Positions 1-64,000 of a DNA stretch of 64,000 nt are shown here, piece after piece. The stretch covers positions 186,001 through 250,000 of the forward strand of contig JASANG010003338.1 in NCBI GenBank assembly GCA_030248215.1, in the 5' to 3' direction. Source of the stretch: Enoplolaimus lenunculus. Lineage: Eukaryota. The stretch's first letter is position 1, and each line of letters begins with the position of its first letter. Below the pieces are notes generated by a model. That model was not told the origin of the DNA. It was given only the letters and a program-made list of their open reading frames with translations, and ran no database searches. The position numbers and the translations under genes are program-made.

Positions 1-129
1 CTCTTTCTACCCAACTTTTCACCCGTACGTAAAAGGTACATAAAATTTAAAATTTAATGTATTTTGCTGGCCCCGTCCCCGGTGCCGTGCCTCGGGCCCC
101 AGGTAAAATCCTGGCAACGAGACATCACT

Positions 130-1000
130 ACTTTATAGTACGTATACTTGCTGGCAGTGTATGGTCGACATAGTTTATGACAAAAGTAGTTAGAGGGGTG
201 AACTGCGTTGCGCAGTGGTAGAGCACTTGCCTGGAAATCCGTGTATTGCCGGTTCGAAACCACCCGTAACCAGCTTTTCCAGCTGTTTAATTAAAAAGGT
301 CTGATGTCCCGGACTCCCGGTTCTTACCTAGACTGCCATGAGGGCAACGCCGTGAGCGCAATATAAATTGCCGCGATTTATACACAGCATCCGGTCGAAA
401 ATATTGTGTAATGCAATATAGTGCAGTGCATTGTATGCGTAGTACGCCTGCTGGCAACATACGGTCGACATATAGTCGACGATAGAAGCAGTTGTAGAGG
501 CGCGCTGAGCGGCACAATGGTAGAGCGGTTGCCTCGAAATTCGTATATTGCTGGTTCGAAAAAACCCGTAACCCGCTTTTCCAGCTGTTTAATTAAAAAG
601 GTCAGATGTCCCGGCCTCCCGGTTCTTACCTAAACTGCCATGAGGGCAACGCCGTGAGTGTGATGTAAATTGCCGCGCTTCATACACAGCATCCGGTCGA
701 AAATATGGTAGACGGACAAGGGATGCCTTTGTTGAAACTTGGGACATGTAAGCAGGTAAGACATGCAAGTATGTTATGCGCCCATGCAATAAAGTGCAGT
801 GCATTGTATGCGTAGTACGCTTGCTGGCAGCATACGGTTGACATATAGTCGACGACAGAAGCAGTTGCAGAGACGGGCTGAGTGGCACAGTGGTAGAGCA
901 CTTGCCTCGGATCCGTAGGTCGCCAGTTCGAAACCACCCACAGCCCGCTCTTCTAACTACTTGAAAAAGGTCCGAAGTCCCGGTTCCTACCAAAACTGAT
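130..1000 (+). repeat. Tandem array of three diverged ~300-370 bp units, each with a tRNA-like Pol III core
   Basis: Three copies of ...gcNcagtggtagagcacttgcct...ggttcgaaac(c)... at ~209-262, ~510-562 and ~883-937, followed by shared flank (aaaaaggtc.gatgtcccgg.ctcccggttcttacct). A-box (TGGCACAGTGG) and B-box (GTTCGAAAC) are present. Copy 3 has a gggctg/cagccc closing stem. The anticodon arm does not pair. The overlapping minus-strand ORFs are repeat-derived. Confidence 0.85.
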
Positions 1001-4000
1001 GGTTATACGTATATAACTACAACAGCACTAATCTGATTCATATGAAAGAGCAAAGTTCCGTTGATGACGTGTATATTCACACCTGTACCACAAACGAAAC
1101 TTGTTGGCGCTCGTTCGGTTTAGAGGGAAAATAAGGGAACCAGAATTTTGCGAAAATTGTGATACATTCGTTCACAGCCCAACATGAGGATTCCAAAAAT
1201 ATGCAATTTGACTAAATTCCGAAAAAAATTTTTTTCGAAACTTTCATAAGAGAGGGACACGTGTGAAAAAATAGAAAAATAAGTTAAGTATCATTTACGG
1301 ATGTGCAGTTTAAATGGCATCGGTTTCGGTAATAATCGGCACTTTTCGTGAGTATCTTCCGGCACTGAAAAAAATTGCCGATTCTTAGATTGCAGATATT
1401 TTTTGCACATAAGAGTCAGCTGGAAGTCTATCAATCGATTCCTTGCCGTATGTCAGTTTGTCTGATCAGGAAAACTGTTATCTCTGGTGATTTTGTGTTT
1501 GAAAAAATTAATTGAAATGAACCTCTCTCATAAAATTATAATCGTTTATAGTGGTTGGGGCTTATATCTTCGCATAATGACATAATGTAGTATCCTATCT
1601 GTTCGTTAAGCATGATGTACTAAAGTTGAATTCGCATCGGCATCGGTTCGGCATCGATATTGGTTCGGCATCGGCAAACATTCAAAATAAGAATCTTTTG
1701 GAACATATCGGCAGAGGGCACATCCCTAGCATCATTTGAACTGTCTAAAAGTTATAGTTTCAATGCGAGAAGCTCCTCACTCTTGATAGTTTATATTTTT
1801 TGTTTACAATACACGTTTAAGTTTTCCAAATAACTTTTTTCGTTCTCCTTACCAAGCAGCTATACATCACGTACCGTGCGTAACGTACTATGTATACACT
1901 AGGGTGCAACCGGAAATCCGGTTTCAATTCCGGTAAAATTTTACTAGAATTAGAAATTCCGGCATTAAATTGTGGTCAGTGGAACTATACTAAAAATGAC
2001 GATAAAATAAAATAAATTTTGTTAGTACAGTACATAAACCTTGACAACCGACGAAATTAAACCATCGAAGGTAGATTTCGCTACCGCTTAAGTGAATACC
2101 TATCTCCAACAAGTGATATTTCACCAATAGTATTGCATTCCGGTAATTTTATCAAATTCCGATTCCGATAAATTGTAGTTCCGGTTACAACCAGGTATAG
2201 CCCCCTAGAATGAAAAACACAAATAACAACACGCAAAGATGCTTACCATCGGACACAGTAACAAATATACAAGTTAGGATGCCAAGTGCCGTGATCCAGA
2301 ACTTCATTTCGCTTTGTTAAAATATTTTGAAATATTGTTTCATGCTGAAAACAACGCGTCAATGACACATCAGTGTTGAAAATATAAAAGATAATACTAA
2401 CGATGACAACATATAACTTTAGCACTTAATAGTTGTTTTCTTGAAAGCAAGTCAAATTAGACTTTTTTGCGACACCGACAATTAATACTCTTCCAGATGA
2501 TTTCATTATTATTATTATTATTATGCACCGGAATTTCGCACCTAGCTAAGTTTTTCCCAACATCACATTATTGATTAACTTGTAAGTAGACTGAAGGAAT
2601 TTCTTTTATAAAAAGGAATGAATTTTTATAATAGACCTTTATTTGTTTGTTTTTGCTGCAGATAATAGCTAAACAAGTACACATTAGAAGACTAATAAAC
2701 TACTCACGTTTTCTTAAACAACGATGAAAATAAAGCTTTTTTCAAATCATGAAATTAAAGGTAGTTTCACTTCGTGGCGTTTATGTTGCTATATAATTGT
2801 CAGCTGAACTGACTGTATCACAGAGAAAGCGAAGAATTCGTGACATCATCAATTCGGTATTTGTAATCATATAATTTCGAATCTAAAACGTTTTATAGCT
2901 GAAGTTTGAAATGTTGCTTATTGTTACCATTTTATTATCAATGTTCAGATTAGAACCACTAGTTAATACAACTTTGGTGTCGGTGCAATATATACTTAGC
3001 ATATACCCTTAGGAGAAACCTTGCTTGAGTCGTAAAAAACTAAGTCTACCTCTGACTTTGAACTATTTCGGTCTTTAAACCTGAATACTTTGCTGATTTA
3101 CTGTATCGATAATGCCCGACATATAACTTAACAACTACAGAATTTGAGTAAGTGTCTACAAGAAAATCGAAGAGAAAGTCATGTCTTAGCAACCAAGCCT
3201 TTTTTACCAATTCAAGGTGTCAAATTACTCTCCGTCTGAGTCAAATTTGACCACACCATTCTAGACCGCGCAATTTAATGCTGCCACTTTTATAGTTCTG
3301 ATCAAAAATCAGCATTGATCGTGGGTACCAGCTTTAAGTAACAGATAAAAATGAAAAGTTATCAGCCAGCATAGTTTCCTGATGGCACTTTTGCGTTTTA
3401 ATGTGAGCATGTATATGAACATAGGTGTCGCCACTATACGGATTTCGGTCCATGTGGCTTTTTAGGGCCGTCTCGGTTTTCCGTGGGACCGTAAGAGTGA
3501 CTTGAGTTTAAAGGCTACATTTTTTGTTAGACGTAGGACTCAGTTAAAACTTTAGGTTTAAGCTTTATGAAGGACAAAGCATTGTGGTATTAGCGTTCAT
3601 CAGAATCGTTTTCTTTCGTATTTCACGTCCACGTCCGAAATGCTACTGGTTTTTTCTTTAATCAGCTTTTTGAACACAAAATTAGATTAAACCATCATAG
3701 ACAATGCTGGAACAAAATGTTGGTTAACTCACTTATAGTGGCCTTCCAATGACCAGCTCTAGATATCTCTAAAAATTTAATATGTTGTACGCAGCAAGAC
3801 AGATTGTTCCGTGCTGCTCGGGGAAAATATTGGCCTATATACTCGACCTAGATTGCACATGGCACGTGTAAAAAATACCACATTCAACCAAAGTTGGACA
3901 TTACCAATCCCGGGTCGTGTAAAGAATTTCAGGCGTGGGTATACCCGCGGGTAAAGATTTGTATCACGCGGGTAAAAAATTGGCAGATCTTACCCGCGCC

Positions 4001-4319
4001 AACTTTCAATATGTTAACGTTCAAAACGTACGCTTGTAGGTGGCTGTGCCACTCCTAAATATATTTCAATCTAAAAACTAAAACAAAACTAAATCTAAAT
4101 CCTAAACTACACCTTAAGGGAATCCCCGGCTCCGCCTAGTCTCTCTTAGAACTTAAATAAGGCTCAGGCGTTGCTATAAACGGCGTAAAATTTTTAAATC
4201 TATGCATAGCGGCTGCTTCCGCAAGGTAAAGTTATCAGAGGCCCTGGGTGGCCATTTAATATATATTGTTGCCGGCTCAATTCGTGAAATCGGATAGCTA
4301 GGGGTAGGGAGGAGACATA

Positions 4320-4348
4320 TTGTTGTTGTCGTTGTTGTTGTTGTTGTG
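4320..4348. repeat. (GTT)n microsatellite
   Basis: ttgttgttgtcgttgttgttgttgttgtg read directly. Confidence 0.85.
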
Positions 4349-4977
4349 TTTTTTGTAATGGCGAATTCAGGTGTCCCTAAGGTGTCTGAGACTCCCGGTA
4401 CATCCAAATATATGAAAATTAACAAAACATGGGGGCACGTGCGGAAAGCACATAAACAAAGGAACTTTTAGAGCCTTCGGTGGAATAAGGTCGATAGTCT
4501 AAGTATTATACTTGTATATTCATATTGGTGCCTTACTTGTATAGCTTTAACCGAAATCACGAACTATTCACAACGCTAGTAACTACTTAGTTAGTCAGCG
4601 AGCGTTGAAAACCGGAGAATTCTAAGCTTGTGAGAGCTATTAAGTTTCAGCGATTATTAAACAATCATTGACTTAATGTCTTCGTCAGTAGATGGTAATA
4701 AAATTGAAAAAAACTAATTTTGGTCTGGTTCGGCACAAGAAATTGAAGTATAAAAATTTCCAAAATGTTTCATTTTTCTGCTAACACAGTTGAGGCGCGC
4801 ATATATCCACCGGTCTTTTAAAAATTTTAACGAAAAAATGCTTATATTTCGTTTGGAACAATTGCAGTCCATCTGTAGCAAGAAATTATGATATATACGT
4901 GATTTATAACTAATTACAGAATTTCTGTTATTTCTATGACGGATTCGAAAACGGACACCGATTTTTACCGGAAACGG

Positions 4978-5292
4978 TTACCCGGTTACACTCTGGCAAA
5001 TAGGCATCTGATATTCATAGCAGCTAAATATTGCTGAGAACAACGCATGTCGGTGCAATATATAAAGCGGGGTTGTAATGCCATCATTCAGATAACGATT
5101 GGTGTGAAGTAGTTTGAGTAAGCTTCCAGTTGTTGCGTATAACGTGATATGGTCTGTTTTACTTCTGGTCAGATGCTGTCCAATGTAATATACCAGTGCT
5201 TCATTTAGTTGGGTTTCAAATTTTGTTTCTAGTAAACTTTCATGTGTAAATTCATAACCGTAAAACTTCATTAAAGTGCGAATCACCAACAA
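4978..5292 (-). CDS. Possible internal exon of an unidentified gene
   Basis: 104-codon open frame with protein-like composition, a possible acceptor (ctaaag) upstream and a possible donor (CCG|GTAACC) near 4981. No recognisable homology and no exon chain established. Confidence 0.25.
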   Translation of the reverse strand: MLVIRTLMKFYGYEFTHESLLETKFETQLNEALVYYIGQHLTRSKTDHITLYATTGSLLKLLHTNRYLNDGITTPLYILHRHALFSAIFSCYEYQMPICQSVTG

Positions 5293-5673
5293 TCTTTAGT
5301 AGATCTCTTTGACGCGGGTGTTCCCGCGGGTAAGAAATTCATATTTGCGTCGGTAAAGCGCGAGTCGGGTAAAAAATCCTTACCCACTTCTAACTTTGTA
5401 TTCAACTGCTGAAAAAATTCTCGACGAAAATATATAGCTGTCCCACTTTCCCATTTTTTCAACAAAAATATATCAGTCCAGTTTGCCACAGGCTCGTAGA
5501 CACGAGTTGACGTTTTGCTACGCCCTATTCACTTCAGAGTTTCTCTTGTTGATGTAAAAAGCGTCTTAAAAGATGATAAAGAAACCGAGACGAGCGTTTC
5601 AAGTAGCGTATTTATTTTCGACATGATTCTTCAATAGTTCGTTTTACTAACAAAATAAGCTAAAGTATAATCA

Positions 5674-7936
5674 CTAATTAAATTTCTTTTCATTTGCTGC
5701 GGCGTTTTGATTGATATAAAATGTAGATGCAAAAATCAGCGACGAAATCGCAAACCCCATGTAGATAATGAATTTAAAACCGAAAATCGAATTGCCAACG
5801 CTGCCAATCAATGGACCTCCAACTGAAATTAATGACAGAATTGCGTTCGATAAACCAAACGCGACACCACTTTGTGAACTGTCGACCAATTGTGCTATAA
5901 AGCTGTCTGCAGTGGTTTGACACAATCCCATTGCAAATATTGTAAACAGCTGAATGATGTATAATTGTGAAAAACTTGAGTAAAAACAAAAACCAGCGTA
6001 CGATGTTGCGAACGACAATGACGATAATTGAAATACTTTTCGAATAGAAAGTCCCGCTTTAATTCTTGGTACAATCAACGCCAAGTTGCCTACCATGGCT
6101 ACACCCATCGCGGCGGCGAAAACAGACACTTCCGATTGGTTAACTTCAAGCACTTTAATGTTGTACATGCTTAAGATTGGATCTTGAATCATCATCGGAG
6201 CTATGGCAGTCGCTTTTATTACCATAATAAGCAGAAGCTTAAAATTAGCAATGTTTAATATGTATTGCAAGTTAAAAAACTGCTATTGCGTACCCGAGCT
6301 CATCTTGGCTTCATTTTAGTGCCACATTAAGGTCAAAAGTTGTGCTACACTTTTTAAGGCGATATTCCACGATATTTGGCGGGCGTTCGGTAGCTTTAAA
6401 GTTGGTCGCGCTAAATGCGGAACAAGTTTTCGTCATATTTTGTCATTCAAATGATTTTAAACGACACGTATTTTAGGTAGTGGCAAAAAACTTCACAAGG
6501 ACGTACCAATGATTTGGATACGCGCGCTCTCACGTGTTACCATACTACACCGACCGTACCAACTGTTCACGATTGAACTTTAGCGAATAATACTAAGAAA
6601 CTCGCATCATGAAAACATTTCCTCGGTGTACGATTGTTTTACTGATTAGGTGAACGAGTCCTGGATGCATCGCCAAAATTAACTAAATTTTTTGCTTTTA
6701 GTAACCGTGCACTTGACATTATGTACATGAATAAAAAAACTAAATTCTCGCGCGATGCGCAAACTTTTTTCGTTCTTATGTTAACAAGATGAAAACGGCG
6801 AACAATCGAAACTTTTTTCGATCATAGACTGGCCCCGTGGTTACACTGCCTCACCAATATGAGGTTTCGAAGGTGCTGCCCACGACACAACTTATGTGCA
6901 ATTTAATTGTTAAATTGTCGATGACAGAGACCGAAGCGAAATAGCCTAGTCTGCTCAAATATGTAATAGACACTCAGACAATTTGCATAAGTACCTAGAC
7001 TATTAAACAACGGACGCAACAATCCACAAGAACGCTTCGGAACAAGTGTGAGTTCTGTCCAAAAGAAAGAATAAGGGTCTGGGATCCAACTAGCATGATG
7101 TGACTTAAAAATAAATAACAGTGGGTAACTGAAAAACCGGCGGTATTCTCTGGAGAGGCAAACAAAACATCAGACTCCACTCTTATTCGGGTGACTACCG
7201 CATCTTTGCAGGATACCTGAAACAACTTCACTGTCGCCATTAATGTAACCAAACTAAACAAAAACCGTTATCGTAAAAGAAAATCTACTTGACATACCTG
7301 AGGCCGTTGCATCAATTCAATATAACTCTTGATTATACCTGACTCTTGTGAGTGTTTTGTAGAACCATCTTGGTTGTCGCCTTTGCTCTTATTAACTGTG
7401 TTAGGAACTTTTTGAACAATTGTCAAAATGACCACAGCACTTAAAATACTGCATCCGTAGAATAAACCAGAAGTGCCCAAGAAATGGCTCAGAGCGCCGC
7501 CAATAATAGGACCTGCGATCATACCTATTCCAAACCCTGCTCCTAACTTTTCAATTCCGTCTTCTTTTTCAGCGGGTGTCGACGCTAATTTTGGAATTGC
7601 CGCTTGCGCAGCAGCCATACCTAATGCCCAAAATGCTGCCAGTCGGCCAAGAAGCATAAAATGAATGCAATTTGCGAATCCTGTCAGCGCATACAAGACA
7701 GACCAGCTGCCAAATGTTATTGTGAACGCCGTGCGCACGCTGAATCGATCACAAATACGTCCGAAAGTCGGGTTTCCAAATAGTTGAGCGAAAGCGAACG
7801 CGGTTGCTAAGTAACTTAGTTGCGTTTCTGACAAACCAAGCTCTGAAGCTTTGTAGGGCATATTGATCATTTGAGTGATAAACATTGCCGCATCAAGGCT
7901 TGTAAGCAAGATTACTAGCTTGATGTTACAGTTCAT
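5674..7936 (-). CDS. SLC22A18: MFS transporter, SLC22A18/TetA-like, 2 exons (~400 aa)
   Basis: Exon 1 is 7936-7298 (ATG MNCNIK..., MFS motif A GRICDRFSVR, LLGRLAAF, motif C GFGIGMIAGPIIGGAL, donor CAG|GTATGT). Exon 2 is 6237-5674 (acceptor ttttaag|CTT, phase 0) with six further hydrophobic helices and GPLIGS. Symbol denotes family resemblance only. Confidence 0.85.
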
Positions 7937-10491
7937 TGTGGAACGATCAGGCAATTGCAAAACTATTGTACTTAAAATAGTGAAATTTTACTGCTAACCC
8001 TAAACAAGATGTATCGGTTTGATTTAACTGGAATTCAAATACGGCATATTTGGAGGTACACAGATATTACAGAATTGATTGCATACAGAAAATATCTTCT
8101 TAATTCCAATCAAACATGGTTACAACAGACAGCGGTGAAATATCGGCAAGCGGCAGTGGAAAACGCAGTAAATTTTCGAACAGAGTAGTAAACTATAAAA
8201 GTGCAAGCATCCAACTGATAACAATATAAATACGTCCAAACAGCCTGTCTTGGGCAAAACTTACTTCAAAACGTATTTTAAACATATCTAGGCAAACTGC
8301 ATAACGCGTCCACCACATCTGGCATTTATAGTGTTATTTATGCGATTTCTAGTGTTTTTCTAATCTTGCTCGGTCGCAGTTGGAAATTTAAAACGGATAG
8401 CGGATTACTTACTTTTTTCGTGTTTTTGACTGTTCTTATCAGTCCTTGTATGGTCAAAAATAAGATTCGAGTCAGAAATTTTGACATGTATCAGCATTCA
8501 GCTTATCAATTCATTCTCAAAATGTCCTCAAAAGTGCACCAGGCGATCGAAAGATTTTCAGTTTATTGGTTTAAAAACTTGAACGCAATTTGACACTGTC
8601 TGCAAGCGTAGTTATAATAATCAAATGAATATAGCTGGATTCAACGCGTACTCTTTAAGTTGTGGTAAAAAAGTTACAGAGGCGCTGCATGTTCTGGCTA
8701 TTTTAATGGTGTCGGCTGCCGTCCGGCGTCAATTCGTGCCGTCATTTACCGTATGGTGCGGTACGTTAACGCATGCGAATCGCTGGACTACGGCACCGGT
8801 TAGCCATTTGTAAATAAATTGTTTTTGGGGGCGCCGCTTGAGAAGTATATATACAACGCCAACTATGAAATCAGCAAGACTGTCTTCTAAACAGATTTCA
8901 AAACGGAAACTATACATCGAATCACAACAAATCTATATAAAGCACCAGTCAAATTGTCATTCCTGCCAAAATGTATAAGTTGGTAATCTGCTTTGGTAAA
9001 TTTGTTGAGACCGTGAGCGATTCATCGGTGCGATGGGGAATATAATGGGAATTTAACCTTTTTGAACAACGTACTTATGTACCGCGCACTCAAAGCTGTG
9101 TTCGCTGTTCTGGATTACGTTTGACTACACAATACCAGATACATATTACTCTCTGGGAAATCAATAACTGCTGGACGATTGACAGGCACGAACCTGGGGA
9201 CAATTTTTGATATCAGAAATTTTTCGATAACATTAATATTTCAACTTGCGCCCTGTATCACTCATAGGTATTTTAACTTTGGTTTGAAAGTTGGCGAAAC
9301 TGAAAACAAACCAACGTGTACCCGTCGGTAAATATAAAAACAAAAAATTTTAAAACAGCTTGTTTATTTTATACATAAACATTTAAAAAAACACTTGCTG
9401 CTAAATTTAAAAAAACGTCTGGTATGTTAGCTGACTATTTTAACCCGAAATTATAAAGTCTATTGTACAAACCCTGTTTTCACTGCCTATTCGTTAATAT
9501 ATGGGTTATACCTACAAATATTAACAGTAAAATTCAATAGGAGCTACTCAAAGTTTTTCCAAAATATCATTTTGAAACATTTATGCCGTTAATTGTTTCC
9601 TCTCATGATTTTCATGATGAATGCCGCTAACAACTTGGTAGTAATAAAATTTCAAACGTAAATGCAAAACAAAAGGCTGCGTCCTTGCACTTTTCAAATG
9701 CTGCAAATTTACGCTCTTAAACGAGGTTTGGAACCGGTGCGGTTTTTAGGCAGAATCGGAGCTCAGACGGAACCCATCATCCTTGACCAAGACTTTCCCA
9801 GAACGGGCCCGGTCATACAGTACAGTTTTAAGTTTTTGACGAGGAAACAACAATAAAATTTGATATTAACCTAAAGTTTCGGGCTCTTTTCGAATATTTC
9901 CTCATATACCCAAACATGATTCGATTTTGAACATGTTTTTCTTTTTGAGCTTTTCATGACCTCCGCTGCTCATTCCACACACAATAAAAATTTTTGTAAA
10001 AATTCGATTTTTTTTGGGGTCTTAAGGGCTTCCTTTTGTATGAAACTTGTTTGTGAATAAGTAAAAGCTTAAAAAATTGCATTTTTCAAAAATTCAAATT
10101 TCGCTGCAGAATGATCATAAGATTCAAAGATTTTCATACCGACTGGTTTTTGGGCGAATACCAGCTGAGAAAAATAACACACAACTTCCGTACATATAGT
10201 TTGCGGAAAAGCTGCTAAAAATTATACTTTTCGTGCGCATCTGCCATGTTTAACAATATTAAAATCGACGAATCATGGGCTAGTTCTTAGTCTGTTTCGT
10301 TTATCGAAACAACCGTAAAACTTAACTAACCCTAGGAAAAAATAAAAAATCTTGGCATATAGTACTCTGCAAGGTTAACAGTGTGGACAACAAAGGTTCA
10401 GCCCGTGACAAAAAGTTTGACCTCCTACAAAAGTTCTAACCTCGCTTCTAAGCAATACGAAGTCATTGCATGCTCTACATACTCTTACTAC

Positions 10492-10849
10492 TCAGTGCAA
10501 AGGTAACTCAGGATTCAATGGTGGCCCTGACCCCGGGTATATATCATTATATGGCGGAGATAAAGGCTCCGAACTTGAAAACGAATGAATAACGAATGAT
10601 TCGCAGTCGTAATCAACTTGAAGATTTCGGAAATCGCTCAAAATTCGCAATTTATCGGCATGAAACGCTTGTCGTGTTGAATCTTTTTCAATTAAATCGT
10701 ATCGGCAACATAAATCGTAACGGCTGTATTCAGTGTAGTTGACGTGCCGCGATGTAAGAAACGCCATAGTTTCAGGCAACGTTTCCGGATCACTTATAAG
10801 TTGTTCGGTAAACAGATGATATTTCATATCCAACACTACGTTATGCTGC
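10492..10849 (-). CDS. Probable terminal exon of an unidentified gene
   Basis: Acceptor ttgtttatag|G at 10850/10849 opens a frame of ~118 codons (QHNVVLDMKYHLFTEQ...PELPLH*). Upstream exons were not confidently identified and no family was recognised. Confidence 0.4.
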
Positions 10850-13134
10850 CTATAAACAAGAAGCCGTATTTCTGAGATGTGTGTAGCATCTATAACCAGT
10901 TTAGTTGGGTTTCAAGCGAGCGAACTGTGGCATATGCTGAACTGAAAAACTGCACACGTGTAGATTGCTTCAAATGCGAAAAGCGCGCTAAATTACCAAT
11001 CTTATAATTGTCTGGTTTTTGAGACGGTTTGGTGGCCTTCTTTTAAAAATTCATATAAGACAAAGTGTACCCTCACAGGTAGAAGATTGATCTGCTGTTG
11101 TGAGGTAACTTTGCTAACCGATCTAACAACTCCATATGTGACACCAAACCCCGTGCCATACCTAATCCGTGAAAATAGCAGTTACATTTTAGGAAATAAT
11201 CATTGTCATCAGTTTATGTTAATTCTATGCAATTATTTATTTAGTACAGTTGTAGTCTGAATTTAGCAATCGGGTGTAAACGAATAAACAAATTATATAT
11301 TCTTAAATCCTTATGAAATCCATCTTCTGAGTGCTGTGTTATTTTTGCCTCTACGCCCAGCTTCTATTTTTGTGTGCCCCATCTCACTGACTCTTCCAAA
11401 CGCTGCTGGTAATACGTTACAAAGCCTATTACCAATTCGTAATAAATACTACACACACTTGAGAATACGGCAAAGCAATGATTACAGTAGCGTTAGCTTT
11501 GTTAGAATATATTTTATGCAATCTGGTGGCTAGGTATTGCTTTTCATGCTTTGCGTCAAATCTTAGTTTCAATTGGGATGGAAAAATTAGAAAGTTTTGT
11601 TTTAGTTATATTTTGAGCTTTGTTCTACTAAACTATAAAACAAAGCCGGATAAAAATCGAAATTTTGCTGCAACAAAAATAATCACTCCATTAAAGGTAA
11701 AATAACTTTTCAAACTAAAATCTGCTAAAAAGCATAATATGCACGTTCGTGAAATTTTTCCTCATTTTTGACAAAAATTAATGTATTTATGAAACCTAAA
11801 AGTCCATATTGTCAGCCGTGTATAGGGTCTATCACAAGTTGTTGATAGGTCTTGTAACTTTCGAAAAGGTGAATGTTTGGACTCAAACTTCAGCATAATT
11901 TTTCGTATTTGATTTGCTTTACTCCTGCAACCGTTTTTGAGTTCAACACCTGCAAGAGTTACTGAGTTTAAAAACGTATTACAAACTGATGATACACACA
12001 AAAAAGTATTTCTGAATTTATTCAGAAAAGTGTTTTCTGTGGTAAATCTGAAAAGTTTTGCTGATATTTAAGACAATTTTTCTAAAAATAACTGGAAAAC
12101 GGTTATTTTCAGACTTTATTTCAAAACGTTCTTTGAAAACATTTCTGTTATAACAGAAACACTTTTCAAGTTCACCTTGCTAATCGTATTTCTCAAATGT
12201 AAGAAATTTTTTCTTAAATATCAGAAATATTATTTTGAGTGTAGTTGTTACACACGTTTGTGAATACGGGCTCAAGTTTTAAATGTGCACCAGAAAACGA
12301 TCGATTTCAGTTGAGTTTTTAAATACAGATTGAATCAAATGTTAAAATCCGTGGTCAGGCTTACTTAATTTTAACAGTCACGTTGACGAATTTAAAATCA
12401 AGCATCAAATCGTTAAACTTGCTAATATCGTGTCGCAGTATTTTAATCGTTAACTCTCTGTAATCAGAAGGCCAAACGGAGCACGTAACGAGTTTACTGT
12501 CCGACGTTTTCATCTCGTCAGGATTATCAGGAAGAAGTTGTACTGCGAAGCTCTCGTAAAGATTCTATAAAATAGCAACTCTGCTAATTAAAGAAATGGA
12601 TATTTACGCCACCAACTCAAATTTTGGCCCATGTAAAGAATAAGGCTTAGCGTACGTAGATACGTGGGGCCTGAGAGACTTTGAAAGTCTGAAACTTAGG
12701 ATTGGCTTAGAATTACTTCGCGTTTATATATAAGACACAACGTTGTTTCATTATTTTATGGAAGATGCCTCATGCGAACATCCGTTGTTCGGATCATGTA
12801 CAAAGCATTCTAAGCTAACATTAATAAAATATCTTTTTCCAGTTTCAAAACACTTCTACAGTTTATGATGGGACAGTATATAACGACGATTTCGCAAGTG
12901 AAGTGACGGACTCGTAGTTAAAGGGGGGGGCAGTAGGGTTTAGCCCTCCTCCATGAAAAGTTTGGCCCCCCTAGAAAATTTTCAACCTTGCTTGTAAGTC
13001 ATTGAAAATTCTTGAATGCCCCTTCTATAAAATTTTAAGCCCACCATAGCAAGGTGTGCTGGCTACGGGGTTGTGAACCGAGTGAGAAACTTAGCAAATT
13101 TTAAGCGCATTTTCAGGTTTAGTAAAGTGAACTG

Positions 13135-13608
13135 TTACAAATCATGCGTATTTACCGAGCTTAATGCAGGATTATCACACCCGCGCCACATACGCTCAAC
13201 TTGAAATAGAATCCATTCTTCCGGTTCAAAACTCGCCGAACTAATCGAACATCCTTTCCATTGATTTGACGCAAACGCCCGCGGATCCTGTGAATGAATA
13301 ATGTAACGTCGGTGATGGGGTTCGTCAAAATTTGGTCCAAACTCAAATTCACAACAAACATCGTTCGACTGTGGATGACCCCACTTTCGAAGATCAACAT
13401 ACTTGACCGCGAGAGTTTCTGTGCAGCCTGGTGGAATATGGTCAGGTATTGTGATAACGGCACACGGATACAAGCCGCACTGTGCAGGATCTACTTGTAC
13501 ACCTTGGTATAAAAATAGATGACTATGTGGAAAGATATCGCTTATTGATTTGGTTATCATCAGATGCGTGGCAAGTAAAGTAAACCATACAGCAGCGTTA
13601 CAACTCAT
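13135..13608 (-). CDS. Single-exon secreted Cys-rich orphan protein (157 aa)
   Basis: True ATG in aaaATG context, signal-peptide-like N-terminus (MSCNAAVWFTLLATHLMITKSIS), 7 further Cys, TATAAAT about 30 bp upstream of the ATG (~13640-13634). No recognised family. Confidence 0.6.
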   Translation of the reverse strand: MSCNAAVWFTLLATHLMITKSISDIFPHSHLFLYQGVQVDPAQCGLYPCAVITIPDHIPPGCTETLAVKYVDLRKWGHPQSNDVCCEFEFGPNFDEPHHRRYIIHSQDPRAFASNQWKGCSISSASFEPEEWILFQVERMWRGCDNPALSSVNTHDL

Positions 13609-13770
13609 TTTGAACTTTAGGTTTAAATATAATATTTATATGAGAAATATCAATGGTTCAATGGTAAGTAATCTGCTGCAAATGAATAATTTAACAAAAA
13701 TAAATGGCGTGCAACATCTGAAAATCAGAGTGAATTCGATTGATTCTGCAAAGCGAGCGCAGCCAGAGAG

Positions 13771-14021
13771 TACACTGAAAATTCCAGTGAACCGATTTTA
13801 ACTCAGAATGAGTGGAATCACTGAGCTTGAATTGGGACATTTAGAATTCAGAATTGTGAATTGATTGAACTCATTCTGAGTTTACATAAAAAACTTATCA
13901 AGAATTGACTCAATTAAGAGTGAGAATCAACATAGAGTAAGTTAATGTTTACTGATATTAGATAAGAAATAACAAACCGTTAGCAGAGTTGACTAGTCAA
14001 CTCATTGGAGTTTACTGTGTA
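13771..14021. mobile_element. MITE-like element with imperfect TIRs and internal actc/gagt motifs
   Basis: tacactgaaaattccagtga at 13771 is the imperfect reverse complement of ...tcattggagtttactgtgta ending at 14021. TA at both ends. Confidence 0.6.
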
Positions 14022-14319
14022 AGTACATGTGCACAGCGCTGAACAGCAGCACGATGAACTGAAATTTGTTGCGTTGCAAACCTGACGATAGCGTCTACAT
14101 CACAATCAGCGAGCAATAGCATACAAATAATGTTTAAACCTTGTCATCATGGAGGTGCTGGAGGCAGTGCCGGCGGAAGCGCCCCTTAAACCCCCAATTG
14201 GTTGGGACGACCCTGAAGTGGCCCTCTGGGTAACGCGGTGTAGCTTGCGTATGTTCAGAGTGTGTAATGTTAAGACACATACATGCTCGTGCACATACAG
14301 CACCAGAGGAAATTATATC

Positions 14320-14398
14320 GGCCGCGTGGTGTAATGGGTAGCGCGCTTCTGCTTGACTCGCGAGCGAGAGGTCCGAGGTTCGATTCCCGGCATGGCCA
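14320..14398 (+). pseudogene. tRNA-like (SINE head/pseudo-tRNA) sequence
   Basis: ggccgcg tggtgtaatgg...ggttcgattcccgg catggcca: acceptor-stem-like ends, A-box TGGTGTAATGG and B-box GGTTCGATTCC. The anticodon arm is lengthened and does not pair, so it is not a canonical tRNA. Confidence 0.65.
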
Positions 14399-17300
14399 TA
14401 TCTTTCGGAGAAATAAAGAGGAAAAACCAATTATATACATTCGCAGTACTTCGGAGAAATGGGTCGTCCCGACCATGCAGTTTTGAAAGGCCCTACTTTG
14501 GCTAGCTAAAATTTTTTTTCGCTCTCCAGGAAGTTATAGAGTTATAAAACATTTTATTGTGGTTCCCCTCGGGCCTGTTAGGGGGTCCGACTATCTTAAC
14601 GCCGGTCCTGGCTGGAGGCACAAAATATTGAAGCCGGGAAGAGATAAAAGAAAATATTATTAAGTTCAATTTGCGACTTATTTTAAGCTTTTTTTGACAC
14701 AAGTTCGAATAGCCAAATCTCCAATAGTACAATGCTGGAATTTGCCATAGATGAAAGTTTAGCAATGGACCATAGTTCAAAGTGTCAACAAGTGTGCAGT
14801 CGAAGTTTAGAAATACGAAGTCATTATTATGCATGCCAGTAAAACAGCTCACCTTATCAGGAGAGCAAAACAATTTTCAGGGTTTTTCGTGAGTTGAAAG
14901 CAAAATTTAGAAATTTCTGGAGGGCAACATTTTTTAGTGTGGGACTAAGCCGTCCGTTTGTCCCCATGGTTAGGCACATTATGCAGACTCTGGGCAACAT
15001 AAAATAACCAATGATTTTGATGGCATTAAACGACAATCTATGCAAATTTATCGACAGCCTTCCGTTTACGGAACCTTCGACAAAAATTCAACCAAATCCA
15101 AGCTCGTAACAGAATGTCAGACTTCCTAAATCCACGCTATTCGGTTGAAAAATATTTTTAATGATTTCATAAACCGTTTGTTACTAAATAAAAAGCAAAC
15201 TTTCGCTAAAATTGCTGAAGTATTTTAAAATTCTTCTTGTTCAGCATCAACATTTCAGGATGGCGATATCGGCAAAATGTAATAAACCACATTTAAATAG
15301 AAACAGATGCGATATTCACCGAAACGAAACGGTAAGCGATCACGCTAGCTGACCTAGATCAGAGTTTGATGTGGGTGAGGATATTATTGCCCGACCCGCG
15401 CTTTACCCACGCAAATCAAATTTTTCTACCAAAAACTTGCACGTACAAGTTCGGTCGCAAAACGGTTTTAAAGTTTTTGTAGCAGCAAACTATGCACTAA
15501 ACTCATGCTATTAAAGATAGTTGGCACGTGTGAACGCAGTTGCAAGTTGATTAAATTTGTTGCACCTGTATATTTTGTGTGGCCAATTGAAAACTGAGTT
15601 TTTGAATTAATTAAGCCTTTTTCAGTCTACCGAAGAAGCTTATTATTAATTCAATGATACTACACTGTGTATGGCGAATTACATTATTAAGCACTAACTA
15701 GAAATTATGTCGGTACGGAAGCGTTTTCAAGTCAAGGAATTTCGAGTAACGCGTTCTTTTCGCGTTAGTGCCTCTAGTTTTTTCAAAAATTTATTTGATG
15801 AACTTGCAGCTGCCATTTATTCATGGTAAGTATGCGCCTAGATATAATTCATTGGTATGAATAGCCTTGGTAGTCAAATTAATTCATCAGTCATTTCAGT
15901 CAAAAATACAACAAACAGTGGCTGACAGCAGTGAGATGCTAACACAAAATATTCACTGCTTCAAATTTTACAACTCAGTTGTTTTGTCTACAGAAGTAAT
16001 AAGCAAATCGTAATGTCTTAGGTACAGCGAAAGCGTTTTTTGCTGTTGGTATCAAAATAGCCGAAAGCAGGATTTCATTTCGGAAGACGATAAAATTTTT
16101 TGCTTTCAAAAGTTGTATAGTGCACTGGTTGAGGTATCAAAGCCTAGAAACAGCTTTTAAGGAAAACCTTTGAGTTTTATCGCAGAACCCAAACCCAACT
16201 GGGTTGTTTTCAACCGTTCAGAAGTAGGTACACGCCTATTTAGAGGAATTGCATGCTTCGTAAGCTGCATCCAGAATTTTTTTATATTCTACTACAACGG
16301 GTTTTCTAGTAAGTATAGATATATATCTGGAACACTGTTGACAATACTATTCCATTTGAACTAACCTAAAATTGTTTGGAGTACGCATACAAAAATTGTA
16401 CAATTATATATTTTATTGCTGTAAGCAGAAATTTATCACTGGGTCAGAAATAGTCTGTATATATACGAATTTTAGCCAATGTTACTTTTAGGGGCGTAAC
16501 AGTAAATTAAGCGTATTCTTGAGCCTAAGCCAAAGCCTAAGCGTTGCAAAAATGTGTTCCTAAAGCCTACACCTAAGCCTAAGCCTAAGCAAAACATCTA
16601 ATATAGAATCTAAACCCACTTTTTTATAATAAGCAAGATCATGATGCTGAGTCGAATGATGCTAATTTTGTTGTGATCAGACAACTGGCTCACGAGTTAT
16701 GCTCAAGAAAGTAATTTGGCGCTCAGACGACGTTTGGAATTGAGTCAGTATCCTTATTTGAATACGAATCTTAAACCATTGAATCGATAATAAAAATTTT
16801 AGTGCCTTTCGACTCAGCGTCTCAAGCTGCTTTGCATGGCATACATATTGTTTAAATTTTTAACATTTTTCTGTTAAAGTAAGCCGACCTTCTGGACGTT
16901 AAAAAATATAATTTTTCAAAATTTAATATTTAAAGTGTGAAATGATACGGAGAAATCATGAAAAGTTCATTTATTCTAAAAATTTGATAACTCAAACATT
17001 TTGGGCGAATGCGGGCGGGGAAGAATAACCAAAAAAGGAACACAATCCCTTTTAAGGATCAGTTTCGCAAGGCGGTATGGTGAGGTGCGTTACAAGTTGA
17101 TAACCAGTCCACAGCAATGGACACGGTTTATGTTTTCACGCTGGACACGGTTAAAACTCGTAACAAATTATTCTCGGAAGGGCACCTTAAAATAGGGGTT
17201 TTAAAATAATGTTTGTGCCATTTTAATATATATTTTATGTTTATATATAATATATAATATATAAAATATTATATAATAGTAATAATAATATATATTCTGT

Positions 17301-17480
17301 TCACATCAATGTGAAACGAATTTTTTGGCTAAATCAACGAACCTGCAAGAGCTCGAAAGGTGGGTAATATTACATCGAACCCTATGCGAAGCCAAATGAT
17401 CCAATCTGAACATCCAATTGATCGTTAATAGTTTTTAAAATATGTGCCATCGACATATTTATCAAGGCTTAAATTGTTGT

Positions 17481-20400
17481 TTAGACTGATAAATTAGCAA
17501 ATACAGGGTCATCGAAGAAGCGAGATTTTGGATCTGGCGCAAGAGAGCTCCAGTTCGTTAAGCTGCACATTGGTGGCAAAAACGTCAACGTTCTTTTATT
17601 CATGTATCGATAGTTATACCGCGACGTTATGCACAGGTTTGAAGGACGGTAAAATTCTTTGATCGCTTTGAGCAAGGGTTGATTTGAATTGAATGTTGTT
17701 TCAAACTTTTCTAAAAATACATAAAGTATATGCCCGCTCAATAAAAATTAACACGAACATTTGGTGATACGGTTCACAGTAGAATGGCGTTTGGCTTTTC
17801 GATCTCTTCGCTCGCGGCTTTTCCCACATTTGTATTTCGTGTCCGTCTTTAAAAACTTCTGGATCAGCCACTGTGATTGAAGCATCAACGTTTCTTTACA
17901 GAGAGCCTTTGCAGCTCTGATACAAACGTACCATGTGTCAAGTATAGGCGTACGCTAACTGGGAGACAGGTGACTAGTGGACTTTAAAGATTGGGAAGCC
18001 TAGGCTTTGGTCTTAGAAATGTGTGTATTAGGCTTCGGTGTAGCCTTAGATTTAGACTTATGCTTAGTACACAGGCCCCAGCGGTTTACATGGTCCACAA
18101 GGTAAATGTACTGTTAATATTTTGGAAGAAACATACACAAACTGTTTGACTTGTAAATGTGCTACTTCAATGATACAAAAGTAAAAAAAATATGTTGTGG
18201 TTTTACACTATAGTTTTAATGCCTACATTATATAATTAAAGTTGGAATACCCAAGATACGATTTTGGCTAGTTTTCAGTATTAACATTTGTCAGAATAAA
18301 ATTCTGATATAATCATTTACAGTTTACCATTGAGCAGCATAGCGTTGTGTGAGCCAACATCGGGTAATGCTAAAAATCGTGATGATCCAACGAAAGTTTC
18401 GTTGTGCCACACTGTAACAACCCAGACACCGGAATGTTTTTGCTGACTAATACCATATGCAGTCATGTTAGTCCACTGAGGACAAAACGGAACGATGTCC
18501 ACATAGCGGTTAGGATCGGCGTTGAATTGAAAGCTCACTGATATTAAAAATAATAAAATTTTGGCGGAAAATTTTGTTAAATTACATATTACTTTTACTG
18601 AAATGCCATTTTAGCACCGTAAACCTTATTCTCCAGATGCGTTTACTATACAGTTCGAGCGCCAAGCTCCTATGCCTCAACGGTGATGGTAAACGCTTTT
18701 TGCTTGAAATTATATTTCAGAGGAAACAGAAAATGTTTGTATGAGAACTATTCCCGTACATCCGTTCGTCATAAAACGTGTCACTGATTCGCTAACCGGC
18801 TACATAACGGAATTTTTCTTATCACTTCAAAGCCAAGTAAACTTAAGCCCGTATTCTCAACTGTAACTAGCACCTATTACCAATTGGTGATAGCTCCTGT
18901 AACTTTGGAACCATCGCATGGTGAGGTTCGACAGTTAGCACATTGTTTGCGGTTGATTTGCCCAACTTCTGTACCAATTTTGAGATATGCAACTTCAGAT
19001 GTTTGTCAGTTTGAAAACCTATCGCTAATTGATGATACGTGTTATACGCATTTAAAAATATGGCCCTAACCGCAGTCTAAGTCTAACTATTTGTACTAAA
19101 AAGATACTCTAGTGGGCATCATTCGTGCTGCTGTGTAACTTTAAGGAGGTCTGGTCATATGCGCTGCTTAAGCTGGCAAACCAGCAGAAATCATCATCAG
19201 GTATGATTGTTAACTTTCGCAGTGAACTTTTCTAACTTTGGCTTCCATTGCGTTTACCGGTGAGATTTGTGGCTTCGTGTGTCCAATTCGCAGTGTAGCG
19301 AAACTTTGGTCTTGGAGACTTGTTGTACGACCACCCGAGCCGCAACAACCACGTTTCAGAAAACGTCATAGCGCCAAAATCGTTGAATATTACTTCTTTG
19401 GCGTCAAGAGAAACACCGACCTGTAACAAATATTTTGAACCTTTAATCTTAAATCATTCCTTTTAGTGCTCAAGCTTCCACCGTCTGCATGATCAGGATT
19501 AAGACAATTCTGTTTTAATAGACAATTGTGCTCGATTTTGCAGTGAGACTCTACGTTTAGTTTGACTATTCTTCAAATACCCACTGGCCCCCCAACGATA
19601 ATCAAAACGAAAATTTTGTATTAAAGATAAAATTCTCGATCAGCAGCTGTACGAACTAACTGTGATTCATTTTTTGCCAACGTCAGCATATTTTTGTGTG
19701 TTATTTAAAAGTCGTAAAATTGAACGAAAGAAACCACATCAAGTTTAACCTGAGACAACCGTTTTCAACATTTCAAGTTGAAATTTTGTCAAACAAAACG
19801 GATAGTGCCGATATCGTTGCGTTTCAAACATATTTTTTCTAAATCTAGTGTCCATATTCTGAGATGTGTGCAGCACCTTTTACGAGTTCGTGAGAGGCAG
19901 TGTAACTTCTGAACATCATAGATATGAGTTTCAAAAGTATCAACGTGAGTGACACCAAGCTCACCCTCCTATAACCTGCGTTGTTAGGTTCACCGCTGAT
20001 ACAGTTCTAATGTTTCAGAACCTAAATTGTGATGGATACCACACACAGTTGAGAATACAGCAACAAAATCGCTTTTGTGCTAAACACTTACTTGAATGCC
20101 CGTTGAGTAGTTGCGAGTATATTCGTCGTCAGTGTTCAGTCGATTGTACCACAGACGTCTAAGTTGAGCTTGGAAAACAACTCGACTGCGGTTCACAAAC
20201 GATATATTGCAGCCCAGCACCAAGCCTGAAATAAGATAAAAGCGATTGCTAGCAATCTACGATTCACCCTTCAGTACTTGTTTACTATACAGTTTATGAC
20301 TGTATGCTTAAAATGATTTGGTTGTTAGTGTTTCATGTATTCTTAAGAACACTGCTAACAAGCATATACACAACAAATGTTAATTCTTCCGAAAGACACT

Positions 20401-23400
20401 CGGTGCTAAAAATGCTAGTGTTTAATTGTGAGGCGCAATGCTCTATTTCCAAAATACGTAAAAGCCGAGGGGTGACACTGACGATCTAGCACATTGTAGA
20501 ATTATCAAATGAGGTGGTTGAAGTTTAGGTCGATTAATCAACTTGAAAAAGATGGGCATCCGGAAAAGATCCCAAAATTTGTCGGTGCACCACTGAATTT
20601 TTTGAAACTCACTATGAAAACGATTATCATTAAACAGTGACCACACTTCTTCAACGTCAACAGATTCAGTGTCAAATCCAATCATTTCCGCTGATTTTAA
20701 AAGCACGTTAACCAGCGTGACGCTGCACAAAGTTCGAAGTAGGCTGAAACGGTATGCGCTGAATCGATGATGAGTATCGTATTGGCGGTGAAAAACGTTT
20801 TGCCTGAAAACAACTGTAGCCAGTACTGAACTGTTTTACCCTGAAAATTTCTGCAGCCAATAGCGATAGGTTTTGAACTGAATATGGCAGAACAACATGG
20901 GATAAAATGTCATGAATGAAGAAAACTTATTATGTCTTCCGTAACTGTAATTCCTGAAAAATTGAAAGAATCTTTTCTACTAAAAATAAATTTTAAATAA
21001 ACGTTTTAACTGTTTTCATTTAAAACATAATAGGACGAAGCCTATAAATGTTTGCAAATTTTGTAAAAACTTTACCAAACGAATAGTTGAGAAAATCCGC
21101 TCCTTGGCTCAGTATAAAACATGTGTCTGGCTTCTCATTCGCCCAAGCGGGGGAGGCGAGGGCTCAGTCCCCTTTGAAAAAGCTTGCTTGTAAGTCAACG
21201 AACATCCTTGTATGCCCCTACTAAAAAATTTTAGCCCCCCCCTGAACAACTTAGGCCAATGTATAGAACAGGCTGTAACAGTAGTGTAAACATATTCCAA
21301 AGCATGCGCCTAAAACTGAACACCAAGCCTAAACTGTAAGAATCACCTTATACCTATGTCTAGGCTGCAGCATATAAGCATAGGCAAGACATAGTGTAAA
21401 GCTTAAGCTTACTCTATTGCAGTCCCGCAGAACAACTTTCCGCCTTGATCTTCAGTTGATCCAAAATTATAAAAGGAAGGTTTCTTGTGTTACCAACAGA
21501 AAGTGTTCCTAGCACATGTAGCGCCTTTCCCTGCCGTGTAAATTTTTTAATTTTAAACACAAAACTAACCAAAAACTGTTCAAATTTTGGTATTCTAAAT
21601 GTTGCTTTCTTGTCACTATCATCTCCGCATAATTCACAGCACCCAAGTAAATGGTTGGGTCGAATTTTCGCGCAGTAAAAATTTCATTTTTGATGGAACG
21701 ATTTCTTGAAAATGTATCCCATGCTTCGTTTCTAAGCGCAACAGGACTGCATCCGCACCAGTCGACAGGTCCTTTTTTGAACTCACAAAGGCCGCATGTT
21801 TTCTCTAAAAAGTAATAATCATGTCGGCTGTGAATCACATGCCTAATGTTCTCATGTTTGTGTAGTACCTGAATATCACTAGTTGGTTATAGGTCTTGCA
21901 ACTTTCGAATCAGTGAATGGCCACGTTTGAAAATCAGCTAATTTTTTCTGACTTGATTTGCTCTACATCTGTATCTGTGCAAATTTTGTGATATTCAACT
22001 GCAGGAGATTGGCAGTTTGCAAACCAATCGACAAGTGATATTAGGGGCTATACGTATTTCAGAGTATGGGAAATAATTGAAGAAGTGAAAAATGTAACTG
22101 GACGTCCTGAAAATGAAAACTAAAAGCAAATGCTAAACTTTGTTTTAGAAAAATTTCTTTCTAGCTTAAAAGTAGCTATATATGTAAGCAGACATTCCTC
22201 ACTAGTATCCAATATTCATTTGCATTTTTATTCAGTATCTACCGTAAATTCAACCTGTGAACAGTGTTTCAATTCTTTATGGATCCGTCGTTGTGACACT
22301 GCAATTTAAGCACTTCAAGCGATAAGCGTCTTAGGGCAACCTACCTCGCTGCCACGATATATGTCTCAAATTTTTTGCTCCTTGCGTTGTGCAAAATCGT
22401 GAATTATGCAACGCGGTGGCAAAAAATCCTTCTGCAGGGCTAAATCCGTATTTGAAAAAGTCGAGCAAATCAATAATCAGCGGATCGTTTTCTGAAATTC
22501 AAAATAATTTTTTAAAAACTAAAGCCAATTCCCGCAGAACGGATGGAACATCAGCCTAAAACCAAACAAACACTCTCCAAGATTTACATTCACGTCTGAG
22601 AGCAGAAATAAGTAGTTCAATGAGTCTTGGGTAGAATATCGGGAATATTGATGGTTCATGAGTCGCTCGCCAGGCCATACTGTATTTTATTTAGCACGCT
22701 CTGGCTATTAACAGTATGCGACTCAGCTGTAGTGCGAATCGGTTTCATGTTGTAAGTGTACAAATTTTATTTCGGCTTTGTCAATTTTTATTTTCTTTAT
22801 AAATTTTCATCCTGTATAGTTGTTTTGTTAGTATAAATCATAACAATTTGAGAGAACTATAGCTTACCAAATAAAACGTTCGTCTTTGGCAATATAGTTA
22901 ATGAACCTTTAGGGTTGCGCTTTGTTGACATTCGGCGCCGACCGGCACTTCCCGTCATCCGCTCGGTACCGTCCAGCGTCGTCCGTCACCCGTACACCAC
23001 CAACCGTCACCGTGCGGTATCGTACGGAAATAACTCACGTACGATGCCGTGTATTGACGAACGGTGACGGACGGCGCTGTACGGGTGACGGACGGTAATA
23101 AACGGCGACGTACGGATGACGCGTGGTGACAAACGGTGCCGTACGGGCGACGCACGGCGACGGACGGTGCCGGTCTGCACCAGACGTCAAGTATAGCACA
23201 ACCCATACTATGTAAACGTGTAATAATAGGCTTATCAATTGTGGGCTCTATGACTAAAATATGAGATTATGAAAGTAACAGTTTTATACCTAATGCCAAA
23301 TACTGCATGAATTCTTTGGTTAATAAAAACCAGTCAGATCCTCCGTCTAAGACAATCTGTTCAGGGAGCTGTCGTCTGCCGACCATCCATAAATAACTGT

Positions 23401-26400
23401 CACATTCAACAAACGTTTTAAAGTATCCTGAAGAATAAAAGTTTAAAATTTAAATATTAAAACTCTACGACATTTGTTATGCGTAAATGACTTCGCGTAC
23501 TCATTATTGTCTGCCACAGTCAATATGGACACTGTTATGGCAATGAAGTGATTAATGATTTTTTACCCGCGCTCCGCTTTACCTGCGAAAATTTTGGTTT
23601 TTTACCTGCGGGTATACTCGTGCAAAATTCCTTTACCCACTAGCACCATTTACCCGCTCTTAGTTTTTGCTTTGCGTTAAATACAATTGTGAAAATTTTA
23701 CAGTGCATTGATGTTAGCCGCTCGATTCACGTTACAAAAACTCTTCATTACTAACTTTCAAGACAAACCTTTAAGTAGAAAAATGTAACACTTGATATAT
23801 TGCACATTACGTTTATCACCAGTATAACTAGGTTGCTTGCCGATGTGTGATCAGTGAACCAAAACATTGTTGTCTGTGCAAAATTTTAGGTGGGTGCATA
23901 TTAACTATTATTTTTGACCTGTTTGTAACGTGCAGGAGGTATTTGTCTTGTTTTCACATGACAAGCATGAGAAAATACCAATAACGCGTGTAAATTATTG
24001 TGTAGAATGCCGATATGTTTTGTTGAAAAATTCCTGTCAGATTATTATTTCAATCAGTTGTATCGTTAAATCAAAGCCGTACTTTTAATTTAGTTTAGAG
24101 CAAACCAAACCGTTAGTTTAGTTAATCTAGAAAGTTATTACTGCTGGATTAGCTTAATCTTAAACCAAGTTAGTTCACGCTTTAAGAGAGTACAATGGAA
24201 AAGTACTGGAAACAAAAATTTATTGGGAGGCCAAAAGCGCCTGGCCCATAAGAATTAGGACAGTGTAAATGGATCATTATTTACCACAAATACCCCAGAT
24301 ATTGTCATAAAGTGAAAACAATTGAAAATGTTAACTTACCGGAACCATGTAAAAATGCTTTTCCATTTTCAAAAACGTTTGTGCCCATCAAATTAGTTCC
24401 GTTGTAGTGCGTGAGCAATGCTTCAAGTTCTTCGATCGATAATAGTGGCATATCTGTTTCACTGCAATACAAACATTTGAACCTTGGTCCGTAGGCATAG
24501 GAGGGCAAATGTGGCTTAACTCCTACAGCAAAACTTTGATTCTTAATCAGTTATAGCCCCGCTTATACGTCATGAGAAATCACCGCATTCCCTTTTGAAA
24601 ATATTCGGGAGTCATTTTGCATGCTAAGCTGGCTACGGGGGGGGGGGGGGTAACGGCCCTGTATGAGACATTGAGACTTCCAGTTGTTCACATGTGTTGT
24701 TCAAAAACAACAAATTGAAATTAATGATTCATCCAGGAACTTTGAACAAAAAAGAAGTTTTGAACTATGGTGGTAGCAGCAAGTGGTCGAATTCTATTCC
24801 ACGCCTCAAATAATTTTTTAACGTTTTTTAATGTTTCGTATTAACAGTATTTTAAAAATGAACAGTTATTTTAATTAAGTGGCACGCGCGATCACTCACG
24901 GATCAAAGCGAAACTCACCCAGGCGTTGGCCGCCCACACCCAGCAGGAATCAAAATCAGTATCTGCCATTTTATGATTTAATGCTTAAATTGCGTTTAGC
25001 TTTTCGTTCGTTTCGCTCGCTGGTTTTGTCAGTAATATCAAGAGTGGATGATCACTCTTTATAACAAGAGTGCGTAACTGGGTACATTCTGTGTATTAAA
25101 GAACGTACCCGGAACGCGTTGCGTTTTTGGCCTACCCCCCTTGTTTAGGGGGTCTGTATGCAGTTTTATGTCGCAAACAACATAGTTGACCCCCTTAAAT
25201 GAGGGGGGTAGGTGTACTGAAGCATGCTTTATTGTTAATCTCTTGCTTAACCCCACCCCTGATTGAGGTTGGTAGGCCAAAAACGCAACGCGTGCTGGTA
25301 CATTCTTTAATACACAGAATGTACTTAGTTGCACACTCTTGTTATAAAGGGTGATCATCCACTCTTGGTAATATGTATTGTTCGCCACCGTCATAAACTC
25401 CGACAGTTATACACAAAATATCTACACAGTGGCAGTACCTGTAATTAAGGAAATAATCCCAATTCCAGTTAGTCGAATCTTGCACTTCTCGAACGGCGTT
25501 TAACAAAACGTGCACCTGATCAATGCTTCCCCATATTACACTTTCACTGTTGGTTGTGAGTAAAATATTCGCGTATCCTTTGGTTGCATCGGCTAATTTG
25601 GCATACAGGTATGTTTGTCTCTAAAATCTAAACTTATATTTAGCACAGTCTGGCTCGGTGCCAGCTCACCTTGCCAGTGCGCTGAACATTGATCGGGAGG
25701 AGCGTACAATGGTTTTCGTTTACTTACTAGCAAAGTTCAAAACTTTCTAAGGAGGCCAAAATTGTTTAAGTGGGGGCTTTTTCTTCACAATTTTCGAAAT
25801 TTGTCGGTTATGACGTATACTTCAGTTTAGGTTACCCGTAGAATAGCGCATAATTTTAGTTTCAATAACAGATGATACCATTGCTACGCTACGTATAATA
25901 GAACAAAATTATATTCGGAAAAAATGTTTGGTCTGATACATCCATGAGTCAAAAACTTGAGGAATTAAACAAAATTAAAATATACCTTATCGACGCGTAA
26001 ATAATAGTAATGCCGCGATCTGTACAATAGTCGCAGTAAACGTGTCACCTGAAACAGATTTCGGTAATTAATGTTTTCCTCTGGCCTGTCCCGTAGCCAG
26101 CTCACGTTTCTAAGCGGGGGACTAAAAAATTTTCAAGAAGGGCACACAAGGGTTCCCAATAATTTACGAACAAAGTTGAAAATTCCAGGTGGTCTAAAAA
26201 TTTTGGCACGGGCGGAGACCCCGGATCCCCTCAGGCTATAAGCTCACCTCTGGTCAAGATTAAATTAATTCACACTTGAAACGGGAGCTCCAAGCAGCAA
26301 ACAATGCATTACCTTGATTTCCGAACACTCAGCACTAATTTTAGTTTTAGTCATACATAATACGCTAGAGAACCATTATAAAGTAACCTCAATCAACCTT

Positions 26401-29400
26401 TCCCGTGAAAAAATTTGCTCACAAGAACCATAAACACACTGGAAATAAATAGATTGACGATGAAATTAGTTTCGACAAAAACGCTAATACGGTATTACCA
26501 ACTTAGAAATATATAACCAAAATTCAGCAGTATATTTTACATTTCTTTTGAAAACAGAGAATTTCACTTTGTGAGCCAACTTTTTATTTGTTTACAGCAG
26601 TTTTTTAATTAATTTAATAATTGGAAATAAATACATTACCGTTTCTCTAATATTTCGAGTAACTTAGAAAGTGTGATATGTTTCAGCTAAAATCTCTTAA
26701 TAGCAACGTTTGAAGGCTTTCTAACTGAGTGCCGTGCTTACTGGAACCTTCACACCAAGACGCCATATTATTTTAGCCATATGTATGTCGTTCCCCAAAC
26801 AGCTATTTACCTGTTATTAATATCTACTCGCACAGATACCTGAGTTTTTAATTCTTTTCTGGGCCTATGACACCCGCGTGTGGTGTCCACTTCTGTTGTC
26901 AAGTATTAATTTAATTCTGCATGAATGTGACGTTAAACAATATCAAAATGTTACTTGTCTGTCAAGTCTGCCGTTCAGTCCAATATAAAACAATATTCGA
27001 ACCCGATGTCGGTTAATATCAATAGATTGAGGTTCAACGTATTCGATTTGTTTCTTGAATTTCGCTGAAAATACCACAGTAAAATAAAACACGAGAGCAG
27101 CGATCTATGGGGTTAGTGTAAAAAAATAGAAAAATATTGTTTGCAAAATTTATGCTAACTATCAAAACTTAATTTTTCGGCCTAAACATAACTGAATATT
27201 TAATAAACCTACGGTACTGATTAATTATTTATTAGAGTATGGCGCAATCGCTGGTGACGCTATATAACTGAATAAAGTGTGTAAGTATTGTTTTTGAGCA
27301 ATACCTATAATAGGTAACGTAACAATGTGACACTGTTAAGTAATACATAATATTTGGTAAAACTTGAAATTCTTTGCTTCAAACTTCTTTTAGTGAAACT
27401 GAATCAAATCCTGGGCAATGTTAGGATTACTTTATGTATCATCGGTTTGCATATGAAACTTTTGCAAACCTTTACCTGAAATGTGTGCCAGGCAAACATT
27501 CCAGTTTCAATGTCCACACTGCAAAAAAATGGTGAGTCAAATTGACTCTCTCCGAAATAGGCATTTCCTGACTACTCAAACTGAGTCAAAATTCGACTCC
27601 GCCTGAGTCAAATTCGATTGCAGTGCAGTGGTCTCCTTGATTCCCCATGAGCAGGCCCCTATCATTAACAATCGTCATTATTTTAATATGTAGTCGACTA
27701 AAATGGGCCTACATTTAAATGATACTCTTACCTCGAATTGATACACCTGTTGCGTATACAACAGCATGAGTCGCGCTCCCGCAATATACGTCATAGTACG
27801 GATGCAAGTGAGTAGTTTTAGTATTATTAAATGGACATTTAGCTTCTGAACAGTTCGTTTGTAAGATATCACTGGTAGTCTCGTTTGCCAAATTGTCGCC
27901 GCAAACACAATTGGTGCCGTTATAAATAGCTGAAACGGTTTTGATTATGAATGGACTATCAATTAATATTCTGGTTCCGGTGGCCCTCAGAATGGCAAAT
28001 GGGTAATGATTTCCTGTCCAAAGTCGAGCATTGAGATTACAAAGCGGAAAACGTGCATAAATATATAGCTTTGAGCTCGTGTATACTACCCCAACTCCGC
28101 ATTTAAGATTATGTCCTGGGCTAGGCTTAGGTATTGGCATAGGCAAAAGTTTAGGCTCAGGCTTAAGTTTCATGCAAACGTTTGCACTCAGGCTTTTCTA
28201 AAATTTAAGCATAAGCCTGAACATTTGTTTAAGTTCATGGCCGAAGTACTACTACAGTCTAGCTTTGTTTTAAGTACAGAAACATGATGTTTTGTATTGT
28301 TTCAAGATCATCGCTTTTAAACCAAACCAAACAATCTGCGTTTTGAATGTTCTGAACAAAATCGGTCCATGTAAAAATCAGTGGCGGAACGTGTTTATGT
28401 TTGACTAGAAAAGAGTAAGCTTAAGCTTTAGACTAATTTTTTGCTTAGATTAGGCTTATTCTTTAGGCTTAGGCTTAGGAATATGCTCGTTTTACGCTTA
28501 GGTTTAGGCTTAGGCTTAGGAATATGCTTATAATACTGCCCCGCCCATGTTCTGTACATAGGCCACAATATCGAATGCTATATATAATTAAACTAAAGCA
28601 GACTGTGTCCCTGAAGGATAACTATTAATAGTTGGTACCCATCAATTTAACAAAACCAAAATTTAAAGAAATTAACCGTGTTTCAGCCATTTCTATTAAA
28701 TTGCACCGGTATCTCTTGCACTTGATATTTTTAAATAAGCAACTGTAACGGTTTCGTACCAGCGTACAGAGCGGAAATATGAAAACAAGCACGAACGCAT
28801 ATTTCCGTTCCAAACGACGGGCTTAACGCATACACTTTTTTGTCATTCCATTGTTTCGTTGAATTAAACCAGTAACATCCTACATGTTCTCCATGCGCCG
28901 TTAAATCTGCAATATTAATATTGATTTTAAGCAACAATTTTAACCTCATTCACACGGGCAATGATTTTAAGCGGAGAAGTTGTTATTTAGCAATCAACCA
29001 TATTTGCAACCGTTAAACGTAACCTTGAAACAATTACCAACCGTCAATTAAGCCTAGAAACAATGCAGAGGAGTGGTATCCGCAGAAAATTGTTTTTTGG
29101 GGAGGGGGGCATCGAATAATCTTGGGGTTCCCGTACAATTGCATATCAAGATTGTTTATTTTTCGACCGAGTCTATTCGATGGGCACCAGCGAAGTTTGG
29201 GGGGGTCATGGCCCTCAAATGCTCCTTTGGGGACGCCTTTGAAACAATGAGTGAAAAATAGGTGGTTAGAAAAGAAAATTTTTGCGGCAAATGAATTGAA
29301 GTTTCTTTTAACTGTAGCAATGCCAAACGGATTAGCATGCTTAACTAGTCTATGTAGCCAAAAATGTATCACGTTCAAACTATTTTTGAGATTCCTAGAA

Positions 29401-31644
29401 AAATTGTACCCACCGATTAGCATAAAGACGCAAGGGAATGTAGGTGTAGCAACAAAGATCACGGTGGACACGTTCCTCCACTTTTCAAAACTGAGGGATT
29501 GTCCCCACAATTTTTGAGACGGGATGTGGCCCTATTATAAATTATGTTAAGTAAGTAGTTGTCGCGACATTTAATGTCTTCTAACTCTAAAATAAACGTC
29601 TGGCTTCTAGCTCGCTTCACTCGCAAGGTTTTACCTTAGTTTAGTTAAAAGTTTACAAGTGTGAAGATCAAGGAATGAAGTTAACCTTTTCTCACATGAA
29701 TATCTTCTATATCATATGAAATGTAATTTCAAAGTAAGATTCGATCCTCAGTCTCACGGGAGGGAGACGTTTACGATGACCACTGAGCTATAGCAGCTTG
29801 CGCACGAGCCCGATAGTGCTCTCACGTATGATGGAGATTTCGCACTGTTCATATATATGTTACAATTATTAAACACTGCTCACAGTGTGTTTATTGCTCG
29901 TATATTATTTGAATTTAGTTGCTCATAGAATACTATATAAATGAAAGTGGTTAGGTCAACTCCTTAATTGGGACCAACAGATAACAAAAATACTGCGCAT
30001 AAATTTTAAGAATTGTTTTGCACTGCTCACAGTGTTTGTATTGCTCTTATATTATTTGTATTTAGTTGCTCATAGTATACTGTATAAATGAAAGTGTTAA
30101 GGTCAAATCCTTAAATGGGACCAAAGATAAATATAGTACGAGATTTAGCACTTTTCCTTATGAATATTTTTAGTACACATTCACCATATTACGAACATGA
30201 GCCTTTTCCAAAAACTAATATTATTGGGTGAAGATTTTTTACTCGCGGTGCGCTTTACCCGCGGAAATTTTATTTCTCACCTGCGGCTGTTCGTTACCCG
30301 TTACCCGCTTTTACCCGCGCTAAATTTCGTTACCGTTACCCGCCTTTACCCGCCCTTACCTATTTCTTCGTCGTTCAATACAATTGTGCAATTTTACAGT
30401 ACATACTCGGAGGGAGGCTTGAGGGATTCGGTCAACTTATCTCCGATTCATCACCGAGAAAAACCTGGCTACAAAACTGAAGAGGCAATTCTTATACGAA
30501 ACGTTTTGTTCAATTTATGCTGTCCCCCCACTGTTGAAACCGTTCCACCGCCACTGATAAAAATATTAAATATTTGATTTGCTATGAATGAATCTTTCAA
30601 ACTCACTATGATGCGGGCATTGAGTTATCAGATTCCTGTTGTTGTACGGAATGTCTCTGTTTGTTGCAAGCTTACATGCAACATCGCGTATTTTATTTTT
30701 GCATTGAACAGTGGCTGCGCGAGATATAGCGCTTTGAGCGTCAGTATTTGGCAAGCCGCAACGGTTTTCAAATTTAGCTGTAGTAGAAGTAGTAGTAGGA
30801 GTGTCTGAGCGTCCCGTGGAAGCGTCAATCATGCTTCCCTCATAAGAGTATCGCCCTTCTGTTGTAGTTTCCTCCTGTGGTTTGGTTTGATGATAGAATA
30901 GTAATGGTGGGCTTCTCTATAATTAATGCTGGCTAATAAAACCTACATAAGCAATTTTGCACATTTCAAGAATTACAATTAGAACGTGTATTTGGAAATA
31001 ATTCTAAAGAAAGCTTGTTTTCGGTTTAATTTCATTTCAACGACCGCCGTGTTTCGGGTTGTTTGCTTATTGACCATCAGGCTGAATAATCTAGAGTTTG
31101 ATTGCTAGAATGCTTGTCCGTTAGCCTGTTGTGTTTGCAAATCCTAGCAGGAAACTCAAATTTCTAACGCAAATACGCGATAGCTATGCACCTGTCGTTT
31201 ACCTATATTCATGCTGCAAAAACAGCGATTGTCATGCATGCGAAAATTGTGCACTTTATGCAAGTTATTGAACTGAGCATTATAAAACAAGAGTGCTGTT
31301 GTTGTTAAGCTGACGTATTAGCGTGTAACATTACTTTGAGTAATGAATCAAATTCTGTATCGAAATTTATGGGTCCGGGAAGCATTTACGTAATCTATTG
31401 ATGCATATGGGCTAATTAGTAATTTTGAGCTGTACATAACCAAATACGAATTCTACTTAGGGTAGCAGGCCCTCATTGAATCAGACTGCCACTGCAGAGC
31501 CTGGCCCTTATTACATTCCCCTCTTATCCGGGTCACTGCGATAACAAAACTTACTAACGAAAAACCAATGTAGTAGATATAGAGTATTGTCTGACCGATA
31601 ATCACACAATTTAGTATGTAGAACCATTTTCGCAACGAAATCAT
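17481..31644 (-). CDS. XYLT: Protein O-xylosyltransferase (GT14; oxt/sqv-6 type with WSC domain), ~15-16 exons
   Basis: Phase-consistent exons: 31644-31555 (signal anchor), 30916-30607 (DAQSAISRAATVQCKNKIRDVAC), 28906-28760 and 27929-27732 (WSC: VGCY...CVRAC...YAAIYNGTNCVCG...CGS), 27064-26955 (VRILFYIGLNGR), 26048-25986 (HYYYLRVDK), 25620-25439 (VIWGS...WNWDYFLNYS), 24461-24340 (ETDMPL), 23427-23290 (FVECD...DGGSDWFLL), an unresolved segment in 23289-21869, 21868-21570 (VDWCGCSP...ARKFDP), 20803-20613, 20225-20092, 19420-19258, 18537-18328 (GVWVV...RFLALP), and 17710-17481 (WSSLAPDPKS, the conserved XYLT C-terminus). Confidence 0.92.
21253..21465 (-). mobile_element. TTAGGC-containing MITE family copy
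   Basis: ggccaatgtatagaacagg...gcctaa repeats...gcttaagcttact...ttccgccttgatc. Homologous to copies at ~28366-28565, ~33121-33274, ~36052-36165, ~52161-52265 and ~63213-63391. Confidence 0.7.
22910..23207. mobile_element. GC-rich MITE (TIR tagggttgcgct...agcacaaccc) in a XYLT intron
   Basis: Terminal inverted repeats and internal gacgg/ccgtc/cgtacg repeats. Homologous copies at 56669-56930 and 41722-41874, with fragments near 36170-36240 and 52930-53003. Confidence 0.8.
24637..24650 (+). repeat. Poly-G tract (14 G), G-quadruplex-prone
   Basis: Uninterrupted G run in a XYLT intron. Confidence 0.8.
25039..25367. mobile_element. Foldback/MITE with ~100-bp near-perfect inverted arms
   Basis: caagagtggatgatcactctttataacaagagtg...acgcgttgcgtttttggcctacc pairs with ggtaggccaaaaacgcaacgcgt...cactcttgttataaagggtgatcatccactcttg. 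TA lies just outside both ends. Confidence 0.85.
27516..27626. mobile_element. Short MITE (cactgcaa...ttgcagtg) with tgagtcaaa repeats
   Basis: TIR cactgcaa/ttgcagtg. The 5' ~65 bp recurs at ~52357-52425. Confidence 0.65.
28366..28565 (+). mobile_element. TTAGGC-containing MITE family copy
   Basis: ggtccatgtaaaaatcagtggcggaacg...gtaagcttaagc...(ttaggc)n...ctgtacataggcc, with imperfect TIRs. Confidence 0.75.
29735..29878 (-). repeat. Repeat with a minus-strand tRNA-like core; second copy at ~63538-63680
   Basis: Minus strand TAGCTCAGTGG...GGATCGAATC (A/B boxes). Shared flank (cgagcccga...gctctcacgt...ttaaacac) lies 5' of the tRNA-like part in both copies. Confidence 0.65.
29872..30130. repeat. 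Direct tandem duplication (~110 bp similar block, ~147 bp period)
   Basis: cactgctcacagtgt...tttagttgctcatag...ataaatgaaagtg..taggtcaa.tccttaa.tgggaccaa occurs at ~29874 and ~30021. Confidence 0.85.
30230..30400. repeat. 'tttacccgc' repeat family copy
   Basis: Tandem ttacccg motifs. Related copies at ~3935-4000, ~5310-5390, ~23560-23660, ~36580-36740 and ~36865-36930. Confidence 0.7.
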
Positions 31645-33120
31645 TTGCTTGTTTATATTCTGCTGAATTTATTTTCATTTTTATATCAACGTTTGAAATG
31701 AAGATTTTTTCATAATTTTTAAAAAAACATAATAAAGCAACCAAACATTAATTTGTAACAGCTAAAACTTATATTTGAGTGACTTTTACTGCCGGAGTTA
31801 AAATTAGTTTTACATTCAGTTATTAAATTGGACACATTCCTTACATTAGCGGATCCAGGGGCGGGGTGTGGTTTACGCCGCCCCAGTCGGAAAATTTTTG
31901 TGATAAAATTTGTAAGGCTCATCGTACAATTTTTTACTTTAAAAAATTGGTACATGTAGTAAAAATTGCGTTTGATCATTTTGACAACCAGCCCCCGTCA
32001 AGGTTTAGGCCTTGGAGTACGCCCAGACTCTGGCTGATAGCTTCAACCTTAGCCCTACACTTATAATTGGGCTTAGGTTTTGCTGTAAACTTGATATTAG
32101 GTTTAGCCTTAGGCTTAAAATAGTATTTATGTGAGGGGAAATAAACAAGTCAGCAAATGGTTTGCCTTCCCCGTGATGCGTTTGCCAAAAGTTATCGACT
32201 CAACAAAAATGATGTGGCTTGTATAAGCAAGGTACAAGGATACAAACGGATGACGACAAACAATGACACCAAAGCTGAAATCAGTGATTTTTGGTAACTA
32301 ATCTGGAAGTAAACTGTGCAAAAAAGTGAGAGTTCACGTTCTCATATTAATTAGAATTGTGTATAAAATAAATATATTGTTTTCAAAACATACCTAAAAC
32401 CAATTTTATGCGTGAAACTGGCACTCGGGCATACCTACAAGTGATCCTGATGTAGAATTTCAATTTTCATTTACGTAGCAAATATGTATAAATACAATGA
32501 AATTTCTACTCATTACAAATGTCAATTGCCATTGTCTGGTTGCTGGTTTGTATTTATTCAGTGTTCATCGAAACAGCTATTAACATGCGATACATACAAT
32601 AATTATATGGTTGGCATTACTTAAAAACAGGTTTACAACTGGAATTTTGATACTGGCTTTTACAAAAAGCTCATTGAACATTTTTAGAAAAGATATTTTC
32701 AGGTTTAGGTAAAGTCGTTCATGAACGAACTATGGTGACACTGATGATGGCGTCGGGTGATACCAAACATCCGCTTGTCAGAGAGCAGAAGAGTCGAAAA
32801 GTTTTTGTGAAAAATGGGAAGGTTCCAACTTTTCAAAGTTTCATTTTGTGTTACTTATGCAAATTTACTTAAATCAGTAAACGTTTTGCGTTGGTTGGTA
32901 CACCAATAAAATGCACCTGCGACGCTAATTAAATTGCAGCCGTAATAGCAGTGTCTAAACGTTAATTATAACAGCCTGCTTACTAAATGCTTATGCTTAA
33001 GCTTAAACCTTGGTATAAACTAAAGCCTAAGCTTGTCAGTCCATTGGCAGACTTTATAGTAAAAACATGGATAACAATATAGAAGGCTACAAATTTGAAA
33101 AATGGTTTAACTTATTTCAA

Positions 33121-33274
33121 GGCCAATGTATAGAGCAGGACCGTAACAGTGGTATTAAGCGCATATTCTTTAACGTAAGTATAAAAGCCTAAACAAAAAC
33201 GCTAGTCTAAAGCTTAAGCTTACTGTATTGCAATCCCACAGAAAAACGTTTCGCCCCTGATCTTTGCATGGTCC
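33121..33274 (-). mobile_element. TTAGGC-containing MITE family copy
   Basis: ggccaatgtatagagcagg...gcttaagcttact...aaaacgtttcgcccctgatctttgcatggtcc. Confidence 0.7.
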
Positions 33275-35661
33275 AGCTTAACTATGAAGCATTCGTTTTT
33301 AGTAACAGGGCTTAAGGTTAATGTTGTTAAATAAATGTTTAAGTAAAATGGTATCCCTTAATATCTTAACAGGTAGCATGACGTTTAAGGTAGTAATTTC
33401 AATGAATCTATTGTTTCATATATCTGACAGCGGCCGTTCTGATTCTATGCTTTTTAAAGAATGCTTACACCATTAACTTAAAATGATAGGCTTTAACGTT
33501 TAATGAATAGATATAACTGGCTAAGCGTTTTTATGTTAAGAGAATGGTTGGTTGTATCTGTCAGGTCACAAAGACAGTACGTCTCATGTTTAGTCAAATT
33601 TAAATTTTAAATTTAAAGTAAAAACACCAAGAAACCCATCATACAGACAATCCACGATAAAACAACAATTATCAACTACTAAACATGGTGATAACATTCA
33701 CAGCTCAGTAGGTATAACACTTTGAAAGCCGTGTTGTTTTGCAGAGTATATATGTCTGGTACAAAATCGCAACCAAATGTAATATGTTCGTTGTTATGTG
33801 AAAAACTTACAAACAAATAAACTTTAGAATAGGCAGATTGTTATTCTTGAAACTATCTTTAGTAAATCACAGGAAATAGAAAAACGTGCTTTACAACCGA
33901 CCACATGGAAAATAGATGTTCGTGACTTAGTAATCAATAGCGTATACCTACAACCAAGAAGAATGGTTTGCACGCTAACTAACAATAGCGATACAACGTC
34001 AACGGCGAAAATTAACCAATTATAGCAGTGGCATTTGTACACTACTTAAACGATTAAGGCTTAGGTTTAGGAGCACTCTTAAACTTTAATAAACAGAGGC
34101 TATAGCAAGAGCTCAGGAATGCTACACCCTTTTCTATAAGCCTAAGCATAAACGCACGCCTAAACGCTTACGTGACAAGTGCACACACGCGTGTGCAGCT
34201 TTAAAAAGAAATCTGAATGTACCCTTAAGCACACTGTCTAATTCCTGTTGCTCAACTAAAAACCAAAACACATCTAAAAACAATCGTGTTAACAAACTTT
34301 AACCATATTTGCCTGAAAAACCTGACGGAAACAAAACAGTTTAGAAATGTTTATAACATATTTACGGTACATGTGATAAATGCTAGACAGCTCTGTGGTT
34401 CTAACATTTTAAACCTGTGCCAGTATTCTCGAATGTGTGTAGCACCTATTGTCAGTTGATGATAAATATTGTAACTTTTAAACTTGTAAATCATTTGCTT
34501 CAAAATACAGTAAATGGTTTTAACTACGACTGTTCCAGTTCGCATGCTTGAGGACTTCATGTAGGACTTTAAACTGGAGGTGGAACACAAAGCTAACGTT
34601 GCTGATATGAAATTTAGCATTTTGATATTTTAGCACTATGCGCAAAACTGCAACTATTACCTAAAACCTTAAACTTAAAACTAAACTTAAATATTAGTTT
34701 AAGTGAAACTAAAATGGCTGGACGGACTAAGTAAAATAGAATTGTAACTTTAACATAGAATAACATATTTTTAAGTTTGACACGAGTTGAAATTAAATTA
34801 TTCTTAGATTCGGTAACAAATGCAGCCCACAAATGTAATATATGTGTATCTAAAAATTCATTGCATTTAGCTGAAACGAAAAATACATGATTTTAAATGA
34901 GTTTAATCGAAAACCTACATCTTAGTTTAATTAATCTAGAAAGTTAGTTTATTACGCTGCTGGATTAGCTTAAACTTAAAGAAAATTACTTTATGAATTG
35001 AATCCATATTTTGTTTAGGTGCAATGCTCACAATCGCGTGTACTGTTGGCATAATTTGATGTTTCCAGGATTCCATAATCAAGACCTTTGCTGCTACTAT
35101 TATTGTGGTTATTTAGGTTTTTGGAGTTTTAAGTCATAGATAATTAATGTTAACCTCCAAACGATTTTATGCCTCTGACTTGGCAACAGTAGATACAGAT
35201 ATGTGAAAGATAGCAAAGGGTTGCGCGATATTCGTCGCACTTCGGTGTCGGCTGGCGGATGCATGTAAAAATCCTCCCCTGTAAATTGGGTTACAGTGCC
35301 GTCTACGATGCTCCGTGGTGACGGACAGCAATGGACGGAATCAAACGGCACCGGAAAGCGTCATAATAGTTAAAAAGAGAAGAATAATGCCATTATATTA
35401 ATTGATTAGTTTGTAATATACATAGGCATGACGTAGTTGGTTTTGTTACTCAGGATCAAAACCTCATCCATATATTTGGTACCGGACAGACAGTGCCAAA
35501 ACACCTAAGGTGGCCCTCCAGGGTGGGATCCGTTGTCACGATATAAATATTTTTCAATTTTTTTCTTTAAAATCTTGTTAGGGCGCTGGCCCTCTTCGGG
35601 GTGCCTCGCCGACTAAGGGGTATGGAGGGTAGCTGCTCCGGCCCTGACCATAGACATGATT

Positions 35662-38600
35662 TTATCTTAAAGTTAACATAAAACTGGCAAATATCACAAA
35701 AAGTAACAGAGAAACGTCAAAATTGACAACAGTTCGACAACCAGCGCTGCTAACAGATCGCCAAAAATCTTCGAATGATTGTGTAGTTCGATGATAAGCT
35801 GGAGTTGTGAATTTTTGTTCGTAACGGCCACGTACGCTATTTTGATTATTATTACTTGACGGTTCTACTTCAGGTTTGCCTGATTGAGAATCGATAGAAG
35901 GACGACGAATGTTTTCATCATAGCGCTCGAGTGTATTTTGGTGTTCATTTCTGTCAACATCGGTGATGACACGTGGTTCGAAACCTAATGCTACCTGAAA
36001 CGAATTTTCACTTTAATCGAAGTGAAATTGGTTGTTACGTTTTTCGACTGATGTAAAGATCAGGGGCGGAACGTTTTTCGGTGGGACCACAATAATGTAA
36101 GCTTAAGTTTTAGAGTATTTTTGCTTAAACGTTTGCGTAGGCTTAGGTATGCTTATGCGAATTAATACTCTCGTACGATGCCATAGGGGCCGAACGGTGA
36201 CGCACGGCACCGGACGAAGATGAACGACGCGGCACAGTGCTGTAAAAATATAGTCAGCACTACAATGTTCTTCCAGATCCATGAGGTCATAAAGTTTTGT
36301 TTTGCATCAAACTTTATACCATTCCAAAGTCAAGTATTGGCTCGAAAAATAAGGTTTTTGACTTCTTGGCAGAAACATTGTATAAGCCAGTGGATGTTTC
36401 GTACTCAAGACTTGTGAAAAAGTTGGGGTATCATGTAAAATGCGAACATGATGTTTGAATGGGAAAACATTCAGGGTAAAAGAATCAACTCCTGTATACT
36501 AAGGATCACGTAAAGCTAAGCCTAAGCTCAAACTTTTAGCGAAGCATTTACCTAAGCCTAACGGTGATCCTAAGCCATTTTACCCGCACTGCCATTTACC
36601 CATGGAAATTTTATTTTTCACCCTCGGGTATGCCTGTGCTAAATGTCTTTACCCGTTACCCGCCTTTACCCGCGTAAAATTCTTTTACGTTACCCGCCTT
36701 TACCCGCCATTATTTTTTTCTTCTGCGTTCAATACAACTATGTACTATTCACTGCATTCTACTTATTTTTCACTCATACGGTAAAAACAGCTAAACAATG
36801 CAAGTTTTTTCTACGTTATCTGGTTTCAAATTGTTTATGAAAGTTATATCTTGGTAATGAATCGCAGATTTTTACCTGCGCTTTGAAATTCTTGAACCAG
36901 CGGGTATACCTGCGTCAAAATTTTCTTACACGTGCGAGTACCCGCGAGTAGCATGCAGCTCTGTGTTAATCGTTGATACCTGTTGGTCAAACAGCGGAGC
37001 TTGATTACAGTTATCTGTCTTGCAAACACAGTACTGAACATAACCATCCCAGGCATCGCCACATCCGTCATGAACTACTGAAGTGCCAGGATATTGCCGT
37101 TCATGATCGTGTTCCGATATACATCGTTTCTCCATTGAATATTTACCTTAAAATATTAACCAAAACTGTTTCTAAAAATACGACAATCAGTTTAATCATT
37201 AATGCAGCGTTCTGAGTAACATTTTCCTGCCGGGTACCAAAAACGACATATATAGTAGGGCTAACGAGTGGCAGTTTTCATAAGTGCAGCTGGTTTAGTC
37301 GTTGATAGATCTCATACAGGTGTATGCAAATGCCTCTCGTTGTTAACCATGAAAATGAAACAAAGCCTAAGTGATTAGTGTAGCGTAAGATCTGAAGAAA
37401 TGTAATAATGCATTTTAGCTGAAATAGAATCATACTGATTTGAACTGTTGAGCAGTACTACTTTTAAGGCGTTCGCCTCCGCATATTGCTTGGTATATTT
37501 CTTGGCCTAAAGCCTAAGTGTAAGCATGTGGCCGCAATATTAACAACAGAAACAAACACCTTAAAACAATATCGCGCACCAAGTTTACGTATCGCTTCGA
37601 AATAGTGGATCTCATTTATGTATACAGTACATTATAGGCACAAAACTTAGCAGTGACATACATATCGTTGGTTTTCCAGCTTTAATAATATTACTTAGCT
37701 AACCGTTTGGATGTTTAGTCAACCTTGACAAACAGTAAATGGTCGTATTAGTCGGATAGTGTCCGCTGCAGTCGGAATCAAACTGTGCCGAACAGTCGGT
37801 TGCATAGAGCAAATCGGTTTCTGTACATTGCTTGCAATAATTTGAGCCCTAAATCACAATGCCTTCAACGTACGCAAGCTAAATCCAACAGTGTTCAAGA
37901 ATATTTTCAAGAAATTCTCATTGAGTTCAAGTTGAATTGAACGTTTACATTTTTAATTTGTAGATTGAGCAATTAGTTTGAACTCGCGAACCACCCATTG
38001 CCAGTTGGCGATAATACTTAAATAGTCAGCTTGTCAAAACAAATAAACAAATTGCAAAAATGCTATACTTGGATACGCAACTGACATATGTTTGAGGGAC
38101 TAAAATTCAAGTTGTTCTCTATGCCTAAGCCAAAGCCATGATTATGCTAAAACTGAAAATATCGAAAACTGACTGATAGTGTACAAAAGCTAAAGTAAAA
38201 TCTACCTTCACAGTACGAAATACTTTTAAATATTTTTCTCCAGTGTACCTTCAGGATCCTAAGCTATTAATTTGACTTTAGCTCGAGCCTTACAAGCTAA
38301 AAAAACTATTCATCTCAAAACTTGTGTCACCTTTAAATCTTTCTGTGCCCCAGTGGACATATAACTTGTTGACGTTTTAGGTGTAAGATCCACTGAAATT
38401 GGCTGGGGTTCGTCCAGTTGAACACTTGGATACGATTTAATTTGAGCATCAATTGTGATTTGGTTGCAGCTTGATTCAGAGCATACACAGAATCGGGTTC
38501 GGCCGTCTGCGGTCATGAAACACCGCTCTTTTGAGCGGTTATTAAGTAAAGTAAGTACTTGAGCACCGTATATGCTTGCAAGCGCCGCATCAGAAGAACA

Positions 38601-41600
38601 GAATTTTTCAATTGCTTGCTTTTCTATAAGTAAATATTAAACCTTTCACACATGAAGCATACTGTGAGCAACTTAACGCAAACTGTACGCAATGCGCAGT
38701 GATTAGTAATTACAACATCGCTTGAAATTAGGGTTTTATATGAAATAGAAAATATTCACGGGATGAAATAGAAAATATTCACGGGAGAATGGGTTAAAAA
38801 TTAATCGCAAAGTTTATTTTAAGTCGGTTACGGTTCTGTAGAAATAAATTTTAATTTCCTTTTAATATGGTTTAAAGAAGTGCCAAGACCTTTTAACAAA
38901 AAAACCATTTCGATAAGTTCAAATTATATATCGGTAGTAAATATAATTGCATTCTGTAAATTTGCAAAATTGATTGATTCAAGCCCCATTCATCACACGT
39001 GCAAGATTTTCCACCGAGAACTCGCAGCTGCAACCTGCACGAAATACTTGCAGCTGCAAGTATTTTCAAAGGAACATTCCGATTGACCAATGAAACTGCA
39101 GCTGCAAGAACTTCAAAGCTACTTTGCGACCAAACCTGCGCATGCAAGTTGCACGTGCAAGTTTTCGAAACCTAAGCCTATTAATCCAGGAATTGTGTGG
39201 GGAACACTTTGGGTGGAAGTGAAACAAGAAGCACGACACGACCTGTTTAATTTGGCCAATTTTTTAGTTTGGCTGTAATCAAATTAACTTGAAGAACGCG
39301 TATTTACCGCTCGCAATAATCGTATTACGCGTAACACATCGAATAGTTGCTGTTGTTGGGAAATTGTTCAAGTTGCACGGCAACAGTTTCGATTCTGTAC
39401 ATTCAGCAGGATCGTCGAGTTCTGACTCAGAGCACGTCGCACACTGAAGGACGTCAAAATCTGTGCAGCAAAAAGTATATAATTGGATATGGGATGCGAA
39501 CGCAGCGATAGTCTTGAAACCCAGATAAAGAGTCCTAGTGAACGTTGTTGAAACATTTGCAACCCTACTAGTTCTCATTTAATTTGCATGCATGTATGTG
39601 TCATTGATCAAGTCGTAATTGAGCCCAATTCTGAATTGGGCTAGACCAAAGTGGAATAACGACTTGTGCTAACCCAAGGCGGAATCATTTCTGATAAAGC
39701 GGTGCGTATTCTGATTGGTTACTTGATAGCGGTAAATTAAAGCAAATCTAACTGTTTGGTAGCCAATAGGTACTTAACCACTACTTGGTCAATCAGAAAA
39801 TAGCGCGGCAATAAGGTAGTAACCAATCACAGGGCGTACGCTGGTAGCAGAGAAAGAATTACGTCGTGGGCTAGCGCAAGTCGTAATTTCGCGCTGGACT
39901 AGTCCAATTCAGAATTGGGCTGATTTACGGCTTGGGCTACGACATATATATTGTTATTCTTTCAAAACATGGAAAGAAAAGTTGGAAAGCTGCCCAAAAT
40001 GTGTATGTGGGACATTTCAGGTTTATGACATAATAATACACACACGAGGTAGACACTGCAGGCATATATGTCGATAATTTTTGTCCAGGTTTGATCAGGA
40101 ACCTTTTTAAAATTGTTAAAGCAAGAACCCGTTATAAATTTTTTAATAGTACATAACCGTATTCTTTCTACAATCCAGGCCGCACCCCTGAATACATATC
40201 GTTAAAGTAGGCAATCGAAAGTCAATGTATATTGCTGGTAAACAGTAAAGCTAACCACAAATGCAACTACTTTTCAGCATTTTAGAGCGAGTTTGAAGAA
40301 ACTGTTTGAAATTTGCCGCCCGAACGCATATCAGATCTCTGGTTTCAGCTCTGGTCCTTGTTTTTATAATCAATAAAAGTTATAAAAACGTAACCTTGTG
40401 GGATTTTAGGAACTTCCACCCCGCTTGACAACACTGGAGACGACAATGCTGCAGTAGGTTCTGATTTTGAAGTTGGTTCACCAACGCTTAAGACCGGTTC
40501 TTGTAGTTTCGTTGGTCTTTCAGGTTGTGGTTCTGGCTCTACAGCTGCGATTGGTGATAAAATGCCTTCAGAATAGTTAGGATCCGGCTCTGAGTAAGCA
40601 ATATTTGTATTTGATACTGGTCGAACCTAAAAAATTGAATTAATCAGAGTTTTAATAAGTCTGTAAAACACACCGTATTGACAAATGCAAACTTCAAAAG
40701 AAAAGGATTTGAAATGTACGATTAAGACAAATAATTTCTTCATCCAAATTTTATTTCTGTTCGTAAATAGCGAAGTTGAGCCGTCGTTGAAATAGATTTT
40801 TTGGCGAGAAAACTCGTTAATATAACAAGTGGAAACACATGCGGTGTGTTGAAAACAACCCCACTGTTCTAAAACTTACATTATAAGTTAAAGCCTCGAC
40901 TAACGAGTACTTGCTTAGATTTCTTGTTTACGGCAATTAACTTTTTTTTTCAAAAGATAAATAAAATATTTTAGTAAGTTTTTTTCAGTTTTAAAAGCTA
41001 AAAGGAATTTTCTTTCATTTGGAACTTGTTTTGTATTACTACATTTGTTACATTTTGTTGTTTTTCCTTTATTTCTCATTCTTCCGTTGGAGTATTTTTC
41101 AGAACGCGGCGCTAAAATGATTTTGGGTTTTTCTAAACATTCTATATACTTGTTTATCATTAAGTTTTCGATTGTTCTAATTTGAACAAGCGGCTAAATC
41201 TACTGCGGTATTATTTAAAACAATATATTTAAAAATCACTGACTTATACGCACATGTCGGACCAGCCGAAGTCTCTCCTGCGTGTAAAGGCCCTGAATGC
41301 TGATGGAGCGGACACTTAAGACTTTCTGACTGCTTTAGCTAAGTCTGCATAACGATATACATATATTATATATTGTATATATAACAACCGGTAGTTTTGT
41401 TTTTATTTTATATGTTTTTACAAATTAATCAGGCGTTGTACTGAAGCTTGGCCCAGTCAAATTTTGTGATATCAGTTTTCTTGCTGATAAGACATACAAA
41501 ACTAATTCTCGTCACTGCGAAATTGAAGAACTAAACGAAGAACTGAACCTTATACAGTCTGCATTTATGCCCTTGTACAGTTTGTATTTAAGCCCGTGTA

Positions 41601-44600
41601 CAGTTTCCCGGTAGAGTTTTCAAACTTTTCAGACATTGGTATAGCACTATATATATATATATATTGCGTTTTTAGTCTTAGTTCTTGCTTTTCGCTCCGT
41701 TATGTTTAGCATGTCATAGCTTTCGGGTTGCGTTGTACTTATCGGCGCGCGGCCGCATGCGGTAATTTTTGATAAAGTTTTACAGCGCCGCGCGCCGGCG
41801 CCCGGCGACGTTCGGCGGCGCTCGGCGGCTTTCAGCGGTGTTCGGCGGCTTGCAGCAAGTATAGCGCAACTCTTACAGTGTCACATTATTCTTATAACAT
41901 AATTATGTATATAATCAACTTTAAAACGTATTATTTGAAATGTTTATTCTTATAACAAATTTTTAAAATCTGTTCTATTTTCAAATTAGAATTGACCTTG
42001 GTTTTAGCATGATAAAGATACCGTTTTTGAAAATGCATGGTTTAGGCAACGACTTTGTAGCCGTCGACAAATGTAGCGTTGCGCAGCTCACGAACGACAC
42101 GCTCGTCAAGTTAGCGATTTGTATTAGTAACCGTAAAACGGGTATTGGTTGTGATCAATTTCTACTGTTCGACTACAAGCAGCCGCATATTAAAAATTTT
42201 AGCTGTAAATCTTTAGCACAAAATAAACGATTAGATAGAAAAATTTCTGAGAATACTCGAAACATTGCTGAAGGCAAAGGCGGCGATTCTACAGTTCTAG
42301 TATTCACAATGGCAATATACAACTGTGATGGATCTATTGGAATGGCATGTGGGAACGCAAGCCGTTGTGTGGCCCGACTATTAGCTGAAATGTACAACGT
42401 TAGTCATTTGAAGCTCCAAGTTGCCAATCGCATTCTAGATTGTTACGGTAATCATCCGAATAATATGGCAGATTGATATTTATTTTACTCTTCCAGAAGC
42501 TATTCCACTATTGTTCTGTTATGGACCATTTTTTTATTTTTAATACACACTTCTTTTATATCATTTCTTCTCGGCAGACCGAAGCATTTTCACCCATTGC
42601 CATGTCCGCTAATCTTTTTTCTGGATAAAAGTTTATTCGGGTTGTCTGAGAGTCTGTTTTGAACAGTGTAGGGCATTATTCTACTTTGGCCTCCGGATTA
42701 AATGTCCTGGTCTCTGGTAGGGTTTCTGAAACTCTACTTAAGTTTAAGTACGATTTAAGTACTGTGCTAAGTATATGATTACTTAACCATTTGGTCGTTT
42801 TTAAAAGCTTAGTTTCGTTAAGTAAATACTTTAAATCGCTGACTTAATTTGATAACAGACTTTTAGTTCTGGCATATTATCGATCTAATTGAAAATGTAG
42901 ACTCATGGTGCCTCATTAATGTAAATCAAATCTATGGCTTTCTTGCTAAGACAATGGCTCGTATTTGGTGGTTCATTGTTTTTGGTCAAAAAGTCAAGCA
43001 TTTAGTTAAGTCTGCGACTTAAGTAATTACTCAAGTATAACTTAAGTAAATACTTAAGTACGGTTTCAAAAATCCAGGTTCCACTAACAGAGTCTAATAG
43101 GCACGCACACTCCTATTGAATAGAAATCAACATAGAATGGAATTGAATACCCGCTCTAATTACACCCACCCTTATTCGGGTCACTACCGTATTTACTAAA
43201 GCTTTGAAAATCGATTTCGAAACGAATCCAGACAATCAAGACGACTCCGGCCAGCAAAATGATTTTGAAGAAAGCTCAGAGATTGATGAAACTTCTTGTA
43301 TTTCGGCACAGTATCAAAATATATGCTCAAATGAACCAACAAGACAGGTCACCGTTGATATGGGGACAGCAAATTTCAATAAACCATGGATGCTGTATTC
43401 AGACACTGACATAGTTTCAAAATTAGTTAGCCTACCATTGTGTTCAAACAATAACCCAATCGTGTCTGTCGCATGTGTTGATATGGGCAACCCGCATTTA
43501 GTAATTTTTCTCACTCATATTCCAAGTAAATCGACGCTAATTGAAATCGGGCAGTATTTTCAACGCAAACAAATATTTACAGCAGGTATTAACGTTAACT
43601 TTGCGGTCGTTCAATCAGCAAATGCGGTTGAAGTAACAACGTATGAACGTGGGGTAAATAATTTAACACTGGCTTGTGGCAGTGGAGCATGCGCTGTATT
43701 TGCTACTGGATGGAAAGCTGGATTCACCAACGATAAAGTGTGCGTTCAGTTTAGTTCAGGACGGTTATGGGTTCAATGGAAGGATGGTAGGCCTAACGAA
43801 GGAATCACTCTGACTGGACCGGCTACATATGTAGCGAGCGGAGAATATTTATTTGACAGCTCACATTTTTGAAGCCAAGGGATTATTTTGAAAAGGTTTA
43901 GCTCGCTGGAAAATCGCGTGTTTCCTTAATGCGTCTTCTACAATAGCTTTGATGCCCTCTCTGAAGTCTTGACCTGGGTACGGGCCTGGTTTAAACTCAT
44001 CGTGTTCTTGAGTTAGACTCTCACATCGGCTTGAATGGAACGGTTGCTTACCTGAGTTCTGACCGCTGTAGCGTTTGGATGGTATATTGCTGCCACTCGC
44101 TGTACAATATTCGGCTGAAATTGTATTTTGATGTTCGACAGTTTCATGATTTTAAAATAAAATAACAACGTATTCTCTCCTGGTTTTGCGCTTAACTATG
44201 GCTTATATTCTCAAATGCGTATAGCACTTATCGGCAGTTGCCGATAGGTTTTTAGACTGACGAATTATTGCAGTTGCGCATTCTTAAATTGGTACAGGAG
44301 TTAGAGCAAATCAGATGCGTTAAATGTGCAAAATTTTGACCTCACATTTTACTGGTTCCAAAGTTACAAAATCAATCAAAACTGCTGACGGGTACTAGAG
44401 ACATTTGAGAATACAGCCCTTGGTTATATGGTATAATGTTTGTAGCACCAATCCCCAGTTAGCAATATGTGTAATATCTTTCGAACTAGTAAATATTTCG
44501 TTTCTATATTTAAGACTATTTGTTTCTTATACATCCTACTTCTGCTGCGTAATTTTCGGTACCAACAACTGCAGTAGTTTATAAAGTTAAAAAACCTATC

Positions 44601-47600
44601 GCTAACTGGTTCTTTTTGCTAATTGCTATGCTGCATTCATTTGATACACACACAGAAAGACACTGCATATTGCAAAAATTGCATTCGTCCGCCTGAGTGA
44701 GGCATTGCAGGCTCACTATGACAGCCGTCAGTTTTCTGACTACAGTGAATAAATTAGCCATTAAACGTACGTATAGCAGTAAAGCTAATTTCAATTAACG
44801 TTTAGTTCAACTTTGATCATAAATCACGTAACTTCGCACTTAACATTAAAAATATCATCTAAACGCTGTAATAAAAACACTTACTTGACCTTTAGCAGTT
44901 GACTGCAGCTGAATCAAACCAGTGTTGGAGTGATCGTTTCCAGCGGGTACCGTTGGATTAACAATTGCTGGACGTCGTCGCGGAAACTGTTGTAAATTGC
45001 GATAATACTGAGCGAGCCGAGCGTGGGCTGCTGGCGAATTAAATGCCGGATTTTGTAGCGCTCCGATTAAATATTGTCCAGGCAAGGGACCAGGAGCAGT
45101 AGCATCAGTAGATACACGCCCACTTGTTGCTTGAGGGTTCGATGCGGTGTCAAATCGCGAAGCAAATTGTAGCCGCGGTGATAAAATGTCGTGGGAACTG
45201 GACGGGGGTCGGCGGAAACGCTTTCTAGTGGGCAAAGCGCTTGCTGGTGGTAAGTTGACGTTCAGCGACGGTTGAATGACCAGTATACGTTCGTCATATG
45301 CTGAATCAGGCAGAGACGGCGACTGGATAGGTTTCAACGCTGAATTTACCTGAAATTTGTCAAAAAAATAACACTTTAACTTATTAGTATGTTTTGAGAT
45401 AAAGTTTTTAGATATTTATTTTAAAAAATAGAAATATGACCCCGAATGGATTGAATTTATTTTTGACACGGGTAAGTTTTCCACGCTAGCACATCCTTTT
45501 GATGGCGCCCAGCAAAACAAATATTGAAATCGTCAATCTGAACAACAGCTTACAAAATTTTCTACAGCGTTTCAATTATACCTGCTTTTGATCAAATTTC
45601 GCAAATAAATTTTCGTAAAATTACTAAAGGATTATATGAACAGAAGCGTTTAATACAACTTCGAAAAATTAATAATTCGGACCCCAGTTTCACTGGAACC
45701 GGCCAGAGATCAGTTTACATGAATGAGTTTCTATACTTAATTATTTCACAGTTACGTTTGAGAGAATAATAAACAATTGTGTTTCGTTTTAGCCAACTAA
45801 AATTACGATATCATTAAACTAAACAAGTATGCGTACCTGAGCGGTTTGAACTTCACCATCTAAACTGAGAGAAATTTCAGGCGTTGGAGGCGCAGCGGCA
45901 CCAGCATGAATTAATGCGATCGCCGAATAACTTCGATTCAACGTATCGATTTGACTAGCAAGTGATTTTTGGTTGCAAAAATCGTGATTGCATACGCACA
46001 CACTTGTGTCCGGATTCGCAGCGAAACACGTTCGAGACGGTTGGCCGCCGTTATTGCGAATGAATTCTTCTTCGGATATGCATTCTTTTGAGATCGAATA
46101 ATCACCTAAAACACAGAGAACACTCAAAACTACATTTGTACTGCTTGGAAGTATTTTTAAAGCTGAACATATGCAAAGCATTCAAACTGCCAATTTTCTG
46201 ACACGACAAAGATTTATGTTTATCCTAGTGATCATTCGCATGTCTTGTTTTGTATGGTTCGGTATTCCTGATTAGCATTCATAATAATCTATAGGTGGAC
46301 TGAAATTTGTATTTCTATTGCATGATCTGGACTCAATGATGGAGTATGACCTAACGTTGTTTTGAAGCCAGTTTGCCTTGCAGATCCCCAAAACGAACGT
46401 CATGCAAGGCAAGATTACAAGGAGTTTTTTTTTTCAAAATTGTACAAATTCGTCTTAAAATGCTGGATTCAGCGGCTTTTACCTGGTGCAAAGTTTGTTT
46501 TGACTGTTTTACACAAAACGCTCGTGCCTTTTGGCAATTTTGGATGCATTGTCGACGGGTTGCATTCAACTTGAAATTGTGATGAGCATTCGCCACGTTC
46601 TGTCGGGCCACACACGTAGCATTTTATGGCAAAACCTGTAATTAAAATGACAGAGTGCTTCTAGAAATCAATTAGGTCAATCCTGAAATGCTCATGCATC
46701 ACATCTGCATGCCGACTAGTGCCAAGATTCACTCGATTGAATTTCGGTTAAACCAGCACACCAGTTTCGTGAAGTTATCATGGATTTGCTTGCGCGTAGT
46801 CTCGCTTTCACGCATTTTATTCGGTCAATAATAGACAAATTTGACATAAATTTGTTTGAAAGGGTGCTTAAAGGACAGATGCGCTTCCGAAATTTCTGAA
46901 GAAACAAATAAACTTTATACGTTTTTAAATAGTTTGCAGCAAAGGTGTACGTAGGTAGAGATTTTTTAATAAGTTTGCGTTTTTCCCGTGGAAATTTTAT
47001 CTTTCACCCGTGGGTCTATACGCGCAGAAAAAGTTGTCTAATTTACTAGTGTACTGTTCCTTGGTGTCCATTTACGTCACAAAAAGTTCTATAGTAACTG
47101 GATGGGTGCAATCGGAGGTGAAAAATACTCAGCTTAATTTCACCAAGTTTTGCCGATTCTGGAGTTCGCGGTTTGACATACCTACGCAACGCGGTTACGA
47201 TACGTCCAAATTGTGGAGTTAGAAAAATTTTCCGCAATGTTGTCAAAAGTTAGTCTTTAAGTCACTTTTTAAAAGTCTCTGTAAGTAACACTTCAAAAAT
47301 TACTCGAAAGTCAGTCGGGGCGGTGATTTGACGATCGTAGAGAAGGGTGCACCTGACCGAATGGTCATCGGGGGCCGAAGAATTGCAAGGGTTGTGGAGT
47401 CATGATAGTTCCGGCGAATGTGTATTATATGGCAAGGTTCCACTAGAAAGTTTGTGCTAACCTTAACACTGGAAATCTGTTCAGTTTACGATTAAAACGG
47501 GTATTATTTGAACATTTGTCAAAAAATGCGGAAAGTTACTAATTTTGGACTGATAGTTGAAAAATATTTTGGTTCGCTTCATTGTTTTTGCATTAAAATA

Positions 47601-47666
47601 CTTACATTGTGGAATGTAAACACACGCAGCTGCGATAATTGCAAAGTAAATGTTTAACGGTTTCAT
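35662..47666 (-). CDS. Secreted, probably GPI-anchored protein with three 8-Cys Ly6/uPAR (three-finger)-like modules and Pro/Ser-rich linkers; 11 exons, 777 aa
   Basis: Exons 47666-47606 (signal peptide MKPLNIYFAIIAAACVYIPQ), 46635-46483 (IKCYVC), 46105-45837 (CVCNHDFCN), 45349-44885, 44114-44052, 40626-40395, 39460-39308 (LQCATC), 38623-38331 (FCVCSESSCN), 37848-37704 (YCKQC), 37146-36980 (YCVCKTDNCN) and 35994-35662 (SSAG followed by the hydrophobic tail LLLFVIFASFMLTLR*). All junctions are GT-AG and phase-consistent, totalling 2334 nt. Confidence 0.85.
38741..38787. repeat. 23-bp perfect tandem duplication
   Basis: tgaaatagaaaatattcacggga occurs twice in tandem. Confidence 0.85.
39595..39948. 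mobile_element. Palindromic foldback MITE with subterminal hairpins
   Basis: The whole element is an imperfect inverted repeat. Each arm carries its own palindrome (gcccaattctgaattgggc; tccaattcagaattggg), and ccaat/attgg motifs recur internally. Confidence 0.8.
41722..41874. mobile_element. Short GC-rich MITE copy ~135 bp upstream of the dapF start
   Basis: gggttgcgttgtactt...caagtatagcgcaactctta. Same TIR family as 22910-23207 and 56669-56930. Confidence 0.7.
42009..43872 (+). CDS. dapF: Diaminopimelate epimerase of bacterial type, 2 exons (42009-42447, 43202-43872), 369 aa
   Basis: Signature motifs KMHGLGNDF, GIGCDQ, IYNCDGS..ACGNASRC, VDMG, CVDMGNPHLV, GINVNF and YERGV...TLACGSGACA, plus the C-terminal TLTGPATYVASGEY. 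Donor TACG|GTAATC at 42448 (phase 1) joins acceptor ctaaag|CT at 43201 in frame. An alternative in-frame acceptor exists at 43231. Confidence 0.95.
42719..43077. mobile_element. MITE with cttaagta repeats inside the dapF intron
   Basis: ggtttctgaaactctacttaagt pairs imperfectly with acttaagtacggtttcaaaaatcc. Multiple internal cttaag motifs. Confidence 0.65.
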
Positions 47667-50600
47667 GATTGAAATAGACGATATAGCTTGTATCAGCATT
47701 CGTTGAGAACGTCGAGTCTCTGATGTACGTTTAGACATATGCAAGATATTACATAGCTAGTTTAGTTAAAAATCGAAATTTTGCTTAATATATTGTAATT
47801 TTTGTTCTGAAACTAATGACATATAATTGCTGGCTGAGCAAACGCTAAACCTCACGAGGCCACGGTATGGGTTACTGAGTCCACTGTATGATTTAAGCAT
47901 GTCAAACAATTCTTCGAATCAATACGACTAAGGATTCCTGATAAGAGTAAAATCTCTAGCAGAATCAAAAATGCTAATCTAAGCATTCTATTGCTTGCTA
48001 AATAATTGTGGCAGAAAGCAGAAGACATCTGGGTTGTGCAAGCAAACGACCGTTTTCATACCATTGGTATTAACTTCCTGGAACCACTTGGCCTTTAAGT
48101 TTCTGAGCAAAGTTAAACCATAGAATTCTTATTCATTGGTACTCGCAGAATACTGGATACGAGAAGGGTTCATGGTTTCAGGGCAAATTTACTCGACCCA
48201 GATAGCAATAACAGTGATAACCGCATTCGTTTAGTATAATGGTTTCGTTAGCTTTCCGCGTAGCAAATTAACGGTTTGGTGCTACAACTTCCTGTGATTC
48301 CGGTAATTTATTCTGATACCCGAAACGCCGTGTAATCGTCAAGTCGATAATTTCTATTTTTATAAATATGACGGCGATGAAATATCGATAAAATAATCAA
48401 CGCATTAAGATCAAACAAAAATCAGTAACCTAATAATGAGAAAATTTCCCTCTTTTATCAACACCTTTCAGTCAGCATCGTCTTTGTTATCACACCCGTA
48501 TCCCAATCCAAGTCTCGGCCATGCAACCTTGCCAAACACCGATTCATTGTGAGATGTGAAAGTTGTAAAAACATGAGCGTCACTCTGAACACCTTACACG
48601 CGACCTGCAACCGCTGTGCGGCGTTAGAACTTTTATTATTATTATCTCAACATTAGGCGCATCGCCACAATTATACTTCGAGGGGCGTACCCTTATTTCA
48701 ATAAAATATTTTTATTTGTACGTTAGGCATACCTAAACTATAATAAAAGTACTGTAATCTTGTCTCTCCAAAAGTTTCACGAGGATATATATCCGCTTTA
48801 TTCCACGTCTTGTATATGGCCCTGCCAAACGTGAGAATGCTTAGTTCTATCAAATTTTACCCCCCAACTCAGCAGATGTTTCGTAAAATTTGAAAATATT
48901 TCATCGATATAGTAATGATAACAAAAACATCCTCGAAAAAGTAATATATTCCAAAGAATGAGACCTCAAACTTTGTATGTTGTGTTTTGTGGTGATTTTT
49001 CGCACGGCTTTGCCGTAGTTTAGTATCAAATTTTACAGTCACGCGTGAGCTTTGTATCAAACAATACAGCAGACTGCATATCTAACGATATAATTTGCAC
49101 GTTCACCTCGTTGGAATGAAAAAAATAGCACGCGCGATACAATTCAATATAATAGCAACCCACCTTCTATACAATTGTGAGCGAATTTGTATTAAGACAA
49201 AACTCTCATTAACCAATAAAAATACGAATTCCAAGACGCAACGAGTTCATATATTCAGCATAAAACAAATCAACATTATATTTGTAGTTTTATAAATGTT
49301 GTTATTGCTGAAATACTCTGCAAGCTTCCGCTAATTTCCTACCAAAAGATGAGGGGGTCAAAAAGTGTTCTCAAAATTGTTATTTGATGATGCAGTGTTT
49401 CCTGCATTTTGTTAGTCGACCTGATACGCGAAAACTTCCCTTAAACGCACTTGTATTTCTGAAATAAGAGCAAGCGTCATTGTTTAAACTGTCTACTTTC
49501 TAACGAAGTAGTTGAAACATATAAACAACTTGAACATTTATTAATTAATGTTTAAAAAACTCTCGCCTAACTGCGCGGAAAGTGATATTGTGTCATTACA
49601 GAAACACGAAACATTCCGATCGTTTCACATTCAGGATCGTAGCCAGGATTCGGTTTCGATAGAGAGTAATTTCATTTTTAAGTATCTGGAAGCCAAAAGG
49701 TATCCATATTCGTGTTAAAAGCTGTTTGTGCCTGTCTGTGGAGTTTCCCGGAGGAATATATACCCTTCTATTTTTACGCCTAGTATATACGCTCCTAATT
49801 GCACAATTTTTAAATATCAATTGCACAATTCGTTGGAGATGTTTTGTACAATGCAGTTATTAACAAATGAAACTTTTTATTTAGAACATGATTGACAAAG
49901 TCAAATGTAGCATAAATTATACATTTTTGACTGGTTAATAGGCGAAAGTTGCGCAATTAAATGTTAGTTATTGGGCTGTTTTTTCTACGAACTCTCGTTA
50001 AATACTTTTTTCTACTGACTTCGTTTTTGAATGTACGTCTTTCTTCGAAATATGCCTATTCAAATTTGCTATTCTTTCTTGTTCTATTTGTCGTTGTATT
50101 GATGTAATTTCATAATCAATTATTGTTTGCTTACAGAGTTTATTGTTTATAAAGTTTGAAATAATTTTGTAATACATGAAAACAAAGATATCAAAGCGGT
50201 CGGATTCGAAAACATACTCTTCTGCCATTTAGACTTAGCGGATTACTTTAAAAGACGATATCTGTGAATTAGTATCCAGGCCCATAGCCAGCTCACCTTG
50301 CTATGGGAGCTGAAAATTTTTCCGGAGGGGCATGCTAGACTTTTCCTTGACTTATTAGAAAGGTTGAAAATTTTAGTGGAAAAATTTTCAATTGCTGCCT
50401 TTAAAAGGCTTGAGGAAGCTTTATATTGGCTATTGTTGGGCACACAAAATATGGCTGCAAAAATGAATATATGTACAGCTTGAATAGAAACGGCTTTTAA
50501 AACTTAGCGTGGCAAACAGTGTATTGGTGTAACTAATATCCGTTAGCTTTCATCCCGCAGTAAGAGCCAACTATGAGCAGAACAAATCGACGAACAAAGC

Positions 50601-53600
50601 ATTGTTTTTGGTCGGTGCTTCAAATTCTAGCTTGAAATAAGAAACAGATGTGAGATGAAATGAAAAATATTTATGGGGGGACGGGATAAGCATCTAAGTC
50701 CTGATTGAGAGATGTAAAGCTGGAGTTGCGTAAATTAATGTAGTCACGTCTGTGGCTCGTGTTAATACAACAAACAAATTTGGCCCAAGATTTATTTGAG
50801 CTTTTGTGTCGTTAATTATGAAACAATGGTTTACGGTCATTAGTTCAGGCGCGATATTTGTGCCTTGTTAAAAAAGTTTGAGCCTCAAATCTATATGGCA
50901 AATATATAGAAGCACGTCTCTCTCAGAGACAAAATTTCTCCAGAAAGGATGGATAAATTGTATCGGTGTGCTGTCAACAGTAGCAAAGTCCGCTACTGAT
51001 CTTTACATGGGCCCAAGGTGCCGTCTTGGTACCCAAAAATTTTTTTGTCAAAAAGTTAAACACATTTCATAATCAATTCAACGCAGCTGGCATAGCTGGG
51101 TCGAATGGTGTTAAATTTACCGTTATCAGACGACTGATTAACGGATCATGGTCAAATAACTGATTTGGCTCTACAAGTTGCGTCAGATGGTATATAATAC
51201 GTTTAATTTTTTGACAGACATTTTTTGGACTCGAAGAGAGGAGATCATTTAGGACCTTAAAAATCTAATTTTCAGAAAATCCAATTTGGCCGTGGAGTGA
51301 TCACAGGAGGTCATGAGAAGTTTAAATGTACAATTTTTTTAAATTCAATGATTTTGGGGTAAACACTGGGCTCGGGGGGTTGGAAAAGACCATGAGACAT
51401 CGCCATGCTAGAGTTTCAAATTTTTAAGATACATAGCTGTCTACATTGAAAAGTTTCCTGCTAACATGCACTCCGCAAAAGCATTCTCTGACGGTAGAAT
51501 GTATCGTTCAAATACGACATAAACCAAATATTTTTCTACTAAAAATGACAAAAAACGAAAGAAATCGATATCAGCAAAAAATGTGCATATAAAATAATTA
51601 TTCATAGGATATTAGTTTCACTATAAAATTTACTAAATTTTTTGAATTGTATTTTTGTGTAGAAATTGGTGTGATTTTGTCGAAATTAAATTGCTCCACA
51701 ATGAGGACAAACTTTTGCTGTTTTCTTCACTTTGTCAGCGTATGCGATTTTGTGCTTATTTTTATATGAGAATTTTCAAATTGCTCAGCTTCGTGCAAAC
51801 GGTAATAATCAAGTGTGATAGGTCTTCATGTTTGCGATTTTTGTAACGAATGTAAAACAAACATTTAGAAGATGAAAGACGTACTGAATCGGCGCCACTA
51901 CGCGCTTTTGAGCTATGTAGAACTTTACTGAGGTGTCGCCGTAATCATTTCAGCTCAATCAATTCTACTACAACTAAGCAATTCTTAGATTGAAACGAGG
52001 AAATTAACTCATCAAATAGACGTATAGAACTGTCTGTCGTTAGACTTAAATTTACGTTTAATGTTAAAAGAAACATTATAAACGTGTGCACATTGGCCAA
52101 TATTTTTCAAAACGATTTTTGATGTCGTTGGATAGATACACTTAACTTTCTGCTAAAAATGACCCATGTAAAGGTCAGGGGCAAAATGTTTTTCTGAGGA
52201 ACTGAAATAAAGCTTAGCATTAAGAATATGCCCATACTATTGTCATGGCCCTATAAATTGGCCCTAAAAATCAAATATTCCTGTATGGCACACTGACTGT
52301 ACATTTATAACCGTTGTTTACAAAAAATAGCAGTTAATGTGATTTCATTATTTAACATACACTGCAAAAAATGGTGAGTCAAATTGGCTCTCTCCGAAAT
52401 AGGAATTTCCGGACTACACAAACCGCGTTACAATCAAAATGAAACCTCTGCCGCGATAAGTCTCGCTTAAATCTCATTGGAGGTATATAACTTTAAAGCT
52501 TAAGCGCAGGGATGTAACTAAGCGGACAGGGGCACCCCTCCCTCACATACGTTGCCCAACCCCCCGACGCGATAAGCAATAATTCGGACAATAAATTTAC
52601 AGTTTATTTAAATAAACAGAACTAATTATCACAATATATCACCGATGATAATAAATTCATTTGCATAACAAAATTAACCATGACAATTTTTCAAAATATT
52701 GAAAAAAGTATTAATTTCAGTATGCTAACATGTATCTAGACATCTTTTGGCGTTTCCAACTCAAAACGGCATCGTGACAACTCGTCGCCCAACAAGCTTG
52801 CTATTCGAAATCTAATCGATTCCAAGATTTGCCGGCATCATTACACTTGGGAGTGTGCTTAAGCTTAGGTTTAGCCTTAGGAACTGTCTGGGTGATAAGT
52901 TGTTGCGCGAAGTCTGTCCTCGATGAGTCTGACGAACGGCCCCGTACGGGTGTCGAACGGCCCCGAACTGCATTAAAACAATTAAAAAGTATTGCGCAAC
53001 CCTAATTCGGTACATCTAAATAGTCCTGTCCACTTAAAAGCTATACAATGGTCGCGAATTATCTACTCAGAATGTCATCTTGATTGCAGATTACATTAAT
53101 ATAAAAAAGGGTCCACGAAGATTATTTATCACAATAAATCCAAAGGCTCTCATACACTTTTACCGTCTTCGAAATTTGTATATTTTGCGACAATTTTTAG
53201 AATTAACCTTAAAATTAGGCTTAGACGTAAGACTTTAGGTTTCGACATGCGATTAGGCTTGTGGGGAGGGGAAATATGTATAAGAGCCGAATATCGTAGG
53301 CCTTAGCCGAACATGGTAAGCCTTAGTAGATTTATATCACGTTTCACAACACATTTCTTCATAAACCAGTGTCATAATATTGAACCAGAAGTATGCTATG
53401 AATACAAAATGTTAACTCACAGATGTAAAATATCACAGAAATATTATTAAAATACTGTTAACCCAGTGTAAACAAAAGCTGGTAAAAATTAATAAAAGTT
53501 TTTCAGTCACAATTAAGGAAACGTTACCTTTTTGCCAGTCTATTATTCTTTACAAACGTGCAAGTTGATAAATTCCAATTATAAATCGGTTTTAGCACGT

Positions 53601-53951
53601 TTGGCCAATATTAATTATATGGGCGCTAAAAGTTTGACTTATACGCCATTTACAAACTAAATTTTTAAATAAGGGTTGACTGCTAAACGAAATTTTGATT
53701 ACAGTTAGTTCACAGTATCCTGCGCCATGGGATACGGTATTTTCGACTAATAGGAGGACAACCAGTGAACACTTTAGCAATGAAAATGTATGAAGCGACC
53801 CAACAGTCTACGAATTTTATAAAATGAAAAAATAAGGAAATTTTATGGGCTAAGGAAAATGGATATTGCCAGCAGAACTATCCGATAGCTGTACTTCCCA
53901 GACAGTCTACATTTGGCAAATGTTTTAGTGTTGCGTTCTCCACGATTGACG

Positions 53952-56900
53952 TTACACATCTCTGAAAAATAGAAATATACTAATGAACGCAGTTGCATAT
54001 TTGCCACCGAAGATATATTGCTATATTTCTAACAACAAAATTTAACTCCCGTCTGAAAACAGAGCAATAGTTTTCGTTACATTGGGTTTGACTTCACATA
54101 ACTTTAGTTCTTAATTACATCATTTTTTATTGGCTTTCAAATTGCACATCTCGCTTAGAAACAATGAGCTAATCAAGTTTTTTCCTTCAAGTGGATTATT
54201 ATCCGTGGACCTCTTGTTTTACCTTGGTTTGAAATTAGGGCAGTGCCATTTAATCGGCATCGCTATCGGCATCGGTGGAAATAATCCACTTGGAGGAAAG
54301 TTTCATTAGCCCATTGTCTCTGAGAGGGATAGTTTTACTATTAGATTATTTAGTAGAATAATCTTTAAACAAGTGGTGCTGTTATAGGGGGGAAATCTAC
54401 TAGAGGAAATTGAAGTCCGCCAGTGGATTTTTTCCGGGTGAAGACAACTGCGTTGGTGAATTTTCTTCGCCGATGGGAGGCGAACATACGCTAGCGGATT
54501 ATTTCCGGTTAGGAAAAAATCAGCATTGGAAGAAATCCGCGGTTATACCGGATATGCGTCTGTGTTCGAACATACCGTAATTGACGAATAGTTGTATAGA
54601 GCTAATTCAGCTTTCAGTTGTACCTGATTACAGCAACTCGCGAATAACATGCTCAGCTGTTTTGCGATATATCAAAGAAAAATTACTATTCTGATACCAA
54701 CATTTTTACATAATTATCATACAAATCATACTAACTAACGTTGGTTCCACTTTACCTTGCAGGATTAACTAAAGCATATCATAAGTTGCTAAACGCTCCA
54801 GATGTTCCGATAAATCTAAGCCTAAGCTAAAGCCTGGGTCTTGAGCCTAATTTATTAATCCAGACATTATGAGGGGAGAGCTATTTGTAGATGTGAGACA
54901 AACAAACAAGTACCTTTTTTTACAAATCTTCAAAGTAAAAATCAAACGAACTTACGTAGCTTCTAATTTATCTTGCAGCATCAACTGAAGCATATCTTCT
55001 TTGGTGACCGCTGTGGGTGTGCCTGTAGATCTTTTGTCACCGGAACCGGGGCGTGTATTGCGGTAGTGTTGTGAATCGGATGCCGAACGTAAGACTATGG
55101 AATTTCGTGGAGTTGTGTTATTGCTTGACAATGAATGCAAATCGGATATGTCGCTGCTGATTGTATGACGGCGTGATTCGTCGTTGGTTGAAATTTCTGA
55201 AGATTGAGTCTCACACGTGTATGTTTTTACAACGAGAACTTACAGCTGCAAGTTGCGGTTGCAGTTTTGTAAAACTGGTTTTGAAAATAGAGATGGCTTA
55301 GTAATGTATGTAAGGCAGAATTCACAATAACTAGCGACCTCATGCTCCAGCATCGTACTAAAATGAAAAAATATTAGTATGGTACGGTGAGTTACTGGCA
55401 CGATATGGGCCGTAATGTTTATGAGAGCGATGCCTTATCCTGTATATATTTGCACTCTGCTGCAAGTACAACTGGAAAAGGTGTGGATAGGCGGCTACTA
55501 CAAACAATTCGCCAAAAACCCAAAATTATCTCCCTAACCAGAGAAATATCAAAAGTATGTATGCAAACAATGAAATTAACCAAACAACAATTGCCATTCA
55601 GTACTGAAGTACAATTAGCACCGTATGCCAATTGTACAACCATCCTACCATTTACTATTGCTGCAAATGCCATTAAATTAACTATTTAATAGTGGTACGT
55701 GCATACCACATAGTGCGTATGCAAATTAAAAAAGGATGAACAACCATCTAAACACGACCTCGCTGAGGCGAGGTCGCGAAAAATATACAGTGTAACTATG
55801 GGTCGAGTCTTCCCCACTGGTCGTTCGCAAAGAAGTTCGAATACTCCAACGTTGACGCGGAACAACCCCAGATGCTGATGACGCGACATACCACTGTCTC
55901 TGCAAAAGGTTCGATAACAATGGAAAGTCATGACTCCATGGATGAAATCGAAAATTGGTAAGGACGACAATGCTCTTCTTGTATTCGACGGTCACAGTTG
56001 GCATGATTCCGTTTCTCATTCTAGTTGCAGACATGGTTACCCAAGATCGTGGTTCCTCGCTTGCCACTCCACACAACAGATATTTTGGACACCTGGCATG
56101 ATGGCATTTTTTTGACCAATACAAAGCTGTTGGAATAAATGAATGCAGGAGATCATAATATTCTCATAGTGAAAAACGATCAACAAAAGCTCTCACCACA
56201 CCGATGAATTGGGAGCAATTTTTGCGTCTCAAACTGACTAGTGCGGTGAATAAGAAGATCTAGTAAAGGTTCACTTCCATTCGTCACAGGGACCTGGGCC
56301 AATAATGTAGCGCTGGCAGGGTTGTATAATTTGCCAAAAGACACGGGGCGCAAAACGACCATTTTTGAAAATAAACATTGCTTGAAGTGGCTTCCAATCA
56401 GTAATCGCGTTCTTAACTGTTGTGTAAAACTTCATTACCGGATCACTAGAACGAGTTGAACGAAAAAAACATTCTTTATATATCTCATATCTTTCTCTCA
56501 AACCCGCACGTGTCGTCCACTGACAGGTAATAAATGAAACAAAATATATACTTATAGATAATTTACAGGTTTCAAAAAATTGCCAATAAAGTAATAAATG
56601 CGGCGGCATAGTATGTCAGCTTAAACGGGAACAAAAACGAATAACGGGTGTTTAAAGGACACAGGATAAGGGTTGCGCTATACTTTTGTTGACGTCCGGC
56701 GCCGTCAGTCATCTGTACAGCGCCGTCCATCACCATGCGTCACCCGTACGGCGCCGACCGTAACCGTGCGGTACCATACGCAAATAACTCTCGTACGATA
56801 ACTTATTGTACGAAAGTTGATGTGCGGCGCCGGATAGGTGACGCACGGTGATGCACATGGAGACGTACGGTGTCGAACGGCACCGTACGGGTGACGGACG

Positions 56901-59900
56901 GCGCCGGATGTCAAGTATAGCACAACCCTAAGAGTAAACGGACTGTAGGCAGCTGCTGTGATACTACAAAATCGTTTCGCCTTCGGGAAATTGCTATACA
57001 TAATCTTGCAGCATCCTTAATATATACCTAAAGGTTAGAAAACATTTTTACCTGTTTTCATGTAGAGCTATAAGTTTCGCAGCCGATGAAAATCAGTTTA
57101 TTGATTTTAATTTGCACAAAAGTACTAAATTTTTAACCAGCTTGAAATCCAAGTGGCACTTCAAACATACCGGTTAATTTTTCGTCTTGATCATCGTTTG
57201 CGGCATATTTTGAAGCACCACCATCGTTTATCACAATCGTCGAAACATGTCGTTGATTACTATTCAATATCCCGCGATCCGGGGCCTGCTGCAAGCCTGA
57301 GAACGTTGAAAAGTTGGCGGACTGATCCTCATCGAACTCACCGGTCCGGTGGCCCAAATGGTCTCTATGTGCTGTAATCGTTTCCACCGAAGCTTGATCG
57401 ATATCACTATCACTATGACCAAACGACGACGACGTGTTGTTTTTTGTTGAATAACATTTGTCGTCGGTTGGCTCTTTGTTGTGATATTGTGAATGTAATT
57501 CCATCATCGGTGCTGATATCCTGCGACCAGTAGCATGCGTTCCAAACGTATGATTTCGATTTGTCGCCGCACGAAGCCGTTGTTCGTTATCATTTGACGG
57601 AAAATACGGTAGTACAATTTTTCGTCGACCACTAAACAATCGAATACTAGCATCGTCCACAGTGTTTGGTGTTGTTGGAGGCCGTCCAAGCTCTTTTCGT
57701 TTGGTATCAACGCAATGATCTCCCGTTTGCCCAGGTTGTCCAATAGTTGACCCTACTGAGCTACTACATGTCGATATCCCAGAAGTTGAGCTGGTAACCG
57801 ATGCAAAAGAATCTGAGCTCAATGCACAGGTGCATTTTGTTGTCGCGGCGTTTCGGCCGTTGTGACATGATGCAGGAAATTCAGCGGCATGTGAGCATTG
57901 GACCGCTTGTAACGTAGTTCTGTCCAGTTCTCGACTTGCCGTTGAGTTTCCAGCATAATGGCAACAAGACGCATTAGAAGACTCTTTAAGGTTATTCGGT
58001 TGCATCTGCGCGCCAGTTGTATTCCACGAAAATCGTTTGTGGATTTCAGCAGCTGGTAATTGTCGTGGTCGCGCAGGAAGCATATCTTCAACGATATCAG
58101 CTGTATTATAGCGTCGTTGATAGCGTCTATTTGAGGTGTTTCCTACGTTGTTTTGATCCAAAAACATTTCGTTGTCTTGTTGCTCTTGTGGCTGCAGTAT
58201 CACACTTGTGCTAGGGCCACTGATATTTATACCGGGGCTTACCGGTTCGTCGTTAAGAAATTCAGAAGGTGTGGTATAAATATTGACACCTGTATACTGT
58301 GGAACGTTTGGCAAACACGTTGGCTCTAAGCGTGAATACTGTGTGCTCGATGCAGCCGTTGGTAGCGTCTCCTGATTACATTTTTGCTCCATATTGAATG
58401 CGTTTTCCACGAGTTCGTCTTTATGTAGCATCGGCTTGTCGTTATCTGATAGAAGATGTTGATGTTGCGTTCCTATTTGATCAAGACATTCAGTTTCTCG
58501 ATATTGTGAACAATCTACAATAGGAGACTGTGGTTTACTCCGTATTGAAGTAATGCCTGCATTTTCGTCGGCTTTGTTCAGACGTACAGCATACCGTGTG
58601 TTGGGATACTCAGGCGATGGGGACCGCAGATGTTTTTTGGTTTTTATAGGCGAACTTTTGTGTTTTGATTTCATACCCCGAAATGATTTTCGTATTTTTG
58701 AATGGTCTCCGATCGTTGTAGAATTGTCTTCAACGTTTTGTTCGGTATTTGCAGCTGAAGAAGCGTTTGCTGTCATTAAAAGATTTTGTGCAGCTTGTGA
58801 GTGCGCAAGTTGCGGCGACTGACCGAACGCTGGTACAAATACAGAAACCGATGACGACAGAAGAGATTTGTTCAGGGCGTCACTGCAATCTGCAGACGGG
58901 CTGCTGGCTTCAGCGAAAGTTCTACGACCATTTGGCGATGGTATAGGATTAATCGTTGGATTGTCGCGTTTCCAGCGGTTAGGATTATAAGAATCATCAA
59001 AATTGTGGACAACTGTATGATCTGCTCGACTCGGTGATGGTGACCTAGAAACGTTTGCAGAATGAATACTTGTCGGCGTCAACTTTCGGGTGCGAAATTG
59101 TTTTCGGAATGTTTGACTGGAACTCGAACCATTTTTCGTTCCGCTGATCCTACAACTGCTCCATTCCTCGCCGCTTTGTTTAACGTTGTTTTGATTGCAT
59201 TTTCGACTTAGCGAGTTCTGACTGTTGGACGGTGATTGCAGTTTGTTGTAGTGGATTTTAGTCCCCGATTTTGAAAGAAGTATACCATTTTGGTTTCGTT
59301 CCGCCGTAGCTTCATTTTCGTATCTGTCGCATTTGCTCAACTTACGTTTGCTGTCGCCTAACATACAATCAGCTGGTTGAAGTTTCTCAGAATCGTCGCA
59401 GTTATCGCCATCAGTACCTTCGCTTGAAAGATTTGTCGGCCGTCCAACTACTTTGGACGAACTCGTTCGTCGAAAAGAACGAATAATTCCACTACTTCCA
59501 CCGGATACTCCGTTCGATTCCTGATGTTGCTGAGCCTTTGAATTTGAGCATCGTCTTCTCGCCAAATTATCTTCCATTACTGCAACTGGTACACCCACAG
59601 CCTCATCATGAACAGTCTGATCATGCATTGCAGTGAAACTAGAGCACGACGCTGAATCTCTTATCGAATGGGTTGTTTTATCATAGTCATCATCTTTAAG
59701 TGAACTCATTTCAGGGTCACACGCATCTTGTGGACACAGGAGACGGGGATCAATTGCTGGAACACTCAAGCATGCATGTCGAGATGGCGAATCAGGATAC
59801 AGATGTGTTCCGGCGTTGGTCGAGTCAACGCTACAAGAACGACTATGGCTTCCGGGCATCAGAGGTAAACCGCTGTCACAGTCGCGAAGATGATCACGTT

Positions 59901-62900
59901 CTGCTGTTTCCTGAGGTTGATGTTTAGTAAACGACCGTTTTACTGATTCAACAGCTCCTAAAAACCAAATGCTTAATATTTTAGCTTGATTACATACACG
60001 GTATTTTTTCAAGCACCGGCAAAACAGGGGCGTAGGTGGGATAATGCTAAAATATGTAATTCAGTGCTATAATCGTTTGACGACACATGCATATTGCAGG
60101 CATGCGTAAAACGTTCGGATTAATTGAGTATAAGCGGATATGATTATAATATGTATCTCAAAGCAGTTTGGGTAATGCAAATAAAATATCGTTTAGTAAA
60201 TTCGGATTTTAAGGTGTCGTCCATTTTATTTTGTGTCCGACATGTGGAAATTAGAAACATCTTTTTCCAACTACTATTTAGCAAACAGGTAGTTGATGGA
60301 AACTTAGAAAAACAGGTCAGGTGGTAAACTAAGACATTTCATGAATTTAAGATGAACATTAAAGTTGCAAATTTACTGACGATTTTTAAAAGTGTAGCGA
60401 TGAGGAATTACAACAGTTGTTTAAAAAATGAAAAACTAATAAGTAACGGATTTTTGCTACCACAGCGGAAATGAGTCGAAAATGGCTACGGAATTTGAAT
60501 AGAAAAACTGCGTGTTGTAGACTGGAGAAACTATGCGATTTTTTTAAGTTGTCCTAAATTAAAACACTCCAATTTCCCATTACACAAGTGAAACTTAAAA
60601 CCGCAATTGGAATGGGATTTGGAAAATAGACTTCAGTTGATCGTATCCATTAACTAATCGATTTTGGAAAATATGAAACAGTGGGAATTTAGAACAGTTT
60701 CCAAATTCAATTTTTGCTCGCTACTTATTTGAAAACTGCGATTAGAAAAGGGCGTTTTCAATTTTCACTTGGCGGGAACAAAATAAAGTAGACGACACAT
60801 ACATAGTGGGTGTCTTAGCAAATATATTATTTTGTTTGGACCAATATTTTTCATATCCAGTTGAACGAGACGTTAATCAAAATGTGCTTTAAAGTTAGGC
60901 AAATAATGTATTCGCGCGATGGCACGGCAGACAGATATTATATCGAACCACCGAAGTAGCTTCAAGCATCAGCAGCGAGTTGCGAGTAGTGTTGTGCACC
61001 GGACAGGAACGGCCGGCCAATAACTGCTTATCACAGAAAAAACTAAAAACATTGTAACATCATTAGGCTAATATTTTTAATCATAGATTTCAATTCTAAA
61101 ACTTTTAGCTTAAATCTGAAATGTTGCCTGCCTACTGTTATCATTATAGTCAACGTAAGATTGAATCACAAGTTGAAACTACTTTGGTGGCAGTTGTATT
61201 CCAGACAGCTCGTGTGGTGAGTTAAGGCGCTTCAGTAACGATATTTGTACTGTAAAAATGCTTGATAATTCTAAAAATTTGTATATTGGCTGGCCGGCGG
61301 CCAATGACCTGCTGGCCGGCCAGTAGACAAAGTGGTAATTGCACAACACTACTTGCGAGATGCTATCAAAGACTACGGATTTTTTTCAGATTTCATTTCC
61401 CAAAATTAATGTGAAGCAAGCTAGACGCAGACTGAGCCGCCACTAACGTAGGCATAGAATGACGGAGGCAATAAAAATGTTTTCAAAACATAAAATTCTT
61501 TTAATACTTTCCACTCATTTTAGGCTATGAAGACGGACGACGACGTTCATAGTCGCGAGCCAGGGTGCATACCTATGCTGGTTCGTCGTATCGGTGCTTT
61601 AATATCGTTTGGTGACAAATTTTGCTGGCGTGAATTGTTTGTTGTTGATTGCTGCCGGCTGACACCAGAACCAGGCGTCGGTGGACCAAGTGTTGAATTT
61701 GACGCTAGCCACGACATCACACTTGAATTTCCAGCAACCGCAGGAGAAGTGATGGCGAATCCAGCATTTGAGTCGTGCGATGCGAGCGGATTGTCAGAAT
61801 TTGCTTTGTAATGATCGTATTCCGTCTATAACAAAATATTAAGTAAAGTCAATTTTTGGTTTTCTACAGTTCGTACTTTTATCACTGATGCCTTTGAATA
61901 ATTTTTGTTGTTTTCAGTATTTGGAAAATAATGTGTTGACTATTTCGCTGGCAGTATCATCAAGGGCGTCGCAAATATTTCAGTTAACTCTTAGGAATCT
62001 TGTTTAAAGTGTCTTTTTGACACTTCAAAAATTTTCAAAGGAGATATAACCATGCTATCCTTTGTAAACGCCGCGGACTATCATTGATAACTTTGTTGTC
62101 AATGTCTAAAAAACTATTGAATATCAAATCGCAGCGTATAGACATGATTTTGGCAGAAGGGGCACGTTTTATATAATTTCGAAATTTCGAAGTGGGGGAT
62201 TTTTGAAGCCGTTGAAAACCACCTAAACGTCTACTGTAGTGACCCGAACAAGAGGGGGGACTGATACTTATTTGGCCTCTCCAGAGGGTACCCCCTCTTA
62301 TTCGGATACGAACTGTTATTTGTTTTCAACCAGCCCTCTGCCACCCTTCCTTCGTTACTGATATATCCGGTACTGCAGCTATCCGTTGAATTAAACGTTA
62401 TTGCCTTGCATCAAAAGCTTGAGCGATAATGCAACGTTATACTTTGGAATGTTCCTTTTAAAACTTAGGTTAATACGCTTCAAAGTTTCGAACTCAAGTT
62501 TATTTGGTCGCGGAGCCATTTATGCGCTACAATTAGGGATAATTGAGATTTATTGACTGTAAATAGGGTTCAGGAACTCTATCCGCTTACGGACTCTCAT
62601 TACAGATACGGCCCCCTATTGATTGGGACTCAAAACAGGGACCCCCTTCTTCTTACCCCGAATCACAAGAGGTTGATCCCTTACCCTTAATACTCTGGCG
62701 CTTTTATGAGAGAAGCCACAGTATACTCACAAAAGAGATAGGCCATACCTACTTGAAAATGCAGGTTTGAATTGTAGTGACCCTACTTGGTGTCACAATT
62801 TTGTCGTACCTGGGCCCTGTGGAACGCGTCGATCCAACCATCTCTGACTTCGCCGCTATTTGCTTGCATAATCAATGCAGATGAAATGACATCGAACTCG

Positions 62901-62928
62901 GTTAGACAAACAAGCAAGAATGAATCCT
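53952..62928 (-). CDS. PLEKHG5: 3' part of a PLEKHG5-like DH-PH RhoGEF (PH C-terminus, long disordered tail, PDZ-binding end)
   Basis: Exons 62928-62810 (DSFLLVCLTEFDVISSALIMQANSGEVRDGWIDAFHRAQ, resembling the PLEKHG5 PH end SFLLIYLNEF...GWVDTIYNAQ), 61825-61573, 59957-57171 (2787-nt Ser-rich exon), 55196-54956 (...LQLMLQDKLEA) and a 10-nt last coding exon 53961-53952 giving ...LEATDV*. All phases are consistent. 5' exons were not identified and probably lie mostly outside the window. Confidence 0.75.
55900..56130 (+). pseudogene. Decayed pogo/Tigger-type DDE_1 transposase fragment
   Basis: NALLVFDGHSWH and FLACHSTQQ match the DDE_1 motifs LLxxDGHxSH and LPxHSTH. Short and disrupted, located in a RhoGEF intron. 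Confidence 0.6.
56669..56930. mobile_element. GC-rich MITE (same family as 22910-23207)
   Basis: agggttgcgctatactt...caagtatagcacaacccta TIRs with a homologous interior. Confidence 0.8.
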
Positions 62929-63212
62929 CTGAAATCACAAATATTAAAGCGCTACTTAACACCGTACTATACCACAAAAATAACAACTTTAATTGTGCAA
63001 AATTTGGCAGATTTCTTCGCACAATCACTGTAATGGGATACAGTATGCATTTCTCACTTTATAATGTTTAACAATGTCGGGAGCTTGCTGCGCGTAACAC
63101 ACAGATAAACATGGGTCATGATGTGCCGCCCATGGTCCACCGTGACCCAACGGTAGTTGACACATAGCCGATGTAACTTGTGACTCATGACTTAAGTTAC
63201 CATTCAAAATTT

Positions 63213-63391
63213 TGGTCATTGAAAAGACCAGGGGCGGAAAAGTGTTATAAGCATATTCCTAACCTAAGCTTAAGCCTAAACCTAAGCGTAAGAATGAGTT
63301 TGTTCCTACCTAAAGCCAAGCCAAAAATTAGTCTAATACTCTATTCTAGTCCAAAGGAAAAACGTTCCGCCCCTGATCTTTACATGGGCCA
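63213..63391 (-). mobile_element. TTAGGC-containing MITE family copy
   Basis: ggtcattgaaaagaccaggggcggaaaa...cctaagcttaagcctaaacctaagc...aaaacgttccgcccctgatctttacatgggcc. TIRs are clear. Confidence 0.75.
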
Positions 63392-63537
63392 AATTATCTT
63401 CAACTTACTGAAGATAGCATGACAGACAAGCGACATAAAATTTTTTGTGGTACGTAACAAGGTAAAGCATTCAGTCGTATATTTAACCCTTTCTCACAAG
63501 AATATTTTCTATTTCCCCTGAGACCTACTTTTATGCT

Positions 63538-63680
63538 AGGATTCGAACTCCGGTAACTGGAGTGGGATGCGTATACCATCACCACTCAGCTGTAGGAGTT
63601 TGACGCTCGAGCCCGAGGTGGCTCTCACGTCTTGTGGTGATTTAGTACAATGTATACGTGTTGCAATCGTTAAACACAGT
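63538..63680 (-). repeat. Second copy of the repeat with a minus-strand tRNA-like core
   Basis: Minus strand CAGCTGAGTGG...AGTTCGAATCC. Flank is homologous to 29735-29878. Confidence 0.6.
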
Positions 63681-64000
63681 GCGATATTCATTATTTAACG
63701 TATATACACTGCGCTTAGTTGCCTATAGGCAACTCAATGTGAGAAGGGGTTAAGCGTACAATATTGTAATGCAAAATGAATAACAATGTGTGGCACTTAA
63801 TTGCAATAGTAATAGCAAGAGTGGATTATGACAAGAGCGCGCACCTCTTGGGGTCTCGAATGGTACAAAATATACAATTGGGTGTTGCGGTTTTGGCCGA
63901 CCCCACCCCCTTATTTAGAGGAGAGTAAATTACACTATAAGAGGACCATGTTTGACGCTGCATACAAGAAGTGCCATGGTTCGAACCGGTGGCACCCCCT

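Follow-up and report, generated by a model that had tools for sequence, protein, structure and literature searches.

The dapF gene and its exons

The window, which is the whole stretch of 64,000 nucleotides analysed, contains two open frames on the plus strand, 41967-42476 and 43147-43872. When 42009-42447 and 43202-43872 are joined (GT..AG, phase 1), they give 369 codons with a single terminal stop. They encode a diaminopimelate (DAP) epimerase, DapF. The features of the locus are as follows.

35662..47666, minus strand: host gene around dapF, from exon frames and, for exons 3 to 7, from junction phases checked by eye
40627..44884, minus strand: host-gene intron within which dapF runs antisense; both splice sites match the consensus and are in phase 0, by eye
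42002..42007, plus strand: acceptor-like site, one base 5' of the ATG; presumed, and likely, trans-splice or 5' UTR acceptor
42009..42447, plus strand: dapF exon 1, residues 1-146, with catalytic Cys114 and N14, Q50 and N105
42174..42296, plus strand: in-frame insertion 1 of about 41 residues, from the alignment; a loop
42444..42550, plus strand: decayed copy of a dispersed repeat of about 100 nt, with sister copies at 62232 and 7202
42448..43201, plus strand: putative dapF intron, 754 nt with the 43202 acceptor; alternative in-frame ends at 43231, 43240, 43270 and 43279
42720..43075, no strand assigned: high-copy element with terminal inverted repeats (24-nt arms, 83% complementary)
43081..43191, minus strand: second repeat unit, with terminal 20-30 nt in common with the left unit; ends 10 nt before the 43202 acceptor
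43202..43872, plus strand: dapF exon 2, with catalytic Cys305 and N243, H245, N277, E295 and R296; stop codon at 43870-43872
43204..43347, plus strand: in-frame acidic insertion 2 of up to 48 residues, at the splice junction; shortened by the later acceptors

A spliced ORF of 369 amino acid residues had been predicted originally. The frame is indeed joined with one stop, but 369 is one of five in-frame lengths, which depend on the acceptor: 43202, 43232, 43241, 43271 and 43280 give 369, 359, 356, 346 and 343 residues respectively. All five choices retain the whole DapF core. A sixth in-frame acceptor, 43370, was rejected, because it would cost DapF a conserved strand. The acceptor 43348, at which the likeness to DapF restarts, was also rejected, because it is in phase 0 and no fitting donor leaves the final strand of exon 1 in place. 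An intron within insertion 1 was considered as well; the one GT..AG pair checked by eye (42215-42294, 80 nt) disrupts the frame.

The donor at 42448 scores 2.9, as compared with 5.1-10.0 for 10 host introns, and about one-fifth of all GTs exceed 3. The in-frame acceptors from 43202 to 43280 score 1.7, 3.5, -1.0, 4.5 and 2.7 in this order, as compared with 6.0-10.6 for the host acceptors, and out-of-frame AGs within the intron score up to 4.8. The matrix was built from those same 10 host introns, which inflates the host scores, and one of the 10 host exon borders used is probably wrong, as six stops appear when the host exons are joined. These low donor and acceptor scores make the splice weak on paper. 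The acceptor chosen originally, 43202, is among the weaker candidates, and the weakness of the signals and their origin in repeats had gone unnoticed. The acceptor-like site at 42002-42007 scores 6.4 with the matrix from the 10 host acceptors, a value reached by about 6.5% of the AGs in the window.

Active site, fold and bacterial origin of DapF

DapF inverts one stereocentre of DAP by means of two cysteines, and meso-DAP is converted to lysine by LysA or incorporated into peptidoglycan. Both exons match Pfam DAP_epimerase (PF01678) above the cut-off (E 1.6e-12 for exon 1 and 5.6e-20 for exon 2). Exon 2 by itself reaches 128.9 bits with the TIGR00652 model of DapF, above the cut-off of 114.65, and exon 1 adds 70.9 bits. 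All eight DapF motifs named in the original prediction are found, starting at residues 13, 48, 104, 114, 242, 275, 294 and 304. Both catalytic cysteines are kept, Cys114 in a CGN and Cys305 in a CGS/T motif. So are the residues of the distal site, by which DAP is recognised; Q50, N105, N243, N277, E295 and R296 are equivalent to Gln44, Asn64, Asn157, Asn190, Glu208 and Arg209. When the protein is compared with 39 homologs, it keeps the conserved residue at all 31 columns with a conservation of 95% or more, at 30 of the 40 columns conserved at 80-95%, at 32 of 52 at 50-80%, and at 22 of 137 below 50%. The 31 near-invariant residues include Cys114, Cys305, N14, Q50, N105, N243, H245, N277, E295 and R296. 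Asn11, Gln44, Asn64, Asn157, Asn190, Glu208 and Arg209 of the Haemophilus influenzae enzyme are reported to contact the substrate, and the distal-site residues are replaced in a relative that acts on another substrate (PMC8225329). The equivalents of these seven residues are all among the 31 near-invariant ones kept here. Mutation of such contact residues is reported to abolish the activity (PMC5296763). Because the active-site residues are all kept, the enzyme likely still works, as judged from its sequence, and is probably still a DAP epimerase.

Both insertions (about 41 and 43-48 residues) are absent from typical DapF in the alignment. Three Rickettsiaceae-type DapF rows (P0151, P0127 and P0125) likewise have insertions at the site of insertion 1. 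The chance that the 48 codons of insertion 2 are open is 0.048. The exons were modelled separately, and each has a confident core: exon 1 folded alone has a mean pLDDT of 85, with residues 61-90 at 55-61, and exon 2 folded alone has a mean pLDDT of 82, with its residues 10-43 below 50. The acidic insertion 2 is therefore predicted to be disordered. The first structural matches of the exon 2 model are DapF structures (E 9.6e-14). The start of the protein coincides with that of bacterial DapF in the alignment, so that no leader seems to have been added, unless an upstream exon joins at 42002-42007.

The closest proteins, among 5.8 billion proteins of 122-389 residues, are 42-46% identical, and no match at E <1e-30 is found among 1.84 billion representative proteins. 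The best 10 proteins include two clusters with a taxon label, Rickettsiaceae bacterium and Rickettsia. A dapF match of their own is present in 269 of 301 Rickettsiales genomes, with a best identity of 42%, and at least one Rickettsiaceae locus is present among the 80 matches listed for named GTDB genomes. The rows of the trees were taken from 277 proteins and 132 loci, with selection partly by score and partly manual. The 53-row tree (273 columns, LG+G4) groups the query with 22 Rickettsiaceae-type rows at 100/99, and places it as sister to these rows (96/93), apart from the Wolbachia and Neoehrlichia rows. A 93-row site-mixture tree, made by a quick search, gives the same grouping (SH-aLRT 93, unstarred). 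A constraint that joins the query to four gamma/beta-proteobacterial rows, none of which belongs to Enterobacteriales, is rejected (p-AU 0.007). Forcing the query with six Anaplasmataceae-type rows costs 46.9 log units, which falls short of formal rejection (p-AU 0.068). A position inside the Rickettsia-type crown is neither recovered nor rejected (p-AU 0.33). The grouping and the constraint tests indicate that the donor was likely a Rickettsiaceae-type bacterium, its exact branch aside. The likeness to Rickettsiales DapF that had been noted from the motifs is thus borne out and made more specific: in the best tree (100/99), the protein belongs with the Rickettsiaceae-type clade and not with Wolbachia.

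Both trees are without eukaryotic DapF (plant, choanoflagellate or insect) as far as the names show, a point in favour of a vertically inherited eukaryotic gene. However, exon 2 scores 100-107 bits with the Rickettsiaceae-type proteins and 62.6 bits with Arabidopsis DapF. The protein shares with DapF of Rickettsia and of unnamed Rickettsiaceae the two-cysteine site, the near-invariant residues and a Trp-Met pair after the domain link. It differs from them in being at most 44% identical and 75-100 residues longer, owing to the two insertions, and its gene differs in being split by an intron, in having host-like codons and in lying within an intron of an animal gene.

The protein may instead have changed its job, to that of another two-cysteine racemase or epimerase (for lanthionine or glutamate, for example) or to altering cell-wall fragments. 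The long branch of the query (0.89-1.2 changes per column), the two large insertions and the 10 departures at the 80-95% conserved columns are consistent with such a change. The fold is common to O-ureidoserine and histidine racemases, and O-ureidoserine racemase is the top sequence match of exon 2 among solved structures (70.5 versus 68.3 bits). However, O-ureidoserine racemase is without an equivalent of Arg209 in the exon 2 alignment, the model for bifunctional DapF/glutamate racemase scores far under its cut-off, and none of the distal-site residues that relatives acting on other substrates have replaced (PMC8225329) is altered here. A changed job is therefore regarded as unlikely.

Residence in the animal genome and fate of the intron

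The upstream host exon is open up to the donor at 44884, and the minus-strand exons that flank dapF are read as one gene, with this phase-0 donor and the phase-0 acceptor at 40627, so that dapF lies antisense within a 4.26-kb host intron. The phases agree at all four junctions of exons 3 to 7, by eye. The possibility that the left half of the host gene begins independently, with the ATG at 40743, was dropped, because by eye this start has no good phase-0 donor. The host gene has a signal-peptide-like start, three cysteine-rich modules, which are three-finger/Ly6-like by their pattern, Pro/Ser-rich linkers and a hydrophobic end; a search against Pfam gives no match above the cut-off for 35662-47666. 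All 10 host acceptors have T at position -5, and their pyrimidine tracts are short. Such acceptors, together with an acceptor-like site just before the ATG, fit a nematode. The window also contains three degenerate arrays of the TTAGGC type; TTAGGC is given as the canonical nematode telomere motif (PMC10760449). The acceptors and the arrays make a nematode the likely host, while protein searches for the host's identity give 0 hits among 28 candidates and 0 among 2809, and an atlas search gives general matches only.

A short-read contig covering 39972-42807 joins a host exon to dapF exon 1, and another covering 43627-47526 joins the end of dapF exon 2 to three host exons (both from runs X1 and X2, one sample). 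Run X3, from a second sample, covers 43521-44663. Both linking contigs have a depth of about 35, as has neighbouring single-copy DNA, and two alleles are present. The listed contigs do not span the dapF intron, because they end at repeats, and the linkage is to be read with the caveat that the assembly itself may have been made from runs X1, X2 and X3. These two points are what could be said for contamination or mis-assembly of symbiont DNA. However, single contigs carry dapF and host exons at host depth and with two alleles, host repeats lie inside the gene, and its codon use is host-like. The GC3 of the dapF core is 0.376, as compared with 0.357 for 13 host pieces and 0.252 +/- 0.028 (maximum 0.305) for 13 Rickettsiaceae-type dapF genes. 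The per-codon host score of dapF is +0.092, while it is negative for all 13 bacterial genes and positive for 12 of 13 held-out host pieces. An artefact of this kind, or a vertically inherited eukaryotic gene, is thus highly improbable, and the transfer into the animal is likely old. The gene had been described as lying among ordinary metazoan genes. The contigs do join it to host exons, but it is nested antisense in a host intron.

The repeat at 42444 begins in codon 146, where the likeness to DapF stops, and the donor GT (42448-42449) corresponds to bases 5 and 6 of the repeat. This repeat shows 72 identities and 36 mismatches with the copy at 62232 (z 14.6), and 70 identities and 34 mismatches with the copy at 7202 (z 11.9). 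The copy at 7202 itself sits within another intron, about 95 nt from the likely donor of that intron. The second unit, 43081-43191, matches a copy at 31543 (z 8.2). The contig depth summed over 42538-43471 is in the thousands. The intron had been considered as a single element bounded by terminal inverted repeats, but its two ends are separate units (z 0.5 between the second and the left unit past the first 24 nt), and this reading was dropped. For introners, transposons that create introns, one mode described is that the inserted element carries one splice site and the adjacent sequence provides the other (PMC9860276). The dapF intron may borrow a site in a similar manner, but it is pieced together from at least three repeat units instead of consisting of a single element, and is not an introner.

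The repeat insertion might have killed dapF, in which case there would be no productive splice and the two exons would be a well-preserved pseudogene. The repeat starts exactly at the end of the likeness in exon 1, and the unspliced exon 1 frame reaches a stop 10 codons past this start. The splice signals are weak, and five to six in-frame AGs are available, so that an open joined frame is unsurprising by itself. However, the insertion is old by divergence, yet both exons are clean. The repeat is about one-third diverged from its sister copies. The branch leading to it measures at most 0.29 changes per site, and its age may be overstated if the copy belongs to another subfamily. In simulations of neutral decay, 12% of the runs at 0.02 changes per site still have the open frame and the 31 residues; at 0.05 the number is 19 of 4000 (0.5%), and at 0.10 it is 0 of 4000.

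The listed variants also lean synonymous. The list, which comes from a single study, is partial (40 of 156), and contains 13 coding variants, of which seven are synonymous as compared with 3.6 expected (P 0.036), or eight (P 0.009) if the more favourable order of changes is assumed for one codon with two of them. None of the 13 creates a stop or affects the 31 invariant residues, and the five changed residues are all in columns below 50% conservation. No exonic indel is present among the 12 listed of 22. With the repeat one-third diverged, the exons clean and the variants leaning synonymous, the gene is very probably alive, on the evidence of sequence, and the intron, with its weak and repeat-derived signals, is likely spliced out. 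A dead gene is distinctly unlikely. The claim that the gene is intact stands in that both exons are open, but it holds only if an intron with such splice signals is removed. The claim of domestication gains from the host linkage, the host-like codons and the signs of long residence and selection (variants and decay simulation), and depends on a putative splice.

Possible role of DapF in the animal

Animals are taken to require lysine from food, and to our knowledge they generally lack the DAP/lysine pathway. A lone DapF in an animal would be useful only if DAP comes from bacteria. The preferred reading is that a nematode acquired dapF long ago from a Rickettsiaceae-type endosymbiont, and that the gene is likely spliced and active. 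A repeat would have been inserted at codon 146, its fifth and sixth bases would have become the donor, and a weak AG in dapF's own sequence would serve as the acceptor. Both insertions would be tolerated loops. The protein, having no added leader, would remain in the cytosol, where Cys114 and Cys305 would perform two-base epimerisation, as in other DapF. LL-DAP from eaten bacteria would be converted to meso-DAP, and then to lysine by a predicted host decarboxylase. This whole reading, an old Rickettsiaceae-type transfer with an active product that salvages LL-DAP and feeds a lysine-forming decarboxylase, is given a probability of about 0.4. Most Gram-negative food provides meso-DAP, for which no epimerase is needed, and this counts against salvage. 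The readings are ranked with dietary salvage first, followed at a small distance by the completion of a symbiont pathway, and then by a changed substrate, a dead gene and an artefact.

Transfer of dapF to sap-feeding insects, which the original prediction cited, is reported for the mealybug and the whitefly (PMC4607527, PMC5664097, PMC4943190). The genes of Planococcus citri (alphaproteobacterial) and Bemisia tabaci (Enterobacteriales) resemble the one described here in being bacterial dapF in an animal nuclear genome, and that of B. tabaci also has an intron (PMC4607527, PMC4943190). The host here likely belongs to another phylum. The acquisition appears independent of the mealybug transfer, as judged from the distance between the hosts alone, the insect proteins being outside the tree. 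In whitefly and mealybug, dapF is reported together with a decarboxylase gene (PMC4607527, PMC5664097, PMC4943190). Herpetomonas muscarum and choanoflagellates are likewise eukaryotes with bacterial genes for the terminal DAP pathway, dapF and lysA (PMC3846528, PMC7971027), but they are unicellular, and the Herpetomonas gene is reported to cluster with Bacteroidetes. H. muscarum has the last two genes of the pathway, DapF and the decarboxylase, and is described as not needing a symbiont partner; in some trypanosomatids, DAP can replace lysine (PMC3846528). In choanoflagellates, lysAC is flagged as a decarboxylase gene but failed one filter (PMC7971027). Because dapF is accompanied by a decarboxylase gene in every eukaryotic case compared, a host lysA is predicted elsewhere in the genome. 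Neither lysA nor another gene of the pathway is found among the window ORFs scanned, which are mostly on the minus strand.

An active DapF might instead complete the lysine or peptidoglycan (meso-DAP) pathway of a resident endosymbiont, as in mealybug and whitefly. Both animal precedents for dapF are described as such mosaics (PMC4607527, PMC5664097), the donor clade consists of host-associated bacteria by their names, and marine nematodes are reported to have yielded Rickettsiales, including two Rickettsiaceae genomes (PMC13640793). The available part of the paper on Xiphinematobacter (PMC4607532) makes no mention of dapF. However, the protein is without an added leader, and a dapF match is kept in 269 of the 301 Rickettsiales genomes, so that its loss is not the rule of the order. 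This possibility is considered rather doubtful.

The DapF enzyme family and the transfer of dapF to animals (mealybug and whitefly) are known already. A nematode dapF is not found in the titles and abstract openings searched, although one may be reported in subscription journals or in the supplementary gene lists that accompany nematode genomes. What is new is the likely host phylum, the nested antisense position and the putative repeat-borne donor. Less probably than not, the locus may be part of a nematode-built end of the lysine pathway, in which a DapF derived from Rickettsiaceae and a repeat turned donor are combined with further acquired genes or an undescribed symbiont. If this is true, lysine would be non-essential, or the cell-wall synthesis of a symbiont would be under host control, outside insects. 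The dapF transfers to animals found in print concern sap-feeding insects with nutritional symbionts. A kept nematode copy would be a further, separate acquisition, and would record an old association of the lineage with Rickettsiaceae, not with Wolbachia. If the gene is alive, as it appears to be, the locus illustrates how a repeat can supply a transferred bacterial gene with an intron without destroying it.

Variants within the window dapF gene

The allelic difference is high at 43521-43872, in the second exon (43202-43872) of the window dapF, where at least 11 variants are found in about 350 bases among the variants listed. Seven of these 11 variants are packed into 75 bases and are present at half depth in short-read run X1. 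A second, very similar dapF copy may lie behind the variant density of this region. One variant of the gene gives Asp at residue 274, which is the commonest residue at this position among the homologs. A contig from run X2, another run of the same sample, contains 22 extra letters somewhere within 42400-42807, a mostly intronic stretch.

Other features of the window

The other features are as follows.

5677-7987, minus strand: MFS transporter gene with two exons, the intron of which is filled with repeats
13138-13635, minus strand: open frame of 166 codons that begins like a signal peptide and contains several cysteines
14320-14398, plus strand: tRNA match (Rfam, 32.9 bits)
about 20000-30916, minus strand: multi-exon gene with weak Branch and WSC domain matches
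16563-16590, 28450-28520 and 63258-63292: degenerate TTAGGC-type arrays within dispersed repeats

The MFS transporter has no homolog at an E-value of 1e-10 among proteins of 386-2000 aa, and the atlas search gives only general matches to it. The 166-codon frame has no Pfam match. The multi-exon gene is one that we take to be, likely, a xylosyltransferase gene. ARAGORN calls no tRNA at 14320-14398, and this site is likely a tRNA-derived repeat or pseudogene. The hexamers TTAGGC, TTAGGT and TTAGGG occur 45, 49 and 20 times respectively in the window, so that TTAGGC is not singled out by its count.

Bacterial dapF loci and their insertions

The dapF locus L065, from a record titled Akkermansia, is placed with gammaproteobacteria in the tree and is likely a mis-binned contig. 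Two different dapF sequences (L081 and L082) are present in one Rickettsiaceae assembly, G001. In-frame insertions are also present in two other Rickettsiaceae-type DapF sequences, the protein P0151 and the locus L090 (1039-1971). P0151 has two insertions similar to those of the window dapF, and in the alignment the first of these shares a loop with insertion 1, the ~41-residue insertion encoded in exon 1 (42174..42296, plus strand). The cluster of L090 includes a record named for the palindromic element RPE5.
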